This document shows positions 1-64,000 of a stretch of DNA of 64,000 nt, one piece after another. The stretch comes from an uncultured Oscillospiraceae bacterium (lineage in GTDB: Bacteria > Bacillota > Clostridia > Oscillospirales > CAG-382): the NCBI GenBank assembly GCA_964509125.1, contig CAZDVZ010000004.1:1691-65690 (forward strand), read 5' to 3'. The notes beneath the pieces were generated by a model, which worked only from the letters and a program-made list of their open reading frames with translations, ran no database searches and was not told the origin of the DNA. The position numbers and the translations under genes are program-made. Numbering within the stretch: position 1 is the stretch's first letter; every line of letters starts with the position of its first letter.

Positions 1-87
1 TGCATTTTTATAAAAATTATAAAAGCCTTTAAAGTCTGCGCCATTATACGTATCGTAAAATTTATATAACATACTGAAATTTTCCAT
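1..87 (-). CDS. 5' end of an unassigned protein-coding gene that runs off the left edge (MENFSMLYKFYDTYNGADFKGFYNFYKNA...)
   Basis: Minus-strand ATG at 85-87. An AGAGGTG Shine-Dalgarno (reverse complement of 94-100) lies 6 nt upstream. The frame stays open for all 29 codons to position 1. Too short to assign a family. Confidence 0.4.
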   Translation of the reverse strand, partial: MENFSMLYKFYDTYNGADFKGFYNFYKNA

Positions 88-210
88 TATGTACACCTCT
101 ATGGCATTATACCATATTATTTTCAAAAGTACAAGATGATTTCCCTATTTATCTTGACAAAAAAAGAAAAAAATATTATAATCAAGTTATCCATATTAAG
201 GAGGATTTTT

Positions 211-1365
211 ATGTATAAAGTTGAAAGAGCATCTGAAAATGATGTTAATGAAATTATTGAAGTTGCAAACAGAATTTTTGCGGGAGACGATAATACATAT
301 TTTCAGACATATCATCCTGCATTATACAAAGACGGTGTAAATACCGCCACAGACCACATTATAATAAGAGAAGACGGCAAAATCAAAGGTATACTCGGAC
401 TTTTTCCTTCAGTTATGAACATTATGGGAGAAAAAATTGATGTTATTGGTCTTGGAACAATGTGCGTTGAAAAAGAATGTCGCGGAAAAGGCTACATGAA
501 AGAGATTATGGAAGAAATGCTTCGTTGTCTTAAAGAATCCAACACCCCTATTTCAATCTTAGGTGGCAGAAGGCAACGCTATGAGTATTACGGCTTTACC
601 CCCGCAGCTTTTTGCTCAAACTTTTATTTCAACCAAGATAATGCGAAACATATTTTTGCAGGAGATATCAAAACAACATATACATTTGAAGTTCCAAACG
701 GTACAGAGAAGGAATACTTTGAAAAATGTTTAAAACTTTACAGCCGCAGAAGCGCTTATACAGAAAGAACGGCAGAAGGGTTTTATGATTGCATTCGTAA
801 TTGCAGAACCAAACCTTTGTTTATTTTCAAAGATGGAGAATTTTGCGGTTATGCTTGTGTGTCCGCATCCACAGGCGAAATTTTTGAATATGAACTTTCA
901 GACAATAAAGATAGTTGCAGAATGTTGAAAGATTACATAAAAGCTTTTGACTACAAAGGAGTTTCTGTAAAACAGATCTTTAATTTTGAAAGAGAAAAGC
1001 TTAAATCTCTCGCAAAAGTATGTGAAGGGAATCATATTACAGGGGCGGACAGCTATTTTATACAAGACTATGTTAAAATTGTCTCTGCGTTTGCAAAGCT
1101 TAAAGCATCATACACAAACATCCCCGATGGAAATGTTGTGATTGATATTGAGGGAATTCAAAAAATCCTTATTAAAGCCAAAAATGGTGAAATAACCGTT
1201 ACCGAAACGGAGGAAAAAGCCGATCTCACCATTCCACCACTTGATGCGATCTCTGCATTTTTTGGGCAAGGAGCATTTACGCTGGGATATTCCGAAAAGC
1301 TTCCGGGATTTGCAAATGCACTTTTCCCACTTCCACTCTTTTTTTCTGTGCCGGATATGATTTAA
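211..1365 (+). CDS. GNAT family N-acetyltransferase, long Eis-like form with a C-terminal non-GNAT extension
   Basis: ORF 136..1365. The preferred start is ATG 211, 6 nt after AAGGAGG (198-204). Contains the acetyl-CoA binding motif CRGKGYMKEIMEEM. The ~385-aa length with an extra C-terminal domain is typical of Eis/COG4552-type GNATs. Confidence 0.7.
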   Translation: MYKVERASENDVNEIIEVANRIFAGDDNTYFQTYHPALYKDGVNTATDHIIIREDGKIKGILGLFPSVMNIMGEKIDVIGLGTMCVEKECRGKGYMKEIMEEMLRCLKESNTPISILGGRRQRYEYYGFTPAAFCSNFYFNQDNAKHIFAGDIKTTYTFEVPNGTEKEYFEKCLKLYSRRSAYTERTAEGFYDCIRNCRTKPLFIFKDGEFCGYACVSASTGEIFEYELSDNKDSCRMLKDYIKAFDYKGVSVKQIFNFEREKLKSLAKVCEGNHITGADSYFIQDYVKIVSAFAKLKASYTNIPDGNVVIDIEGIQKILIKAKNGEITVTETEEKADLTIPPLDAISAFFGQGAFTLGYSEKLPGFANALFPLPLFFSVPDMI

Positions 1366-1391
1366 ATAATAAATGTAATAAAATTTTCATT

Positions 1392-1425
1392 TGAGCAGTA
1401 TATTTAGGTATGCTGCTCATTTTTT
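1392..1425 (+). terminator. Rho-independent terminator after the acetyltransferase gene
   Basis: 10-bp stem (1392-1401 TGAGCAGTAT pairs with 1410-1419 ATGCTGCTCA, one G-U pair). 8-nt loop, followed by TTTTTT at 1420-1425. Confidence 0.75.
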
Positions 1426-1447
1426 CACAAAACAAAAGGAGACAGGT

Positions 1448-2611
1448 ATGAAAAAAATTGTTGCATTTATTTTAGCTTTATCATTTTTACTGTTTTTAAC
1501 ATTTGTACCGTTGTTTTCTCCCAAAGCAATGCCAACTCTTTCTGCAGTTTCACCAACAATAAAATCTAATGGTTTTGAAGAGATAGAACTATCAATTTCC
1601 GCAGAAAAAGCAATTCTAATGGATATGCAAACAGGTTTTGTATTGTTTGCAAAAGACGCAGATGTTCCCGGAGGAATCGCAAGCACTACAAAGATTATGA
1701 CGGCAATAATTATTTTGGAAAACATGGAAAAAAATGATACTATTACGGTTACAAAAGAATCTGTAGGAATAGAAGGATCGTCAATATACTTATCCGAAGG
1801 TGAAGTATTTACCGTAGATTCACTATTATTTGGATTGTTATTAGAATCCGGTAATGATGCTGCCACAGCGCTTGCAATAGGCTGCGAAGGCTCCATTGAT
1901 AAATTCTCCGAATTAATGAATAAAAAAGCAGAAGAACTCGGAATGACAAATACCAATTTTACAAATCCCCATGGTTTGTGGGATGATATGCATTATTCAA
2001 CTGCGAGAGATATGGCGATTCTCACTTCATATGCTATGAAAAGCAACGATTTTAGACAATATGTTTCAACTGTCAAGACAACTATCAAACCTCAAAACGG
2101 CGAATACGTGAGATATCTCTACAACCACAATAAGCTATTACAAAATTTTGAAGGAACAACAGGAGTCAAAACAGGATATACAAAAAAGTCAGGAAGATGT
2201 CTTGTATCAACAGCAGAGAGGAACGAGACGGAACTGATATGCATAACATTAAATGGCACAGATCATTGGAACGATCATAAATCTTTGCTCTCAAAAGGTT
2301 TTGAAATGTTTGAAAAACGCATACTTGCCCAAGCAGGCCAGTATGCGTCTGAAATAACTGTAGTCGGTGGAAATAAAAATTTTGTATATGCTACAAATAT
2401 ATCCAACATTGAATTGTTGCTTCCCAAAGATGTAGAATTATCTGTAAAAATTGTATCTCCTGCTTTTGTATATGCGCCCATAAAAAAAGGAGATATTGTA
2501 GGTGAAATAAGAATATATTTCAAAGAAAAACACATATACTCATATCCGTTATGTGCCTCTGAAAATGTAGAGGTTGAAAAAATATCTTTTTTTCAAAAAA
2601 TATTTACGTAA
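1448..2611 (+). CDS. D-alanyl-D-alanine carboxypeptidase (serine peptidase S11, low-molecular-weight PBP)
   Basis: ATG 1448 lies 7 nt after AAGGAG. N-terminal signal/TM segment MKKIVAFILALSFLLFL. Carries the SxxK (ASTTK), SxN (ESGND) and KTG (VKTGYT) motifs and a C-terminal PBP5-type domain. Confidence 0.85.
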   Translation: MKKIVAFILALSFLLFLTFVPLFSPKAMPTLSAVSPTIKSNGFEEIELSISAEKAILMDMQTGFVLFAKDADVPGGIASTTKIMTAIIILENMEKNDTITVTKESVGIEGSSIYLSEGEVFTVDSLLFGLLLESGNDAATALAIGCEGSIDKFSELMNKKAEELGMTNTNFTNPHGLWDDMHYSTARDMAILTSYAMKSNDFRQYVSTVKTTIKPQNGEYVRYLYNHNKLLQNFEGTTGVKTGYTKKSGRCLVSTAERNETELICITLNGTDHWNDHKSLLSKGFEMFEKRILAQAGQYASEITVVGGNKNFVYATNISNIELLLPKDVELSVKIVSPAFVYAPIKKGDIVGEIRIYFKEKHIYSYPLCASENVEVEKISFFQKIFT

Positions 2612-2614
2612 AAA

Positions 2615-3403
2615 TTACTCCGCAGAAAAAAATGTACCTTTATATTCGCCCTTCATAATATCATATAAAATTTCAGGATTAGCTCCGTTGGCAATTATCA
2701 TAGGGATTCCGCAACACACACACATACTTGCGGCTTCAAGCTTTGCAAGCATCCCTCCTGTACCTCTCTCGGTTCCGGCACCACCGGCAAATTTAAAGAT
2801 AGAGTCGTCAAGTTTTTTCACCACGGGAATGAGTTCGGCATCGCTGTTTGTTCTGGGATTCTTGTTATAAAGTCCATCAATGTCCGTCAAATTAATAACA
2901 AGATCAGCTTTACACAAAATAGCTACAATAGCAGAAAGGGAATCATTTCCTCCAAATTTAATTTGTTCACTTGAGACGGTATCATTTTCATTCACTATTG
3001 GTATACACCTTTGTGAAAGTAAAACCGAAAATGTCATTTGAGCATTATGACGCCTCGACTCATCGTCAATAACATCTTTAGTTAACAAAACCTGAGCGAT
3101 TTTATGACCATAAAATCCAAACTCTTCGTTGTACATATTAATTAATTCACACTGACCGACAGCGGCGGCCGCTTGTTTCTCTTCAACTGTCATATTTGAA
3201 GGATGGTAACCCATTTTTCCCAAACCGGCACTTACCGCTCCCGACGACACGAGTATAAACTCTTTGCCGCTATTTTGCAGGTCTGAAATACATTTAACAA
3301 GGGTTTCTATTTTTCTAATGTTCAAATGTCCTGTTGGATATGTAAGTGTTGAAGTGCCAACCTTAACTACGATTCTTTTGTATTTATCAATGTTATTATT
3401 CAT
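2615..3403 (-). CDS. proB: Glutamate 5-kinase, short form without PUA domain
   Basis: 262 aa. Motifs: IVVKVGTSTLT, VSSGAVSAG, AAAAVGQ, NENDTV, FGGNDSLSA, GTERGTGGMLAKLEAA. Confidence 0.85.
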   Translation of the reverse strand: MNNNIDKYKRIVVKVGTSTLTYPTGHLNIRKIETLVKCISDLQNSGKEFILVSSGAVSAGLGKMGYHPSNMTVEEKQAAAAVGQCELINMYNEEFGFYGHKIAQVLLTKDVIDDESRRHNAQMTFSVLLSQRCIPIVNENDTVSSEQIKFGGNDSLSAIVAILCKADLVINLTDIDGLYNKNPRTNSDAELIPVVKKLDDSIFKFAGGAGTERGTGGMLAKLEAASMCVCCGIPMIIANGANPEILYDIMKGEYKGTFFSAE

Positions 3404-3892
3404 TTAAATAGTCTCCTGACGTATAATAGACTTAATCCTATATGCAACAGCGTCAGGCACATACTTTTCAATGGGCTTTCCTGCCTTTATTAGCTCACGA
3501 ACCAATGAAGATGTAACGAAAGTGTCCTCGCTGTGAGATGCTAAAAACAAAGTTTCAACACCATTTATCATAAAATTGCTTTCAGCTTGCAAATGCTCAT
3601 AATCAAAGTCTGATGAATATCTAAGGCCTTTTACAATAACCGCATTTTTTTCTTTTGCAACATCAGCTATCAATCCATCGTAAAAAATCGGTTCAATATT
3701 GTCTTCTTCCTTGAAAACCAAGGAAAGCATCTCGAAACGATCTTTAAGATCAAACATAGTATTTTTCTCACAATTGACCCCGATAACAACATAAACTTTA
3801 GAAAAAAGTTCTGCTACTCTTTTGATTAAAGTTTCGTGACCCAAAGTCAAGGGATCAAAAGTTCCCGCAACAATGGCAACATCTTTTTTCAT
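3404..3892 (-). CDS. coaD: Phosphopantetheine adenylyltransferase
   Basis: 162 aa. GTFDPLTLGHETLI nucleotidyltransferase motif. Typical CoaD length, directly abutting proB. Confidence 0.9.
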   Translation of the reverse strand: MKKDVAIVAGTFDPLTLGHETLIKRVAELFSKVYVVIGVNCEKNTMFDLKDRFEMLSLVFKEEDNIEPIFYDGLIADVAKEKNAVIVKGLRYSSDFDYEHLQAESNFMINGVETLFLASHSEDTFVTSSLVRELIKAGKPIEKYVPDAVAYRIKSIIRQETI

Positions 3893-3896
3893 AGTT

Positions 3897-4436
3897 TTAT
3901 CTCCTGAAAATGGTTACATATATTTTGCCATACCTGTAAATCTTATTCTTCCAATTATCCATAGGAACGGGGATTCCTGTGGGTGAGCTTTCACAAACAA
4001 TTATAGCATCATCGGACAATATATCTGCTTCAATAATATTTTTCAACACCTGATCAAGAACACCATCTTTGTAAGGGGGATCTAAAAAAACCAGAGAAAA
4101 TTTTTCTTTATTTGCAACAGATTTAACATACGCTTTCCAATCCATGCAAGCAACAACACATTTTCCAAAAAGTTTTGTATTTTGTGCATTTGTTTTTATT
4201 ACATTACACGCATCTCTTGAATTGTCAATAATAACAGCCTTTTGCGCGCCTCTGCTAAGAGCTTCTAAAGCCATTTGACCGCATCCTCCGAAAAGGTCAA
4301 GCACACTTCTTTCATACAAATCAAATTGTATAGCAGAAAAAACGCCTTCTTTTACGATTTCGGTTGTAGGTCTTGTATCCTCGCCCGATAGAGTTTGTAT
4401 CTTAGTCCCTTTTGCTGTACCTGTTATAATCCTCAT
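3897..4436 (-). CDS. rsmD: 16S rRNA (guanine966-N2)-methyltransferase
   Basis: 179 aa. SAM-binding LDLFGGCGQMALEALSRGA and the FLDPPY motif. Conserved rsmD-coaD pairing. Confidence 0.85.
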   Translation of the reverse strand: MRIITGTAKGTKIQTLSGEDTRPTTEIVKEGVFSAIQFDLYERSVLDLFGGCGQMALEALSRGAQKAVIIDNSRDACNVIKTNAQNTKLFGKCVVACMDWKAYVKSVANKEKFSLVFLDPPYKDGVLDQVLKNIIEADILSDDAIIVCESSPTGIPVPMDNWKNKIYRYGKIYVTIFRR

Positions 4437-4445
4437 ATCTTTTTC

Positions 4446-6257
4446 CTATTTTTTAAAATATTCATAAACTGCTTTCGCTGCAGTTTTACTAACACCTTTT
4501 ACTTCGGCAAGCTCCTCTTCCGAAGCGTTTTTTATACCTTTCAGACCGCCAAAATACGAAAGCAAAGCTTTTGCGGTTTTTTCACCAACACCGCTGATTT
4601 TTTCAAGTGAGCTTTTTTTCACACTTTTTCTTCTTTTGGCATCCATACGAGTTATTGCAACTCTATGTGCCTCTTCTTGAATCTTATACACAAAAGTAAA
4701 AACATCTTTCATATTGGCTATTGAAATTTCATTTTTACCATCTGTAAGTGTTCTTGTTTTATGATGTTCGTCTTTAACCATTCCAAAAACAGGTATGGTT
4801 ACACCGCACTGAGAAATGACGCCCTTGACAGCGCTAACTTGACCTTCACCCCCATCAACCAATATAAGATCCGGGTACTCCCAGCCTTTCTCTTTATGGG
4901 AAAGGCGCCTCGTTAATGCTTCACGCATGGCGCCAAAGTCATCTTGTCCCTCGGTTGTTTTAATATTAAATGTTCGATATTTTCCGCGCTGAAACTTTCC
5001 ATCACACAACACAATCATAGAAGCGGTAATATAATCATCTCCGCTATTCGAAATGTCGTATGCTTCAATTCTCTCTGCCAGACCTTTTAAATCCAAAAGT
5101 TTTGAAAACTCAGAAAGAAAAATTCCATTTTTTTCTTTTTCACGACGTTCACGTAAAACTGTTTCTTTTGCATTGGCAGAAGCCTGAGCCGAAAGCCTTT
5201 TTTTATCTCCTATCTTTGGAACTAAAACAGTTGTAGCCCTACCCATTTCTTCTTTAAAAAAGTGAGTCAAAAGACGTGAATCATCTTCATCCATGGGATA
5301 ATCCACCCAAATCTCTTTAGGAACAAACTGTCTTGTTTTATAATAATCTATGAGTAAAGTGACAAGGGATTCCGACGTAATTATTTCCCTTGCACCAAAA
5401 GAATGTTCTTCTTTATCAACAATAGCGCCGCCCCTGACAAAAAGCCAAACAATGGAGCCTCCCATATCATCAACATACAATCCGACAATATCTGCCTCGG
5501 TGTCGATAGAGGCAACAATATGTTGCTTATCGTCAATTTTTTTTATGGCAAACAAAAAATCGCGAAATTTTGCCGCTGACTCAAAGTTCTGTTCTTCAGA
5601 GGCTTTATTCATCTTTTCTGTAAGATCTGACGCTAATTTATTATAATCGCCTTTAAAAACATGAACGGCATCAGAAATACGCTCGTTATATTCGGTGACA
5701 GAAACATTGCCTGTACACACACCGCTACATCTCTTAATATGAAAATTAAGACACGGTCGCGAGCCTTTTTTGATGTCGTTCGGAAATTTCTTATTGCAAA
5801 CCGGGAGCATAAAAGCACGCTTTGCCGCATCAATGATGTTTTTTGCCACACCGGCCGAAGTGAAAGGGCCAAAATATTTTGCGTCTTTATGAACACGATC
5901 ATGCTCAATAGTTATCCTTGGATATTCTTCGCACGTAACACAAATATAAGGATACCCCTTCGAATCTTTTAGTTTAATATTGTAGTATGGCATATATTGC
6001 TTAATGAAACGATTTTCAAGAAGCAATGCTTCTAATTCTGTAGAAGTGTGATACACATCAAAATCATATACAGATGAAACCATTTTCAAAGTTTTTCCTG
6101 TATGATTTGCAGATGGCAGAAAATAACTACTCACCCTGTTCTTTAATGCTTTTGATTTTCCCACATATATAACCGTTCCCTCGGCGTTCTTCATTATATA
6201 AACACCGGGAGTGGTGGGAAGTGTATTCGCCTTTTGTAAAAGATCCCACCTATTCAT
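4446..6257 (-). CDS. uvrC: Excinuclease ABC subunit C
   Basis: 603 aa. N-terminal GIY-YIG (GVYIMKN...VIYVGKS...NRV), central UvrC domains, C-terminal helix-hairpin-helix (ISGVGEKTAKALLSYFGG). Confidence 0.95.
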   Translation of the reverse strand: MNRWDLLQKANTLPTTPGVYIMKNAEGTVIYVGKSKALKNRVSSYFLPSANHTGKTLKMVSSVYDFDVYHTSTELEALLLENRFIKQYMPYYNIKLKDSKGYPYICVTCEEYPRITIEHDRVHKDAKYFGPFTSAGVAKNIIDAAKRAFMLPVCNKKFPNDIKKGSRPCLNFHIKRCSGVCTGNVSVTEYNERISDAVHVFKGDYNKLASDLTEKMNKASEEQNFESAAKFRDFLFAIKKIDDKQHIVASIDTEADIVGLYVDDMGGSIVWLFVRGGAIVDKEEHSFGAREIITSESLVTLLIDYYKTRQFVPKEIWVDYPMDEDDSRLLTHFFKEEMGRATTVLVPKIGDKKRLSAQASANAKETVLRERREKEKNGIFLSEFSKLLDLKGLAERIEAYDISNSGDDYITASMIVLCDGKFQRGKYRTFNIKTTEGQDDFGAMREALTRRLSHKEKGWEYPDLILVDGGEGQVSAVKGVISQCGVTIPVFGMVKDEHHKTRTLTDGKNEISIANMKDVFTFVYKIQEEAHRVAITRMDAKRRKSVKKSSLEKISGVGEKTAKALLSYFGGLKGIKNASEEELAEVKGVSKTAAKAVYEYFKK

Positions 6258-6275
6258 AACTTACCGTTTCTCAAA

Positions 6276-6539
6276 TTATCCGGCAAAACCGTTAAGGATA
6301 AGTTCAGCAAGCCCCTCGATGGCTTGTTCCTCGTCCTCACCGTCAGCCATAATCGTAATTACATCGTCTTTATCTATTCCCATGGAAAGCACGCCCAAAA
6401 GACTCTTTCCATTGGCCTTTTTATTTCCAAGTTGAATCCAAAGAGAGCTTTTATATGTATTCGCTCTTTGAATAAAATAAGTTGCACTTCTTGCATGAAG
6501 TCCTTCAATATTAGTAATTGTAATTGTTTTAGAAACCAT
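6276..6539 (-). CDS. ptsH: Phosphocarrier protein HPr
   Basis: 87 aa. Active-site His15 (EGLHARSA) and regulatory Ser46 (GKSLLGVLSMG) are both present. Confidence 0.9.
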   Translation of the reverse strand: MVSKTITITNIEGLHARSATYFIQRANTYKSSLWIQLGNKKANGKSLLGVLSMGIDKDDVITIMADGEDEEQAIEGLAELILNGFAG

Positions 6540-6620
6540 AATAACTCTCCTATGAATTAATGTTTTCGCCTTTCACCGCGGGAGCGTATGAAGAAATTTT
6601 GATGCTCAAAACCTATTATA

Positions 6621-6649
6621 ATTATATCAAATTTAGCAAAAAAAATCAA
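6621..6649 (-). promoter_or_regulatory. Sigma-A-type promoter for ptsH
   Basis: On the minus strand: TTGATT (6649-6644), 17-nt spacer, TGaTATAAT extended -10 (TATAAT = 6626-6621). About 75-nt leader before the ptsH ATG. Confidence 0.45.
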
Positions 6650-6721
6650 CGCATATTTTAAGCTAAAAACAGACAAAAAAAGCTCAATTTAAAAAACAGT
6701 TTTGTTACTTTTGACTAAAAA

Positions 6722-7132
6722 CTATTGTATTTCTATTGAAATAATTTCAATTTCAAAAACCATAGCGCTGTTTTCAACAATGAATTTTTTTCCGGGAACA
6801 ACAAAATACTCTCCTGAAATATAAAATCCGTTTTCCTTTTCTCTTCCTTTGACAACAACAGCACCTTTTAACTCAAGTTTGCTTTCATCATACTTTATCT
6901 TTGATATAGAGCCGGCACTGATATCGCTTCCGGAAAACGTCAGTTTATTAAAATCAAAAACAGTGTTGTACATTTCGTCTGTAATTTCAGTTGCTTTAAA
7001 AATGTATTCTACAGTTTTCTCTTTGTATATAAACTCTGTTCTTATATCATCCCAGAAAATAGCCATAGCAATAATTATTATTGACAACAAAATTATAGAA
7101 AAGTCCAATATATTAAACTTCATCTTTTTCAT
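6722..7132 (-). CDS. Small N-terminally membrane-anchored protein (DUF4330-like), paralog of the upstream gene
   Basis: ORF 6722..7144. ATG 7132 is preferred because GAGG lies 6 nt upstream. KFNILDF followed by one TM helix, then a beta-rich C-terminal domain. Shares (K/R)F(N/T)ILDF, Y.FK and a C-terminal YY/FY..G pattern with the 7141..7659 product. Confidence 0.5.
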   Translation of the reverse strand: MKKMKFNILDFSIILLSIIIIAMAIFWDDIRTEFIYKEKTVEYIFKATEITDEMYNTVFDFNKLTFSGSDISAGSISKIKYDESKLELKGAVVVKGREKENGFYISGEYFVVPGKKFIVENSAMVFEIEIISIEIQ

Positions 7133-7140
7133 ACGAGGCC

Positions 7141-7659
7141 TCACTGATTAGATTCTGCCTTGGAAATAGATTCACATTTTCCAATAGCCGAATAATTTTT
7201 TGTTGTAAGCTCAATGTCATTTCCAAGTTTTACAGGTACACCATTTAAATAGTAATTTCCGGAATCATAATCAAGCTGAGCAGAAACCGTTACGATTACA
7301 AAAAAATCTTTTTCATCCGATTCGCTTTTCATTGAAAGGTCAGAATCTAATGATGTTTCAATCTCAGAATATGATTGATCTTTAGAAATTTCCTCTATCT
7401 CCACATTTGTAATTTTCCCAATAATCTTTTCTCCATCGGCGGATAAAACATCATCACCCTTTTGGAATTTTTCAATGTTATCAGCGGTGGCTTGATATTT
7501 AAAGGTATAAATAATATTATTGTCCGCAGTACGATTTTCGGAAGTAAAAAAATTGAATCCTATATAAACAGCAATTCCAACAGCCATAACACATATTAAA
7601 AAATCAAGAATCGTAAATCTTCTTCCTTTTTGTGACATTCTTTCATTTATTTTATTCAT
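7141..7659 (-). CDS. Small N-terminally membrane-anchored protein (DUF4330-like)
   Basis: 172 aa. ATG 7659 lies 6 nt after GGAGGT. RFTILDF motif plus a single TM helix. The stop overlaps the alternative GTG start of the next gene (GTGA). Confidence 0.5.
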   Translation of the reverse strand: MNKINERMSQKGRRFTILDFLICVMAVGIAVYIGFNFFTSENRTADNNIIYTFKYQATADNIEKFQKGDDVLSADGEKIIGKITNVEIEEISKDQSYSEIETSLDSDLSMKSESDEKDFFVIVTVSAQLDYDSGNYYLNGVPVKLGNDIELTTKNYSAIGKCESISKAESNQ

Positions 7660-7684
7660 CTGTGTACCTCCTTCATCGTAATAT

Positions 7685-9421
7685 TTAATAAATCTTAGTT
7701 ACAGATTTTATTAGTTTATCATTTTCAACTATCCTTCTGTAAGCCGACGATAGCCCGCCTAATATCCAAAACAATGTAAAAACACGATAATCTCCCCAAG
7801 AAAAGCATCCAAACGAAGATATAATGTAAACCAAAATAACGGAAAACAAGGCAACAGAAATACTCTTTACTTCAATTTCGTTATTATATCTGTGCGAAAG
7901 TGACACATTTCTGAGGAAAATAAAGCTCAAGACAAAAACCAACAGCATTATAAGCAAACCACCCCAAAAGGATAATTGGACCCACAAGTTTCCTGCATTT
8001 GCAATCCCTTCCGCTTCGTAGATAAGCTCACTGTTGCTTGTTCCAAAAAGAAAATGATTTTTGTATTTTATCAATAAATCCGACGCTACATAAATTCCAT
8101 TAACAGTATTTGAAAACGCGGAAAAGAAATCATAGGCTACGAATATTAGTGCCAGAGAAAAAAACACTGCTGTAATCTTGTTTTGGGATAATACCAAAAA
8201 AATGGTAATCAAAGCAACAATGCACGATAAAGCTGTAAGCTCCGCTCCGCAAAAACAAAGAGCAATAAAATTCAAAAAAACACCTATAATTACGATGCGC
8301 TTATTCTCTTCTTTTGATTTGAGCAAAAAGAAAGCAAAGATAAATGCACAAGCATACAAAACAGATAAAGCTGCCGTGTTAGTAAAAAAGGAGCTTTTTC
8401 TAATCTGGTCGGTGAAAAATAAATCAAAAGAAATGGTTCTATACTCCCAAAAATACGACGCAATATTATATGCGGCATATAGGGAAGTGGAAACAAAAAG
8501 ATTTTTTATACATTTTATTAAAAGATCTTTTTTACGCATCATCCCCGAAAACAAAAAATACAATAAGATAAAAGGAATTATATCCATCCAACTAAAATTT
8601 TGTGCCGGTATAAATAAAAATGATGCAAGAAACAACAAAACAGGGATATCATGCAATTTTAAGTATAAGTTTCTTTTGCCTCGAATCACCTTGACCAAAT
8701 ATGAAAAAAGCGCTATAGATGCCAAAAAAGTCATTAGTGATCGTGATGCAAAAGGCAAACACAAAGAAATTGACAACGCCGCTGTCTCCGGTCTACACAT
8801 AAAAATAGCGGTAACAATTAGCATAGAAACAAAAAAAACAATTTCCGATCTTGTAAAAGCTAAAGTGAAAAATCCTGAGAATATACCCACAATCAAAGCA
8901 CCGCTGATATTTCCGTGGCTTTCTCTTTTTTTATAAGTTATAAGTTTTTCACAGTGCAAATATTTTACAAAAACAGAAGATAAAAAACCGCTTTCACACA
9001 CAGAAGAAGCAATATTTTTTGATGAAAACAACATGGGAATCACAGCAAACAAAACTACTGCGGAATTTAACACAATATTCTCTGAAATTGTGTTTTTCAT
9101 GAAGCTGACAAGCAACGTCATCAAAACAAAAGATGTAATACACCACCCATAGCACCTTAAAGACATTGTTAATAAAAATTCATAAAATAAAGATAATTTT
9201 CGAACTATAAAACTGTTATCTATAGTCTTAGTCAAAAACCCCTTTACAGGATCAAAAAAATATTTTTTGAAAGGTATATTACTAACTTTATTTAAAATAA
9301 TTGAGTCTTTAACACTTACGCTATTAGAAGATACAGCACTATAAAAAAACGATCTTTTTATCATTGAAGAAAAATGTCCGAAAATATTTCCAACAGATAT
9401 TTTATTATGATGTTTTTTCAA
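7685..9421 (-). CDS. Large polytopic membrane protein of unknown function (possibly O-antigen-ligase/Wzy-like)
   Basis: 578 aa with at least 10 hydrophobic segments. TTG start at 9421, 8 nt after AAGGAGG and 22 nt after the trmD stop. The family assignment is a guess from topology and composition only. Confidence 0.4.
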   Translation of the reverse strand: MKKHHNKISVGNIFGHFSSMIKRSFFYSAVSSNSVSVKDSIILNKVSNIPFKKYFFDPVKGFLTKTIDNSFIVRKLSLFYEFLLTMSLRCYGWCITSFVLMTLLVSFMKNTISENIVLNSAVVLFAVIPMLFSSKNIASSVCESGFLSSVFVKYLHCEKLITYKKRESHGNISGALIVGIFSGFFTLAFTRSEIVFFVSMLIVTAIFMCRPETAALSISLCLPFASRSLMTFLASIALFSYLVKVIRGKRNLYLKLHDIPVLLFLASFLFIPAQNFSWMDIIPFILLYFLFSGMMRKKDLLIKCIKNLFVSTSLYAAYNIASYFWEYRTISFDLFFTDQIRKSSFFTNTAALSVLYACAFIFAFFLLKSKEENKRIVIIGVFLNFIALCFCGAELTALSCIVALITIFLVLSQNKITAVFFSLALIFVAYDFFSAFSNTVNGIYVASDLLIKYKNHFLFGTSNSELIYEAEGIANAGNLWVQLSFWGGLLIMLLVFVLSFIFLRNVSLSHRYNNEIEVKSISVALFSVILVYIISSFGCFSWGDYRVFTLFWILGGLSSAYRRIVENDKLIKSVTKIY

Positions 9422-9443
9422 TTTCCATACCTCCTTAAAAATT

Positions 9444-10127
9444 TCAATCTTTCATCAATAGATCCGGACGCTTTCTTTTTGTTCTTTCTAACGACTGTTC
9501 ATAGCGCCATTTTTTTATATTTGCTTCATGACCGCTCAATAACACCTCAGGGACTTCTAAACCTTCAAAGACCCGCGGCCTCGTAAATTGCGGATACTCA
9601 AGCAGACCATTTTCCAAGCTTTCCTCAGAAGTACATTCGGGAGAGGGCAAAACGCCGGGAATTAAACGAGAAATACAATCTGATAAAATAAGAGCCGGCA
9701 ATTCTCCGCCGGTTAAAACATAATCCCCCACGGAAATTTCCTCATCGGAACAAAGAGTGATAGCGCGTTCATCAACGCCCTCATAATGTCCGCATATCAA
9801 CACCAAATTATCGTATTTTAGTAACTCTTTAGCTTTTTCTTGCGTAAAAACTTTGCCTTGCGGAGACATATATATCCTTCTGACCGAACCGTTCAATTTT
9901 GAAGTTACATCGCGGCAGCAGTCAACTAATGGTTGGCACGTCATAACCATGCCAAAGCCACCGCCAAAAGGTGAATCATCTACTTTTCTATGTTTATTTT
10001 TTGAATAACTCCTAATATCGGTACAATTAATTTCAACATAACCACCTTTTATACCACGGCCAATAATACTTTCTGAAAGATATGTTTCAACCATTTGGGG
10101 AAACAAAGTTAATATTTCAATACGCAT
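9444..10127 (-). CDS. trmD: tRNA (guanine37-N1)-methyltransferase
   Basis: 227 aa. Motifs: YMSPQGKVF, LICGHYEGVDERA, SVGDYVLTGGELPALIL. Confidence 0.95.
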   Translation of the reverse strand: MRIEILTLFPQMVETYLSESIIGRGIKGGYVEINCTDIRSYSKNKHRKVDDSPFGGGFGMVMTCQPLVDCCRDVTSKLNGSVRRIYMSPQGKVFTQEKAKELLKYDNLVLICGHYEGVDERAITLCSDEEISVGDYVLTGGELPALILSDCISRLIPGVLPSPECTSEESLENGLLEYPQFTRPRVFEGLEVPEVLLSGHEANIKKWRYEQSLERTKRKRPDLLMKD

Positions 10128-10153
10128 AAAAGCTCACTCACTTTATAATGATG

Positions 10154-10193
10154 AAAAAGGGGCTGTAAAAAAACATATTTGTTTTTTTACAGC
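10154..10193 (-). terminator. Intrinsic-terminator-like hairpin in the rimM-trmD spacer, in operon orientation
   Basis: Perfect 13-bp stem (10162-10174 GCTGTAAAAAAAC pairs with 10181-10193 GTTTTTTTACAGC) with a 6-nt loop. On the minus strand it is followed by CCCTTTTT (10161-10154). The stem is A/T-rich, so its strength is uncertain. Confidence 0.55.
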
Positions 10194-10210
10194 TTCTTCG
10201 TTCCTACTTA

Positions 10211-10433
10211 TCAAAAAAGGATAGAAAAAGGTCGTGAATGGACAAATAGAACCCAAAGCTGCACTTAAGCACTACAAGAGGGACTATTTGTTCACAGCAA
10301 AAGAGAATAATTTTATGATGATTGAAAAAACTTTTCTCATCAAAACACAAAAAAGCAGATCTATATCGATTATAACGCTCTTACTATATTATTTATCCTC
10401 TATTTGCGTCCACGACTTTTTCCCCCTTTTTAA
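10211..10433. repeat. About 220-nt non-coding element bounded by ~40-bp imperfect inverted repeats (structured RNA or MITE-like insert)
   Basis: The left arm is 10211-10250, TCAAAAAAGGATAGAAAAAGGTCGTGAATGGACAAATAGA. The reverse complement of the right arm (10399-10433) is TTAAAAAGGGGGAAAAAGTCGTGGACGCAAATAGA. Shared blocks are AAAAAGG, GAAAAAG, GTCGTG, GAC and AAATAGA. There is an internal bulged hairpin at 10311-10345. Confidence 0.5.
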
Positions 10434-10453
10434 TCATTTTAAGAAGTTAATCC

Positions 10454-10960
10454 CTATTCGGGCACTTTAACATCTTTGCCTAAACCTTCAATAAGTTCAA
10501 CCACGATTCTTTCAGGGGAAACTGATTTCACAAATGTATCGTTATAAGGAATCGTATACTCGATTCCATCGCCTCTAACAACATAATAAAAATTTCTCGG
10601 ACCTTCTTCAATCTCAGTGAGGATTCCAATCTCATCGCCTTCAATGTTGAAAACAGTCGCAGAAATTAAATCGTCATTAAAGTAAACGCCCTTTGGAAGT
10701 TTTACATCATCGCGGTCAAAATATACTGTTCTGCCCGTTAAGACAGAAGCAGCATTTCTGTCTTCGTAGCCTTTGAATATAATCGTAGACACAGAAGACC
10801 GAAAAGCTAAAATCTCAAGAAACTTTTCTCCATTGGGATCAAGATAAAGCTTCTTTACTTTGCTTAGAAAGTCGGGACTGTCACACCAACAGTCAAACCT
10901 AAGCTCCCCTTTTATTCCTCTCGGAGAACAAAGTCTGCCTGCTTCAAGATATTTTTTCAT
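10454..10960 (-). CDS. rimM: Ribosome maturation factor RimM
   Basis: 168 aa. N-terminal GRLCSPRGIKGELRF plus a C-terminal PRC-barrel. Conserved position between the KH protein gene and trmD. Confidence 0.9.
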   Translation of the reverse strand: MKKYLEAGRLCSPRGIKGELRFDCWCDSPDFLSKVKKLYLDPNGEKFLEILAFRSSVSTIIFKGYEDRNAASVLTGRTVYFDRDDVKLPKGVYFNDDLISATVFNIEGDEIGILTEIEEGPRNFYYVVRGDGIEYTIPYNDTFVKSVSPERIVVELIEGLGKDVKVPE

Positions 10961-10962
10961 AA

Positions 10963-11193
10963 CTACTGTACAATCTCAACAATCACACGCTTATTTTGCT
11001 TAATGGCAGCTGAGCGAATAAGTGTTCTAATGCATTTTGCAATTCTGCCATTGCGGCCAATGACACGTCCCATATCCTCTTTTGCAACAGTGAGTTCTAA
11101 AATGCAAACATCGCCGCTTACTTTTTCGGAAACGGAAACGCTGTCAGGGTCATTGACAATAGCCTTTGCTATGTCTGTGAGCATTTGTTTCAT
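10963..11193 (-). CDS. KH-domain RNA-binding protein (YlqC/UPF0109 family)
   Basis: 76 aa. KH GxxG motif GRVIGRNGRIAKCIRTL. Conserved location between rpsP and rimM. Confidence 0.85.
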   Translation of the reverse strand: MKQMLTDIAKAIVNDPDSVSVSEKVSGDVCILELTVAKEDMGRVIGRNGRIAKCIRTLIRSAAIKQNKRVIVEIVQ

Positions 11194-11221
11194 GGAAAAA
11201 TAACCTTTCTAATTTTATAGG

Positions 11222-11464
11222 TTAGTCCAAAATACCGTTTTTCTTTAAAATGGAACGAACGGTATCTGTAGGTTGTGCCCCGTTGGAAAGCCATTTTTTG
11301 GCTTTTTCTGCATCGATTGTAATTTCAGCGGGTTCTCTCATAGGATTGTAAAATCCAATTTCCTCAATAAATCTTCCGTCTCTTGAGAAACGTGAATCCG
11401 CAACTACGATACGATATGCGGGAGCCTTCTTTGCGCCAATTCTTCTAAGTCTGATTTTTACCAT
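11222..11464 (-). CDS. rpsP: 30S ribosomal protein S16
   Basis: 80 aa. Begins [25 protein letters not shown]. Confidence 0.95.
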
Positions 11465-11511
11465 TTTTTCTTTCCTCCGAAAATAGTTTTTTTATATATT
11501 TTTTTTAATTT

Positions 11512-12831
11512 TTAAAAAGGCATCTTAAAGCGTTTTTTCGCTTTCTTAGAAGTGAACTGTTTCATAATTTGTCTCGTTTGATCAAACTGCTTTAAAAGTC
11601 TATTCACTTCCTCTACGCTTCTACCGCTTCCTGCGGCAATACGTTTTTTTCTTGATGAGTTAATTATTTCCGGTCTTACTCTTTCTTTATAAGTCATAGA
11701 CCTTATAATAGCTTCCATGTGTGCGACCGCTTTTTCATCGATCTTGGCATCTTTAAGCTGCCCTGCGTTTACTCCCGGAAGCATACCTAAAATAGATTCT
11801 AATGAACCCATTTTTTTAATTTGTTGAAATTGATCTAAAAAATCATCTAAAGTAAATGATGATTGTCTGATCTTTTGTTCAAGCTCCGCCGCCTTCTTTT
11901 CATCAATAGCTGCCTCAGCCTTCTCAATGAGGGAAAGGACGTCGCCCATTCCTAATATTCGAGACGCAACCCTGTCGGGATGAAAAGGCTCCAGATTTTC
12001 TAATTTTTCTCCGGTGCCCATAAACTTAATGGGTTTTCCCGTTACATATCTAACAGAAAGCGCGGCACCGCCCCTCGTATCGCCATCGGTTTTGGTCAAA
12101 ATTACACCCGTTATATCGAGGAGATTGTTAAAACTTTCCGCAATATTTACCGCATCCTGACCGGTCATCGCATCGACAACCAAAAGGATCTCCGTAGGTT
12201 GAACTTGGTTTTTAATGTTGCTAAGCTCTTCCATCAACTGTTCGTCAATGTGAAGTCTTCCCGCCGTATCCAAAAAAACCATGTCGTATCCGTACTTAAC
12301 AGCATAAGCAACAGCCTCTTTAGCTGTAATAACCGGATCCTGGGTGCCTCTGTCAAAAACAGGAACCTTTGCTTTTTCACCCATTATCTGAAGCTGTTTA
12401 ATCGCTGCCGGACGATATATATCACAAGCAACAAGCAAGGGATTTTTACCTTTATTTTTATACATCGCCGCAAGTTTTGCGCAATGAGTTGTCTTACCCG
12501 ACCCCTGAAGCCCGCACATAAGTATTACTGTGGGCGGCTTTGAACTTATTTCTAATTTTGAATTTTCGCTCCCCATCAATGCGATCATTTCTTCATTTAC
12601 AATCTTAACAATCTGCTGCGCCGGAAGCAAGCTTTCCAAAACATCAGCGCCAACACAACGCTCGGAAACTTTTTTTATAAACTCTTTTACAACTTTAAAG
12701 TTAACATCAGCCTCAAGAAGCGCCAGTTTTATCTCGCGCATCCCAACTTTTACATCGCTCTCCGTAAGCTTTCCCTTGCCACGAAAGAACTTAAATGCAT
12801 TGGAAAGTTTGTCACTAAGACTTTGGAACAT
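11512..12831 (-). CDS. ffh: Signal recognition particle protein Ffh
   Basis: 439 aa. GTPase motifs GLQGSGKTT, DTAGR and TKTDGD. Methionine-rich M domain with a basic C-terminus. Confidence 0.95.
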   Translation of the reverse strand: MFQSLSDKLSNAFKFFRGKGKLTESDVKVGMREIKLALLEADVNFKVVKEFIKKVSERCVGADVLESLLPAQQIVKIVNEEMIALMGSENSKLEISSKPPTVILMCGLQGSGKTTHCAKLAAMYKNKGKNPLLVACDIYRPAAIKQLQIMGEKAKVPVFDRGTQDPVITAKEAVAYAVKYGYDMVFLDTAGRLHIDEQLMEELSNIKNQVQPTEILLVVDAMTGQDAVNIAESFNNLLDITGVILTKTDGDTRGGAALSVRYVTGKPIKFMGTGEKLENLEPFHPDRVASRILGMGDVLSLIEKAEAAIDEKKAAELEQKIRQSSFTLDDFLDQFQQIKKMGSLESILGMLPGVNAGQLKDAKIDEKAVAHMEAIIRSMTYKERVRPEIINSSRKKRIAAGSGRSVEEVNRLLKQFDQTRQIMKQFTSKKAKKRFKMPF

Positions 12832-12873
12832 GTTTTCGCCTCCTTTGTTGTATAGACAACAAACATAACTGTT

Positions 12874-13260
12874 TTATTGCTGATTATTTTGATCTATATA
12901 ATCCATATGTTCTCTACCAAAATCGGAGAGTGCATTTTGTGCTGTTTTAACAGCATCATCGGAATTGCCGTTATTTTGCAAGACGGCAACCTTTAAAAGT
13001 GCGTTTCTTAAGCCTTCACACGTTTCGGTTAACTCATGACAATGGAGTTTATTTTCCAAATCAAAAAGACGCTCTTCGCCTCTCTTTAATATTTCATAAA
13101 CTCCTTGACGAGTTATTCCCAAATTTTCACTTATTTCGGATAACGACATATCCTTGTTATAATACATATCAAGTGCATCGAATTGCTTTTTAGAAAGTAC
13201 GCTCTCATAATAATCCAAAAGCAACCCAACTTGAACGAATCTATTACCTGAAAATCTCAT
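12874..13260 (-). CDS. ylxM: YlxM/UPF0122 helix-turn-helix protein (sigma-70 region-4-like)
   Basis: ORF 12874..13278. ATG 13260 is preferred. DYYESVLSKKQFDALDMYYNKDMSLSEISENLGITRQGVYEILKRG matches the YlxM pattern. Conserved ylxM-ffh pairing. Confidence 0.8.
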   Translation of the reverse strand: MRFSGNRFVQVGLLLDYYESVLSKKQFDALDMYYNKDMSLSEISENLGITRQGVYEILKRGEERLFDLENKLHCHELTETCEGLRNALLKVAVLQNNGNSDDAVKTAQNALSDFGREHMDYIDQNNQQ

Positions 13261-13325
13261 ATAACTACCAAAAAACAATATTTTTAAAAAATAATTGGTG
13301 TAAACAAAAAAACTTTACAGTCCGA

Positions 13326-13354
13326 ATTATACCTCATTTAATTTCATTTGTCAA
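13326..13354 (-). promoter_or_regulatory. Consensus sigma-A promoter for ylxM-ffh
   Basis: On the minus strand: TTGACA (13354-13349), 17-nt spacer, TATAAT (13331-13326). Confidence 0.6.
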
Positions 13355-13379
13355 GTGTTTTTTTAATTTTTTTCACTCG

Positions 13380-13408
13380 TTGACAATTAAAATATATTAT
13401 AGTATAAT
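13380..13408 (+). promoter_or_regulatory. Consensus sigma-A promoter for the radical SAM gene
   Basis: TTGACA (13380-13385), 17-nt spacer, TATAAT (13403-13408). Lies 31 nt upstream of ATG 13440. Confidence 0.6.
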
Positions 13409-13439
13409 TCTCTAAAACATCAATGAAAGGTATCTTCGT

Positions 13440-14315
13440 ATGGAATGTTATATTTGTCCTCGAAAATGCGGAGCAGACAGAAACAATGAATCGGGGTTTT
13501 GCGGTTGTGATAACGATATCAAAATATGTCGTGCTTCTCCACACCACTGGGAAGAACCGTGTCTTTCCGGCAAAGCAGGTTCGGGAACCGTTTTCTTTTC
13601 AGGATGCCAGCTTCATTGTATCTATTGCCAAAATCACAAAATTTCACACGGGGACATTGGTAAAACGGTATCTCAATCAGAATTATATGATGTTTTCTTT
13701 AAATTAAAAAACATGGGTGTGCACAATATCAACTTAGTGACACCGGATATGTACATACCGCAAATAATTCCTGTTATAAAAAAAGCAAAAAAAGATGGGA
13801 TTGAAATCCCGTTTATAATGAACTGTTCCGGCTATGAAACAGAAGAAATGATAAACTCGCTTAAAGACATTATCGATATATATCTTCCGGATTTTAAATA
13901 TATGTCTCCCCTACTTTCTCAAAAATATTCTTACGCAAAAGATTACTCAGAAATCGCAAAAAAAGCAATAGAATCCATGGTGAAACAACAAGATAAATGT
14001 ATTTTTGACTCTTATGGGATGATGCAAAAAGGGGTCATTGTTCGTCACATGATGTTGCCCGGAAAGTTGCACGACTCGAAAAAGATCCTATCATATCTGT
14101 ATGAAACATACGGAGACAATATATACATCAGCATAATGAGCCAATATACTCCGGTAGGCAAAAGCAAATACGAAGAATTAAACAAAAAAATCACAGGGGA
14201 AGAATATAACTCTCTTGTTGAATTTGCTATTTCGTTAGGTATAAAAAACTCATACATACAAGAAGGAGAAGCGGCAAATGAAAGCTTTATTCCCAACTTC
14301 TCCTGCGAATTTTAA
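13440..14315 (+). CDS. Radical SAM protein, PflX-like (homolog of pyruvate formate-lyase activase, COG1313 type)
   Basis: 291 aa. CxxxCxxC cluster CQLHCIYCQN, plus an N-terminal Cys-rich segment CPRKCGADRNNESGFCGC. Confidence 0.8.
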   Translation: MECYICPRKCGADRNNESGFCGCDNDIKICRASPHHWEEPCLSGKAGSGTVFFSGCQLHCIYCQNHKISHGDIGKTVSQSELYDVFFKLKNMGVHNINLVTPDMYIPQIIPVIKKAKKDGIEIPFIMNCSGYETEEMINSLKDIIDIYLPDFKYMSPLLSQKYSYAKDYSEIAKKAIESMVKQQDKCIFDSYGMMQKGVIVRHMMLPGKLHDSKKILSYLYETYGDNIYISIMSQYTPVGKSKYEELNKKITGEEYNSLVEFAISLGIKNSYIQEGEAANESFIPNFSCEF

Positions 14316-14316
14316 T

Positions 14317-15933
14317 TTAATTATTTTGTGTTATCAATCCATCAGAGATTGATAGCTTATAATCTATTGAGTCACGAAGTGCTATCCACGAAGCTTGGAT
14401 AATATCGGGAGAAACCCCAACCGTACGCCATGAGCTTTTTCCGTCTGCTGAATCAATAACAACTCTTACTTTCGCTTTTGTTGCTTTAGCCGAATTGATA
14501 ACACGCACCTTATAGTCTATGAGTCTCATTTCCGAAAGCGATGGATAAAATTTCTCAAGCGCCATTCTAAGAGCATTATTCATAGAATCCACAGGTCCGT
14601 TCCCTTCTGCCGCAACAAGAACAGAGTCTCCTTCAACTTGTATCTTTATAAGTGACGATGTGAGAGTTTCACCCTTTGACGGATCGGAAAGCACGATTTT
14701 AAAATCTAAAATTTCAAAATATTTTTTTCTAAGCTTTAACACGTCCAAAACTTCAAGAGAAAGCGAGCCATCTGCATAATCGAATGCATATCCTTCGCTT
14801 TCATTTTTTTTGACTCTTGAAAGTATCTCATCGGCATACTGATATAAATGTTTGTCATCCATTTCAATTTTTATATTCTTTCCAATGAATGACAACAGCT
14901 TTTCTTTTGCTGCGGCTTTCCCCGCCTGCTCTGTCAACAATGTTCTTGTTTTATTTCCCACAAGGCATGGAGATATATGCTCAAAGCCTCCCATTTTAAT
15001 ATTTCCGTCAATATGAAGTCCTGCTTTATGAGAAAATGCGTACCGTCCAATGTATGGAGTTCTCTCATTAAAAACAATATTTGAAACATCTGAAATAAAT
15101 CGAGAAACGGAAGAAAGCGACGAAAGCTGTCGCGGACTTACTATTTTCATATTCAATTTTAATTGAATGTCGGGGATCAAAACACTAAGATCTGCATTTC
15201 CACATCTTTCTCCGATCCCGCCAACAGTCCCCTGAATATGAATAGCTCCCGATTCAACAGCAACAATTGAATTTGCAACAGCTAATCCAGAATCGTTATG
15301 GCAATGAATTCCAACAGGAACAGAAAAACGCTCAGTTATACATTTTACACCTTTTTCTATAACACGTGGAAGCGATCCTCCATTAGTGTCACAAAGTATT
15401 ATTCGATCTGCTCCCGCAGAAACAGCCGCATCTACTGCACCTGTTGCAAAATCAAAATCTTCTTCCATGCCATCAAAAAAATGTTCAGCATCAAAAATAA
15501 CAAAACATCCTTTTTCTTTAGCATATTTTATACTATCAAAGATAATTCTTTGGTTTTCCGCCTCGTCTGCGCCTAAAATTCTTTCAGCTTGACTTCTGCT
15601 TGCTTTTCCACAAATGGAAACAGTACGAAATGGATTGTTTACGCCTTTTACAAAAGCTTCATTTTCCTCTGCTTTCATTCCGCATTTTATCGTAGGCATA
15701 AATGCAACAATTTTAATAGGCAGCTTGTCATTCTTTTTAAGATCATATAGTCTCTCAAAAAGTTCCGCATCTTTTTCCGAAATGCCGGGAGATCCTACCT
15801 CTGCAAACGTAACTCCAATTTTTCCCAACGCTTCGATTATGAGCAATTTATCCTCTACGGAAAACGAAATGTCAGGACTTTGAGCACCGTCTCTCAAAGT
15901 AGTATCAAAAATTTCAAAAGCATTGTCTTTCAT
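14317..15933 (-). CDS. cimA: Citramalate synthase (IPMS/homocitrate synthase family, long form)
   Basis: 538 aa. FDTTLRDGAQ, HCHNDSGLAVANS, and a C-terminal LeuA-dimer-type regulatory domain. The DGAQ variant and the length fit the CimA subfamily. Specificity cannot be proven from sequence alone. Confidence 0.75.
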   Translation of the reverse strand: MKDNAFEIFDTTLRDGAQSPDISFSVEDKLLIIEALGKIGVTFAEVGSPGISEKDAELFERLYDLKKNDKLPIKIVAFMPTIKCGMKAEENEAFVKGVNNPFRTVSICGKASRSQAERILGADEAENQRIIFDSIKYAKEKGCFVIFDAEHFFDGMEEDFDFATGAVDAAVSAGADRIILCDTNGGSLPRVIEKGVKCITERFSVPVGIHCHNDSGLAVANSIVAVESGAIHIQGTVGGIGERCGNADLSVLIPDIQLKLNMKIVSPRQLSSLSSVSRFISDVSNIVFNERTPYIGRYAFSHKAGLHIDGNIKMGGFEHISPCLVGNKTRTLLTEQAGKAAAKEKLLSFIGKNIKIEMDDKHLYQYADEILSRVKKNESEGYAFDYADGSLSLEVLDVLKLRKKYFEILDFKIVLSDPSKGETLTSSLIKIQVEGDSVLVAAEGNGPVDSMNNALRMALEKFYPSLSEMRLIDYKVRVINSAKATKAKVRVVIDSADGKSSWRTVGVSPDIIQASWIALRDSIDYKLSISDGLITQNN

Positions 15934-15941
15934 GAAAGCTC

Positions 15942-17456
15942 CTATTCACAATAAAGCATGGCTTTATTAATCGCGTTAACATAGGCTTTTATACTTGACT
16001 CTAATATGTTTGTAGAAAATCCTCTGCCCGGATGTTCACCGTTTTCATCACTGATCCTTACTCTAACTTCTCCAACAGCATCGGTTCCGCCGGTAACAGC
16101 TTTGATCTCATAAGACGTAAGGTTATATTCCTTATTAACGATTTTATTAACAGCATTAAATACTGCTTCTATGGGTCCATTTCCAATTGCAGCATCTTCA
16201 AAAACCTTTTCGTCTTTTGTGAGTGTAACCATTGCCATTGATCTAATGCTGTTACTGCATTGTATCTGGTACGACTCAAGTTCATAACCGTTTACCACGC
16301 GCGAATCCAAAATCGCTTCTTCAACCAAAACCGTTATATCTTTCTCTGAAACGTATTTTTTTCTGCAAGAAAGGTCTTTAAAAGCCGAAAACGCAGTTTT
16401 AAGAACCTCAGGCGTTGCGTGTAGTCCAAGTTCAGCCACTTTGCTATTAAAAGCGTGGTGTCCCGAATGTTTTCCTAAAACAATATTGTCTCCTCTTGAG
16501 CCAACATCTTCGGGTGAAAATATCTCATATGTCCCCCTTGACGCCATAACACCATGCTGATGTATTCCGGACTCATGTGCAAAAACATTGCTTCCTACTA
16601 TAGGTTTGTTCGTAGAAACATATACCCCCGTAAGGTTTGAAACCAATTTGCTTGCCTTTGTAAGAAGCTTTGTGTTTATTTTATGCTTTACTCCAAACAG
16701 ATCTTCGCGAACAGAAATGCCCATAGCAAGTTCTTCGAGAGACGCATTGCCTGCCCTCTCACCTATTCCGTTTACCGTACAATCAATTTGCGTTGCGCCG
16801 CCCAAAACTCCCGCAAGAGAATTTGAAACAGCAAGTCCTAAATCATTGTGACAATGAACTGCAATGGCGACATTATCTATACCCGTTGTATTTTCTCTGA
16901 TGTTTCTGATTTTCTTTTCAAAATCAAAAGGCGTGGCATATCCCACTGTGTCAGCGATGTTAACGGTTGTTGCGCCGGCTTTAATGGCTGTCTCAAAAAC
17001 CTTTATTAAAAAATCATCTTCGGTTCTTGAAGCATCTTCCGCAGAAAATTGGACATCATAACAATACTTTTTTGCGTATTCGACAGAAGATCGAACCATT
17101 TCCAAAATTTGATCCCGTGTTTTTTTCAGTTTATATTTAAGGTGAATATCACTGGTGGCAACAAAAACATGTATTCTTGGATTCTCTGCGGATTTTATTG
17201 CATCCCAACATATGTCTATATCACTGAAAGAAGCACGTGAAAGTCCTGCAATTATACTCCCCTTAACATTAGCTGCAATTTTTGAAGCAGCCGTGAAATC
17301 ATTTTTAGATGAACAAGGAAACCCTGCCTCTATTATATCGACTCCCATATCGGAAAGTAAATTTGCAACCCTGATCTTATCGGAAACATTTATATTTACT
17401 CCCGCCATTTGTTCTCCATCACGAAGTGTGGTATCAAAAAATACAACTTTTCTCAT
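15942..17456 (-). CDS. leuA: 2-isopropylmalate synthase
   Basis: ORF 15942..17468 opens with a GTG. ATG 17456 is preferred. FFDTTLRDGEQ, HCHNDLGLAVSNS, C-terminal LeuA allosteric domain. Confidence 0.85.
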   Translation of the reverse strand: MRKVVFFDTTLRDGEQMAGVNINVSDKIRVANLLSDMGVDIIEAGFPCSSKNDFTAASKIAANVKGSIIAGLSRASFSDIDICWDAIKSAENPRIHVFVATSDIHLKYKLKKTRDQILEMVRSSVEYAKKYCYDVQFSAEDASRTEDDFLIKVFETAIKAGATTVNIADTVGYATPFDFEKKIRNIRENTTGIDNVAIAVHCHNDLGLAVSNSLAGVLGGATQIDCTVNGIGERAGNASLEELAMGISVREDLFGVKHKINTKLLTKASKLVSNLTGVYVSTNKPIVGSNVFAHESGIHQHGVMASRGTYEIFSPEDVGSRGDNIVLGKHSGHHAFNSKVAELGLHATPEVLKTAFSAFKDLSCRKKYVSEKDITVLVEEAILDSRVVNGYELESYQIQCSNSIRSMAMVTLTKDEKVFEDAAIGNGPIEAVFNAVNKIVNKEYNLTSYEIKAVTGGTDAVGEVRVRISDENGEHPGRGFSTNILESSIKAYVNAINKAMLYCE

Positions 17457-17474
17457 ATATCTTCTCACTATAGT

Positions 17475-17508
17475 AAAAGGGCGGTTTTAATTTTAACTGC
17501 CCTTTTTT
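17475..17508 (-). terminator. Symmetric (bidirectional-type) intrinsic terminator after tyrS
   Basis: Stem 17479-17486 GGGCGGTT pairs with 17495-17502 AACTGCCC (one G-U). It is flanked by AAAA (17475-17478) and TTTTTT (17503-17508). It begins 3 nt after the tyrS stop and ends 19 nt before the leuA ATG. Confidence 0.7.
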
Positions 17509-17511
17509 GTA

Positions 17512-18729
17512 TTATTTTACAAGCTTGATAAAATTCTTCTTCCCTCTTTTAAGAACAACTCCATTGGAAAAAGCAGATATATCGTACCTACATTTAATGT
17601 CTGTAACTTTTTCTCCATCCACTGTTACACCGCCTTGCTCAACAGCACGTCTCGCTTCTGATTTTGAAGGCACAAGTCCGGAAACAACAAGCATTGTAAG
17701 GATATCAATCGTTCCATCTGAAAAATCTTCATCTTTTAATTCAACGGAAGGCATATTTGCAAAATCACCGGTGCCAAAAACAGCCTTAGCAGCACTTTGT
17801 GCTTTATCAGCCTCCTCGTCACCATGAACAAGCTTGGTAAGTTCATATGCCAAAATCTCTTTTGCTTTATTAAGTTCACTACCCGTCCATGAGCTCATGG
17901 CATCAATTTCCTCAATTGGGAGGAATGTAAGCATACGGATGCAATTTAAAACATCTGCATCGTCAACATTTCTCCAATATTGGTAAAAATCATATGGAGA
18001 AGTTTTATTTGGATCCAGCCAAACAGCACCGCTTTGCGTTTTGCCCATTTTTTTGCCTTCAGAATTGAGAAGAAGAGTAATGGTCATTGCATATGCATCC
18101 TTCCCCAACTTACGTCTGATAAGCTCTGTGCCGCCCAACATATTGCTCCATTGGTCGTCGCCGCCAAATTGCATATTACAGCCATATTTTTGATACAAAG
18201 CGTAAAAGTCATAACTTTGCATTATCATATAATTGAATTCGAGGAATGAAAGCCCCTTTTCCATACGTTGTTTATAACATTCAGCGGTCAACATCCTATT
18301 TACACTAAAGCACGCACCGACTTCTCTAAGAACCTCAACATAATTAAGATCAAGAAGCCAATCGGCGTTGTTAACCATTATAGCCTTTCCCTCTGAAAAA
18401 TCTATAAAGCGGCTCATCTGTTTTTTAAAGCACTCACAATTGTGAGCGATGGTTTCTTTTGTCATCATAGTACGCATATCTGTTCTGCCGGAAGGGTCTC
18501 CAATCATCGCAGTGCCGCCACCTATGAGAGCAATGGGTTTATTCCCTGCCATTTGAAGTCTTTTCATCAAACAAAGTGCCATGAAATGTCCCACATGAAG
18601 GCTATCAGCCGTAGGATCAAAACCTATATAAAAAACAGCTTTTCCGGAATTTATCAGTTCTTTTATTTCTTCTTCATCAGTGACCTGTGCAATCAGCCCA
18701 CGTGCTTTTAATTCGTCATAAACGGTCAT
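17512..18729 (-). CDS. tyrS: Tyrosine--tRNA ligase
   Basis: ORF 17512..18750. ATG 18729 is preferred, 9 nt after GAGAGG. HIGH motif (HVGH), KMSKS motif (KMGKT), C-terminal S4 domain. Confidence 0.95.
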
Positions 18730-18818
18730 ATATACTATACCTCTCAACATTTATCTCTGTAGATAGTATAACATCTTTTTCCCAAAAAGCAATAGGCAAT
18801 TTACATTTTTTCATAAAA

Positions 18819-19454
18819 CTAAACATCAATAACGCATTTTATTCCCTTAAGAGCCAATTTATAACTTTCCGGCCTATGTGCATTTACAGATATCAGTTTT
18901 TTATCGTTCCCGATCCAAAGCATCTTTCCGATATGTCTGTATCCAAAAATCTTTGGTGGCACTTTTGTTACGATATCACCATAATTCATTACATTTACAT
19001 ACTGTAAAAATCTGGTTTTTAAGAAATCATAATTTTTCTTTCCATAAAAAACTCTTGGACTTCCAAAAGCAAACCCGTAAAGTCTATCCCTTACATCGGA
19101 GTAATTATACCAAACATACTCAAAACATAACGCCGATAAAGCGGCACCGTGACTATATCCTACTATTACCGCAGAATCAAACATTGAAGATCTTAAAATT
19201 TTTTCTATGTACGGAACAAGTCCTTTCCAAACTCTTAAAAAACCTCGGTGACAATACCAAGGTACATCCATTCCGTCATATGGCTTTGCGGGAAAATCGA
19301 AATTGTTTTTCCAATCTGCCGCCCCATTGCTTTTTTCAAAAAATATGTATCTTGTTCCATCTATTTTATATGTGGCATAGCTTCCCTCTTCATCAACCGT
19401 TTTATAATCTACAGAGAGACATTTTTCGTAAAGATTACAAAGATCAAATTTCAT
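18819..19454 (-). CDS. Class-3-lipase-like alpha/beta hydrolase
   Basis: 211 aa. Nucleophile elbow VIVGYSHGAA (GxSxG), upstream CHRGF, downstream GDIVTKVP (Asp) and AHRPESY (His). No signal peptide. SD GGGGGTG lies 5 nt upstream of the ATG. Confidence 0.65.
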   Translation of the reverse strand: MKFDLCNLYEKCLSVDYKTVDEEGSYATYKIDGTRYIFFEKSNGAADWKNNFDFPAKPYDGMDVPWYCHRGFLRVWKGLVPYIEKILRSSMFDSAVIVGYSHGAALSALCFEYVWYNYSDVRDRLYGFAFGSPRVFYGKKNYDFLKTRFLQYVNVMNYGDIVTKVPPKIFGYRHIGKMLWIGNDKKLISVNAHRPESYKLALKGIKCVIDV

Positions 19455-19466
19455 TACGCACCCCCT

Positions 19467-19500
19467 AAATAAAATGACTGTCGATTCAATACGACAGTCA
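19467..19500 (-). terminator. Rho-independent terminator after spoIIID
   Basis: Perfect 9-bp stem (19475-19483 TGACTGTCG pairs with 19492-19500 CGACAGTCA) with an 8-nt loop. On the minus strand it is followed by TTTTATTT (19474-19467). Confidence 0.75.
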
Positions 19501-19506
19501 AAAATT

Positions 19507-19791
19507 TTATACAGATCCTTTTTTTGATTTTTGATATTTCAGTTTTGTTGCCATGCCACCCCTCAAATGCCTTTCGGATTTGTTTTTTTGAAGAACGGCA
19601 TCCGCTTGTTGAAAAAGCGAAAAATCAATTTCTTTTAGGTAAACAGTAATATTTTTGTGAACGGTAGATTTTGAAATTCCGAATTTTTCCGCTGTCTTCC
19701 TTACAGTTGAATTGTTTTCTGAAAGATACGTACCCATATCGAAAATACGTCTTTCTCTCTCAGACAAACGGTCGGACTCTTTTATACTCAT
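19507..19791 (-). CDS. spoIIID: Sporulation transcriptional regulator SpoIIID
   Basis: 94 aa. HTH VRKTAEKFGISKSTVHKNI and the conserved C-terminal NKSERHLRGGMATKLKY. ATG 19791 lies 7 nt after GGAGAA. Confidence 0.9.
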   Translation of the reverse strand: MSIKESDRLSERERRIFDMGTYLSENNSTVRKTAEKFGISKSTVHKNITVYLKEIDFSLFQQADAVLQKNKSERHLRGGMATKLKYQKSKKGSV

Positions 19792-19867
19792 ATAAATTCT
19801 CCGTTTTGATTTGTACGGTAAAATATATGAAAAAGAGTCCGATGATATGCTATAAATATTTCAAAGT

Positions 19868-20626
19868 TTACTTCTTTTTTGCGTCTTCAAGTTCTTTTTC
19901 GGGATCTATTGTTGTGCCTCCTACTTTAAGCTCAAAATGAACATGAGTATCTTCCCCGATTTCTGCGATTGCGGTGTTACCTACAATACCTATAACATCA
20001 CCCGCTTTGACAAATGCACCCTTTTCAACGCCCGAAGGCAATGTGCTATCTAAATTCATATAATATGAAACAAGGTCATAATCATGTTCAACCGCAATGG
20101 TTTTTCCCATCATAGGATCATCATAGATGTCAAGAATCACTCCATCAGTGTATGCATAAACCGCACTTCCCGCTTCAGCAAGATAATCTACACCTGTGTG
20201 AACACGATAATCGTTCAATGTTTGTGAAAAAACCAAGGAATCTATAGAATATCCCTTGAGCTTTTCTCCTTTTACGGGATAATAATATTCCTTAACAACA
20301 GGGTCCGCCTCAATGCCGGATTGATTATTGTCAACAGGCTTTTCTGTTGTATCGGGATCTTTCACCGTAAAATCGGGAACGTAGATTTCAGGAGTAGTAA
20401 TGTTTGGAGTTTCTATGTCGATTTCTCCCAAATCATTATATGAATAACTTAAGGAAAAAACGCCAACCGCGGTTGCGACAACTACCATCAGCGCAAGAGA
20501 CATATACACAGATGCACCGTATTTTTTCATAAATTCTTTGTTTTTGAATTCTGAAAATTTTTTCTTAAAGTCAAATTTTTTGTTTTCGCCCTTATTGTCT
20601 TTCTGTTTTTTGTTGTTTTGTTCCAT
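19868..20626 (-). CDS. Membrane-anchored M23/LytM-domain protein, SpoIIQ-like
   Basis: ORF 19868..20665. ATG 20626 is preferred, 7 nt after GGAGGG. Lys-rich N-terminus, one TM helix (YMSLALMVVVATAVGVFSL), and a LytM domain with HxxxD (HTGVD) and HxH (HVHFE) intact. Sits immediately upstream of spoIIID, as spoIIQ does in Clostridioides difficile. Confidence 0.6.
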   Translation of the reverse strand: MEQNNKKQKDNKGENKKFDFKKKFSEFKNKEFMKKYGASVYMSLALMVVVATAVGVFSLSYSYNDLGEIDIETPNITTPEIYVPDFTVKDPDTTEKPVDNNQSGIEADPVVKEYYYPVKGEKLKGYSIDSLVFSQTLNDYRVHTGVDYLAEAGSAVYAYTDGVILDIYDDPMMGKTIAVEHDYDLVSYYMNLDSTLPSGVEKGAFVKAGDVIGIVGNTAIAEIGEDTHVHFELKVGGTTIDPEKELEDAKKK

Positions 20627-20653
20627 AAAATGCCCTCCAATGTTTGTTGTAAG

Positions 20654-20683
20654 TATTTTTACCAAACAATGAAGGGCTTATTC
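20654..20683 (-). promoter_or_regulatory. Possible forespore (sigma-F/G-type) promoter for the spoIIQ-like gene
   Basis: On the minus strand: GAATA (20683-20679), 15-nt spacer, GGTAAAAATA (20663-20654). This resembles my recollection of the sigma-F pattern G(C/T)ATA-15-GGnnAnAnTA. The match is by eye only. Confidence 0.3.
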
Positions 20684-20699
20684 ACATTTATTTACTTTT

Positions 20700-21305
20700 T
20701 TATTCGTTTTGCTCTGAAAGAATGTTTTTGTATTTTTCCCTTGCTTTAGAAACCTTTATTACATAATCACTTGTTTCTTCATAAGGGATCTCATAAAGTG
20801 TTTTTCCATCGTGCGAATACCGTTCGTCTGCCAACCATCCTTTAATCCTGTTATACCCGGCATTATAAGCCGCATAAACAGTTTCTTCATTTTCCAATCG
20901 TTCCATCAAGAATGACAAATAATATGTTCCATACCTAATATTTGTGACAATGTCGCATATATTTTCCGGATTTTCGGGTTCTCCCAGCCTCATTGCTACC
21001 CACGAAAACGTATCAGGCATAAGCTGCATCAATCCTTTGGCACCCGCTGACGACTGGGAATCTGCAATAAAATTACTTTCCGTTTTAATAACTGCTAAAA
21101 TCATATCTTCGGGCACGCCAAATTCATCAGATGCATTTTTTACTTCTTCGTAATATTCCAATTGAAATTTTTTTCCTAAAATAATCTCATCAATAAAATC
21201 GTTATTGGTATAGGGAATCCGATCTCCCATGCTCCTTATGATACAAAACAGCACGACGATACCTATTATAAGAACAAGTCCTAATAATTTCAGCTTTTTT
21301 GTCAT
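20700..21305 (-). CDS. Lytic transglycosylase (SLT domain), membrane-anchored
   Basis: 201 aa. N-terminal TM helix, catalytic ESNF, GLMQLMP, and the AYNAGYNR motif. Confidence 0.8.
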   Translation of the reverse strand: MTKKLKLLGLVLIIGIVVLFCIIRSMGDRIPYTNNDFIDEIILGKKFQLEYYEEVKNASDEFGVPEDMILAVIKTESNFIADSQSSAGAKGLMQLMPDTFSWVAMRLGEPENPENICDIVTNIRYGTYYLSFLMERLENEETVYAAYNAGYNRIKGWLADERYSHDGKTLYEIPYEETSDYVIKVSKAREKYKNILSEQNE

Positions 21306-21901
21306 AAAATTTCCTCAATACGCTTCAACGCTTTATCCACTTTATCTTTTAACTCCGTTAATGTTCCATTGTTTTCTATACACAAATTACATCTACTGCG
21401 AATATACTCATCTTCATACTGAGCAGAAAGCCTCTTCTGAGCCTCTTCCACAGTTTTTGAATCCCTATCTACGATACGCTTAATTAAAAATTCTTCATTT
21501 GCAAAAACGCCAATAATATAATCGCATTTTTCGTTAAGTCCGCTTTCAAAAAGAGTGGGTGCATCTACAAAGACGACTTTTTCACCTATGGCGCGATAAT
21601 TCTCTATTGTTTTTAATACCGAATCCAAAATATACTTATGTGTTATATCATTCAAAATAGATATTTTGCAACGGTCGCTAAAAACAATAGATGCAAGCTT
21701 ACCTCTGTTAAGCGAGCCGTCACTCATAATTATTTCTTTACCAAAATAATTTTCAAGTTCTTTCAAACAAGGACTACCAACATTTGTAACATTTCTCGAA
21801 ACCATGTCGCAGTCAATATAAGCGGGATATTTTTCACAAATCATCTTTCCGACTGTTGTTTTTCCGCTTCCGCTTTTTCCGCATATCCCAACTATTTTCA
21901 T
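21302..21901 (-). CDS. coaE: Dephospho-CoA kinase
   Basis: 199 aa. P-loop GKSGSGKTT. Typical CoaE length. 4-nt overlaps with both neighbouring genes. Confidence 0.9.
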   Translation of the reverse strand: MKIVGICGKSGSGKTTVGKMICEKYPAYIDCDMVSRNVTNVGSPCLKELENYFGKEIIMSDGSLNRGKLASIVFSDRCKISILNDITHKYILDSVLKTIENYRAIGEKVVFVDAPTLFESGLNEKCDYIIGVFANEEFLIKRIVDRDSKTVEEAQKRLSAQYEDEYIRSRCNLCIENNGTLTELKDKVDKALKRIEEIL

Positions 21902-22533
21902 AAATCAATAACCTTTCCAACAGATTCGGCGGATATCGCCCCAAGACGAATGATTTCCGGCTTGTCACCAACTAATGAGACAATAGTAGATTCAATTCCA
22001 ACAGACGTGTTTCCACCATCAATAATAGCCGGAATAACACCATTAAAAACATTGATAACAGAAGAACCTTCCTTTGGGCTTGGCATAGAAGAGATGTTTG
22101 CAGAAGTTCCCGCAATGGGACAATTCGCAAGTCTTGCCAGCTCAATGAATATTTTGTTTGAAGGCAACCGCAAAGCTACAGTATTAAGTCCGCCGGTTAC
22201 AGTTGAGCCAAGAACATCCTTTTTCCTCAAAACAACAGTAATGGGTCCGGGTGAAAATTTTTCAAAAAGTTCATATGCCCGTTTGTCCATATATGCAATT
22301 TCTTCTCCTTGAGAAGGATCGTATAAATGACAGATCAAACCCTTATTTGAAGGTCTTCCTTTATGTTCATAGATCATTTTGCAAGCACTGTCAATCAAAG
22401 CATTTGCTCCAAGTCCATAAACCGTTTCTGTAGGAAAAGCTACAACCTCACCATTCCTTATAAGCTCTGCACAAACTTCAAGAGCTTCATAGTCAATTTC
22501 GTTGTCATTCATTTTAAAAATTTCTGTTCTCAT
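21898..22533 (-). CDS. tsaC: L-threonylcarbamoyladenylate synthase (YrdC/TsaC-type, single domain)
   Basis: ORF 21898..22548. ATG 22533 is preferred, 6 nt after GGTGGAG. FPTETVYGLGANA motif and GTSANISS. Confidence 0.85.
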   Translation of the reverse strand: MRTEIFKMNDNEIDYEALEVCAELIRNGEVVAFPTETVYGLGANALIDSACKMIYEHKGRPSNKGLICHLYDPSQGEEIAYMDKRAYELFEKFSPGPITVVLRKKDVLGSTVTGGLNTVALRLPSNKIFIELARLANCPIAGTSANISSMPSPKEGSSVINVFNGVIPAIIDGGNTSVGIESTIVSLVGDKPEIIRLGAISAESVGKVIDL

Positions 22534-22620
22534 ATAAATCTCCACCACTGTTTATAAAAAATATTCTATCACTTTTTAAAGTCCTTTTCAAGTGGTTGAA
22601 ATATTTTTTTTGAAAATCTA

Positions 22621-22649
22621 TTGTCTTTTAAGGAAAATAGTGCTATAAT
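22621..22649 (+). promoter_or_regulatory. Sigma-A promoter with extended -10 for metA
   Basis: TTGTCT (22621-22626), 17-nt spacer, TGcTATAAT (TATAAT = 22644-22649). Confidence 0.55.
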
Positions 22650-22691
22650 GGTAGCGTTTAATTTGGAGAATTATTTAATTTGGAGTACAAT

Positions 22692-23609
22692 ATGCCAATC
22701 AAAATACCGAACTCGCTTCCCGCAGCAGATATACTTTCACGGGAAAATATATTCATAATGGATGAAAACAGAGCAATGGCTCAAGACATTCGCCCGTTAA
22801 AAATAGCAATATTAAATTTAATGCCTACAAAAATTGTTACGGAAACACAATTACTGAGATTGCTTTCCAATACACCTCTACAAGTAGATATAAGCTTTAT
22901 GAACACCGTTTCAAGAGTTTCACGTCACACACCCGCAGACCATTTAACAGAATTTTATGGTACTTTTAATGATTTCAGACATATGAAATTTGACGGAATG
23001 ATCATTACAGGTGCACCCGTTGAACATCTTGATTTTTGCGATGTTGACTACTGGGACGAGCTTTGCGAAATATTCGAATGGACAAAACACAATGTTTTTT
23101 CAAAGCTTTATATTTGTTGGGGGGCTGTAGCGGCTCTTAACTATCATTATGGAATCCAAAAAGTTAATTTTGACAAAAAGCTTTCGGGAATATTTTCCCA
23201 TAACACGTTAATTCCTTCTCATCCGCTTACAAGGGGGTTCGACGAAGAGTTTAGAGTTCCCCATTCTCGTTTTTCGGGAGTATCTGAAAAGGATATTAAA
23301 AAAACGGGCTCTCTTGATCTTTTGGCATCATCTCCCGTTGCGGGACCTTATTTGATTGCTTCGAAGAAGTATAGAGAAGTATTTTTAACAGGACATCCCG
23401 AATATGATTTTGACACCTTGGCAAAAGAATATACAAGAGATATGGAAAAAGGGTTGTCACCTTCGATTCCGGAAAATTATTTTCCGGATAATAACCCTGC
23501 ATTGACCCCAAAAAATCTTTGGCGTTCACACGCACATTTGCTATTTTCCAATTGGCTTAATTATTGTGTATATCAAGGTACCCCATACAATACAGAAGAA
23601 ATAATCTAA
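22692..23609 (+). CDS. metA: Homoserine O-acyltransferase (MetA family)
   Basis: ORF 22680..23609. ATG 22692 is preferred, 6 nt after GGAG. MPIKIPNSLPA N-terminus, active-site LYICWGAVAAL, and GHPEYD. Confidence 0.9.
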   Translation: MPIKIPNSLPAADILSRENIFIMDENRAMAQDIRPLKIAILNLMPTKIVTETQLLRLLSNTPLQVDISFMNTVSRVSRHTPADHLTEFYGTFNDFRHMKFDGMIITGAPVEHLDFCDVDYWDELCEIFEWTKHNVFSKLYICWGAVAALNYHYGIQKVNFDKKLSGIFSHNTLIPSHPLTRGFDEEFRVPHSRFSGVSEKDIKKTGSLDLLASSPVAGPYLIASKKYREVFLTGHPEYDFDTLAKEYTRDMEKGLSPSIPENYFPDNNPALTPKNLWRSHAHLLFSNWLNYCVYQGTPYNTEEII

Positions 23610-23620
23610 AGGTGTGAACC

Positions 23621-24532
23621 ATGGAAAAAAATATCAAAGACAAGATCTTAAAATTAAAGCGAGAAAAAAATGCATATATCGTTGCACATTATTATCAACC
23701 ACTTGAAATCCAGCTTATTGCTGATGATGTGGGTGATTCCTTTGAACTTGCAAAAAAATGCGTGAAAACAGATTCAAAAATTATAATTTTCTGCGGTGTA
23801 CATTTTATGGGAGAAAGCGCAAAGATTTTATCACCTGATAAACGAGTCTTTGTGCCCGCAGAAAACGCGGGATGTCTTATGGCCGATATGATCACGCCCG
23901 AAAAGCTATTGGAACTGAAAAGAATGCATCCCGATGCCGCCGTGGTTTGTTACATCAACTCCTCGGCATCGGTTAAAGCCCTCTCAACAATTTGTTGCAC
24001 ATCATCTAACGCAGAAAAAGTTGTTGCATCGCTCCCTCACAAAAAAATAATTTTTGCACCGGATAAAAATTTGGGAGAATATGTATCAAAACTTTTTCCC
24101 GAAAAAGAGTTTATATTATACGACGGCTGCTGTCCCATACATCACAATGTTACGGCTTTGGAAATGTATCAAATGAAACAAACATTTCCAAATGCTTGTT
24201 TTTTGGCACATCCGGAATGTAAAGCGGAAGTTTCTGACATTGCAGATGTTGTCGGCAGCACTTCAAAGATATTAAAGCATTGCGAAGAATCCGCCGCGAA
24301 TGAATATGTTATAGCAACAGAAATAGCCATAGAACAACGTCTATCTCACTATTTTCCAAACAAAAAATTCCACACCGCTTCTCCAAAACTTATTTGCGAA
24401 GATATGAAAAAAACTACATTGGAAAAAATTTACATGTCTCTGCTTAACGGAGAAGGCGAAATTATTTTAGAGCAAAATGTTTCTGAGAAAGCCTATGAGG
24501 CATTAAAAAGGATGATGGAAATAAATGCGTAG
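23621..24532 (+). CDS. nadA: Quinolinate synthase
   Basis: 303 aa. Type NadA pattern (VAHYYQ, FCGVHFMGE, YINSS, conserved Cys residues). Heads the nadA-nadB-nadC cluster. Confidence 0.9.
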   Translation: MEKNIKDKILKLKREKNAYIVAHYYQPLEIQLIADDVGDSFELAKKCVKTDSKIIIFCGVHFMGESAKILSPDKRVFVPAENAGCLMADMITPEKLLELKRMHPDAAVVCYINSSASVKALSTICCTSSNAEKVVASLPHKKIIFAPDKNLGEYVSKLFPEKEFILYDGCCPIHHNVTALEMYQMKQTFPNACFLAHPECKAEVSDIADVVGSTSKILKHCEESAANEYVIATEIAIEQRLSHYFPNKKFHTASPKLICEDMKKTTLEKIYMSLLNGEGEIILEQNVSEKAYEALKRMMEINA

Positions 24533-26081
24533 ATATTTATTTAACTCACAAAAAATAAAGGAAGCAGATATATACGACTTTGATGCAGTAGTGGTCGGAA
24601 GCGGAATTGCAGGACTATATGCGGCTTTGCATCTTGATTCGGGTATGCAATGTGCAGTTATAACCAAAGCAAATATCGATGAAAGCAACTCATATCTTGC
24701 TCAAGGAGGAATTGCGGCGGTTTTGACTGAAGATGATACTTATATCGCACATATCGAAGATACTTTAAAAGCCGGAGCAGGACTTTGTGATCCGGAAGCT
24801 GTAAAAGTTCTGGTAGAAGAAGGGCCGGAAAATATAAAAACTCTCATCGATATGAAAATACCCTTTGATGTAAATAGTGAAGGCGATCTCCACATCACCA
24901 GAGAAGGAGGTCACCGAGTTCGTCGCATCGTACACTGTGGCGGAGATGCTACGGGAAAAGAAACCACAAAACAACTTGGAAGACTTGCTTTTACCAAAGA
25001 AAATCTTCACTTTTTTATGGAATCATACCTTGTAGATATTTTAACTGACGAAAAGGGTGTTTGTGGAGTTGTATGCTTTGTGGGAGAAGAATATAAAATA
25101 TTACGAACCTCAAATGTAATTCTCGCTACAGGTGGATGCGGACAAGTTTATGCATACACCACAAACCCTCTCGGCTCAGTAGGAGACGGAATTGCTGCCG
25201 CCGCAAGAGCGGGAGCTAAGATCCACAATATGGAAATGGTACAGTTCCATCCCACAACACTAATACCAAAGGAAAACACTGACCGGCTTTTTTTGATTTC
25301 CGAGGCCGTAAGAGGCGAAGGCGCAATTCTCAAAAATCATATGGGCGAGCCTTTCATGAAAGGGAAGCATGAAATGGCAGATCTTGCGCCAAGAGATATC
25401 GTAACACGAGAAATTTTAAAGGAGCTTGATAGAACAGAAACAGACAGAGTATATTTAGATTGCAGCGCTATGACAAAAGAGTTTTTTGCCAAAAGATTCC
25501 CCACCATCAATAAAGAGTGTCTAAAAAGAGGAATCTGCGTTCCGCAAGATTACATTCCCGTTCGTCCTGCACAGCATTATCTAATGGGCGGAGTTAAAAC
25601 AGATCTTAACGGAATGACGAATATAAATGGATTATATTGCTGCGGCGAAGCCGCTGAAAGCGGGATCCACGGAGGTAATAGACTCGCTTCCAATTCAGTT
25701 TTGGAATGTCTTGTTTTCGGACGAAGAGCTGCACGTTCAATAAATGAAAAAAAGCGAACAGTGAGAAAAATCGAACTGCATAATGAATTTTCCGAAAGCA
25801 TGGGTCCCATACTGAGTAACGAAAAATTAAATATGTATTTTTCTGAAATCAAGATGACCATGTCAAAATATGTAGGTGCAGTAAGATCCCCAAAAGGGCT
25901 TAAGAATGCATACGAAAAAATATCACTCATTTACAATGATATGGAAAATTCCGATTTAACAAAACCATATGATTATAAAATATATAATATGTGCCAAGTA
26001 TCAATGATGATAATAGAAAGCGCTATGAATCGTCAAGAAAGTATCGGCGCACATTATATCGTGGAGGACTATGATGACTAA
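24525..26081 (+). CDS. nadB: L-aspartate oxidase
   Basis: 518 aa. FAD-binding VVVGSGIAGL, RPAQHYLMGGVKTD, and GLYCCGEAA. Confidence 0.9.
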   Translation: MRRYLFNSQKIKEADIYDFDAVVVGSGIAGLYAALHLDSGMQCAVITKANIDESNSYLAQGGIAAVLTEDDTYIAHIEDTLKAGAGLCDPEAVKVLVEEGPENIKTLIDMKIPFDVNSEGDLHITREGGHRVRRIVHCGGDATGKETTKQLGRLAFTKENLHFFMESYLVDILTDEKGVCGVVCFVGEEYKILRTSNVILATGGCGQVYAYTTNPLGSVGDGIAAAARAGAKIHNMEMVQFHPTTLIPKENTDRLFLISEAVRGEGAILKNHMGEPFMKGKHEMADLAPRDIVTREILKELDRTETDRVYLDCSAMTKEFFAKRFPTINKECLKRGICVPQDYIPVRPAQHYLMGGVKTDLNGMTNINGLYCCGEAAESGIHGGNRLASNSVLECLVFGRRAARSINEKKRTVRKIELHNEFSESMGPILSNEKLNMYFSEIKMTMSKYVGAVRSPKGLKNAYEKISLIYNDMENSDLTKPYDYKIYNMCQVSMMIIESAMNRQESIGAHYIVEDYDD

Positions 26082-26910
26082 CAACAGATTTGACAGTATT
26101 ATTTTTTCATGTTTTAATGAAGATATGCCCTACGGAGATATTACAACAGAATCGGTTATTAAAGACGGTACATTAGCTGAAGGATATTTCGTTGCCAAAG
26201 ATGACGGCGTTATTTGCGGAATGGAAATTGCGAAACGCGTCTTTGAACTTTCAGGCGGAAATGTTACCCTTGATTGTTTTGTAAAAGATGGAGAAGAGGT
26301 CTCCAAAGGACAAAAGATTGCTTTTGTAAAAGGAGATGCAAAATCCATTTTAATGGGTGAACGAACAGCTTTAAACCTTATGCAAAGAGCAAGTGGAATT
26401 GCAACGGCTACACGAAAAGCGGTTAAAGCCGTAGAGGGTACAAATGCAAAAATAACCGATACAAGAAAAACAATGCCCGGTCTTAGACTTCTTGACAAAT
26501 TTGCAGTTAAGGTTGGAGGGGGATATAACCACAGAACCGGACTTTCCGATGGAGTTTTAATTAAAGATAACCATATTGCAGCAGCAGGTGGAATTGCAAA
26601 CGCAGTTTCATTTGCCAGAAATAATATTCCTCATACTTTAAAAATTGAAGTAGAAACAGAAAATATACAACAGATAAAAGAGGCCCTCGAAGCAAAAGCA
26701 GACATTATTATGCTTGACAACATGAATAACGAACAAATGAAAGAAGCTGTTTTGCTTATTAACGGCAGAGCCATTACCGAAGCAAGCGGAAATATGGGTG
26801 AAAGAGATCTTTTGTCCGTTGCTCAAACCGGTGTTGACATTATTTCCATCGGCGCATTGACTCACTCCGTAAAAGCTTTGGATATCAGCTTGAAATTTTC
26901 GATAATTTAG
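26071..26910 (+). CDS. nadC: Nicotinate-nucleotide pyrophosphorylase (carboxylating)
   Basis: 279 aa. ITDTRKTMPGLR, GGGYNHR, and KIEVETEN (TIM-barrel QPRTase pattern). Confidence 0.9.
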   Translation: MMTNNRFDSIIFSCFNEDMPYGDITTESVIKDGTLAEGYFVAKDDGVICGMEIAKRVFELSGGNVTLDCFVKDGEEVSKGQKIAFVKGDAKSILMGERTALNLMQRASGIATATRKAVKAVEGTNAKITDTRKTMPGLRLLDKFAVKVGGGYNHRTGLSDGVLIKDNHIAAAGGIANAVSFARNNIPHTLKIEVETENIQQIKEALEAKADIIMLDNMNNEQMKEAVLLINGRAITEASGNMGERDLLSVAQTGVDIISIGALTHSVKALDISLKFSII

Positions 26911-26927
26911 TTTATAAGGAGCATAAA

Positions 26928-27935
26928 GTGTTTGAAATCATACTAAAGGATTTGAATATAGATTTTGTTTTTAAATTGTTTGGAACATACGAATCGAATG
27001 TTAAATTAGTTGAAAACGCTCTGTCGGTAAAGCTCTTAAACCGTGGAGACGGTTTGAAAATTCAAGGAGAGGATAGCAAAAATGTTGAAAACGCAAAAAT
27101 TGTTATTCAGCAACTTGAAAAACTATCTCCCGTAAGTTCTGAGCTTGACGAAAACACAATTAACTATGTAATAGCAGAAGTGCTTGAAGGAAAAAGTGAT
27201 GAACTTTCAGCTTTGTACAGTAATTGCATTTGCCTAACGGGAAAAGGAAAGCCTATTAAAGCAAAAACGGTAGGACAGCAAAAATACGTAAATCTTATAA
27301 AAACAAACACAGTAATTATGGGTGTAGGCCCCGCAGGTACCGGTAAAACATTTCTTGCCGTTGCTATGGCGGTAACCGCTTTAAAAGATAAAAAAATCTC
27401 AAAGATAATTTTAACAAGACCTGCCGTTGAAGCAGGTGAAAAGCTGGGCTTTTTACCCGGCGATCTTCAAAGTAAAATTGATCCTTATCTTCGACCCCTT
27501 TATGATGCTTTGGGCGAAATGTTGGGAAATGAAAGTTTTCAAAAACATTTAGAAAAAGGAACCATTGAGATTGCACCGCTTGCTTATATGCGAGGCAGAA
27601 CATTAGATGATGCTTTTATAATACTTGACGAAGCTCAGAATACAACACCCGAACAGATGAAAATGTTTTTAACAAGGCTTGGGAATAATTCAAAAGCCAT
27701 TGTAACCGGAGACGTAACTCAAATAGACCTACCTTTCATGAAAAAAAGCGGATTGATTGAAGCTCTTGATATTTTGGAAGGAATTGACGGCATTGCGATC
27801 TTTCGTTTTTCTCACAAAGATGTTGTAAGACATCCATTGGTTCAAAAGATTATTCTTGCATACGAAAAAAACGATACCAAAAAACGTAAAGAAGGCGAAG
27901 AAAAACAAAAAAGGAGATTTAAACCTCTAAGATGA
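26928..27935 (+). CDS. PhoH-like ATPase (YbeZ family)
   Basis: 335 aa. GTG start after AAGGAG. Walker A GPAGTGKTFLAVA, Walker B ILDEAQN. Conserved phoH-ybeY-era context. Confidence 0.9.
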   Translation: MFEIILKDLNIDFVFKLFGTYESNVKLVENALSVKLLNRGDGLKIQGEDSKNVENAKIVIQQLEKLSPVSSELDENTINYVIAEVLEGKSDELSALYSNCICLTGKGKPIKAKTVGQQKYVNLIKTNTVIMGVGPAGTGKTFLAVAMAVTALKDKKISKIILTRPAVEAGEKLGFLPGDLQSKIDPYLRPLYDALGEMLGNESFQKHLEKGTIEIAPLAYMRGRTLDDAFIILDEAQNTTPEQMKMFLTRLGNNSKAIVTGDVTQIDLPFMKKSGLIEALDILEGIDGIAIFRFSHKDVVRHPLVQKIILAYEKNDTKKRKEGEEKQKRRFKPLR

Positions 27936-28378
27936 CAAAAGTATATTACAAAAACACAACAGACAAAAAAATTTCAAGAAGTACAATTTGCAAAATAAAA
28001 AAAGTTATTAAACTGACTGTCGAAGAATCATATCCCGATCATTTATTTGAAGTTTCCGTAACAATATGTGATGATACCTATATTCATCAATTGAACAAGG
28101 AGTACCGCGGTAAAGATAAATCAACAGATGTTCTCTCCTTCCCTATGCTTGAATTTGACACACCGAATATAGTCACATTACTGGGAGACATTGTTATATC
28201 AGTAGATACGGCAGAAAAACAAGCGCAAGAGTTTGGAAACTCTCTTGAACGAGAATTGTGCTTTCTCGCCGTACATTCTTCCCTGCATCTTTTGGGCTAT
28301 GACCACGAAACAAGTGAAGAAGACGAAAAATACATGTTATCCAAACAAAAAGAAATTTTAGGAAAGGCAGGACTTTAA
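27932..28378 (+). CDS. ybeY: rRNA maturation endoribonuclease YbeY
   Basis: 148 aa. Metal-binding HSSLHLLGYDH. Confidence 0.9.
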   Translation: MTKVYYKNTTDKKISRSTICKIKKVIKLTVEESYPDHLFEVSVTICDDTYIHQLNKEYRGKDKSTDVLSFPMLEFDTPNIVTLLGDIVISVDTAEKQAQEFGNSLERELCFLAVHSSLHLLGYDHETSEEDEKYMLSKQKEILGKAGL

Positions 28379-28379
28379 A

Positions 28380-29276
28380 ATGTCACAAAAGACTGCTTTT
28401 ATCACCATATCAGGAAAACCCAATGTTGGTAAATCCACATTATTAAACGCACTTTTGGGTGAAAAGGTTGCTATAGTTTCAAAAAAACCTCAAACTACCA
28501 GAAACAGAATAACGGGAATACTTACAAAAGGTGAAAACCAATATGTTTTTACTGATACACCCGGACTTCACAAACCGAAAAATCTGTTAGGAAAATACAT
28601 GATGACCGTTGCCGGAAACGCCGCTGCTGATGCAGATATTATTTTCTTTGTAATTGACGTTTCAAGCGGGCCGGTTTCTGATAACGAAAAAGAAACCCTC
28701 AAAAAAATCACAAAAACAAACGAAAATGTTTTTCTCATTATAAACAAGGTTGACAAGACAAATAAAACAGAGATAGCAAAAACAATTTCCTCACTCGCCT
28801 CCGAAATGGAATTTAAAGCGGTTATTCCTATATCCGCATTAAATGGAGAGGGAATTGATATTATTCTTGACGAGGTAGATCCTTTGCTTGTTGAATCTCC
28901 CCACTTTTTTCCGGATGATATATATACCGATCAACCTGAAAGACAAATCGTTGCCGAAATAATTAGAGAAAAATGTCTACGCCTAATGGAAGACGAGATT
29001 CCACACGGTGTCGCCGTAGTTATTGAAGAATTTAAAGAAAAAAAAGATATTCTTTCCATAAGAGCAGAAATATACTGTGAGAAAGAAGCTCATAAAAGAA
29101 TTATAATCGGGAAAAACGGAAGTATGCTTAAAAAAATCGGTATGTATGCCAGAGAAGATGCGGAAGCTGTTTTCGGAACAAGAATATACTTGGATCTTTG
29201 GGTGAAAGTAAAAGAAAATTGGCGCGAAAGACAAAGCCTTGTAAATAATTTTGGCTACAATGAAGCAAATGAATAA
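28380..29276 (+). CDS. era: GTPase Era
   Basis: 298 aa. G1 GKPNVGKST, G3 DTPG, G4 NKVD, and a C-terminal KH domain. Confidence 0.95.
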   Translation: MSQKTAFITISGKPNVGKSTLLNALLGEKVAIVSKKPQTTRNRITGILTKGENQYVFTDTPGLHKPKNLLGKYMMTVAGNAAADADIIFFVIDVSSGPVSDNEKETLKKITKTNENVFLIINKVDKTNKTEIAKTISSLASEMEFKAVIPISALNGEGIDIILDEVDPLLVESPHFFPDDIYTDQPERQIVAEIIREKCLRLMEDEIPHGVAVVIEEFKEKKDILSIRAEIYCEKEAHKRIIIGKNGSMLKKIGMYAREDAEAVFGTRIYLDLWVKVKENWRERQSLVNNFGYNEANE

Positions 29277-30072
29277 TTTTATTTCCGGATTGGTAATAAA
29301 AGAAGAACCATACGGAGAAAAAGCTAAACTTCTCCATGTTTTGACCCAGGACGCAGGCATTTTAAAAATGAAGGCGCCGGGAGCGTATAATCTTAAAAGC
29401 TCAACTCATTCTGCAGTGCAGCTTTTTACTTTTAGCGAATTTTCTTTAGCAAAAGGTAAAAACGGATTTCTCACAATAACAGGTGCCACAGCCAAAAACA
29501 ACTTCTTTGGGATACGAACCAACATAGAAAGCTATGCTTTGGCTTGCTATTTTTCATCTTTAATATCCCGTGTGGCTGTTAATGATATTTCTTCGTCGGA
29601 AATACTAAGATTAACAATGAACTGTCTTTACGCAATGTCTGATTTAAAATACAAACCAGAAAGAGTAAAGCCTATTTTCGAAATAAGACTTGCGGTCATT
29701 TGTGGATTTTCTCCCAATTTTACCAATTGTACCGTGTGCGGATATCCCGCCGAAACCTTTTTGTTCGATTTATTCTCCCCGGGGCTGTTATGTTCAAAAT
29801 GCAAAAACAACTTAGGGAACATGGTAAAAAGTGACAGATATTTTACACTGACAGAAAAAACAATCTCTGTTATTTCTTATTTATCAATTTGCGATATGAA
29901 ACAATTATTTAAGTTTAAGCTTTCCGAAAATGATGAAGTTAAACTTAGAAATTTTGCAGAATCATTTGTTACAACAATTTTTGAGAAAACGCCCAAAACC
30001 CTCACTTTTTATAATCACCTGATGAGGAGTATGCAGAATGAAAAACTTCGACAAAAGCAAGAAAATACTTGA
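29251..30072 (+). CDS. recO: DNA repair protein RecO
   Basis: 273 aa. The start is ambiguous (ATG 29251 or 29269, both overlapping the era stop). N-terminal OB-fold pattern (GLVIKEEPYGEKAKLLHVLT) and a Cys4 zinc motif (CTVCG...CSKC). Confidence 0.85.
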   Translation: MATMKQMNNFISGLVIKEEPYGEKAKLLHVLTQDAGILKMKAPGAYNLKSSTHSAVQLFTFSEFSLAKGKNGFLTITGATAKNNFFGIRTNIESYALACYFSSLISRVAVNDISSSEILRLTMNCLYAMSDLKYKPERVKPIFEIRLAVICGFSPNFTNCTVCGYPAETFLFDLFSPGLLCSKCKNNLGNMVKSDRYFTLTEKTISVISYLSICDMKQLFKFKLSENDEVKLRNFAESFVTTIFEKTPKTLTFYNHLMRSMQNEKLRQKQENT

Positions 30073-32404
30073 ATTTGATAAAATACTTACAAGTGTCGCC
30101 TCTCTTGCCGCTACAGAGGGAGCCAAAAAAGCAATATTAAACACTGTTCCTTCAACTGATGTTATTACCGTTTTAAGGTTACAAAAAGAAACAACAGACG
30201 CAAAGGAACTTTCCGTAAAGAAAGGCCGTCCTCCTTTTGGCGGCGCGAAAGACATTACAGAAGGATTGGAAAGAGCTAAAAAAGATGCAATTCTCTCACC
30301 GCGCGAACTTTTGGACGTGGCATATCTTTTGAGAACAGTTTCATCATTGAAACGCTATTATAGCGGACATGATGAAAACAACTCGCTTAATATTTATTTT
30401 GTTTCTCTGCTTGAAAATCAATATTTAGAAAAGAAGATAACTACATCCATTATCGCAGAAGATCTTATTGCGGACGAAGCTTCTGATGAGCTTTACAGAA
30501 TACGCAAGGAAATAAGAAAATGCGAAAACAGCATAAGAGACACGCTTTCTAAATATACAACAGGTCAAAGATCAAAATACTTGCAAGAAAATATTGTTAC
30601 AATACGCGGCGGAAGATACGTAGTTCCTGTTAAAGCAGAACATAAAAATGAGTTTCCCGGTCTTGTGCATGATTCTTCTTCATCCGGGGCTACCCTATTT
30701 ATTGAGCCCATGGCTATTTTGGAAAGCAACAACAAACTGAGAGAACTTTCAGCAAAAGAAAAATTCGAAATTGAAAAAATTTTGTCAGATCTTTCAACTG
30801 AAGTTGGGAAATTTTCCGGACCTTTAGCCATTAATTATAAAGCAATTTGCGATATCGATACCATATTTGCAAGATCGGAATATTCATACCGACTGAACGC
30901 CTCACCTGTTGAATTTTCAACTGACACAAAAACAATAAAACTGGTAAAAGCGAGGCATCCGCTCCTTCCTAAAGATACGGTTGTACCAACAAGCCTTGAA
31001 TTTGGAGGTAAAACCACTTCTCTCGTTATTACAGGCCCAAACACAGGAGGTAAAACCGTAACTCTTAAAACTATTGGGCTAATGGCTTTGATGGCACAGT
31101 CCGGATTTCATTTACCTGCAAATTATGGTACCGTTTTGCCTATTTTTAATGCATTTTTTCCAGACATAGGCGACGAACAGAGCATTGAACAATCTCTTTC
31201 CACTTTTTCTTCCCACATGGTCAATATCGTTAATATAATAATGAATTGTGATGAGCATTCTTTGGTTTTGTTTGATGAGATCGGCGCCGGTACAGACCCC
31301 GTAGAAGGTGCGGTTCTTGCCATATCAATTTTAGAATTTATAAAACAAAAGGGAGCTTTGCTTGCGGCAACTACCCATTATGCAGAGCTAAAATTATATG
31401 CATTGGAAAACGAAGATGTTTTAAACGCAAGTTGTGAATTTGATGTAGAATCTTTAAAACCAACATACAGGCTTGTGGTGGGGCTTCCCGGAAAATCCAA
31501 CGCATTTGCTATTTCGAGCAGACTTGGTATGCCGAGCCATATAATCGATAGAGCAAAATCGATTATGAAAGAAGAAAATTCAAAATTTGAAGAAGCTATA
31601 AGGAAACTCGAAGAAACAGAAAGCTATTTGGAAAAAGAAAAGCAACGCGCCGCTAAAGCTAAGAATGACGCCGAAGAAATGCTTGCCAAAGCTATGGTAC
31701 GTTGCAAAGAAATGGAAGATAACGCTAAAAGAGAATTGGACAAGGCAAAAGAAAATGCTGCAAGAATTCTTTCGTCCGCCAAATCATCAAGCGATTTTGT
31801 TTATGATGAACTAACGAGACTTCAAAAAGAGAAAGATAAGTCAGACTTAAAGTCTGCGATGGCAGAAGCAAGAAGCAAAATACGCTCTGCCCTTGGTGCC
31901 GCAAGCGAACATCTTTCGGACTTTTCCGAAAATGAAGCTGAGGAAGAAACTTCCCAAGACTTAAAAATCGGAGACAGCGTAAAAATCAAAGGGCTTGATC
32001 AAGTTGTTACAATCCTTGACATAATCGGTGAAAACGCCATTGTTAAAACAGGAATGGCAAAGACAAAAATCAGTCTTTCCAAATTGATACCGGTACCGGA
32101 CGATGTATCTGCAAAAAAATCTTCCAACAAAGGAATTACGGTTCCCCACAGAACCGAAGCGCTTAGCAAAGAAATTGATCTTAGAGGCCAAACCGGAGAT
32201 GATGCGTGGTTTATGGTAGATTCTTATTTGGATTCTGCAAAAATAGCCGGATATGAAACAGTAAGGCTTGTTCACGGAAAAGGGACGGGCGCTTTAAAAG
32301 CGGCACTTTGGAAATATTTAAAAAACGACAAAAGAATCCGCTCCTTCAGGTTGGGCAGATATGGAGAGGGAGACACCGGTGTAACCGTTGTTGAGCTAAA
32401 ATGA
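30038..32404 (+). CDS. mutS2: Endonuclease MutS2
   Basis: 788 aa. Walker A GPNTGGKTV, a coiled-coil linker, and a C-terminal Smr domain (LRGQT...LVHGKGTGALK). Overlaps recO by 35 nt. Confidence 0.95.
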   Translation: MKNFDKSKKILEFDKILTSVASLAATEGAKKAILNTVPSTDVITVLRLQKETTDAKELSVKKGRPPFGGAKDITEGLERAKKDAILSPRELLDVAYLLRTVSSLKRYYSGHDENNSLNIYFVSLLENQYLEKKITTSIIAEDLIADEASDELYRIRKEIRKCENSIRDTLSKYTTGQRSKYLQENIVTIRGGRYVVPVKAEHKNEFPGLVHDSSSSGATLFIEPMAILESNNKLRELSAKEKFEIEKILSDLSTEVGKFSGPLAINYKAICDIDTIFARSEYSYRLNASPVEFSTDTKTIKLVKARHPLLPKDTVVPTSLEFGGKTTSLVITGPNTGGKTVTLKTIGLMALMAQSGFHLPANYGTVLPIFNAFFPDIGDEQSIEQSLSTFSSHMVNIVNIIMNCDEHSLVLFDEIGAGTDPVEGAVLAISILEFIKQKGALLAATTHYAELKLYALENEDVLNASCEFDVESLKPTYRLVVGLPGKSNAFAISSRLGMPSHIIDRAKSIMKEENSKFEEAIRKLEETESYLEKEKQRAAKAKNDAEEMLAKAMVRCKEMEDNAKRELDKAKENAARILSSAKSSSDFVYDELTRLQKEKDKSDLKSAMAEARSKIRSALGAASEHLSDFSENEAEEETSQDLKIGDSVKIKGLDQVVTILDIIGENAIVKTGMAKTKISLSKLIPVPDDVSAKKSSNKGITVPHRTEALSKEIDLRGQTGDDAWFMVDSYLDSAKIAGYETVRLVHGKGTGALKAALWKYLKNDKRIRSFRLGRYGEGDTGVTVVELK

Positions 32405-33102
32405 TGAGTAATGAATTATATTCACGAACTTCCCTATTATTAGGAGAAGAAAAGATAGATAAATTAAAAAATTCTACAGTTGTTATATGCGGACTTGGCG
32501 GTGTTGGAGGATATGTCGCTGAAGCACTTGTCAGGGTCGGCGTTGGAAGAATTATTTTTATTGATATGGATAAAATCGAGCCCTCCAATCTCAATAGACA
32601 AATTCTTGCTACAAGGGATACGGTTGGAATGTCTAAAGCGGTTTCTGCATCAAAAAGAGCCGAAAGCATTAATCCAAACGGAAATTTCATCCCGATTGAA
32701 ACTTTTTTGACACCTGATAACATTCCATTGATCCTTAACGAATATTCGCCGGACTGTGTAGCTGATGCAATAGACAATATAACAGCAAAAGTTTCCCTTG
32801 CTTTTGAATGTGAAAAAAGAAATATTCCGATTATATCATCTATGGGCACCGGAAATAAAAGTGACCCAACAAAATTTAAAGTTTCCGATATTTACAAAAC
32901 GTCTGTTTGTCCATTGGCACGCGCTATGAGACATTTGCTCAAAGAGAAAGGTGTCAAAAAACTCAAGGTGGTTTACAGCGAAGAAATTCCTTCAAAATGC
33001 GACGGTGGCATCGGAACGCTTTCATTTGTCCCTGCTGCTGCCGGACTTGTCATTGCAAAAGAAGTTGTAGACTTTTTACTTTTAAAAAAAGCTGAATTTT
33101 AA
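32401..33102 (+). CDS. tcdA: tRNA threonylcarbamoyladenosine dehydratase (ThiF/E1-like)
   Basis: 233 aa. Rossmann motif VVICGLGGVGGYVAEAL followed by DMDKIEPSNLNRQ. ATGA overlap with mutS2. Confidence 0.85.
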   Translation: MMSNELYSRTSLLLGEEKIDKLKNSTVVICGLGGVGGYVAEALVRVGVGRIIFIDMDKIEPSNLNRQILATRDTVGMSKAVSASKRAESINPNGNFIPIETFLTPDNIPLILNEYSPDCVADAIDNITAKVSLAFECEKRNIPIISSMGTGNKSDPTKFKVSDIYKTSVCPLARAMRHLLKEKGVKKLKVVYSEEIPSKCDGGIGTLSFVPAAAGLVIAKEVVDFLLLKKAEF

Positions 33103-33139
33103 AACTTTTAATGTTAGAATTTTAAAACTTTTAATGTTA
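33094..33139. repeat. Perfect 23-bp tandem duplication, each copy containing a 6-1-6 palindrome
   Basis: GAATTTTAAAACTTTTAATGTTA occurs at 33094-33116 and again at 33117-33139. Each copy contains TTAAAAcTTTTAA, centred at 33105 and 33128. Copy 1 overlaps the tcdA stop codon. Copy 2 ends 6 nt before the -35 box of the ACP promoter. Confidence 0.9.
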
Positions 33140-33145
33140 AATCTA

Positions 33146-33174
33146 TTGAAAAAAACAAAAAAATATTGTATAAT
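33146..33174 (+). promoter_or_regulatory. Sigma-A promoter for the acyl carrier protein gene
   Basis: TTGAAA (33146-33151), 17-nt spacer, TATAAT (33169-33174). Confidence 0.55.
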
Positions 33175-33211
33175 GTAACTTAATATAATTTTCACCTAAA
33201 GGAGACAAAAA

Positions 33212-33433
33212 ATGTTTGAAGAAATCAAAAGCATAATTGCAAAACAACTCAGAATTAACAAAGAGGACATCAAAAACACAGACAGACTTATTGAAGACTT
33301 AGGCGCCGATTCGCTGGAAATGGCAGAGGTTTTAATGACAATTGAAGAAAAATTCGGACTTTACATCACTGACGAAGAGATTGAAAAAATCAAAACAGTT
33401 GGAGACATCGCGAATTATCTTGATAAAATGTAA
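33212..33433 (+). CDS. Acyl carrier protein
   Basis: 73 aa. Phosphopantetheine attachment motif LGADSLEMAEVLMTIEEKFG. SD AAAGGAGA lies 6 nt upstream. There are no fab or pls genes nearby. Confidence 0.85.
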   Translation: MFEEIKSIIAKQLRINKEDIKNTDRLIEDLGADSLEMAEVLMTIEEKFGLYITDEEIEKIKTVGDIANYLDKM

Positions 33434-33471
33434 TTTTATTATCAATCAAAGTTAGGAAAGGGATTTAAGTT

Positions 33472-34608
33472 ATGAAGTGTTTAGTTGGCGGAAAAGTCAT
33501 TTTAAAAGACCGTGTAGCTGAAGGTCTTAATGTTTACTTTGATGAAAAGATCAGAGCTATCACCGCTGAATCGCCGGATGAAAGCTGTCAAATTATTGAT
33601 TGCAAAGGGATGTATGTATCTCCCGGATTTATCGATATACACACCCACGGATATGCTAATACGGATGTTGCCAATGCTGAATATGACGGCATTAAAAATG
33701 TTTCGTACAGAATAGCCGAAAACGGCGTTACGTCTTGGTGCCCCACATCAATTACCGCTCCCATGGAAGAAGTTTTAGAAGTTTTAAATGTAATCAGGAA
33801 AATGATGCCCGAAAGCCGTAAATGGAAAGGCGCGGAAATTTTGGGAGTTAATGTTGAAGGCCCTTTTCTTAATGTTAAAAAGAAAGGCGCACATGATGAA
33901 AAATTGATTATCCCACCTTCTGCAGACGCGATTGAAGGATATGAAGATGTAATAAAACTTATTACCGTTGCTCCCGAAATGGACGATGGATTTAAGAACA
34001 TCAAAAGGATGAAGGAAATGGGAATTGTTGTTTCCTTGGGACACAGTGATGCTAATTATGAAACAGCTATGAATTCTTTCACGGATGGAGGAATAGACCA
34101 CGTAACCCATCTTTTTAACGCACAAACCGGCTTGCTTCACAGAGATCCCGGCATTGTCGGTGCTTCACTCACTGCTGATGTTTACACGGAGCTGATTTGT
34201 GACACTTTCCATGTAAGCAAAAACCTTTTCCCACTCGTTCATAAAATGAAGGGAGACAAGCTCTGTCTCATCACCGACTGTCTGAGAGCAGGAGGAATGC
34301 CTGACGGAAGATATAAATCAGGCCCGCTCAGCTTCAACTTAAACGGCATTAAATGCACATTAGACGACGGAACAATTGCCGGAAGCGTTTTGAAAATGAA
34401 TCAAGGTGTTAAAAACTTCTATGAAAATTCGGGATGCACACTTTGGGAAGCTGTTAACGCTGCTTCGTTGAACCCTGCAAAATCAATAGGCGTTGACAAG
34501 ACAAAAGGTTCTATTGAAATTACAAAAGATGCCGATTTGACCGTATTTGACGAAAACTTCTCAATTAAACTTACAATTTCGGGAGGAATGACTTGTTATG
34601 AAGCTTAA
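33472..34608 (+). CDS. nagA: N-acetylglucosamine-6-phosphate deacetylase
   Basis: 378 aa. Amidohydrolase pattern PGFIDIHTHG, VEGPFLN, GHSDA, and HLFNA. Confidence 0.9.
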   Translation: MKCLVGGKVILKDRVAEGLNVYFDEKIRAITAESPDESCQIIDCKGMYVSPGFIDIHTHGYANTDVANAEYDGIKNVSYRIAENGVTSWCPTSITAPMEEVLEVLNVIRKMMPESRKWKGAEILGVNVEGPFLNVKKKGAHDEKLIIPPSADAIEGYEDVIKLITVAPEMDDGFKNIKRMKEMGIVVSLGHSDANYETAMNSFTDGGIDHVTHLFNAQTGLLHRDPGIVGASLTADVYTELICDTFHVSKNLFPLVHKMKGDKLCLITDCLRAGGMPDGRYKSGPLSFNLNGIKCTLDDGTIAGSVLKMNQGVKNFYENSGCTLWEAVNAASLNPAKSIGVDKTKGSIEITKDADLTVFDENFSIKLTISGGMTCYEA

Positions 34609-35953
34609 ACACACACCAAAATTAGACCCGGGCTTTATGCCATTATCCATTCTTTTTAAAGACGCAAAAACCGGCCCTTCAAAAGAAGTCGTTATTGCCC
34701 TTGAAAGAAATCGAGGACTTATATCCGTATTTAAAGCAAATATTCCCGAAGGCGATTTTGAAACACGTTACTTTCTTTGCGAGAGACTTGTTAAAACACT
34801 TCTTTGGCTCAAAGGAGGCTTTAAAATCTATTTTGCCGGAGACGATGAAGTTGGAAATGCAATAAAGGCTGAATATTCTATCGGCGGCAAAAGAGACTTT
34901 GACAATAAATTCATGGCGGACATTTATCGTTCGGAATTTGAAGTTATTGTTTGCTCAAAAGAAGAAATTCCCGCAGAAAACGAAGCTCCTTCTTCTGTTG
35001 GAAGGAATCTGGACGGATGCCGTATTGGATTTGACGCCGGCGGAAGCGATAGAAAAGTCAGTGCAGTAATCGACGGAAAAGCCGTATATTCCGAAGAAGT
35101 TGTTTGGTTTCCAAAACTTAATTCAGATCCCAAATATCATTATGAAGGAATTTTAGAAGCATTTAAAACAGCTGCTTCAAAAATGCCGAGAGTTGATGCT
35201 ATCGGTGTAAGCTCAGCGGGTATTTATATTGACAACCAGATTATGGTTGCGTCTCTTTTCCTTAAAGTTCCAAAAGAAGAATATGATAAACACGTCCTCA
35301 ATATGTACATCGATGTAGCTAAAGAAATTGGTAATGTACCCATTGAAGTAGCCAACGATGGAGATGTTACAGCGCTTGCCGGCGCAATGGAACTTAATGA
35401 CACCAATATTTTGGGCGTTGCCATGGGAACAAGCGAAGCTGCGGGATTTATTGATTCTAAAGGTAATATAACAGGTTGGCTTAACGAGCTTGCGTTTGTA
35501 CCTGTTGATGCTAATAAAGAAGCAATGGTGGATGAATGGTCCGGAGACTATGGCTGCGGAGTTAAATATTTCTCTCAAGACAGCGTAATAAAACTTGCTC
35601 CCGCCGCCGGAATAGATCTTGACGAAAGTCTCTCTCCTGCCGAAAAACTCAAAGTTGTTCAAAAACTCATGGCAGAAGGTGATCAAAGAGCAAAAGATAT
35701 TTTTGAAACCATTGGTATATATTTTGGATACGCTCTCGCTTACTATGCTATGTTCTACGACATTAAGCACGTTTTAATTATGGGACGCGTAACATCGGGC
35801 GAAGGCGGCGTTTTAATTCTTGAGAACGCCAAAAAAGTTTTAAAAGATGAATTCCCCGAACTTTTTGAAAAGATGAATCTTCACATTCCCGATGAAAATT
35901 CAAGAAGAGTTGGCCAGTCTGTAGCGGCGGCAAGTCTTCCTAAAATTAATTAG
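34598..35953 (+). CDS. ASKHA-fold sugar kinase, ROK-like but atypical (N-terminal extra domain, no Zn motif)
   Basis: 451 aa. GFDAGGSDRKV (phosphate-1), NDGDVTALAG, and AMGTSEAAG resemble ROK/glucokinase motifs. The CxCGxxGC zinc motif is absent. The first ~140 aa are unassigned. Overlaps nagA by 11 nt. Confidence 0.55.
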   Translation: MKLKHTPKLDPGFMPLSILFKDAKTGPSKEVVIALERNRGLISVFKANIPEGDFETRYFLCERLVKTLLWLKGGFKIYFAGDDEVGNAIKAEYSIGGKRDFDNKFMADIYRSEFEVIVCSKEEIPAENEAPSSVGRNLDGCRIGFDAGGSDRKVSAVIDGKAVYSEEVVWFPKLNSDPKYHYEGILEAFKTAASKMPRVDAIGVSSAGIYIDNQIMVASLFLKVPKEEYDKHVLNMYIDVAKEIGNVPIEVANDGDVTALAGAMELNDTNILGVAMGTSEAAGFIDSKGNITGWLNELAFVPVDANKEAMVDEWSGDYGCGVKYFSQDSVIKLAPAAGIDLDESLSPAEKLKVVQKLMAEGDQRAKDIFETIGIYFGYALAYYAMFYDIKHVLIMGRVTSGEGGVLILENAKKVLKDEFPELFEKMNLHIPDENSRRVGQSVAAASLPKIN

Positions 35954-35956
35954 GCC

Positions 35957-36898
35957 ATGGAAAGTTTTCCCGGTGTTATAGCTATTACAGGTCCTACGGC
36001 TTCGGGAAAAAGCAGTGTTGCAATGGAATTGGCGCAAAAGCTTGGCGGCGAGATCATATCCGGCGATAGTATGCAAATATACAAGGGCATGGATATTGGA
36101 ACCGCCAAGCCTACCGCCAAAGATATGAAAAGTGTAAGACATCACTTAATTGATGAACTTGACATTTTTCAAATTTTTTCCGTCAATGAATATTGCTCGT
36201 CTGCTCACAAAGCCGTTACCGATGTGTTAAACAGAAATAAGCTGCCCATAATATGCGGCGGAACAGGTCAATACATTCAATGGTTTTTAGAAGGAATAAG
36301 GCTTACGGATGTCCCAAGCGATTTTGAATTAAGAAATGCTTTGGAAAAAGAATACGATTCGAAAGGCGCATTAACATTCCACGAAAAATTAAAGAGTTTT
36401 GACCCAATATCTGCAGAGATAATTCATCCTAACAACAAAAAAAGAGTTATCCGTGCAGTAGAGATATACATTCTCACAGGAAAAACCAAAACCTTTTGGG
36501 ATGCCGAATCTTTAAAAACGTCTCCCCCATTTCCATATGAGATTTTTTCTTTAGAGCATGAAAGAGATGTTCTTTACGAAAGAATAAACAAAAGAGTCGT
36601 TGAAATGAAATTAAGCGGTCTTACGCAAGAAGTTGAACGATTGTGGGAACTTGGTTTGGAACAAACACCAACAGCATCTCAAGCTATTGGCTATAAAGAA
36701 TTTTTTCCGTTTTTTAAAGGGGAAATTACAGAGAGCGAAGCTTATGAATTGATTTCAAAAGGAACAAGGAATTACGCAAAGCGACAAATTACTTTCTTAA
36801 AAAGGATATCAAACCGACAATCAATTTCCGTTGAGTCACAAAAACAGGTTTTAAAAGAGATAATAAATAGGTCGAATGTTATAAAAACGTATGTTTAA
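35957..36898 (+). CDS. miaA: tRNA dimethylallyltransferase
   Basis: 313 aa. P-loop GPTASGKS, SMQIYKGMDIGTAKP, and HHLID. Confidence 0.9.
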   Translation: MESFPGVIAITGPTASGKSSVAMELAQKLGGEIISGDSMQIYKGMDIGTAKPTAKDMKSVRHHLIDELDIFQIFSVNEYCSSAHKAVTDVLNRNKLPIICGGTGQYIQWFLEGIRLTDVPSDFELRNALEKEYDSKGALTFHEKLKSFDPISAEIIHPNNKKRVIRAVEIYILTGKTKTFWDAESLKTSPPFPYEIFSLEHERDVLYERINKRVVEMKLSGLTQEVERLWELGLEQTPTASQAIGYKEFFPFFKGEITESEAYELISKGTRNYAKRQITFLKRISNRQSISVESQKQVLKEIINRSNVIKTYV

Positions 36899-38156
36899 AA
36901 ATATTATGTTTCAAATTACAGGTACATTATTAGCTATCGCTGTGCTTGCGTATCTTGTAATTCACACCATGACAAGCTTTGAAAACGAGCTTGAAGTTAA
37001 AAATTCATATTATACAACCATGGATCTGACTTATGATGCAGAAGCGTATATATTTCGTGATGAAACTGTGTTATCCACGAAAAATAGCGGTGACGTAATT
37101 TATAACATTGAAAATGGCAAAAAAGTGAGTTCGCACCAAAAAGTTGCTTCAGTCTTTTCAGATTCCCAATCAGCGGATGCGCAAAATAAAATCCAAGCTC
37201 TTGAAAAAGAAATAGACTATCTTGAAAAAGTTATTAATAATGCCACTTTTTCCACCCCGACAGTTACATCCCTTGATAAAAATATCAACGAAAGAATAAA
37301 ATCGGTTTCCGCATTTTCAAATTTGGGAGATTTAAAAAATGCATTAAAAGTTACCGAAGAAAGCATTTATGATCTGGAATTGAAATATTGTATTCTAAAA
37401 GGCACGGTTGCACACCAAAATCTTATAGAACAGTACAAAAATGAGATCAACTCCCTAACTCAAAATATTTCTTCCTCCGTGTCACCTGTTTATTCCACAA
37501 AATCCGGGTATTTTTATAACGAGGCTGATGGATTTGAAGATGTTTTCACATTAGATGCGGTTGAAAGTTTGACAGCCGAATCCTTTGAGGAACTAAAAAA
37601 TTGCTCACCTTCAATAGCTCCCAATGCAGGAAAAATTGCCGAAAGCTCAAAATGGTATATTGCATTTGAGTTAGATTCTCAATCTTCTCTTCAGATTTCA
37701 GTTGGGAAAAAATACCCTGTGGCTTTTTCCGCTTCGGGCATCTCCATCAACATGAAAGCCGAAAGAAAAATTGATGGTGCTGATGACTCAACAAAAATAA
37801 TTGTTTTATCAACAAATACAGTAAATGAAAACTTCAATTTTTCAAGAAAACAAATTGCAAGTATAACCGTCGCCACATATTCAGGCATTGCTTTTCCCGC
37901 CAAAGCGGTTCATACAGACTATGATTCAACCGGCGCAAGCAAGGCCGGCGTTTATGTTTTGGATGAGACAATAGTGAAATTTAAAACATTTACTAAACTT
38001 ATAGAAAAAAACGGCTTTATTCTTTGTGCTGTTCCCGACAGTACAAATATTTCTGCAATAAGTGAAGAAAAGGTTTCGCTTTACGATACGATTATCGTAG
38101 AGGGAACAAACCTATACAATAATAAAGTAATCAAAAGTGTTCTAAAAACCAATTAG
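36891..38156 (+). CDS. Membrane-anchored coiled-coil/beta-barrel protein (HlyD/membrane-fusion-like), function unknown
   Basis: 421 aa. One N-terminal TM helix, a central coiled-coil (QNKIQALEKEIDYLEKV...), and a beta-rich C-terminus. Overlaps miaA by 8 nt and precedes yggS-sepF. Confidence 0.45.
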   Translation: MFKNIMFQITGTLLAIAVLAYLVIHTMTSFENELEVKNSYYTTMDLTYDAEAYIFRDETVLSTKNSGDVIYNIENGKKVSSHQKVASVFSDSQSADAQNKIQALEKEIDYLEKVINNATFSTPTVTSLDKNINERIKSVSAFSNLGDLKNALKVTEESIYDLELKYCILKGTVAHQNLIEQYKNEINSLTQNISSSVSPVYSTKSGYFYNEADGFEDVFTLDAVESLTAESFEELKNCSPSIAPNAGKIAESSKWYIAFELDSQSSLQISVGKKYPVAFSASGISINMKAERKIDGADDSTKIIVLSTNTVNENFNFSRKQIASITVATYSGIAFPAKAVHTDYDSTGASKAGVYVLDETIVKFKTFTKLIEKNGFILCAVPDSTNISAISEEKVSLYDTIIVEGTNLYNNKVIKSVLKTN

Positions 38157-38166
38157 AGGAAATAAA

Positions 38167-38847
38167 GTGGATAAGTTTCAATTGATAAAAGAAAATATAG
38201 AGTTTATAAAAAAAACAACAGATGGACATGCTACATTACTTCTTGCGACTAAATGCGTTGATGCAGAAAGAATTAATTATGCCATATCTTGCGGGATAAC
38301 CCACATAGGTGAAAACAAAGTTAACGAGCTTTTGGAAAAATATGACAAAATAAACAAAGAAAATGTTCAAATTCACTTTATCGGACATTTGCAAAGAAAT
38401 AAAGTAAAATATATTGTAGATAAAGTTGATATGATACAATCTGTAGACAGTGTAAAGCTTGCAGAAGAAATTGAACGTCAGTGTTCAAAAAGGGATATTA
38501 TAATGCCCGTACTTGTTGAGATCAACATAGGCAATGAGGATTCAAAATCCGGAATACGCCCCGAAGAAACGGAAAATTTTCTTGTCTCGATTTCTAAGTA
38601 CAGGCATTTACAAGTAAAAGGGCTTATGGCCGTCCCTCCCGCAACATCTAATAGCAAAATTATTATAGAAAATTTTAAAAAAATGTTTAAAATATACCTT
38701 GACATTAAGGAAAAAATGTTAGATAATATAAATATGGACATATTGTCTATAGGTATGTCCTCAGATTATAAAGAGGCCGTAATGTGTGGGTCAAATATGG
38801 TACGCATCGGGTCTCTTGTGTTTGGAAACAGAAACTATAATTTATAA
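38167..38847 (+). CDS. YggS-family pyridoxal-phosphate homeostasis protein (YlmE)
   Basis: 226 aa with a GTG start. LLATKCV (PLP lysine region), HFIGHLQRNKVK, and LSIGMSSDY. Confidence 0.9.
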   Translation: MDKFQLIKENIEFIKKTTDGHATLLLATKCVDAERINYAISCGITHIGENKVNELLEKYDKINKENVQIHFIGHLQRNKVKYIVDKVDMIQSVDSVKLAEEIERQCSKRDIIMPVLVEINIGNEDSKSGIRPEETENFLVSISKYRHLQVKGLMAVPPATSNSKIIIENFKKMFKIYLDIKEKMLDNINMDILSIGMSSDYKEAVMCGSNMVRIGSLVFGNRNYNL

Positions 38848-38871
38848 TTTAAAATTTCGGAGGAAAACAAA

Positions 38872-39363
38872 ATGGCAGAAGAAAAAAAGAGTTTTTTTAA
38901 CAAAGTAGCAGGTTGGTTTGCGCCCGATGAAGATGATATTGAAGTTGATGGCGATTACGAGGAAGTTGACGAAGACGAAGAGGTAGTAAAACCCGAAAAA
39001 CCTATGGTAAAATCCGTAAAGAAAGAAATGAGACAGACACGCCCCGAAGATGTTAAGGCATTAAATATCAAAATAATTAAACCCGGTGATGACAAAAGTG
39101 CCGTAACAACCATTTTAGACAACCTAAAAAGCGGCAAAGTTGTCGTTGTTAACTTTGAGGAAACAAGACATGATATTCGCGCAAGCTTTTCAGACGCTTT
39201 CTTTGGTGCTACATATGTTTTGAATGCAAATTATTCTAAGCTTTCTGAAAGCGCATATGTTCTTGCCCCCAACAATGTTTCTGTTTCCCCGCTTATTGCT
39301 GAAATGGCTGATAATGGATCAGAAAAGACAAGCAACAATAAAACATATTTTGGTAACTTCTAA
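38872..39363 (+). CDS. sepF: Cell division protein SepF
   Basis: 163 aa. Acidic linker and a C-terminal SepF core (IKIIKPGDDKSAVTTILDNLKSGKVVVVNF...). Conserved yggS-sepF-yggT-divIVA order. Confidence 0.85.
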   Translation: MAEEKKSFFNKVAGWFAPDEDDIEVDGDYEEVDEDEEVVKPEKPMVKSVKKEMRQTRPEDVKALNIKIIKPGDDKSAVTTILDNLKSGKVVVVNFEETRHDIRASFSDAFFGATYVLNANYSKLSESAYVLAPNNVSVSPLIAEMADNGSEKTSNNKTYFGNF

Positions 39364-39416
39364 TTTTTTTTGTTTATTGTGACGACCCAACATTACGGAG
39401 ATTTAATTCTATTTTT

Positions 39417-39683
39417 ATGAAAAATATTTTATTTTTACTTTCAAAAACGGTTTCTTTATACTTGTCAGTGTTGCTTTTTCTTTTGATGATAAGGATGTTT
39501 ATGTCTCTTTTTGTCAATGAAAGCAACTCTAAACCTGTATTGTTCGTTTATAGCGCAACAGAACCCGTTATATTTCCTGTAAGAAACTTTTTAATGCATT
39601 TTGAGTTTTTTCAATCTATTCCGGTAGATTTTTCTGTTACAATCACAGTTTTTATCCTGTGGTTTGTAACAATGTTCATATAG
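39417..39683 (+). CDS. YggT family membrane protein
   Basis: 88 aa with two TM helices and an EPVIFPVRN motif. Conserved position after sepF. Confidence 0.8.
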   Translation: MKNILFLLSKTVSLYLSVLLFLLMIRMFMSLFVNESNSKPVLFVYSATEPVIFPVRNFLMHFEFFQSIPVDFSVTITVFILWFVTMFI

Positions 39684-39712
39684 TTTAGATTTATTTTACT
39701 ACGAGGTAGTTT

Positions 39713-40384
39713 ATGTTAGCACCGCATGAATTAAATAAAACTTTTCAAAAGTCCGTAATGGGATACAACGCATCTGAAGTTGACGCACATATTTCATTCA
39801 TAATTGAAAAGTACACCGAAGTATACAACGCCAACAACGAGCTTGAACAAAAATTACAAACGGTTTTAGCAAAGCTTGAAGAGCTTAAGGCCGAGGAAGG
39901 TTCCATAAGATCAACACTTGTAAAGTCTCAAAATATAGGCGAGAAAATTATCAGAGATGCAAAAGAAAGAGCGGATGTAATTCAAAGTTCCATTGAAGAT
40001 GAATGTAACGAGATCATTGCCAGGTTCAGAAGTCAACTCAACGCTGAAAAAAATGAGCTACTAAATATGAGAGCTTCAATTTTGGAATTTAGAAAAGAAA
40101 TTTTCGGAATGTATAAGGCACATATTTACGAATTGCAAAATCTTCCAATCGGTGAATTGGAAGAACTTGTTTTGCCTGAAAATTCTGCAATAATAAATTC
40201 TGTATACCAAAGTTCCGCAGAAAAGATCAAAGAATATGATGAAAAAAAGAACAGCCCTGAAACCTTGAAAGATGAAAATCTATCTCAGGTAAAATTATCA
40301 AATGAAGGGTCTGAAGAAGACATTCTTTCCGTCCTCAATTTGGCACCGAAGTCTGATAAAAAGATTAAAAAAGGAAAGAACTGA
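39713..40384 (+). CDS. divIVA: DivIVA-domain protein
   Basis: 223 aa. N-terminal DivIVA motif (L.P.ELNKTFQKSVMGYNASEVDAHI) followed by a long coiled-coil. Confidence 0.8.
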   Translation: MLAPHELNKTFQKSVMGYNASEVDAHISFIIEKYTEVYNANNELEQKLQTVLAKLEELKAEEGSIRSTLVKSQNIGEKIIRDAKERADVIQSSIEDECNEIIARFRSQLNAEKNELLNMRASILEFRKEIFGMYKAHIYELQNLPIGELEELVLPENSAIINSVYQSSAEKIKEYDEKKNSPETLKDENLSQVKLSNEGSEEDILSVLNLAPKSDKKIKKGKN

Positions 40385-40989
40385 TGATACTGTCAACTGT
40401 AGTAATTTTTTTATCTGTTTTTCTTGACCAAGCAACAAAAATTTTGGCAAAAGCGAATTTGGAAAACCAAACGCAAGTCAACATTATTCCGAAAGTTTTA
40501 GGATTTGCATATGTAGAAAACAAAGGCGCAGCTTTCGGAATTTTTCAAGATCACAGATGGGTCTTTATGTTGTTTTCAACATTTGCCATTGGAATAATGA
40601 TATTCCTCCTCTTCAGAATAAAAAATAAACATCCTCTTTTTACGCTTTCTATTTCCATGCTTATTGGTGGCGGAATAGGAAATATGATTGACAGAATAAT
40701 AAGAGGATATGTTGTCGATTTTATTAAATTCCTTTTCGTAAAATTTGCAGTTTTTAATGTCGCGGACTGCTTTGTAACAGTCGGTGCGGTATTGTTGTGC
40801 ATTTATTTATTGTTTGTCTATGATGAGAAAGCGGGCATAGGCGTTAAAAACACCGGATCCAAAATCGACGAAGCAAGTGTATCACTTTCCGACATAGACC
40901 CCAAAAACAACTCTAAAGAATATTATACGAGTGCAAGCGATGCCGATCACTCAGTCGATACAAATGAAGAATCTAACCACTCCGAATAA
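40384..40989 (+). CDS. lspA: Lipoprotein signal peptidase II with a ~50-aa acidic C-terminal tail
   Basis: 201 aa. ENKGAAFG, IGGGIGNMIDR, and FNVADCF (catalytic Asp motifs). Confidence 0.85.
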   Translation: MILSTVVIFLSVFLDQATKILAKANLENQTQVNIIPKVLGFAYVENKGAAFGIFQDHRWVFMLFSTFAIGIMIFLLFRIKNKHPLFTLSISMLIGGGIGNMIDRIIRGYVVDFIKFLFVKFAVFNVADCFVTVGAVLLCIYLLFVYDEKAGIGVKNTGSKIDEASVSLSDIDPKNNSKEYYTSASDADHSVDTNEESNHSE

Positions 40990-41950
40990 CTTTAACACTT
41001 CCTATGAAAATGTTGCGCAAGTTGAAGCGGAAGCACTAACATTCACTGCTGATAAATCCGCAGAAGGAATGCGCATCGATGTTTTTCTTTCAGATAAAAT
41101 CGAAAAAACACGTTCCTTTGTACAAAAACTTGCAGAGGACGGTTTTATTACTGTAAAAGGGGTTCCCCAAAAAAAGAATTATAAATTAACCGGCGGTGAC
41201 GAAATTTGTGTTTACTTGCCACTTCCTCAAAAAGCGGAAATACTTCCCGAAGATATTCCCTTGAATATAGTTTATGAAGATGATTGTTTGTTAGTTGTAG
41301 ATAAGCCCAAAGGAATGGTAGTTCATCCTGCACCCGGTAATTCAACCGGAACATTGGTCAACGCTTTGATGCATCACTGCGGTGCATCACTTTCGGGAAT
41401 AAACGGATTTATTCGACCCGGTATAGTTCACAGGATAGACAAAGACACATCCGGACTTTTGATAGTCGCTAAAACCGATGAAGCACATCACTGCTTAGCG
41501 GAGCAAATTTCAGTTCACAGTTTTACGAGAATGTATGAAGCAATTGTTGTCGGCAATTTTAAAGAAGATTCATTTAAGATTGATAAACCTATTGGCAGAC
41601 ATCCCGTAGATAGAAAAAAAATGGCGGTAGTTTACGAAAATTCAAGAAACGCTATTACAAATTTGGAAGTAGTAAAAAGATATGGGGAATATACCCATGT
41701 AAGACTTTTTCTGGAAACAGGAAGGACTCATCAAATTAGGGTACATATGGCTTATTTAGGCCACCCTGTTTTAGGCGACACCACGTACGGAACGAAATCC
41801 AAACGGTTTCCGCATTTAATAGGGCAATGTCTGTTTGCAAAGTATATTTCATTCAAGCATCCTATCACCAATGAAACTTTATCTTTTACGGCGGATCTTC
41901 CCGATTATTTTGTCAAAATACTTAACAACCTTGACAATTCTTACAATTAA
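40931..41950 (+). CDS. rluD: RluA-family 23S rRNA pseudouridine synthase (RluD-like)
   Basis: The start is ambiguous (ATG 40931 or 40967, both overlapping the lspA 3' end). S4 domain (RIDVFLS), catalytic HRIDKDTSGLL, and GRTHQIRVH. Confidence 0.85.
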   Translation: MQAMPITQSIQMKNLTTPNNFNTSYENVAQVEAEALTFTADKSAEGMRIDVFLSDKIEKTRSFVQKLAEDGFITVKGVPQKKNYKLTGGDEICVYLPLPQKAEILPEDIPLNIVYEDDCLLVVDKPKGMVVHPAPGNSTGTLVNALMHHCGASLSGINGFIRPGIVHRIDKDTSGLLIVAKTDEAHHCLAEQISVHSFTRMYEAIVVGNFKEDSFKIDKPIGRHPVDRKKMAVVYENSRNAITNLEVVKRYGEYTHVRLFLETGRTHQIRVHMAYLGHPVLGDTTYGTKSKRFPHLIGQCLFAKYISFKHPITNETLSFTADLPDYFVKILNNLDNSYN

Positions 41951-41983
41951 GCCAATTATGCGGCACGAAAGGACACGCACCAT

Positions 41984-42823
41984 ATGACAAATAAAACCTT
42001 ATGGGAACTCAAAAAAAATGCATTAAAAGCAAGATTGCTTACTCTTGAGGGCATTTATAATGCCGAATCAGGACATCCGGGAGGTTCTCTTTCCTCTGTG
42101 GAAATTTTAACATATCTTTATTTTCAAAAATTGAATGTTGATCCCAAAAATCCACAAAAGGAAAATAGAGATAGGTTTGTTCTCTCAAAAGGACACGCCT
42201 GCCCCGCCCTATACTCTACTCTCGCACTTAAAGGTTTTTTTTCTACCGAAGAGCTTAAAGATTTAAGAAAGCTTGGTTCAATGCTCCAAGGTCATCCATG
42301 CATGAATAGCATACCCGGCATTGATATGTCAACCGGTTCTTTGGGTCAAGGACTTTCAGCCGCTTGTGGGATTGCTTTGCGTGAAAAGCGCGAAAAACTC
42401 GGATTTAGAACATATTCTGTCATAGGCGATGGTGAATCTCAAGAAGGCCAAATTTGGGAAGCGGCAATGTTTGCGTCCCACTACAAACTTTCCAAACTTA
42501 CTGTTTTTATCGACTCAAATAAACTTCAAATTGACGGAGAAGTAAAAAAAGTTATGAATCCCGGCTCATTTGAAGATAAGTTTAAATCTTTCGGATGGCA
42601 TGTTCAAACAATAAACGGTCACTCTTTTAAAGAAATTGAAAAAGCTGTGGAAGAATCAGAAAAATCAAAACTTCCTTCTGCGATAATATGCAAGACCGTA
42701 AAAGGAAAAGGTGTTTCTTTTATGGAAAATCAAGCTTCTTGGCACGGCAAAGCACCCAAAAAAGAAGAATATGAAATTGCTGTACAAGAACTAAAAAAAG
42801 AACTTGAAAAATTTTCTGATTGA
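41984..42823 (+). CDS. Transketolase, N-terminal subunit (split form)
   Basis: 279 aa. ThDP-binding SGHPGGSLS and GDGESQEGQIWEA. Confidence 0.9.
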   Translation: MTNKTLWELKKNALKARLLTLEGIYNAESGHPGGSLSSVEILTYLYFQKLNVDPKNPQKENRDRFVLSKGHACPALYSTLALKGFFSTEELKDLRKLGSMLQGHPCMNSIPGIDMSTGSLGQGLSAACGIALREKREKLGFRTYSVIGDGESQEGQIWEAAMFASHYKLSKLTVFIDSNKLQIDGEVKKVMNPGSFEDKFKSFGWHVQTINGHSFKEIEKAVEESEKSKLPSAIICKTVKGKGVSFMENQASWHGKAPKKEEYEIAVQELKKELEKFSD

Positions 42824-42844
42824 GGATGAAAGGAAAAATACAAC

Positions 42845-43771
42845 ATGGAAAAAATTGCAACAAGAGTTGCCTATGGTAACGCACTTCGTGATCTTGGGCA
42901 AAAATACAATTTTTATGTAATGGACGCCGATCTTTCTTCATCCACACAAACTGCCACATTTGCCAAAAGTTTTCCGGACAGATTTATAAACTGTGGAATC
43001 GCTGAAGGAAATATGGCTTCGGTTGCTGCCGGTATTGCATCTACAGGGGTTCCTGTGTTTTTTTCCTCTTTTGCCATGTTTGCCACCGGAAGAGCTTTCG
43101 AACAAATTAGAAACTCCGTGGCATATCCAAAACTTAATGTAAAAATTTGCGCTTCTCACGCGGGGCTTTCAGTTGGCGAAGACGGAGCTACTCACCAATG
43201 TATAGAAGACATCTCTTTGATGCGTTCAATTCCCGGAATGACTGTTATTGTTCCCGCAGACGCTACAGAAGCATATGCTGCTGTTGAAGCTATTTTAAAT
43301 TACGACGGTCCTGTATATCTTCGTCTCGCAAGACTTGCAACACCTGTATTTTTTGATAAGTCCAATTATAAATTTGAAATGGGCAAAGCCGTTACACTTA
43401 GAGAAGGAAAAGATACGACGATTTTTGCCACAGGAATGATGGTTGCGGAAAGCGTTGCGGCTGCAGAAATATTAAAAGCAAAAGGAATTGATGCATCTGT
43501 TATCAATATTCACACCATAAAACCTATTGACAAAGAAGCTATTGTTAAGTATTCATCCGAAAAGAAACGTATTTTTACTGTTGAAGAACATTCTGTTATA
43601 GGCGGGCTTGGAGACGCTGTTTCGGAAGTTATCACATCTGAATGTCCTTGCTTCTTAACCAAAATAGGAATTAACGATGTGTTTGGAGAGAGCGGAAAAG
43701 CAAGTGCGGTTTTAGAAAAACACGGTCTTACTGCAAATGCAATAGCAGATAAAATTATTGCTTCGTTATAA
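42845..43771 (+). CDS. Transketolase, C-terminal subunit (split form)
   Basis: 308 aa. Pyrimidine-binding domain (FINCGIAEGNM, EDGATHQ) and the C-terminal transketolase domain. Confidence 0.9.
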   Translation: MEKIATRVAYGNALRDLGQKYNFYVMDADLSSSTQTATFAKSFPDRFINCGIAEGNMASVAAGIASTGVPVFFSSFAMFATGRAFEQIRNSVAYPKLNVKICASHAGLSVGEDGATHQCIEDISLMRSIPGMTVIVPADATEAYAAVEAILNYDGPVYLRLARLATPVFFDKSNYKFEMGKAVTLREGKDTTIFATGMMVAESVAAAEILKAKGIDASVINIHTIKPIDKEAIVKYSSEKKRIFTVEEHSVIGGLGDAVSEVITSECPCFLTKIGINDVFGESGKASAVLEKHGLTANAIADKIIASL

Positions 43772-43789
43772 AATCCAAAGAGGAAATTT

Positions 43790-44542
43790 ATGGCTACCTT
43801 TAAAGAAATTTTCGATTATTTAAACACAGTCTTTCCTAAATCGGATTCGGAACCGTGGGACACGGATGGAATTGATATTTGTCTTGATCCGTCTGTAGAA
43901 ATAAATAAAATTGTTTTGGCATTGGATGTTACATCAAAAATTGCAGACGAAGCAGAAAAAGAAGGTGCAAATTTAATTATCACTCACCACCCTCTTATAT
44001 TCAACAAAATTAATGAAATTGATGTTTCAAATTCCACATCCAAAAGAATTATTTCTCTTATATCGAAAGGTATTTCTTCAATTTCACTTCACACAAGGCT
44101 TGATAAACATCAAGGAGGAGTTACAGATTCTCTATGCAAGAAACTTGGGCTGTTCGTTGATGACAAAATTTGCAACGGTCTTGTAAATATTTGCCACGTG
44201 GAAGAAACGAGCTTTGAGAGTTTTACCCAAAAAACGGAAAAATCTTTTGGTATACCCATTCGCACATTTAAAAACAATGAGAAAGTAAAAACCATTGCGG
44301 TTTGCGGTGGTGGTGGAAAGTCTTTTGTTGACGATGTTGTTTTATATGGTGCAGATACATACATCACAGGTGAAGTAAGCCATCCCCAACTAATTGATGC
44401 CGAAGAATATGGACTAAATATTGTTCTGGGTAGTCATTATGCAACTGAAATAATGGTTTTACCTTTTTTGAAAAATGTGATTGAGGAAAAATTCACTAAT
44501 ATACCTGTAGTAATAAAATATACAAATGGTATCTCAAAATAA
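43790..44542 (+). CDS. Nif3-like dinuclear metal centre protein (YqfO family)
   Basis: 250 aa. ITHHPLIF and C-terminal GSHYATE motifs. Confidence 0.85.
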   Translation: MATFKEIFDYLNTVFPKSDSEPWDTDGIDICLDPSVEINKIVLALDVTSKIADEAEKEGANLIITHHPLIFNKINEIDVSNSTSKRIISLISKGISSISLHTRLDKHQGGVTDSLCKKLGLFVDDKICNGLVNICHVEETSFESFTQKTEKSFGIPIRTFKNNEKVKTIAVCGGGGKSFVDDVVLYGADTYITGEVSHPQLIDAEEYGLNIVLGSHYATEIMVLPFLKNVIEEKFTNIPVVIKYTNGISK

Positions 44543-44575
44543 AATAAATTTTTTAATCGATGTTTTACATAAATG

Positions 44576-44601
44576 AAAGGGCGAATTTCGTCCTTTTTTT
44601 T
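44576..44601 (+). terminator. Rho-independent terminator after the nif3-like gene
   Basis: Stem GGGCGA (44579-44584) pairs with TCGTCC (44588-44593), with one G-U pair. It is extended by A-T pairs, has a 3-nt loop, and is followed by a run of 8 T (44594-44601). Confidence 0.7.
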
Positions 44602-44651
44602 ATTTTGATAACGAAAAAAGGAAATGAGAAAATTAAATTTTAAAAAAACTA

Positions 44652-44680
44652 TTGAAATTCAGGGCATTTTGGTGTATAAT
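44652..44680 (+). promoter_or_regulatory. Sigma-A promoter for gpmI
   Basis: TTGAAA (44652-44657), 17-nt spacer, TATAAT (44675-44680). Confidence 0.55.
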
Positions 44681-44720
44681 GCAATATAGATAAAATTGTG
44701 ATAATGGGGGATAATTGACA

Positions 44721-46355
44721 ATGAAAAAAGGTATTTTTAATGGCGAATCAAGGCCTGTTGTAGCCATTGTTATGGACGGCATTGGGTACACCGAAAGAAC
44801 AGAAGGAAATGCAATCGCTGCAGCATACACACCTACCCTTGATATGCTTTGGGAAAAATATCCTAAATTCTTACTTAAAGCGCACGGAACGGCTGTTGGT
44901 CTTCCTTCTGATGACGATATGGGAAATTCAGAAGTTGGTCATAATGCTCTTGGGTCCGGACAAGTTTTTGCACAAGGCTCCAAACTTGTTTCCAACGCAA
45001 TTGAAAGTGAAAAAATATTTGAATCCGAAACTTGGAAAAAAATTGTTGAAAAAGGCTTAAACGGCGGTACAATCCACTTTATGGGACTTTTTTCTGACGG
45101 AAATGTTCATTCGCACATCGACCATCTCAAAGCACTTATCATAAAAGCAAAAGCAGAAGGAGTTTCTAAGGTAAGAATACACATTCTTCTTGACGGCAGA
45201 GATGTTGGAGAAACGAGCGCTCTTGAATATGTATCGCCTTTTGAAGATTTTATATCTTCTCTTCGCAGCGATTCTTTTGATATCAAAATTGCATCCGGCG
45301 GTGGAAGAATGGTAATAACCATGGACAGATACGACGCCAACTGGGCAATGGTTGAAGCAGGATGGAAAACCCATGTATTGGGCGAAGGAAGACAATTCGC
45401 ATCTGCAAAAGAAGCGATTGAAACATACAGAGCTGAAACCGGAAAAATCGATCAAGACCTACCCGCCTTTGTTATTGCTGAAAACGGAGCTCCCGTTGGA
45501 ACAATAAATGACGGCGACGCAGTTGTATTTTATAACTTCAGAGGAGATAGAGCTATTGAAATTTCAAGGGCTTTTGAAGAAGCAGATCTCCCCTATTTTG
45601 ATAGAATCAGAAAGCCGGACGTATTCTTTGCGGGAATGCTTGAATATGACGGTGACAAACATATTCCTTCGCACTATCTTGTTTCTCCCCCGGAAATAAG
45701 TAACACAATGGGAGAATTTTTGGCAAAGAATAAGGTTTCGCAATTTGCCGCATCTGAAACTCAAAAGTTTGGACACGTAACGTATTTTTGGAACGGAAAC
45801 AGAAGTGGTTACTTTGATGAAAATTACGAAGAATATGCCGAAATTCCTTCTGACATAGTTCCATTTGAACAACGTCCTTGGATGCAATGTGCCCTCATTA
45901 CAGATCTTCTTATTGAAAAAATCAAATCCGGAAAATTTTCATTCCTCCGTGTCAACTTTCCAAACGGAGACATGGTAGGACACACAGGCGATTTTAATGC
46001 AGCAAGAATTTCCGTTGAAGCACTCGACATTTGTCTTTCAAGAATTCTAAAAGCGGTAGACGAGGCTAAAGGCGTTGCTATCATAACCGCCGACCACGGA
46101 AATGCCGATGAAATGTATGAGATAAACAAAAAGACAGGAAAACCATCTGTTGACGGCAACGGTAAAATTAAATCTAAAACAAGTCACACATTAAATCCTG
46201 TTCCTCTTTACATTTATGATAACTTCTATACGGCTAATTATACTCCTGCCGATATTGAAAATCCCGGATTGGCAAATGTTGCCGCAACCGTTGTAAATAT
46301 GTTGGGTTTTGATGCCCCGGAAATGTGGGAAAAATCCCTTATAAGCTTAAAGTAA
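44721..46355 (+). CDS. gpmI: 2,3-bisphosphoglycerate-independent phosphoglycerate mutase, long plant-like type
   Basis: ORF 44715..46355. ATG 44721 is preferred. [81 protein letters not shown], and [10 protein letters not shown]. Confidence 0.9.
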   Translation: [544 protein letters not shown]

Positions 46356-46363
46356 TTTATTTA

Positions 46364-46391
46364 TCGAAGAGGTGTTAAAGCACCTCTTCGA
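46364..46391 (+). terminator. Strong hairpin after gpmI (probable terminator, no U-tract)
   Basis: Perfect 11-bp stem (46364-46374 TCGAAGAGGTG pairs with 46381-46391 CACCTCTTCGA) with a 6-nt loop. There is no T-run on either side. Confidence 0.4.
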
Positions 46392-46414
46392 CTCAAACCA
46401 ATGGAGATCTCAAT

Positions 46415-47173
46415 ATGTTATTTCAACTTTTAGGCGGTGCTTTAGACCAAGATTCTATCATCATATTATTGATGTCGATTCCAATAATTTTAATAAGTCT
46501 TTCCTTGCATGAATTAAGCCATGGATATGTCGCTTTATTATGTGGAGATCCAACGGCAAGAAACTTTGGAAGGCTTACCATGAATCCTACAAAACATCTT
46601 GATCCCATCGGGGCTTTGATGATGTTTCTTGTTGGTTTTGGATGGGCAAAACCTGTTCCTGTGAATCCAAGGAATTTCAAAAATTCCAAAAGAGATACGG
46701 CTCTCGTTGGTCTTGCCGGTCCGGTTTCTAATATTTTGTTAGCATTTGTTTGTACTTTTCTTTTATTTTTAGTATGCCGAATGAATGGTCTTAAAATAAT
46801 AGAAGAAGCAATATATTACACAAGCATTTCCGCAAAGAATGAGACGAGCAAGATAACATTGGTTTTAATACAATTTTTATCAATGGCAATAACACTAAAT
46901 TTGGGTCTCGCTGTTTTTAATCTTATCCCCATCCCACCTCTTGACGGATCAAGGATAGTTTCGGCGGTTATCCCCAATAAGTATTACCACTCTTATACTA
47001 ATATCGAACAACATTCAAGAATAATTTTTTTGGTATTGATCTTTTCATCCTACATTCCTTTTCCCTTTGGGAGCTTTAATTACCTTTCCGACCTTCTTTT
47101 CTTCCCCGTGGATTGGCTTAGAGATGCTTTGTATACCGTCTTCTTCTCATTGTTCGAATTTATATTTTTTTAA
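46415..47173 (+). CDS. Site-2 protease family (M50) intramembrane metalloprotease
   Basis: 252 aa, polytopic. HELSHG zinc motif and a second motif NLIPIPPLDGSRI. Confidence 0.8.
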   Translation: MLFQLLGGALDQDSIIILLMSIPIILISLSLHELSHGYVALLCGDPTARNFGRLTMNPTKHLDPIGALMMFLVGFGWAKPVPVNPRNFKNSKRDTALVGLAGPVSNILLAFVCTFLLFLVCRMNGLKIIEEAIYYTSISAKNETSKITLVLIQFLSMAITLNLGLAVFNLIPIPPLDGSRIVSAVIPNKYYHSYTNIEQHSRIIFLVLIFSSYIPFPFGSFNYLSDLLFFPVDWLRDALYTVFFSLFEFIFF

Positions 47174-47193
47174 CTTTAGGATAGGATAAAAAA

Positions 47194-47910
47194 ATGGAAG
47201 ATTTTAGCGTAGTTTTAGATATGTACAACGGCCCGATCGAACTTCTGCTTTCTCTTATAAGTAAGCACGAAATTGACATTTTTGATATTCCGATTGCTAC
47301 GTTGGCAGATCAGTATATGGCGGAGATCAATAAATTTCAAGAACTTAATTTAGATATTACAGCGGAATTTATTGAAATGGGATCTTATTTAATGCTCATA
47401 AAATCTAAAATGCTGCTTCCACGAACAGAAAAAGAACCTGATCCTCGCGCTGAACTTGTTGATAACCTTCTTGCTTATAGAAATGCTAAATTTGCAAGCG
47501 AAATCCTCTCCAAACGCCTTGAACAATTTTTCAACAGATATCCAAAGGAACCATCGCCCACTGACGGAAAATACACCGGAAAAGTTGCTATTTCTCTTTT
47601 GAGAGACGCTTTCGAACGTATGTCTTTGCGCCGTGCGGTGGAAACATTTAAAGACGAAAAAGAGGGTTTTTTTGAAAAAATCGAAAAAGAACGATATCAC
47701 ACCGTAGAATCAAAAACACTTATTTTGTGCAAAAGATTAGAGGTACAAAAATCAGTTCATTTTTATGATTTTTTTGAAAACAGCGAATCTAACAACGAGA
47801 TCATCGCAATATTCTTAGCATTACTCGATATTATAAGATTGGGAATGGCGTATATTATCAAAAAAGATGATGATGTAATAATTCACTTATCAGAAGTGGA
47901 AGACGAATAA
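47194..47910 (+). CDS. scpA: Segregation and condensation protein A
   Basis: 238 aa. The N-terminus F.V.LD.Y.GP.ELLL.LI.K.EIDIFDIPIA is typical of ScpA. Followed by scpB. Confidence 0.9.
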   Translation: MEDFSVVLDMYNGPIELLLSLISKHEIDIFDIPIATLADQYMAEINKFQELNLDITAEFIEMGSYLMLIKSKMLLPRTEKEPDPRAELVDNLLAYRNAKFASEILSKRLEQFFNRYPKEPSPTDGKYTGKVAISLLRDAFERMSLRRAVETFKDEKEGFFEKIEKERYHTVESKTLILCKRLEVQKSVHFYDFFENSESNNEIIAIFLALLDIIRLGMAYIIKKDDDVIIHLSEVEDE

Positions 47911-47939
47911 CTATAATTCTTTATCGAAAGGAAGCATTT

Positions 47940-48608
47940 ATGGCGTATGAAGGAAAAATAGAAGCTGTACTTTTTGTTAGTGGAAACCCTGTTCACTTTG
48001 ACAAGCTTTGCGAGATTTTTTCATTGCAACCTGAGGAAATGCTTTCTGAGCTTGAATCTCTCGAAAAAATGAAATCATGTGATGACAGCGGATTATCTTT
48101 GATAAAGTTGGATGGTTCATATCAACTTTGCACAAAACAAAACACTTCTGAATATGTAAAAAGATTTTTAGAAATGAAGAAGGCACCTCCTCTTTCTAAA
48201 GCGGCTTTAGAAGTTCTTGCCATAACGGCGTATCATCAACCGGTAACAAGATCGTTTATAGAGCAAGTCAGAGGAATAGAGTCTTCGTCCATAGTAGCCG
48301 GACTGGAGGAAAAGGGACTGCTTGCAGAATGTGGTCATCTTGATGCGCCCGGCAGACCCGTATTATTTACCACCACAGAAACATTTTTGCGTTCATTCGG
48401 TCTTGAATCTCTCGACGATCTTCCCCAATTGCCTGAGGAGTATTCTTTGGACAACGGACAAATGTCCTTGGATATGGAATTTTCATCAGCGGGTTCGGAT
48501 GTCAAAGACGACCAATCTACAGCATTAACTACAGCTCAAAATGAGTGCGAAGAAAACGATTTGAATAATGCATCAGAAAACGCTGATGCTAACATTGACT
48601 TATCATGA
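47940..48608 (+). CDS. scpB: Segregation and condensation protein B
   Basis: 222 aa. IEAVLFVSG, LEVLAITAYHQPVTR, GRPVLFTTT and FLRSFGL motifs. Acidic C-terminal tail. Confidence 0.9.
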   Translation: MAYEGKIEAVLFVSGNPVHFDKLCEIFSLQPEEMLSELESLEKMKSCDDSGLSLIKLDGSYQLCTKQNTSEYVKRFLEMKKAPPLSKAALEVLAITAYHQPVTRSFIEQVRGIESSSIVAGLEEKGLLAECGHLDAPGRPVLFTTTETFLRSFGLESLDDLPQLPEEYSLDNGQMSLDMEFSSAGSDVKDDQSTALTTAQNECEENDLNNASENADANIDLS

Positions 48609-49273
48609 CAGCATTATATATTTTATTATTTTTGCTATTTTTTATTGTTCTTTTACTTTGCACGAAAATTGTTTTTTCGTTTAAATTTGACGGAAATATA
48701 AGATTCAGTATTCGATTCCTTTTTATAAAATTTGGCTTCAACATTCCTGTACTTTATAAGTCCAAAGAAACCGAAGCAGAAGAAAAGGAAGAAGAAGAAT
48801 ATGTATACGTTAAAAAGAAAACATCGAAAAAGAAGAAGAAAAGCAAAAAAGAGGATAAGCTCCCCTTTCCCGGCTTAAAAAATGCGATTGTTTTTTTCAA
48901 AGATGCTGTTATAGATGTTTTTGGAAAAGTCATTCACTCATTCAGACTGGAAAAAATGCATTTCAGAGGAATCGCAGCTTCAAAAGACGCTGCTAAAACC
49001 GCTGAACTTTACGGTGCGATGTGTACTGCAGCATCCGCACTCCATCAATTTGCCACAAACGCAAAAGGCATAAAAAAGAATGCTGTTTACATTGAGGTAC
49101 TCCCCGATTTTTTGGCGGAAACACCTGATTTTTATGCAGATTTAAAGTTTTCAATAAGATTATTTAGAATTTTACTTATACTCAAAAAAGTGCTTTCTGT
49201 TTGGTTCGATTATAAAAAACTTTGTTATAAAGTTTTGGAAGAAAAAAAGAATGATGAAACGAATCAAAATTAA
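48605..49273 (+). CDS. Membrane-anchored protein with a Lys/Glu-rich linker (DUF2953/YtfI-like)
   Basis: 222 aa. N-terminal TM helix, then the F.F.I.FLFIKF pattern and a KKKKSKKE linker. ATGA overlap with scpB. The family call is from recollection only. Confidence 0.45.
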   Translation: MTALYILLFLLFFIVLLLCTKIVFSFKFDGNIRFSIRFLFIKFGFNIPVLYKSKETEAEEKEEEEYVYVKKKTSKKKKKSKKEDKLPFPGLKNAIVFFKDAVIDVFGKVIHSFRLEKMHFRGIAASKDAAKTAELYGAMCTAASALHQFATNAKGIKKNAVYIEVLPDFLAETPDFYADLKFSIRLFRILLILKKVLSVWFDYKKLCYKVLEEKKNDETNQN

Positions 49274-49386
49274 AAAGCAGACAGAAACAAATAACAATCG
49301 CAAATTCCACGAATTTGCCAAAATTATTTTAAAATAAAGTATTTTATCATGTTTGTATTAAGTTTTAAGAAAGGAAAGTCGACACG

Positions 49387-51822
49387 TTGCGAAAACGCAA
49401 CAGTGTGCAAAAGCTTAAAAAAATGATTGATTGCATACCGGCTGAACAGGTTTCTTTTAATAACCTAAAAAGGAGCCTGTTAGAAAAAGTCTACAACAAA
49501 CTTAACGAAGAACAGAAAGAGGCAGTTTTTACAGCTAATGGCCCTTTACTTGTAATAGCGGGTGCCGGAAGCGGCAAAACAACTGTTCTTGTAAACAGAG
49601 TGGAATATCTTTGTTTCTTTGGAAATTTATATGAAGAAAATATTCCCGCTACAAAAAAAGATTTGAATTATCTTGAAGAGTTTTCAGATTCATCTGTATC
49701 TGATATTCGTAATGCATTAAAAAAATATGTTAAAAACGTACCCGCACCGTGGGAAGTACTTTGCATAACTTTTACAAATAAGGCAGCAAACGAGATAAAA
49801 GAACGTCTTGCTTTGACCCTTGGAGAGTCGAGTAAATATGTATGGGCTGGAACATTTCACTCTATATGCTCCAAAATACTCAGAAGACATATCGACCTTC
49901 TTGGTGGCTATAAAAATGATTTTACGATATACGACACAGCCGATTGCAAACGTCTCGTAACCGAAGTTCTTAAAAAATTAAAGATTGACGATAAGATCTA
50001 TACTCCCCAGTCAATGCTTGCAGCAATTGGTAAGGCAAAAGAAAAATGTATAGAAGCTCAAGATTATCTCGCAGTTTCAACTGATCTTAGAGCGGAAATT
50101 ATTTCAGAAGTATATAAAGAATATCAAGCAAGACTTGTTGCCTCTAACGCACTTGATTTTGACGACATAATTCTTAATGCTCTAAAACTCTTTAAAAATC
50201 ATAAAGAAATACTCAATAAATACAGCAATCAATTTAAGTATATTTTAGTTGACGAATACCAAGACACAAACACTACTCAAGATCTTCTTGTAAGATATCT
50301 TGCTTCTACACACAAAAACATTTGCGTTGTTGGGGATGACGACCAAAGTATATATGCATTCAGAGGCGCAGTAGTTGACAATATTCTTTCTTTCGATAAA
50401 CATTATCCCACGGCTAAAATAATCAAATTAGAACGAAACTATCGTTCAACCCAGACAATCCTTAATGCAGCTAACGCAATTATTGCCAATAATAAAGGCA
50501 GACGTGGAAAAGAACTTTGGACCGATGCTGATAGGGGCGAAAGAATTATTCTCAAAAAACAATTCACCCAAAGCGAAGAAGCGGGTTACATCGTAACGTA
50601 CATCAAGGATAAAGTTACATCAGGCGAATGTTCCTACAAGGATTTTGCCGTACTTTACAGGCAAAAAGCTCAAGCCAATGCACTTGAGATCATTTTCTCA
50701 AAAAGTAATATTCCATATCGTGTTTTTGGAAGCTTGCGTTTCTATGATAGAAAAGAAATTAAAGACCTGACTTCTTATCTCCATGTAATAGATAACCCTA
50801 ATGATTCTATCAGAATTAAGAGGATCATTAATGTCCCAAAACGAGCAATAGGAAATACAACAATTTCGCTTTTAGAAGACATTGCAACCAAAAACGAAAA
50901 GAGTGTTTATGATGTAATAACAAATGCCGAAACATATCCGGAGCTTCAAAAATCGATTCCAAAAATAAAAGTTTTCCAAGGACTGATTGAATACCTTAGA
51001 GAATACGCCGAATCTGCTTCTGTATCAGATCTTATAAAAGAAGTTATTACAAAAACCTCATATAAAGAATACATTTTAGAAACAGAAGATGACAAAGATA
51101 AAGCACAACTTCCCGATGAGCTTGTTTCGGGCGCATTAATGTACGAACAAAGAGCTTTGGAAAATGGCGAAACACCAACCTTGAAGGGTTTTTTAGAAGA
51201 AGTTGCGTTACTTACAGATGTTGATAATATGGATAGCTCCAAAGATGCCGTTACATTAATGACGGTCCACAGCGCTAAGGGGCTTGAGTTTAACACAGTA
51301 TTTCTTCCCGGATTTGAAGAAGGAGTTTTTCCGGGAACCCAAACAATGGCAGGGTCATCAAGTGAAATGGAAGAAGAAAGAAGACTTGCATATGTAGCTG
51401 TTACAAGAGCAAAAAAACAACTTATAATTTGTCACGCAAATACAAGACTTCTTTATGGAAAAACCTCCTCAAACCAATTATCCAGATTCGCCCTTGAAAT
51501 TCCAAAAGAACTTGTAATCATTGAACAGCCAATGAAAACAGTTTACAACCATAACGCATCTGAATCCAAAAGAAAATATGCAAACAGCAGAGATTCTTTC
51601 CTTAAAAACACTACAGCCGCTGCAAAAAATTCTCATCACGATTTCACCGAAAAAGGAGAAATGATTAATGTGGGAGACAGAGTTTCCCATAATCTTTTTG
51701 GAAACGGCGAAGTTTTATCTGTTTTGGATATTAAAAAGGATTTTATATATGAAATAAAATTTGATTCGGGCACAACAAAAAAAGTTATGGCGAGCTTTTG
51801 TAAACTCAAAAAAATTAATTAA
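49387..51822 (+). CDS. pcrA: ATP-dependent DNA helicase PcrA/UvrD family
   Basis: 811 aa. The start is ambiguous (TTG 49387 after GAAAGGAAAG, or ATG 49423). LNEEQKEAV, AGAGSGKTT, VDEYQDTN, VHSAKGLEF, and YVAVTRAK. Confidence 0.9.
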   Translation: MRKRNSVQKLKKMIDCIPAEQVSFNNLKRSLLEKVYNKLNEEQKEAVFTANGPLLVIAGAGSGKTTVLVNRVEYLCFFGNLYEENIPATKKDLNYLEEFSDSSVSDIRNALKKYVKNVPAPWEVLCITFTNKAANEIKERLALTLGESSKYVWAGTFHSICSKILRRHIDLLGGYKNDFTIYDTADCKRLVTEVLKKLKIDDKIYTPQSMLAAIGKAKEKCIEAQDYLAVSTDLRAEIISEVYKEYQARLVASNALDFDDIILNALKLFKNHKEILNKYSNQFKYILVDEYQDTNTTQDLLVRYLASTHKNICVVGDDDQSIYAFRGAVVDNILSFDKHYPTAKIIKLERNYRSTQTILNAANAIIANNKGRRGKELWTDADRGERIILKKQFTQSEEAGYIVTYIKDKVTSGECSYKDFAVLYRQKAQANALEIIFSKSNIPYRVFGSLRFYDRKEIKDLTSYLHVIDNPNDSIRIKRIINVPKRAIGNTTISLLEDIATKNEKSVYDVITNAETYPELQKSIPKIKVFQGLIEYLREYAESASVSDLIKEVITKTSYKEYILETEDDKDKAQLPDELVSGALMYEQRALENGETPTLKGFLEEVALLTDVDNMDSSKDAVTLMTVHSAKGLEFNTVFLPGFEEGVFPGTQTMAGSSSEMEEERRLAYVAVTRAKKQLIICHANTRLLYGKTSSNQLSRFALEIPKELVIIEQPMKTVYNHNASESKRKYANSRDSFLKNTTAAAKNSHHDFTEKGEMINVGDRVSHNLFGNGEVLSVLDIKKDFIYEIKFDSGTTKKVMASFCKLKKIN

Positions 51823-51839
51823 TGAAAGAAGGACACATT

Positions 51840-53090
51840 ATGGCAGTCATCAAACCTATCAAACCGTTGCGCTTTGCGGACAAAAAAACAATAGATTCGT
51901 GTGTATGCCCCCCATATGACATAATTAGCGATAAAGAAAGAGAAGAGATCGTTAAAAGAAACGATCACAATATTGTAATCCTTGAAAAACCGGAAGGCGA
52001 AAACAAATACGAAAACGCGGGGTCACTTTTAAAAGCGTGGATAAAAGAAGGCGTTTTAAAACGTGACGATTCAGAAGGTATTTTTGTTTATCAAGAAAAG
52101 TTTTCCGTTGCAGGAAAAGAATATGTATTTGACGGTCTTGTATGCCTTGCAAAACTTTACGAGTTTTCAGAAAAAGTAGTTCTTCCCCACGAAGAAACTC
52201 TTTCAAAAGCGAAGCAAGACAGACTAAATCTGCTTACTGCTACACATTGCAACTTCTCTTCTGTTTATTCTCTCTATATGGATGAAGAAAAAACAGTTGA
52301 AAAAATCATTGAAAAAGCAAAAAATCTTGATTGTGAGTGTTCTTTTACCGACAACGAAAATGTTACACACACTCTTTGGAAGATTACTGATAAAGATGAC
52401 TTGAACGAGCTTGTAGTTGCGTTTAAGGACAAGCAACTCTTTATTGCCGACGGACATCACAGATACGAAACAAGTCTTAACTACAGAAGAATATGCAAAG
52501 AGCAAGGAATTACTGACCTTGATACAGATTACATACTTATGACTCTTGTTGATATGGATAACAAGGGCTTGGTGATCATGCCAACTCATCGTGTTATTAC
52601 AGAAAAAGGCTTAGACATCGATGCATTGAAAGAAAAATGTAAATCAGAGTTTGAAATCGTTGAAATGGATGACATTAATACGGCAGAAAAAACACTTGCT
52701 TCTCTTTCTGACATTCATGCATACGCGCTTTACAGCGGAGGAAATGGTTACACACTTTTCAAGCGCAAAGAGGACGCTGTTATTGAAGGACATTCTGACG
52801 CATACTGCGGACTCGATGTTTCTGTTCTTCACACGCTCATCCTTGAAAAAGGCTTGGGAATCGATAAAGAAAATATGGCTAATCAAAAAAGCCTTATTTA
52901 CACAAGAAGCATTGACGAAGCAGTAAGCCTCGTTAAAAACGGCGATGCATCTTGCACTTTTATTCTTAATTCCACAAAAGTTCAACAAATTAAAGCCGTT
53001 TCCTTGGCGGGAGACAAGATGCCTCAAAAATCTACCTATTTTTATCCTAAGCTTATAACAGGACTTGTTATAAATTGCCTTGAAAAATAA
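51840..53090 (+). CDS. DUF1015 family protein
   Basis: ORF 51822..53090. ATG 51840 is preferred, 7 nt after [19 protein letters not shown]-terminus, CPPYDIIS, and [12 protein letters not shown]. Confidence 0.8.
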
Positions 53091-53106
53091 TTTATCGGAG
53101 CTTTAT

Positions 53107-55746
53107 ATGAATAACTTACTTGATAAGAAATATGATCCTAAAAATGTTGAAGACCGACTTTACAAATTTTGGTCTGAAAACGGATATTTTACACCTGAAA
53201 TAGATAAATCCAAAAAGCCTTTTTCCATTGTTATTCCACCGCCAAACGTAACGGGACAGCTCCACATGGGACACGCCCTTGACGAAACATTGCAGGACAT
53301 TCTTATAAGAACCAAACGTATGCAAGGATATTGTACTCTGTGGATTCCCGGAACTGATCATGCGGGAATAGCCACCCAAATTAAAGTTGAAGAACAACTT
53401 CGTAAAGAGGAAGGGCTTTCACGTCACGATTTGGGAAGGGAAAAATTTCTTGAACGTGTATGGGACTGGAAAAAAATGTACGGCAGCCGTATCATCAATC
53501 AGCTCAAAAAGTTAGGTTCTTCGTGCGACTGGACGAGAGAACGCTTTACAATGGATGAAACTTGCTCTGCCGCTGTTAAGAAGATTTTTGTTTCCCTTTA
53601 CAACAAAGGGCAGATTTATCGCGGCTATAGAATTATAAACTGGTGTCCAAACTGCAATACAGCTCTTTCTGATACGGAAGTTGATCACAAGGACACTGCC
53701 GGTAATTTCTATCATATCAAATATCCTATTAAGGGTACTGATGAGATGTTGGAAATTGCAACAACTCGTCCGGAAACAATGTTAGGCGATACGGGCATCG
53801 CAGTAAACCCTAACGATGAAAGATACACAAAATATATTGGAAAAACGGCAATTTTACCTTTGATGAACAGAGAAATTCCAATTGTTGCCGACGAATATGT
53901 TGACATGGAATTTGGAACAGGGTGTGTTAAAATGACTCCCTGTCACGACCCTAACGATTATCAGGTTGCCTTAAGACACAACCTTGAAATGATAGTGGTT
54001 CTTGACGGTAACGCCAAAATAAATGAAAACGGTGGAAAATATCAAGGTATGGATCGCTTTGAAGCAAGAAAAGCTATCATTGAAGATCTTGATGCGCTTG
54101 GACTTTTAGTTAAAATAGAGCCTCATTCTCATGCCGTCGCTCACTGCTATAGATGCGGTACTATCGTAGAACCAATTTCTTCCAGACAATGGTTTGTTAA
54201 AATGGAAGAACTTGCAAAGCCTGCCATTGAAGCAGTGAAAAAAGGTGACATTAAATTTGTTCCTGAACGCTTTTCCAAAAACTACCTTAACTGGATGGAA
54301 AATATTTTAGATTGGTGCATTTCACGTCAACTTTGGTGGGGACACAGAATACCCGCCTTCTATTGTGATGATTGCGGGGAAATGACCGTTTCCGAAAACG
54401 ATGTAACCGTATGCCCAAAATGCGGAAGTAAAAACATAACTCAAGACGAGGATGTACTTGATACGTGGTTTTCATCGGCACTTTGGCCAATGTCAACATT
54501 GGGTTGGCCCAACCAAACAGAGGATCTTGAATACTTTTATCCTACAAGTGTTCTTGTTACCGGCTATGACATTATTACATTCTGGGTTTCAAAAATGATC
54601 TTCCAAGGACTTGAAGGCATGAAAGAAAAACCATTTAGTGATGTTTTGATTCACGGGCTTGTAAGAGATTCACAAGGAAGAAAGATGAGTAAATCCTTAG
54701 GCAACGGAATTGATCCGCTTGAAATCATTGACAAATACGGTGCAGATGCTTTAAGGTTTACACTTGCAACAGGTAATAGTCCCGGAAACGATATGCGTTT
54801 CTACGAAGAACGTGTCGAAGCGTCGCGAAATTTCTGCAACAAAATTTGGAACGCTGCAAGATTTGTTCTTATGAACCTCGAAGAAGATATTAAAATGCCG
54901 GACGACATTACAACGCTTTCCCTTGAAAAAGAAGATAAATGGATACTTTCCAAATACAACACCTTGGTAAAAGAAGTAAATGAAAACATTGATAAATACG
55001 AATTAGGCGTTGCAGTGTCAAAACTTTACGATTTTATTTGGGATGTATTCTGCGATTGGTACATTGAACTTGTAAAACCCAGACTTAACGCCAAAGGAAC
55101 AGAAAGCAACAGCGTTGCGGGAAAAGTTTTAGTCTATGTTCTTTCGGGAACTATGAAACTGCTTCATCCCTTCACGCCATTTATTACAGAGGAAATTTGG
55201 CAAAAACTTCCTCATGAAGGCGAGAGCATTATGATCTCCTCCTTCCCTGTTTTTGATTCAAAATTAACATTTACCGCTGACGAAGAAAATGTTCAATATG
55301 CAATTGACGCTATTAAAGCTATCAGAAACAGACGTTCGGAGATGAATGTTCCTCCCTCAAAAAAATCTGCCCTATATATAAAAACGGAATATAAAGAACT
55401 TTTTGAAACGTCAAATATTTGGTTTGAAAAACTTGCTTCCGCTTCTGCCGTTGAAATAATCGATAATGATCCCGAAGACGCGGATGAATGCGTTCAAATC
55501 ATTACATCCGGTGCTACTGTATTTATTAAAACAAAAGAAATGGTAGACATTGAAGGAGAACGTAAACGTCTCACCAAAGAACTTGAAGATGCAGAAAAAG
55601 AGCTTTCAAGAGCCACATCAAAATTGGCAAACGCTGATTTTGTTTCAAAGGCTCCCGCAAAAGTAATTGATGCTGAAAGAGAAAAGGTTAAAAAGTACGA
55701 GGCAATGAAACAAAGCATTACCGCCGCACTTGAAAAGCTTGTATGA
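53107..55746 (+). CDS. valS: Valine--tRNA ligase
   Basis: ORF 53080..55746. ATG 53107 is preferred. HIGH-type [16 protein letters not shown], an editing domain, and a C-terminal coiled-coil. Confidence 0.95.
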
Positions 55747-56933
55747 ACAAATTAAACGAAAACAAAAAAGTTATTTTATTAAAATACGGTGAAGTTGTAA
55801 TGAAAGGCTTAAACAGAAGTTATTTTGATAGCCTTATCGTTAAACGCGCCAAAGAAATGCTGAAAAAGGCTGAAGGAAACTTCAGCCTTGAGTATGCACA
55901 ATCTACCCTTTATATTAGCGGTGATGAAGATGCAGATATGGACGAGGCTTTTTCTATTCTGAAAAAGCTTTTTGGCATCGCCACAATATGTATGGGTTAT
56001 CAATGTGAAAAGAGCATGGATTCAATTTCAGAATGCGTAAAACAAAATTTACGCCCTCTTTTGGGAAAAGCGAAAACATTTAAATGTGAATCCAAAAGAA
56101 GCGACAAAAACTTTCCACTTAAATCTCCTGAAATTAGCGCAGAAATTGGTGGAGTTATTTTAGATTCCATGCATAGTTTAAAAGTAGATGTTAAAGAACC
56201 GGATGTAACCATTTTCGTTGAAGTTCGTGAAAAATATGCTTATATACACAACGGTGGTGAAAAAGGTTTGGGAGGAATGCCGCCGGGAAGCGCGGGAAAA
56301 GGTTTGCTTCTCTTATCCGGAGGAATAGACAGTCCCGTTGCCGGCTTTATGATGTCTAAAAGAGGCATTTCGGTTGATTGTGTTTATTTTGAAAGTCCTC
56401 CTTATACAAGTGAAAATGCTAAGCAAAAAGTTGTAGATTTAGCAAATAAATTAGCTGAATACAACGGCAAGCTCTATCTTAATTGCATATCTGTCACTGA
56501 AATTCAAGAAGAATTGATGGAAAAATGCGAGCACAAGCTGTTTACTGTTTTGCTTCGACGTTTTATGATGCGCCTTGCACTTAAACACGCTTTAAGAATA
56601 GGAGCAGGACTTCTGATAACCGGAGAAAGCATCGGACAAGTCGCCAGTCAAACCGTTCCCGCGCTTGCAGTTACAGATGCCATTGCAACCATTCCTGTTA
56701 TTAGGCCGCTTGCCGGTTTGGACAAAGAGGAAATTGTAAAGATTTCAAGAATGATTGACACCTTTGACATAAGTGTTTTGCCTTATGACGATTGCTGCAC
56801 CGTATTTACACCGAAGCATCCCAACACAAGACCTACTTTAGAAGGAGTTCTTGCAGAAGAAGCTAAATTAGATGTGGAGGGGCTTGTCGAAAGGGCCTTT
56901 TCCACCAGGACAGTTATGGAAATTATGCCATGA
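55743..56933 (+). CDS. thiI: tRNA 4-thiouridine(8) synthase ThiI (no rhodanese domain)
   Basis: 396 aa. THUMP region and PP-loop [15 protein letters not shown] overlap with valS. Confidence 0.9.
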
Positions 56934-59344
56934 AAAATTTTAAATTTTTAAGCCGAAAGACAATTTCTTTTGTTATTGCGTTTATAATTTTATTTTCTAC
57001 AGTAAATTTCAACATAAAAGCCGCGATTCCTACATCATATGATCTTAGAGACTACGGTTACGTTACTTCTGTAAAAAATCAAGGTAATGCAAACTCATGT
57101 TGGGTGTTTGCTACAATCGGAGCCATTGAATCTTCATTAATTGTGGGAGGTTATGCTGACTCTTCCATAGATCTTTCAGAAGCACACCTTGGGTGGTTTT
57201 CTATTAATTCCGCTATTTCCAATGAAAATGATTTAACTTACGGCGATGGATTATCAGTAGATAACCCATATCAATACAGCGGAAACGATCTATATGCTAT
57301 TTGGGCAATATCAAGAGGATTCGGTTTAGAATTTGAAGAATTTTCTAAATATAATGTTTCAGATCCGGATTCCACATTTGTAAGAGAAAGCTCAAGAAAT
57401 GTTTCCGAATACACTGTTTCCCAATTAAATATTTACGAACCATCAGAATCCGATTCCATTAAACAGGCAATAATAACCAATGGTGCTGTTATGGCTTCTT
57501 ATCGTGATTCTTCGGGGTATTACACAAGAGGTAACGATGGTTATTGTTTTTATGAGAATGTATACACAGAAACAAACCACGCAACTCTTATAATAGGATG
57601 GGACGATGATTTTTCAAAAGAAAACTTTGGAGACCTCCAACCATCATCAAACGGTGCTTGGCTTTGCAGAAATACTCGCGGCACATCGTGGGGCGATAAC
57701 GGCTATTTTTGGCTTTCATATGAGACCACTTCTTTAAAAAGAATAGTTTCTTTCGTGGCAGAGCCTTCTGAAAATGACATATATCAAATTTATCAATATG
57801 ATGGGTATGGATTCTCTAAAGCACTTAGCATAAACGATTCGGGTATTGTATACACTTCTAACATTTTTGATATTACAGAAAACGGATGTTTGGAAAAAAT
57901 TGCCTTTTACACCGCAATGACTAATCTGAATCATGATATAACTATATATAGACTTAATGAATCATACAGTTCCCCCGTGGATGGAGAAGTAATATCTAAT
58001 TTTTCAAAATCGTGTAATAATTTAGGATATTACCTTTGCGACCTTCCGTCTCCCGTGAATGTTTACGCAGGCGACGCTATTTCTATTGTTGTAAAAATAT
58101 CGGGCAGCGGAAGAATTAAATTTTATTCCGAAGGAACTGAAAACAGAGCATCCATAAACGGAAAAAGCTTTGCTTCACCTGATGGAATTTCATGGGTAGA
58201 TACAGCACAAAACAATTTTGGGAATCTGTGCATTAAAGCGTGGGTAGATCCGGATGTTTACGAAGGACCGGATATTATATCTTTATATAACAAAATGCTT
58301 CCCATAAGTGAAGAATATTACGAAGATAATATTCTTTCCTCCGTAATGGACAAAGTGAATAAATTGGATTTAACCGGTTCGACAGATCGAGAGACGCTTA
58401 ATTGTTATTTACGTCTTGTATGCCTATACGAAAAGTATTTTGGTTTTGTCACCGTTGAAAATGAAGAACAATTTATTGCTTTTGCAAATTTAGTTAATAG
58501 CGGAAACAAATTTACAGATACCGTCATTGTTCTCACAGGCGATTTAGATTTCACAAACATTAGCTTCACTGTCCCTTCAGAATTTAACGGAATTTTTAAT
58601 GGTAAATATCATTCCATTAAAGGAATTACTTATCAAAGTGGTGTGGATGCAGGTCTTTTTGGAACAATTTGCCAAAATGGAATTGTAAAAAATGTTGTTA
58701 TGAACGACTGCTCCTTTGTCACATCGGAATATGCCGGAGGAATCGCCGCAAGAAATGAAGGCTTGATCATTGATTGCGCCGTCTCTGCGTCTCTATCGTC
58801 CGAATATTTATATTCCGGACTTGTAGCAGGCTTTAATAAAGGAAAAGTTTTGAACTGCGCTGTCAAAGGAGATTCCGGTGAATATTCATTTGGGGAAATT
58901 GTAGGTGAAAACACTTTTGGAATAATTCAGAGTTGCCTATACAGTGGCAATTCGCCTGTTTGTGACGGTAACGCTCCCATAGAATCACACCAAGCAAGCG
59001 TCTTTGAAGATGTAATTATGGTGCGAGGATTGGGAATACCCATGAAAAATGTTTCATTATTTGCTTCTCTGTACCATTCAACTCCAAATTCATATGAAGG
59101 AAATGCGTACACAGGCGCCATAATTGAAAATTTTAAAATATCGGTGTTGGGTGATATCGATGGTGACGGTGAACTTTCTGCATCGGACTATTTGAAAATA
59201 AAAAGTTATTTTTTAGAAATTATTGATTTATCTGACGTTTATTTATCATCAGCAGATATAGATCAAAACGGTTTTATTGAAGCAACAGATTATCTTTTAA
59301 TAAAATCTCATTTCTTGAACATAACAGACATTTACGGAGTTTGA
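56930..59344 (+). CDS. Secreted multidomain papain-like (C1) cysteine peptidase with GLUG-like repeats and a C-terminal dockerin
   Basis: 804 aa. Signal peptide (FVIAFIILFSTVNFNIKA). C1 motifs QGNANSCWVFA (Cys57, nt 57098-57100), NHATLIIGWDD (His217) and NGAWLCRNTRGTSWGDNGYFW. Four G(L/I)(F/A/V)G-type repeats at about nt 58560-58960. Dockerin duplicated Ca-binding loops GDIDGDGELSASDYLKIKSYFL and ADIDQNGFIEATDYLLIKSHFL at about nt 59149-59341. Confidence 0.8.
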   Translation: MKNFKFLSRKTISFVIAFIILFSTVNFNIKAAIPTSYDLRDYGYVTSVKNQGNANSCWVFATIGAIESSLIVGGYADSSIDLSEAHLGWFSINSAISNENDLTYGDGLSVDNPYQYSGNDLYAIWAISRGFGLEFEEFSKYNVSDPDSTFVRESSRNVSEYTVSQLNIYEPSESDSIKQAIITNGAVMASYRDSSGYYTRGNDGYCFYENVYTETNHATLIIGWDDDFSKENFGDLQPSSNGAWLCRNTRGTSWGDNGYFWLSYETTSLKRIVSFVAEPSENDIYQIYQYDGYGFSKALSINDSGIVYTSNIFDITENGCLEKIAFYTAMTNLNHDITIYRLNESYSSPVDGEVISNFSKSCNNLGYYLCDLPSPVNVYAGDAISIVVKISGSGRIKFYSEGTENRASINGKSFASPDGISWVDTAQNNFGNLCIKAWVDPDVYEGPDIISLYNKMLPISEEYYEDNILSSVMDKVNKLDLTGSTDRETLNCYLRLVCLYEKYFGFVTVENEEQFIAFANLVNSGNKFTDTVIVLTGDLDFTNISFTVPSEFNGIFNGKYHSIKGITYQSGVDAGLFGTICQNGIVKNVVMNDCSFVTSEYAGGIAARNEGLIIDCAVSASLSSEYLYSGLVAGFNKGKVLNCAVKGDSGEYSFGEIVGENTFGIIQSCLYSGNSPVCDGNAPIESHQASVFEDVIMVRGLGIPMKNVSLFASLYHSTPNSYEGNAYTGAIIENFKISVLGDIDGDGELSASDYLKIKSYFLEIIDLSDVYLSSADIDQNGFIEATDYLLIKSHFLNITDIYGV

Positions 59345-59347
59345 TCA

Positions 59348-60601
59348 ATGAATTTAACTGAGCTTGCACGTCCAAAAGATTTTTCTGAAATTGCCGGACA
59401 AAAACATTTATTTAATGAGAATGCCCCATTAATGAAAATGATTATGGAAGGGCATATTCCCTCTTTAATATTTTATGGCCCTCCCGGAGTTGGAAAAACA
59501 ACAGCCGCAGATATTCTTGCATCCAAAACGGGAAAAACATTCAGAAAATTAAACGCTACAGTTGCATCGCTTTCAGACTTGAAAGCAATACTCTCAGAAA
59601 CAGACGCTGTATACACCGGAGGCGAGATATTACTCTACATTGATGAAATTCAATATTTTAATAAAAAGCAACAACAAGTATTGCTGGAATATGTAGAAGA
59701 TGGCAGAGTTACACTTATCTGCTCTACAACGGAAAATCCATACTTTTATATTTATCCTGCCCTTGTCTCAAGATCTGCAGTTTTTGAATTTAAAAGTGTT
59801 TCTCCCGAAGAAATAAAAGAATTTTTGCACCGCGCTCTAAACATTTTTAATAAAGAAAATGAAAGAAATATCTCTGCAGCGGACAAAGTTTTAGAACTCA
59901 TCTCAAATTCTGTAGGCGGAGATGTTCGAAAAGCCGTAAATATGCTTGAAAATCTTTGTTTTGTCGTCTCTGAGGGAGAAATTACTGAAACTATTACTCG
60001 TGATTTTCTTAGAAACGCGGGGCAAAGATTTGATAAAGGCGGCGATGAATATTATAATTCCCTCTCCGCGCTCCAAAAATCCATAAGAGGTTCTGATGAA
60101 AATGCAGCAATATTTTATCTTGCAAAAATTTTGGAGAACGGTGGTTTAATTCCCGCGTGCAGACGACTTTTAGTTATTGCCAGCGAAGATGTGGGGCTTG
60201 CCTACCCTCTTGCTTCTGTTATTACAAAATCGTGCGTGGATTCTGCTTTACAATTAGGTATGCCTGAGGCAAGAATTCCATTATCGGAAGCGTGCATTTT
60301 ATTAGCTACTGCACCAAAATCCAATTCTGCATATATGGCGTACGATAGGGCATCAGAAGATGTTAAGTCCGGTAAAGGTACAATTTTTCCCCGTTGTTTA
60401 CAAAATGTACACGCAGACAGTTATGGCGAAATTGGGGGTCAAGGATATATTTACCCCCATGACTATCCCGATGCTTATGTAGAACAACAATATTTACCGG
60501 ACGATCTTGTAAATAAAAAATATTATACATACGGCGATAATAAAAACGAACAAGCCGCAAAACTATATCGTCAAAATATCATTAACAAACATAAAAAATA
60601 A
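59348..60601 (+). CDS. rarA: Replication-associated recombination protein A (AAA+ ATPase)
   Basis: 417 aa. Walker A GPPGVGKTT, Walker B LYIDEIQ, and the C-terminal MgsA domain (SALQKSIRGSD). Confidence 0.9.
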   Translation: MNLTELARPKDFSEIAGQKHLFNENAPLMKMIMEGHIPSLIFYGPPGVGKTTAADILASKTGKTFRKLNATVASLSDLKAILSETDAVYTGGEILLYIDEIQYFNKKQQQVLLEYVEDGRVTLICSTTENPYFYIYPALVSRSAVFEFKSVSPEEIKEFLHRALNIFNKENERNISAADKVLELISNSVGGDVRKAVNMLENLCFVVSEGEITETITRDFLRNAGQRFDKGGDEYYNSLSALQKSIRGSDENAAIFYLAKILENGGLIPACRRLLVIASEDVGLAYPLASVITKSCVDSALQLGMPEARIPLSEACILLATAPKSNSAYMAYDRASEDVKSGKGTIFPRCLQNVHADSYGEIGGQGYIYPHDYPDAYVEQQYLPDDLVNKKYYTYGDNKNEQAAKLYRQNIINKHKK

Positions 60602-60646
60602 AAAAATGAAAGGTAAAATACAGCCATCTGTATTTGGAAAACTATT

Positions 60647-61798
60647 ATGAGAATTTTTTTAACAGTACTCGACAGCCTTGGAATTGGTGAATTGCCCGAT
60701 GCAGATGCATATAACGATAAAGGCTCAAATACATTAAATTCTATATATAAAAACGAAAACTTCAACGCGCCAAACCTTACAAAAATGGGATTATTCAATA
60801 TTGACGGTACGCCCGAAAAAGGAATTGAATCGCCAATAGGAGCTTTTTGCCGTTTTGCTGAAGCTTCAAAAGGAAAAGACACTGTTACAGGCCATTGGGA
60901 AATGTGCCAGATTATCTCAGAAAGACCTTTTCCTACTTATCCAAACGGATTCCCAAAAGAAGTAATTGAAAAATTTGAACTTCTTACAGGAAAGAAAACA
61001 ATTTGTAATCTCCCATATTCCGGAACAGAAGTTATAAAAGACTTTGGTGAGGAAAGCATAAGGGATGGAAAATTGATTGTTTATACATCCGCAGACAGTG
61101 TATTTCAAATTGCAGCACACGAAGATTTCGTGCCGATTAAAGATCTTTACAGATATTGTGAAATTGCAAGGGAAATACTTCAAGGGGAACATGCTGTAGG
61201 AAGAGTAATTGCAAGACCTTTTAATGGAGAAAAAGGAGCATTTCAAAGAACTGCCAACAGACACGATTACGCCCTTGAGCCATCGGAAAGCACGCTTGAT
61301 CTGATAAAAAATGCCGGCAAGGATGTTTGGTCGGTTGGTAAAATTAAAGATATATTTGCAGAAAAAGGCATTACAAAATCTTTCCCCGGTGCTACAAACA
61401 TTATTGCCATGAGTTCCCTTGAAGAAATTCTTCAACTGGATTTTGACGGATTGTGCTTTACAAATTTGGTTGATTTTGATGCGATGTACGGTCATAGAAA
61501 CAATATAGACGGATACGCAAAGGCAGTAAGCGATTTTGATAAATTTCTTGAAAATATGATTTCAAATATGCGCGAAGACGACATATTTATAATTACAAGT
61601 GATCATGGCTGTGATCCTGCAACTCCTTCTACAGATCATTCGAGAGAATATACATTCGGGCTGTTTTTTGGCAAAAATATTAAACCTGTAAATATGGGTA
61701 CCCGCCCCACGTTTGCCGATATCGGAAAGACGATTTGTGATTTATTAAATATCGAAAATTCTCTTCCCGGAACAAGTCTCTGTCCTTTATTTCTCTGA
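60647..61798 (+). CDS. deoB: Phosphopentomutase
   Basis: 383 aa. VLDSLGIGELPDA, KDTVTGHWEM, and TSDHGCDP. Confidence 0.9.
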   Translation: MRIFLTVLDSLGIGELPDADAYNDKGSNTLNSIYKNENFNAPNLTKMGLFNIDGTPEKGIESPIGAFCRFAEASKGKDTVTGHWEMCQIISERPFPTYPNGFPKEVIEKFELLTGKKTICNLPYSGTEVIKDFGEESIRDGKLIVYTSADSVFQIAAHEDFVPIKDLYRYCEIAREILQGEHAVGRVIARPFNGEKGAFQRTANRHDYALEPSESTLDLIKNAGKDVWSVGKIKDIFAEKGITKSFPGATNIIAMSSLEEILQLDFDGLCFTNLVDFDAMYGHRNNIDGYAKAVSDFDKFLENMISNMREDDIFIITSDHGCDPATPSTDHSREYTFGLFFGKNIKPVNMGTRPTFADIGKTICDLLNIENSLPGTSLCPLFL

Positions 61799-61800
61799 AA

Positions 61801-62130
61801 TTAATATTCGGGTAAATTAGATATTCGAATTCTTGCCATTGAAAGGTGCGCTTGAAACATTTTATTGTCATTGTTTAAGAAATACACTTCTGCAGTGTTT
61901 AGATCGATGGTTATTTTTTCCAGCTCCTTGTGATTTATCATAAAACGCAATACTTTCTCTTTATCTTCCCACAGCTTCATGGCACCGTAAAAATCTTCTT
62001 TATCATTAATTTTGTCAAAGTCCATATGAGAAAGCAGATTGGAAGCTGTTTCTTTAACGTATATCTCTCCTGCGATGACAAAAGATAGAGTTACTAAAAA
62101 AACCGAAAGCATTATTAAGAACCCTTTCAT
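61801..62130 (-). CDS. Small secreted/membrane-anchored protein (DUF4363-like)
   Basis: 109 aa with an N-terminal hydrophobic segment. 4-nt overlap with the upstream DUF421-type gene, a pairing I recall as common in Firmicutes. Confidence 0.5.
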   Translation of the reverse strand: MKGFLIMLSVFLVTLSFVIAGEIYVKETASNLLSHMDFDKINDKEDFYGAMKLWEDKEKVLRFMINHKELEKITIDLNTAEVYFLNNDNKMFQAHLSMARIRISNLPEY

Positions 62131-62819
62131 TTTTCTTTCTCCTTAATTACAATGTTTTCGTTCCCTATATCATCAACTATAAAATAAAGTATATCTTTCA
62201 TGTTTTTAATTCCCTTGGTTTTTATACGTTGGATTAACCATTCTTCTCTTTTTCCCAAAGCAGAAAGAGCATTTTTATCTATATATCCCTCAACGATAAC
62301 ACAATGCCCTACACCGTTTTCCGGCAAATTTAAATTTAAATCACCGGAAGTGGGAACGGAATTGCCAGCCTTGGGAAAAACGCTGAGTTTTCCGTTTTGT
62401 TCCAATATGACATAATTTATTTCAGATATATCCCTGTATCCGTGAAGCCTTATTTCTGTAAATATTTCATCCACACTCACACGTGTCTTTGAAAGGTTTT
62501 TTTCTATTATCTCCCCTTTAGAAACCAAAACAATGGGAGAACCGTCAAAAAAACGTCTTACTTTTACTGATTTTCTGCAGATCCACGAAAGAGCAACTTC
62601 GATGAAAACTACACTTATGAGAGGCACAAAACAAGTTAATACAGGCGTATCCTTGTTTGTTATGGGAACCACTGCGAGTTCCGATATCATAACAGCAGTG
62701 ACAAATTCGGAAAGTTGAAGTTCACCCACTTGCCTTTTCCCCGAAATACGCATTAGAAACATTAAAGTTATATAAAAAGCAAATGTTCTGGCTATTATTG
62801 CAAGCATTTCATCCACCAT
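62127..62819 (-). CDS. DUF421 (YetF-like) membrane protein
   Basis: 230 aa. The alternative start ATG 62807 lies 5 nt after GGTGGA. RISGKRQVGELQLSEFV pattern, three TM helices, and a C-terminal soluble domain. Confidence 0.7.
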   Translation of the reverse strand: MVDEMLAIIARTFAFYITLMFLMRISGKRQVGELQLSEFVTAVMISELAVVPITNKDTPVLTCFVPLISVVFIEVALSWICRKSVKVRRFFDGSPIVLVSKGEIIEKNLSKTRVSVDEIFTEIRLHGYRDISEINYVILEQNGKLSVFPKAGNSVPTSGDLNLNLPENGVGHCVIVEGYIDKNALSALGKREEWLIQRIKTKGIKNMKDILYFIVDDIGNENIVIKEKEK

Positions 62820-62893
62820 TTTCTTTTTTTATATATTATTTCCCTTTTTTCTACATATTATTTTACTAATTTATTATTTTTACAAAATTTGTA

Positions 62894-62922
62894 GTGACAA
62901 ATAAACGGATGTATGTTATACT
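62894..62922 (+). promoter_or_regulatory. Possible sigma-A promoter with extended -10 for rlmB
   Basis: GTGACA (62894-62899), 17-nt spacer, TGtTATACT (TATACT = 62917-62922). Confidence 0.4.
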
Positions 62923-62976
62923 CTTTTAAGTTAAACTAAGTAATTTGAAATTAAATCATTTTTAGTAGGAAAACAT

Positions 62977-63705
62977 ATGGATAATGAAAATATTGTTTTA
63001 GGAAGAAATTCTGTTACAGAACTTCTAATGTCAGGAAGAAAAATTGAAAAAATATATCTTTTGAGCGGATGCGAAGAAAAATTCAGGAAAAAAGTGTATG
63101 ATCTTTGCTCCGATCGTCGAATTCCCATTGTTAAAACGGACAAAGCCAAAATGGATTCGATGGGCAAAAATCACCAAGGCATAATTGCTGTCGCCGCTAT
63201 CAAAGATTATTGCGAAATAGACGATATTTTAAACCTTGCCAATGAAAGAGGAGAAAAACCTTTTATCATCATTGCTGATGGGATAAATGATCCTCATAAT
63301 CTCGGAGCCATAATTCGCTCTGCGGAATGTGCGGGAGTTCACGGTATTATAATTCCAAAGAGACATTCTGTCTGTGTTACACCTACAGTACATAAATCCT
63401 CTGCAGGTGCTTCTGAGCATATGCTTATTGCAAAAGTTCCAAATTTAGCATCTGCAGTAGATGAGTTGAAAAAAAACGGTTTATGGATCTACGCTATGGA
63501 AGCAGATGGCGAAGATTATTCAAAAACAGTATTCGATGCACCAACTTGTATTATATTGGGAAGTGAAGGAGACGGCGTCTCCGAGCTTCTCAAAAAAAGA
63601 TCGGATTTTGTCCTTTCCATTCCTATGTACGGAAAGATCAATTCTTTAAATGTATCTGCTGCTGCCGCTATAATTATGTTTAAAGCGGCTCCAATGTTAA
63701 AATAA
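62977..63705 (+). CDS. rlmB: 23S rRNA (guanosine-2'-O)-methyltransferase, SpoU/TrmH family (RlmB-like)
   Basis: 242 aa. N-terminal SpoU substrate-binding domain, then NDPHNLGAIIRSA, ILGSEGDGVS, and SLNVSAAAAI. Confidence 0.85.
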   Translation: MDNENIVLGRNSVTELLMSGRKIEKIYLLSGCEEKFRKKVYDLCSDRRIPIVKTDKAKMDSMGKNHQGIIAVAAIKDYCEIDDILNLANERGEKPFIIIADGINDPHNLGAIIRSAECAGVHGIIIPKRHSVCVTPTVHKSSAGASEHMLIAKVPNLASAVDELKKNGLWIYAMEADGEDYSKTVFDAPTCIILGSEGDGVSELLKKRSDFVLSIPMYGKINSLNVSAAAAIIMFKAAPMLK

Positions 63706-63747
63706 TCCAATAAATATGATGCTCCAATATTAAGGAGGGATGTTCAT

Positions 63748-64000
63748 TTGTTAAAAGAAACAGAATACGCCTGTAACTTTAAAACATCGGCACGTAAACT
63801 GAACAGAATTAAAATTAATGATCTTTTAAGTAATGCAAACGAAGCTAATGAAGAGAAAATATTTTCAAGTATACCAAAATTCAGAACCGATTTGAAAGCT
63901 CCGGATATAAGCTCTGCAGAATCCCGAATTGACGAAGATGATTCGATCTGCATACTTAAAACCACGCTGGAATCGTTAGTGAAAGAGGACAAAGAACTTG
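63748..64000 (+). CDS. 5' part of an unassigned protein-coding gene running off the right edge
   Basis: TTG 63748 lies 9 nt after AGGAGG (63733-63738). The frame is open for all 84 codons to the window end (LLKETEYACNFKTSARKLNRIKINDLL...). The antisense 63744..63992 ORF in the track is judged to be its shadow. Confidence 0.45.
   Translation, partial: MLKETEYACNFKTSARKLNRIKINDLLSNANEANEEKIFSSIPKFRTDLKAPDISSAESRIDEDDSICILKTTLESLVKEDKEL

Follow-up and report, generated by a model that had tools for sequence, protein, structure and literature searches.

The spacer between rimM and trmD in the window, i.e., the whole 64,000-nt stretch of DNA that was analyzed, contains an insertion of about 229 nt that interrupts a hairpin conserved in related loci. 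A non-autonomous MITE-like mobile element, or the relic of one, is the reading that we favor over a dedicated RNA gene, and it is held here with about even confidence. In annotation terms, the segment is a lineage-specific non-coding insertion in a conserved intercistronic hairpin and not a small-RNA gene, and it carries little weight beyond annotation.

The spacer lies within an operon read from the minus strand, in which the identity of KhpA is backed by Pfam. Its flanking genes and the putative start of the operon are as follows.

10454–10960, minus strand: rimM, an ORF of 168 aa with the Pfam domains RimM and PRC_RimM; the last gene upstream of the spacer.
9444–10127, minus strand: trmD, an ORF of 227 aa with PF01746 tRNA_m1G_MT (precomputed Pfam).
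13326–13354, minus strand: candidate operon promoter, TTGACA-17-TATAAT, matching the consensus at 12/12 positions (consensus match only), upstream of ylxM-ffh-rpsP-khpA-rimM.

The ORF ends place rimM and trmD 326 nt apart (10128–10453), exactly as the first-pass annotation of this DNA had stated, and the remaining junctions (ffh–rpsP, rpsP–KH, and KH–rimM) likewise measure the 47, 28, and 2 nt given there. Its description of the gap as the longest non-coding stretch of the window is reasonable, since the two further gaps of more than 300 nt between long ORFs (33103–33471 and 39364–39712) can each be assigned a plausible small gene (73 aa in the first, 88 aa in the second). The 326-nt spacer was also correctly described as structured: it folds far better than shuffled sequences, the z-score being −6.2 for the operon strand and −6.7 for the plus strand.

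The relatives used for comparison are ten loci at the genus level, whose TrmD proteins are 79–90% identical to that of the window. Six of their rimM–trmD spacers were read directly; these lack the insert and span 56–156 nt, so the earlier premise that rimM and trmD are normally contiguous does not hold in this genus. All six contain a AAATGATTTAAAGGGCTGTAA-loop-TTATAGCCCTTTT hairpin 20–50 nt upstream of the trmD ATG, and the motif occurs exactly once per locus in 10/10 loci, its position at rimM–trmD having been read in the same six. A GAGTG motif stands 6–9 nt before the trmD ATG in all relatives. The relatives' hairpin (GGGCTGTAA..TTATAGCCC plus a T-run), to which positions 10154–10193 of the window are homologous, has a 9-bp stem with four G-C pairs, is followed directly by T4–T6, and has a folding energy of −17 to −19 kcal/mol. 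In the hairpin alignment, 100% of the cells pair; one U-A pair has become C-G through a double change (L003/L055), and one G-U pair has become G-C. Hence, the hairpin is conserved as a structure. The relatives' hairpins are not textbook terminators; those of L002 (9-nt loop) and L007 (T4 only) were left unflagged by a simple terminator scanner. Most likely, the element acts as a leaky intrinsic terminator or attenuator, or as a hairpin that stabilizes an mRNA end, and it would thereby set trmD and the downstream genes below the level of the upstream genes.

Compared with these loci, the spacer of the window resolves into four parts.

10423–10453, minus strand: ancestral 5' part of the spacer, ending in TTAAAATGATTAAAAAGGGG, i.e., the A-tract shoulder and the basal G's of the hairpin 5' arm.
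10194–10422 (±2), minus strand: lineage-specific insertion of ~229 nt, 33% GC, absent from all relatives' spacers.
10154–10193, minus strand: remaining conserved hairpin, with a 13-bp stem (10193–10181 / 10174–10162), CCC, and T5.
10128–10153, minus strand: ancestral 3' hairpin shoulder and trmD ribosome-binding region, ..AGTGAGTGAGCTTTT before the ATG.

The insertion point lies in the basal part of the hairpin's 5' arm, between GGGG and GCTGT, and the junctions read AAAAAGGGG/GAAAAAG.. and ..CGAAGAA/GCTGT (slash, border); the G-run leaves an uncertainty of about 2 nt in the borders. With 10194–10422 deleted, a perfect and extended hairpin is recovered (−37.3 kcal/mol), in alignment with those of the relatives, and 10423–10453 aligns with ..CTTAAAAAATGATTTAAAGGG.. 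of the insert-free loci. An empty site would have AAAAAGGGG joined straight to CTGTAAAAAAAC, and the insert ends read GAAAAAGGTCGTG... Thus, only about 229 nt were inserted, not the whole 326 nt as first proposed, and the rest of the spacer is ancestral. No target-site duplication was found at the junctions beyond an ambiguous single G. The direction of the change is given by the phylogeny: the window TrmD is nested within the clade, and the basal subclade (L007) has an intact hairpin and no insert, which indicates insertion in the window's lineage and not deletion elsewhere. An ancestral sequence lost from the relatives was rejected on account of this nesting and of the perfect hairpin that all of them keep.

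The same comparison reassigns features that had been credited to the insert. The perfect 13-bp hairpin followed by a T-run does exist at 10154–10193, its T5 (10158–10154) being 26 nt before the trmD ATG, and the scanner flags it as terminator-like, with 14 pairs and then CCCTTTTT. It had been taken as the insert's own terminator; it is the ancestral hairpin, found in the same place in all ten insert-free relatives' loci. Similarly, the TAAAAT box resembling a −10 element is present, but at 10441–10436 and within sequence conserved among insert-free relatives. A stronger, outer inverted repeat of 20 nt (10143–10162 / 10423–10442, 90% complementary), which the first-pass annotation did not list, represents the old A-tract and T-tract shoulders of the ancestral hairpin.

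Palindromes are a known difficulty for assemblers, and a chimeric join within one was considered. The two assemblies that carry the insert, an NCBI MAG and Logan, come from different assemblers and agree base for base (100% identity over 6954 nt, one orientation only); they possibly represent the same sample and may derive from the same reads. Yet the segment enters and leaves at a single point of one hairpin, whose halves are intact and collinear with the relatives, and an assembly artefact is thus extremely unlikely.

The insert itself is built around an imperfect inverted repeat and contains the following elements.

10399–10422, minus strand: left inverted-repeat arm, GAAAAAGTCGTGGACGCAAATAGA, flush with the insertion border.
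10316–10342, minus strand: internal bulged hairpin, GAUGAGAAAAG..UUUUC..UCAUC, in minimum-free-energy folds.
10238–10295, minus strand: second internal hairpin, arms GAACAAATAG / CTATTTGTCC, an inverted repeat also present in minimum-free-energy folds.
10224–10250, minus strand: right inverted-repeat arm, TCTATTTGTCCATTCACGACCTTTTTC, 30 nt inside the other border.
10194–10223, minus strand: 3' tail of the insert, 30 nt, outside the repeat, TATCCTTTTTTGATAAGTAGGAACGAAGAA; no significant resemblance to the flanks.

The repeat core (10399–10422 versus 10224–10250) matches at 24/27 nt with gaps and scores 26, compared with 13.1 ± 2.3 in shuffles, a value reached by 1/2000 shuffles and 0/658 background windows. 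This core is what survives of the ~40-bp inverted repeats originally described, whereas their extension, a shared CCTTTTT, is not significant (460/3000 shuffles). The arms are only about 71–85% alike and contain indels, while the pair probability of the repeat stem is ~0.99. An interior hairpin had been placed at 10311–10345, in good agreement with that listed above. Minimum-free-energy folds show two alternative partners for the left arm, namely the right arm and an internal segment.

For the folding of the insert, the z-score is −3.9 with the operon strand and −4.5 with the plus strand. Both strands fold equally well, and the palindromy is thus a property at the DNA level. An independent small-RNA gene between rimM and trmD, on either strand, would account for the strong predicted structure, and weak promoter-like sites occur on both strands; however, the sites number 16 versus 10.6 ± 3.1 expected, which is close to chance, and none is convincing. 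In addition, the terminator credited to such a gene is older than the insert, both strands fold alike, and no homologue was detected in the collections searched. Rfam returned nothing at the gathering threshold for the whole 64 kb, and at up to E = 10 for 10050–10550 its best matches reached ≤23 bits against cut-offs of 41–100 and belonged to eukaryotic snoRNA/miRNA or unrelated models. The former suggestion of a 6S-like or other known RNA is thus unsupported, given the lack of an Rfam family, of conservation, and of a favored strand, and an independent small-RNA gene is very unlikely.

Coding content was equally lacking. The ORFs of the insert have no Pfam match and no homologue; neither a 78-aa plus-strand ORF nor a six-frame pseudo-protein of the insert matched anything among 5.8 billion proteins. 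On sequence reading only, an 18-aa hydrophobic ORF without a ribosome-binding site, considered as a small protein or toxin, and a 6-codon GTG mini-ORF behind GGGGG were both unpersuasive.

These properties are consistent with a MITE-like element, whose mobile origin we infer. MITEs are about 50–500 bp and non-coding, as is the 229-nt insert; of the terminal repeats, the left arm abuts the border and the right one is subterminal, and the target-site duplication of a MITE is absent. According to this reading, about 229 bp of AT-rich non-coding DNA would have entered the base of the 5' arm of the hairpin in the window's lineage only. The insert, which lacks its own promoter, terminator, and gene, would be co-transcribed with the operon, and its repeat arms would pair in the RNA to give a compact folded domain. 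Co-transcribed palindromic repeats within operons are indeed a known class (PMC3184786). Of the three options offered in the first-pass annotation, the MITE-like insertion fits best and an insert does exist, but no second copy was found.

The search for further copies covered several collections. BLASTN and pattern searches found none within the 64-kb window, a span that alone excludes only a very abundant family (roughly >100 copies, by our estimate), and none was found in about 100 kb of the relatives' loci. Plasmid and phage collections gave no match to the insert with blastn in distant mode. A seed for the repeat arm, GAAAAAG-N(0,1)-TCGTG-N(3,7)-CAAATAGA, returned 15 matches in GTDB representative genomes and 29 in JGI metagenomes, all of them single and without similarity past the seed; the window's own copy was not returned, and the source genome is therefore not in these collections. 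In IMG/VR, a shortened repeat-arm pattern gave one lone match on a giant-virus contig (L060), and four internal insert seeds gave nothing. No transposase or recombinase occurs among the 57 long ORFs of the window.

Single occurrence wherever searched is also what a one-off insertion without a transposon would leave. Here, foreign or distant genomic DNA would have entered through illegitimate recombination or through replication slippage where a fork had stalled; the fragment may have been a palindromic stretch from an intergenic or terminator region, and it would be neutral and without a family. Such an origin would agree with the lack of a target-site duplication, the right arm 30 nt from the border, the housekeeping surroundings free of mobile-element genes, and the speed at which this junction gains and loses sequence among relatives, L005 and L008 having 70–95 extra nt and L057 an unrelated 310-nt spacer. 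However, the highly significant repeat with its left arm at the exact border is as expected of a transposon end, and a donor sequence was not found in the collections searched. A one-off event is thus somewhat unlikely, and the MITE-like reading is preferred.

Whatever its origin, the insert alters the geometry of the conserved hairpin. The stem is shortened from 17 to 13 bp and now lies 3 nt (CCC) from the U-tract. Because of this shorter stem and the intervening CCC, termination is probably weakened, not abolished: in the folding model, the 13 upper pairs of the ancestral hairpin would still form in the RNA, with a pair probability of ~0.98. The GGGG/CCCC closure has a probability of ~0 while the U-tract is unavailable, i.e., at the moment of termination, and of 0.37 in the full RNA. 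With these values, a candidate role in which the folded insert re-closes the base of the terminator was set aside as weakly supported.

A change within a regulatory-looking hairpin raises the prospect of a lineage-specific cis-acting RNA domain that tunes read-through, processing, or stability at the rimM–trmD attenuator, for example, through a site for a double-strand-specific RNase or through pairings that free or sequester GGGG/CCCC or the trmD ribosome-binding site. The alternative partners of the left arm fit such a domain, and co-transcribed palindromic repeats can alter mRNA stability (PMC3184786). Nevertheless, all sampled relatives do without the insert, which leaves a leader role without positive evidence, and no Rfam riboswitch or leader was matched. 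Covariation of the insert cannot be shown because it has no homologue, and the equal folding of both strands gives no sign of strand-specific RNA selection. This domain is unlikely.

An invertible switch would instead use the 24/27-nt repeats as sites for a recombinase encoded elsewhere, and flipping of the 148-nt core would turn a plus-strand promoter-like site toward trmD and the downstream membrane-protein genes. The layout, with repeats around about 150 nt, resembles that of cwpV and flgB, known switches of Clostridioides difficile, and the core does contain TTCACA-17-TATGAT (10/12) at 10291–10319 on the plus strand. Several observations nonetheless make the switch highly improbable: promoter-like sites are near chance in number, the arms have diverged and carry indels, the 64 kb encode no recombinase that could be found, both assemblies show a single orientation, and an essential tRNA methylase operon would be an improbable target of phase variation.

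More generally, it is quite unlikely that the insert is a recently acquired control module in the rimM–trmD attenuator, be it a gating structured RNA or an invertible segment. If it were, this lineage would have switchable read-through to trmD and to the conserved genes that follow, which encode a 578-aa protein and two DUF4330 proteins, all of unknown function. The locus offers a natural before/after pair, with the hairpin intact in the ten relatives' loci and split here, that could be used to assess tolerance of attenuator disruption. If more copies exist in the source genome, they would establish a new MITE family that favors hairpins as targets, hosted by a dockerin-encoding lineage of uncultured Clostridia. 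The conserved rimM–trmD hairpin is in its own right a small example on which sub-operonic tuning of trmD could be tested.

Among known systems, the switches of C. difficile and gut Bacteroidales have imperfect repeats of ~20–30 nt flanking 150–300 nt in 5' or intercistronic positions, and terminator formation may depend on their orientation; two orientations, a recombinase, and conservation were not seen for the insert. IS200/IS605-derived elements, which insert 3' of a fixed 4–5-nt target, were rejected, since they lack terminal repeats and have subterminal hairpins of like orientation, whereas the ends of the insert are a mutual inverted repeat. REP/BIME/REPIN elements, G+C-rich palindromes of 20–40 nt that recur many times and frequently in inverted pairs, were also rejected: the hairpin occurs once per locus, and the insert is single-copy with a GC content of 33%. 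SPRITE is a Firmicute intergenic element with a terminator-like RNA, similar to the present hairpin, but it is itself a repeated dispersed unit, whereas here the hairpin is locus-specific and the insert is separate from it.

The closest resemblance of the MITE-like insert is to ERIC/IRU- and Correia-type MITEs, which are small, non-coding, and imperfectly palindromic, with inverted repeats of ~25 nt, and which lie in transcribed operon spacers, where they are co-transcribed, form long hairpins, and can alter mRNA processing or stability (PMC3184786). In these families, by definition, copies are numerous and dispersed, both ends carry terminal repeats, and the target TA is duplicated (PMC3184786); the insert has a single known copy, no duplication, and one arm that stops 30 nt short of the border. 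Its sequence shows no similarity to theirs, and their hosts are Proteobacteria as opposed to a Clostridium-like organism. IS1397 and ISKpn1, among the elements cited by PMC3184786, also land inside a stable extragenic hairpin, that of REP/palindromic units, but they are full insertion sequences with a transposase, and their target is a repeated palindrome, which they enter in its loop. The 229-nt insert, in contrast, has no coding content and sits at the 5'-arm base of a single-copy hairpin. For the hairpin itself, the nearest counterpart is the ylxM-ffh-rpsP-khpA-rimM-trmD-rplS operon of Bacillus subtilis, for which internal terminators or attenuators are documented (PMC10100781). In this Firmicute, partial terminators subdivide the operon, which gives nested transcripts and lower expression of the distal genes (PMC10100781). 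In contrast to the B. subtilis operon, terminator activity of the present hairpin is deduced from its sequence alone. The positions also differ: the B. subtilis sites follow ylqC (khpA) and fall within the trmD ORF (PMC10100781), whereas the hairpin described here stands between rimM and trmD.

The rimM-trmD junction lies within a minus-strand operon, whose genes were assigned by ORF calling and Pfam (precomputed Pfam for trmD):

13354-13326, minus strand: predicted operon promoter, TTGACA-17-TATAAT, 12/12 consensus match, facing ylxM-ffh
12874-13278, minus strand: ylxM
11512-12831, minus strand: ffh
11222-11464, minus strand: rpsP
10963-11193, minus strand: KhpA-type KH protein
10454-10960, minus strand: rimM
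9444-10127, minus strand: trmD

At 13324-13410, two perfect consensus promoters stand back to back within a 31-nt inverted repeat; the plus-strand one, TTGACA (13380)-17-TATAAT (13408), faces a radical-SAM gene (13440-14315). At the other end, trmD is not followed by rplS, and 6722-9421 (minus strand) codes other genes. After trmD come a conserved protein of 574-605 aa that belongs to no Pfam family (a sub-threshold DUF5317 match only), two DUF4330 paralogues, ptsH and uvrC. This order is common to six loci of relatives (L002, L003, L005, L008, L057 and L059) and holds from 67% to 90% TrmD identity.

As first annotated, 326 nt (10128-10453) separate rimM from trmD, and the remaining junctions measure 47, 28 and 2 nt. 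The gap is plausibly the longest truly non-coding stretch of the window, since the two other inter-ORF gaps of >300 nt hold plausible small genes. Pfam gave no match for small ORFs within the spacer, which folds with z = -6.2 (operon strand) and -6.7 (plus strand) relative to dinucleotide shuffles. The perfect 13-bp stem (10193-10181/10174-10162), followed by CCC and T5 and flagged as terminator-like, is present, and an internal hairpin near 10316-10342 is seen in minimum-free-energy folds. A repeat finder added an outer inverted repeat of 20 nt, 90% complementary (10143-10162/10423-10442), which is absent from the first-pass annotation. The suggested likeness to 6S or other known RNAs found no backing: Rfam returned no family at gathering threshold over the entire 64 kb and, up to E = 10 on the spacer, only low-scoring noise from eukaryotic snoRNA/miRNA models and RsaF (22.8 bits vs a cut-off of 60), and thus no 6S, riboswitch, T-box, ribozyme or intron signal.

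Likewise, Rfam detected no T-box leader in the 64 kb for tyrS (17512-18750) or valS (53080-55746); only 68 nt lie upstream of tyrS, and valS overlaps its preceding gene. For Firmicute aminoacyl-tRNA synthetase genes, a missing T-box leader is unusual.

The junction was compared with relatives at 79-90% TrmD identity to the window, below which identity drops to 72% or less. Their rimM-trmD spacers measure 72 nt (L002), 87 nt (L003), 86 nt (L055 and L056), 156 nt (L005), 56 nt (L007) and 153 nt (L008). Every spacer compared carries the motif ..AAATGATTTAAAGGGCTGTAA-(loop)-TTATAGCCCTTTT.. 20-50 nt 5' of the trmD ATG, and it occurs exactly once per locus in 10/10 relatives' loci spanning the junction. 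In an alignment of seven versions, 9/9 stem pairs are standard in all sequences; a U-A pair is replaced by C-G through a double change (L003/L055), and one G-U pair has become G-C. Folding energies in the relatives are -17 to -19 kcal/mol. This evidence, modest but consistent, suggests that the hairpin's structure is being maintained. Two relatives have 70-95 extra nt between the rimM stop and the hairpin (L005 1427-1500 and L008 3398-3490), apparently unrelated to each other. Further away, rimM and trmD overlap by 4 nt in L059 (67% TrmD identity), which is the classical arrangement, and L057 and L058 (72%) have an unrelated, GC-richer spacer of 310 nt (L057 3116-3425; L058 232-541) without inverted repeats. 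In this family the junction is evolutionarily labile, gaining and losing sequence quickly.

In the window, this conserved hairpin is split. The 5' flank, ..CTTCTTAAAATGATTAAAAAGGGG (10446-10423), corresponds to ..CTTAAAAAATGATTTAAAGGG in the relatives, and the 3' part, GCTGTAAAAAAAC-AAATAT-GTTTTTTTACAGCCCCTTTTT (10193-10154), to the rest of their hairpin. The two parts are separated by about 229 nt (10194-10422), absent from every relative compared; a G-run leaves the borders uncertain by about 2 nt. When the 229 nt are removed in silico, the flanks form a perfect extended hairpin (-37.3 kcal/mol). Since the split halves match relatives without the insert and the deletion restores the hairpin, the terminator first ascribed to the insert itself is the ancestral intercistronic hairpin, and the outer 20-nt inverted repeat consists of its A-tract and T-tract shoulders. 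The genuinely new part is therefore not the 326 nt initially proposed, relatives already having spacers of 56-156 nt, but the 229 nt at the base of the hairpin's 5' arm. In a neighbor-joining tree of TrmD, the window is nested within the clade, and the basal subclade (P0007, P0009 and P0010; locus L007) has an intact hairpin; the event is therefore an insertion in the window's lineage rather than a deletion elsewhere. We consider an assembly artefact extremely unlikely: the foreign block has a single point of entry and exit in a hairpin that is otherwise collinear. An independent sRNA gene, having lost its main argument to the ancestral terminator, is very improbable.

The insert has a GC content of 33% (36.6% for the window). 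The 24 nt with which it begins (10422-10399, GAAAAAGTCGTGGACGCAAATAGA) are repeated in inverted, gapped form at 10250-10224. For this repeat, the alignment score of 26 (13.1 +/- 2.3 in shuffles) was reached by 1/2000 shuffles and 0/658 other 229-nt windows of the sequence. The core of the proposed ~40-bp repeat is significant; no significance attaches to its extension into the AAAAAGG block of the flank. The left arm directly abuts the insertion border, whereas a 30-nt tail (10223-10194) lies between the right arm and the other border. At 10411-10426 (minus strand), a GGGGG run marks the left edge, with a 6-codon GTG mini-ORF (MDANRG) 8 nt later that is probably fortuitous. For the insert alone, fold z-scores are -3.9 (operon strand) and -4.5 (plus strand); such equal folding indicates palindromy at the DNA level, of the kind seen in transposon ends, and not RNA structure selected on one strand. 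A lineage-specific cis-regulatory RNA domain has no positive support, since relatives lack the insert and covariation is impossible to show, and we regard it as unlikely. An invertible switch would agree with how the repeats are arranged and with a promoter-like site at 10291-10319 of the opposite strand, but such sites occur near chance frequency (16 found vs 10.6 +/- 3.1 expected), and neither a recombinase nor a second orientation was seen, making it highly improbable. A switchable control module embedded in an attenuator is only slightly less improbable.

A mobile, MITE-like element is the most economical origin, though not proven, for a repeat-bounded, non-coding, AT-rich block of 229 nt that starts exactly with a repeat arm. 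The main alternative, a one-off illegitimate insertion, agrees with the subterminal right arm, with the lack of a visible target-site duplication at the borders and with the single copy found; it is possible, if distinctly less probable. No second copy occurs in the 64-kb window or in the loci of relatives (about 100 kb), and plasmid and phage collections held no relative. A degenerate seed covering both arms hit 15 loci in GTDB representative genomes and 29 in JGI metagenomes, all single hits in unrelated taxa without similarity outside the seed; these collections exclude the source genome, as the window's own copy was not returned. In IMG/VR, a shortened arm pattern gave one lone match, in a giant-virus contig, and four internal seeds gave nothing. 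Protein searches, designed to pick up other copies through spurious ORF calls, found nothing among 5.8 billion predicted proteins for a 78-aa plus-strand ORF and a six-frame pseudo-protein. Logan SRR14307658, the only other assembly with the locus, shows 100% identity across 6954 nt and may stem from the same sample.

Housekeeping genes account for 57 long ORFs of the window, with no transposase or site-specific recombinase among them. The 804-aa product of 56930-59344 (plus strand) is a papain-family cysteine protease that bears a type I dockerin as well as a lectin-like domain, which suggests that the organism has a scaffold system of the cellulosome type. A tandem pair of neighbouring LeuA/HMGL-like synthase genes, coding for 538 and 508 aa, occupies 14317-17468 (minus strand).

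Intrinsic terminators with a shortened stem set off from the U-tract should terminate less well. In pair-probability calculations on nascent and full RNAs, the insert's arms pair with p ~0.99 and the upper 13-bp stem with p ~0.98; the basal GGGG/CCCC across the insert has p ~0 while the U-tract is in the transcription bubble and 0.37 in the full RNA. Since these bases are unpaired at the U-tract stage, the insertion would reduce a 17-bp stem to 13 bp, with CCC left before the U-tract. In this model, termination should be weakened and the hairpin kept. The clade's hairpin and T-run would act as a leaky terminator or attenuator, or as a 3'-end-stabilizing hairpin. In the shortest spacers it stands only about 20-30 nt from the trmD ATG, and no conserved promoter is visible there, so trmD would be expressed largely through read-through from the strong upstream promoter. 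We therefore take the insert to be a tolerated, co-transcribed passenger, which may raise read-through modestly.

In the B. subtilis version of the operon, internal terminators/attenuators subdivide the unit and yield nested transcripts (PMC10100781). As to a MITE-like insertion, size and absence of coding capacity agree, the inverted repeats do so in part and the target duplication is missing, and class membership is not established. We rate the insert as an orphan, a repeat-bounded intergenic insertion to which none of the searched collections held a related sequence. Its use of a hairpin as target is like that of palindrome-targeting insertion sequences, and the insert itself resembles ERIC and Correia elements, which are co-transcribed palindromic intergenic repeats (PMC3184786).
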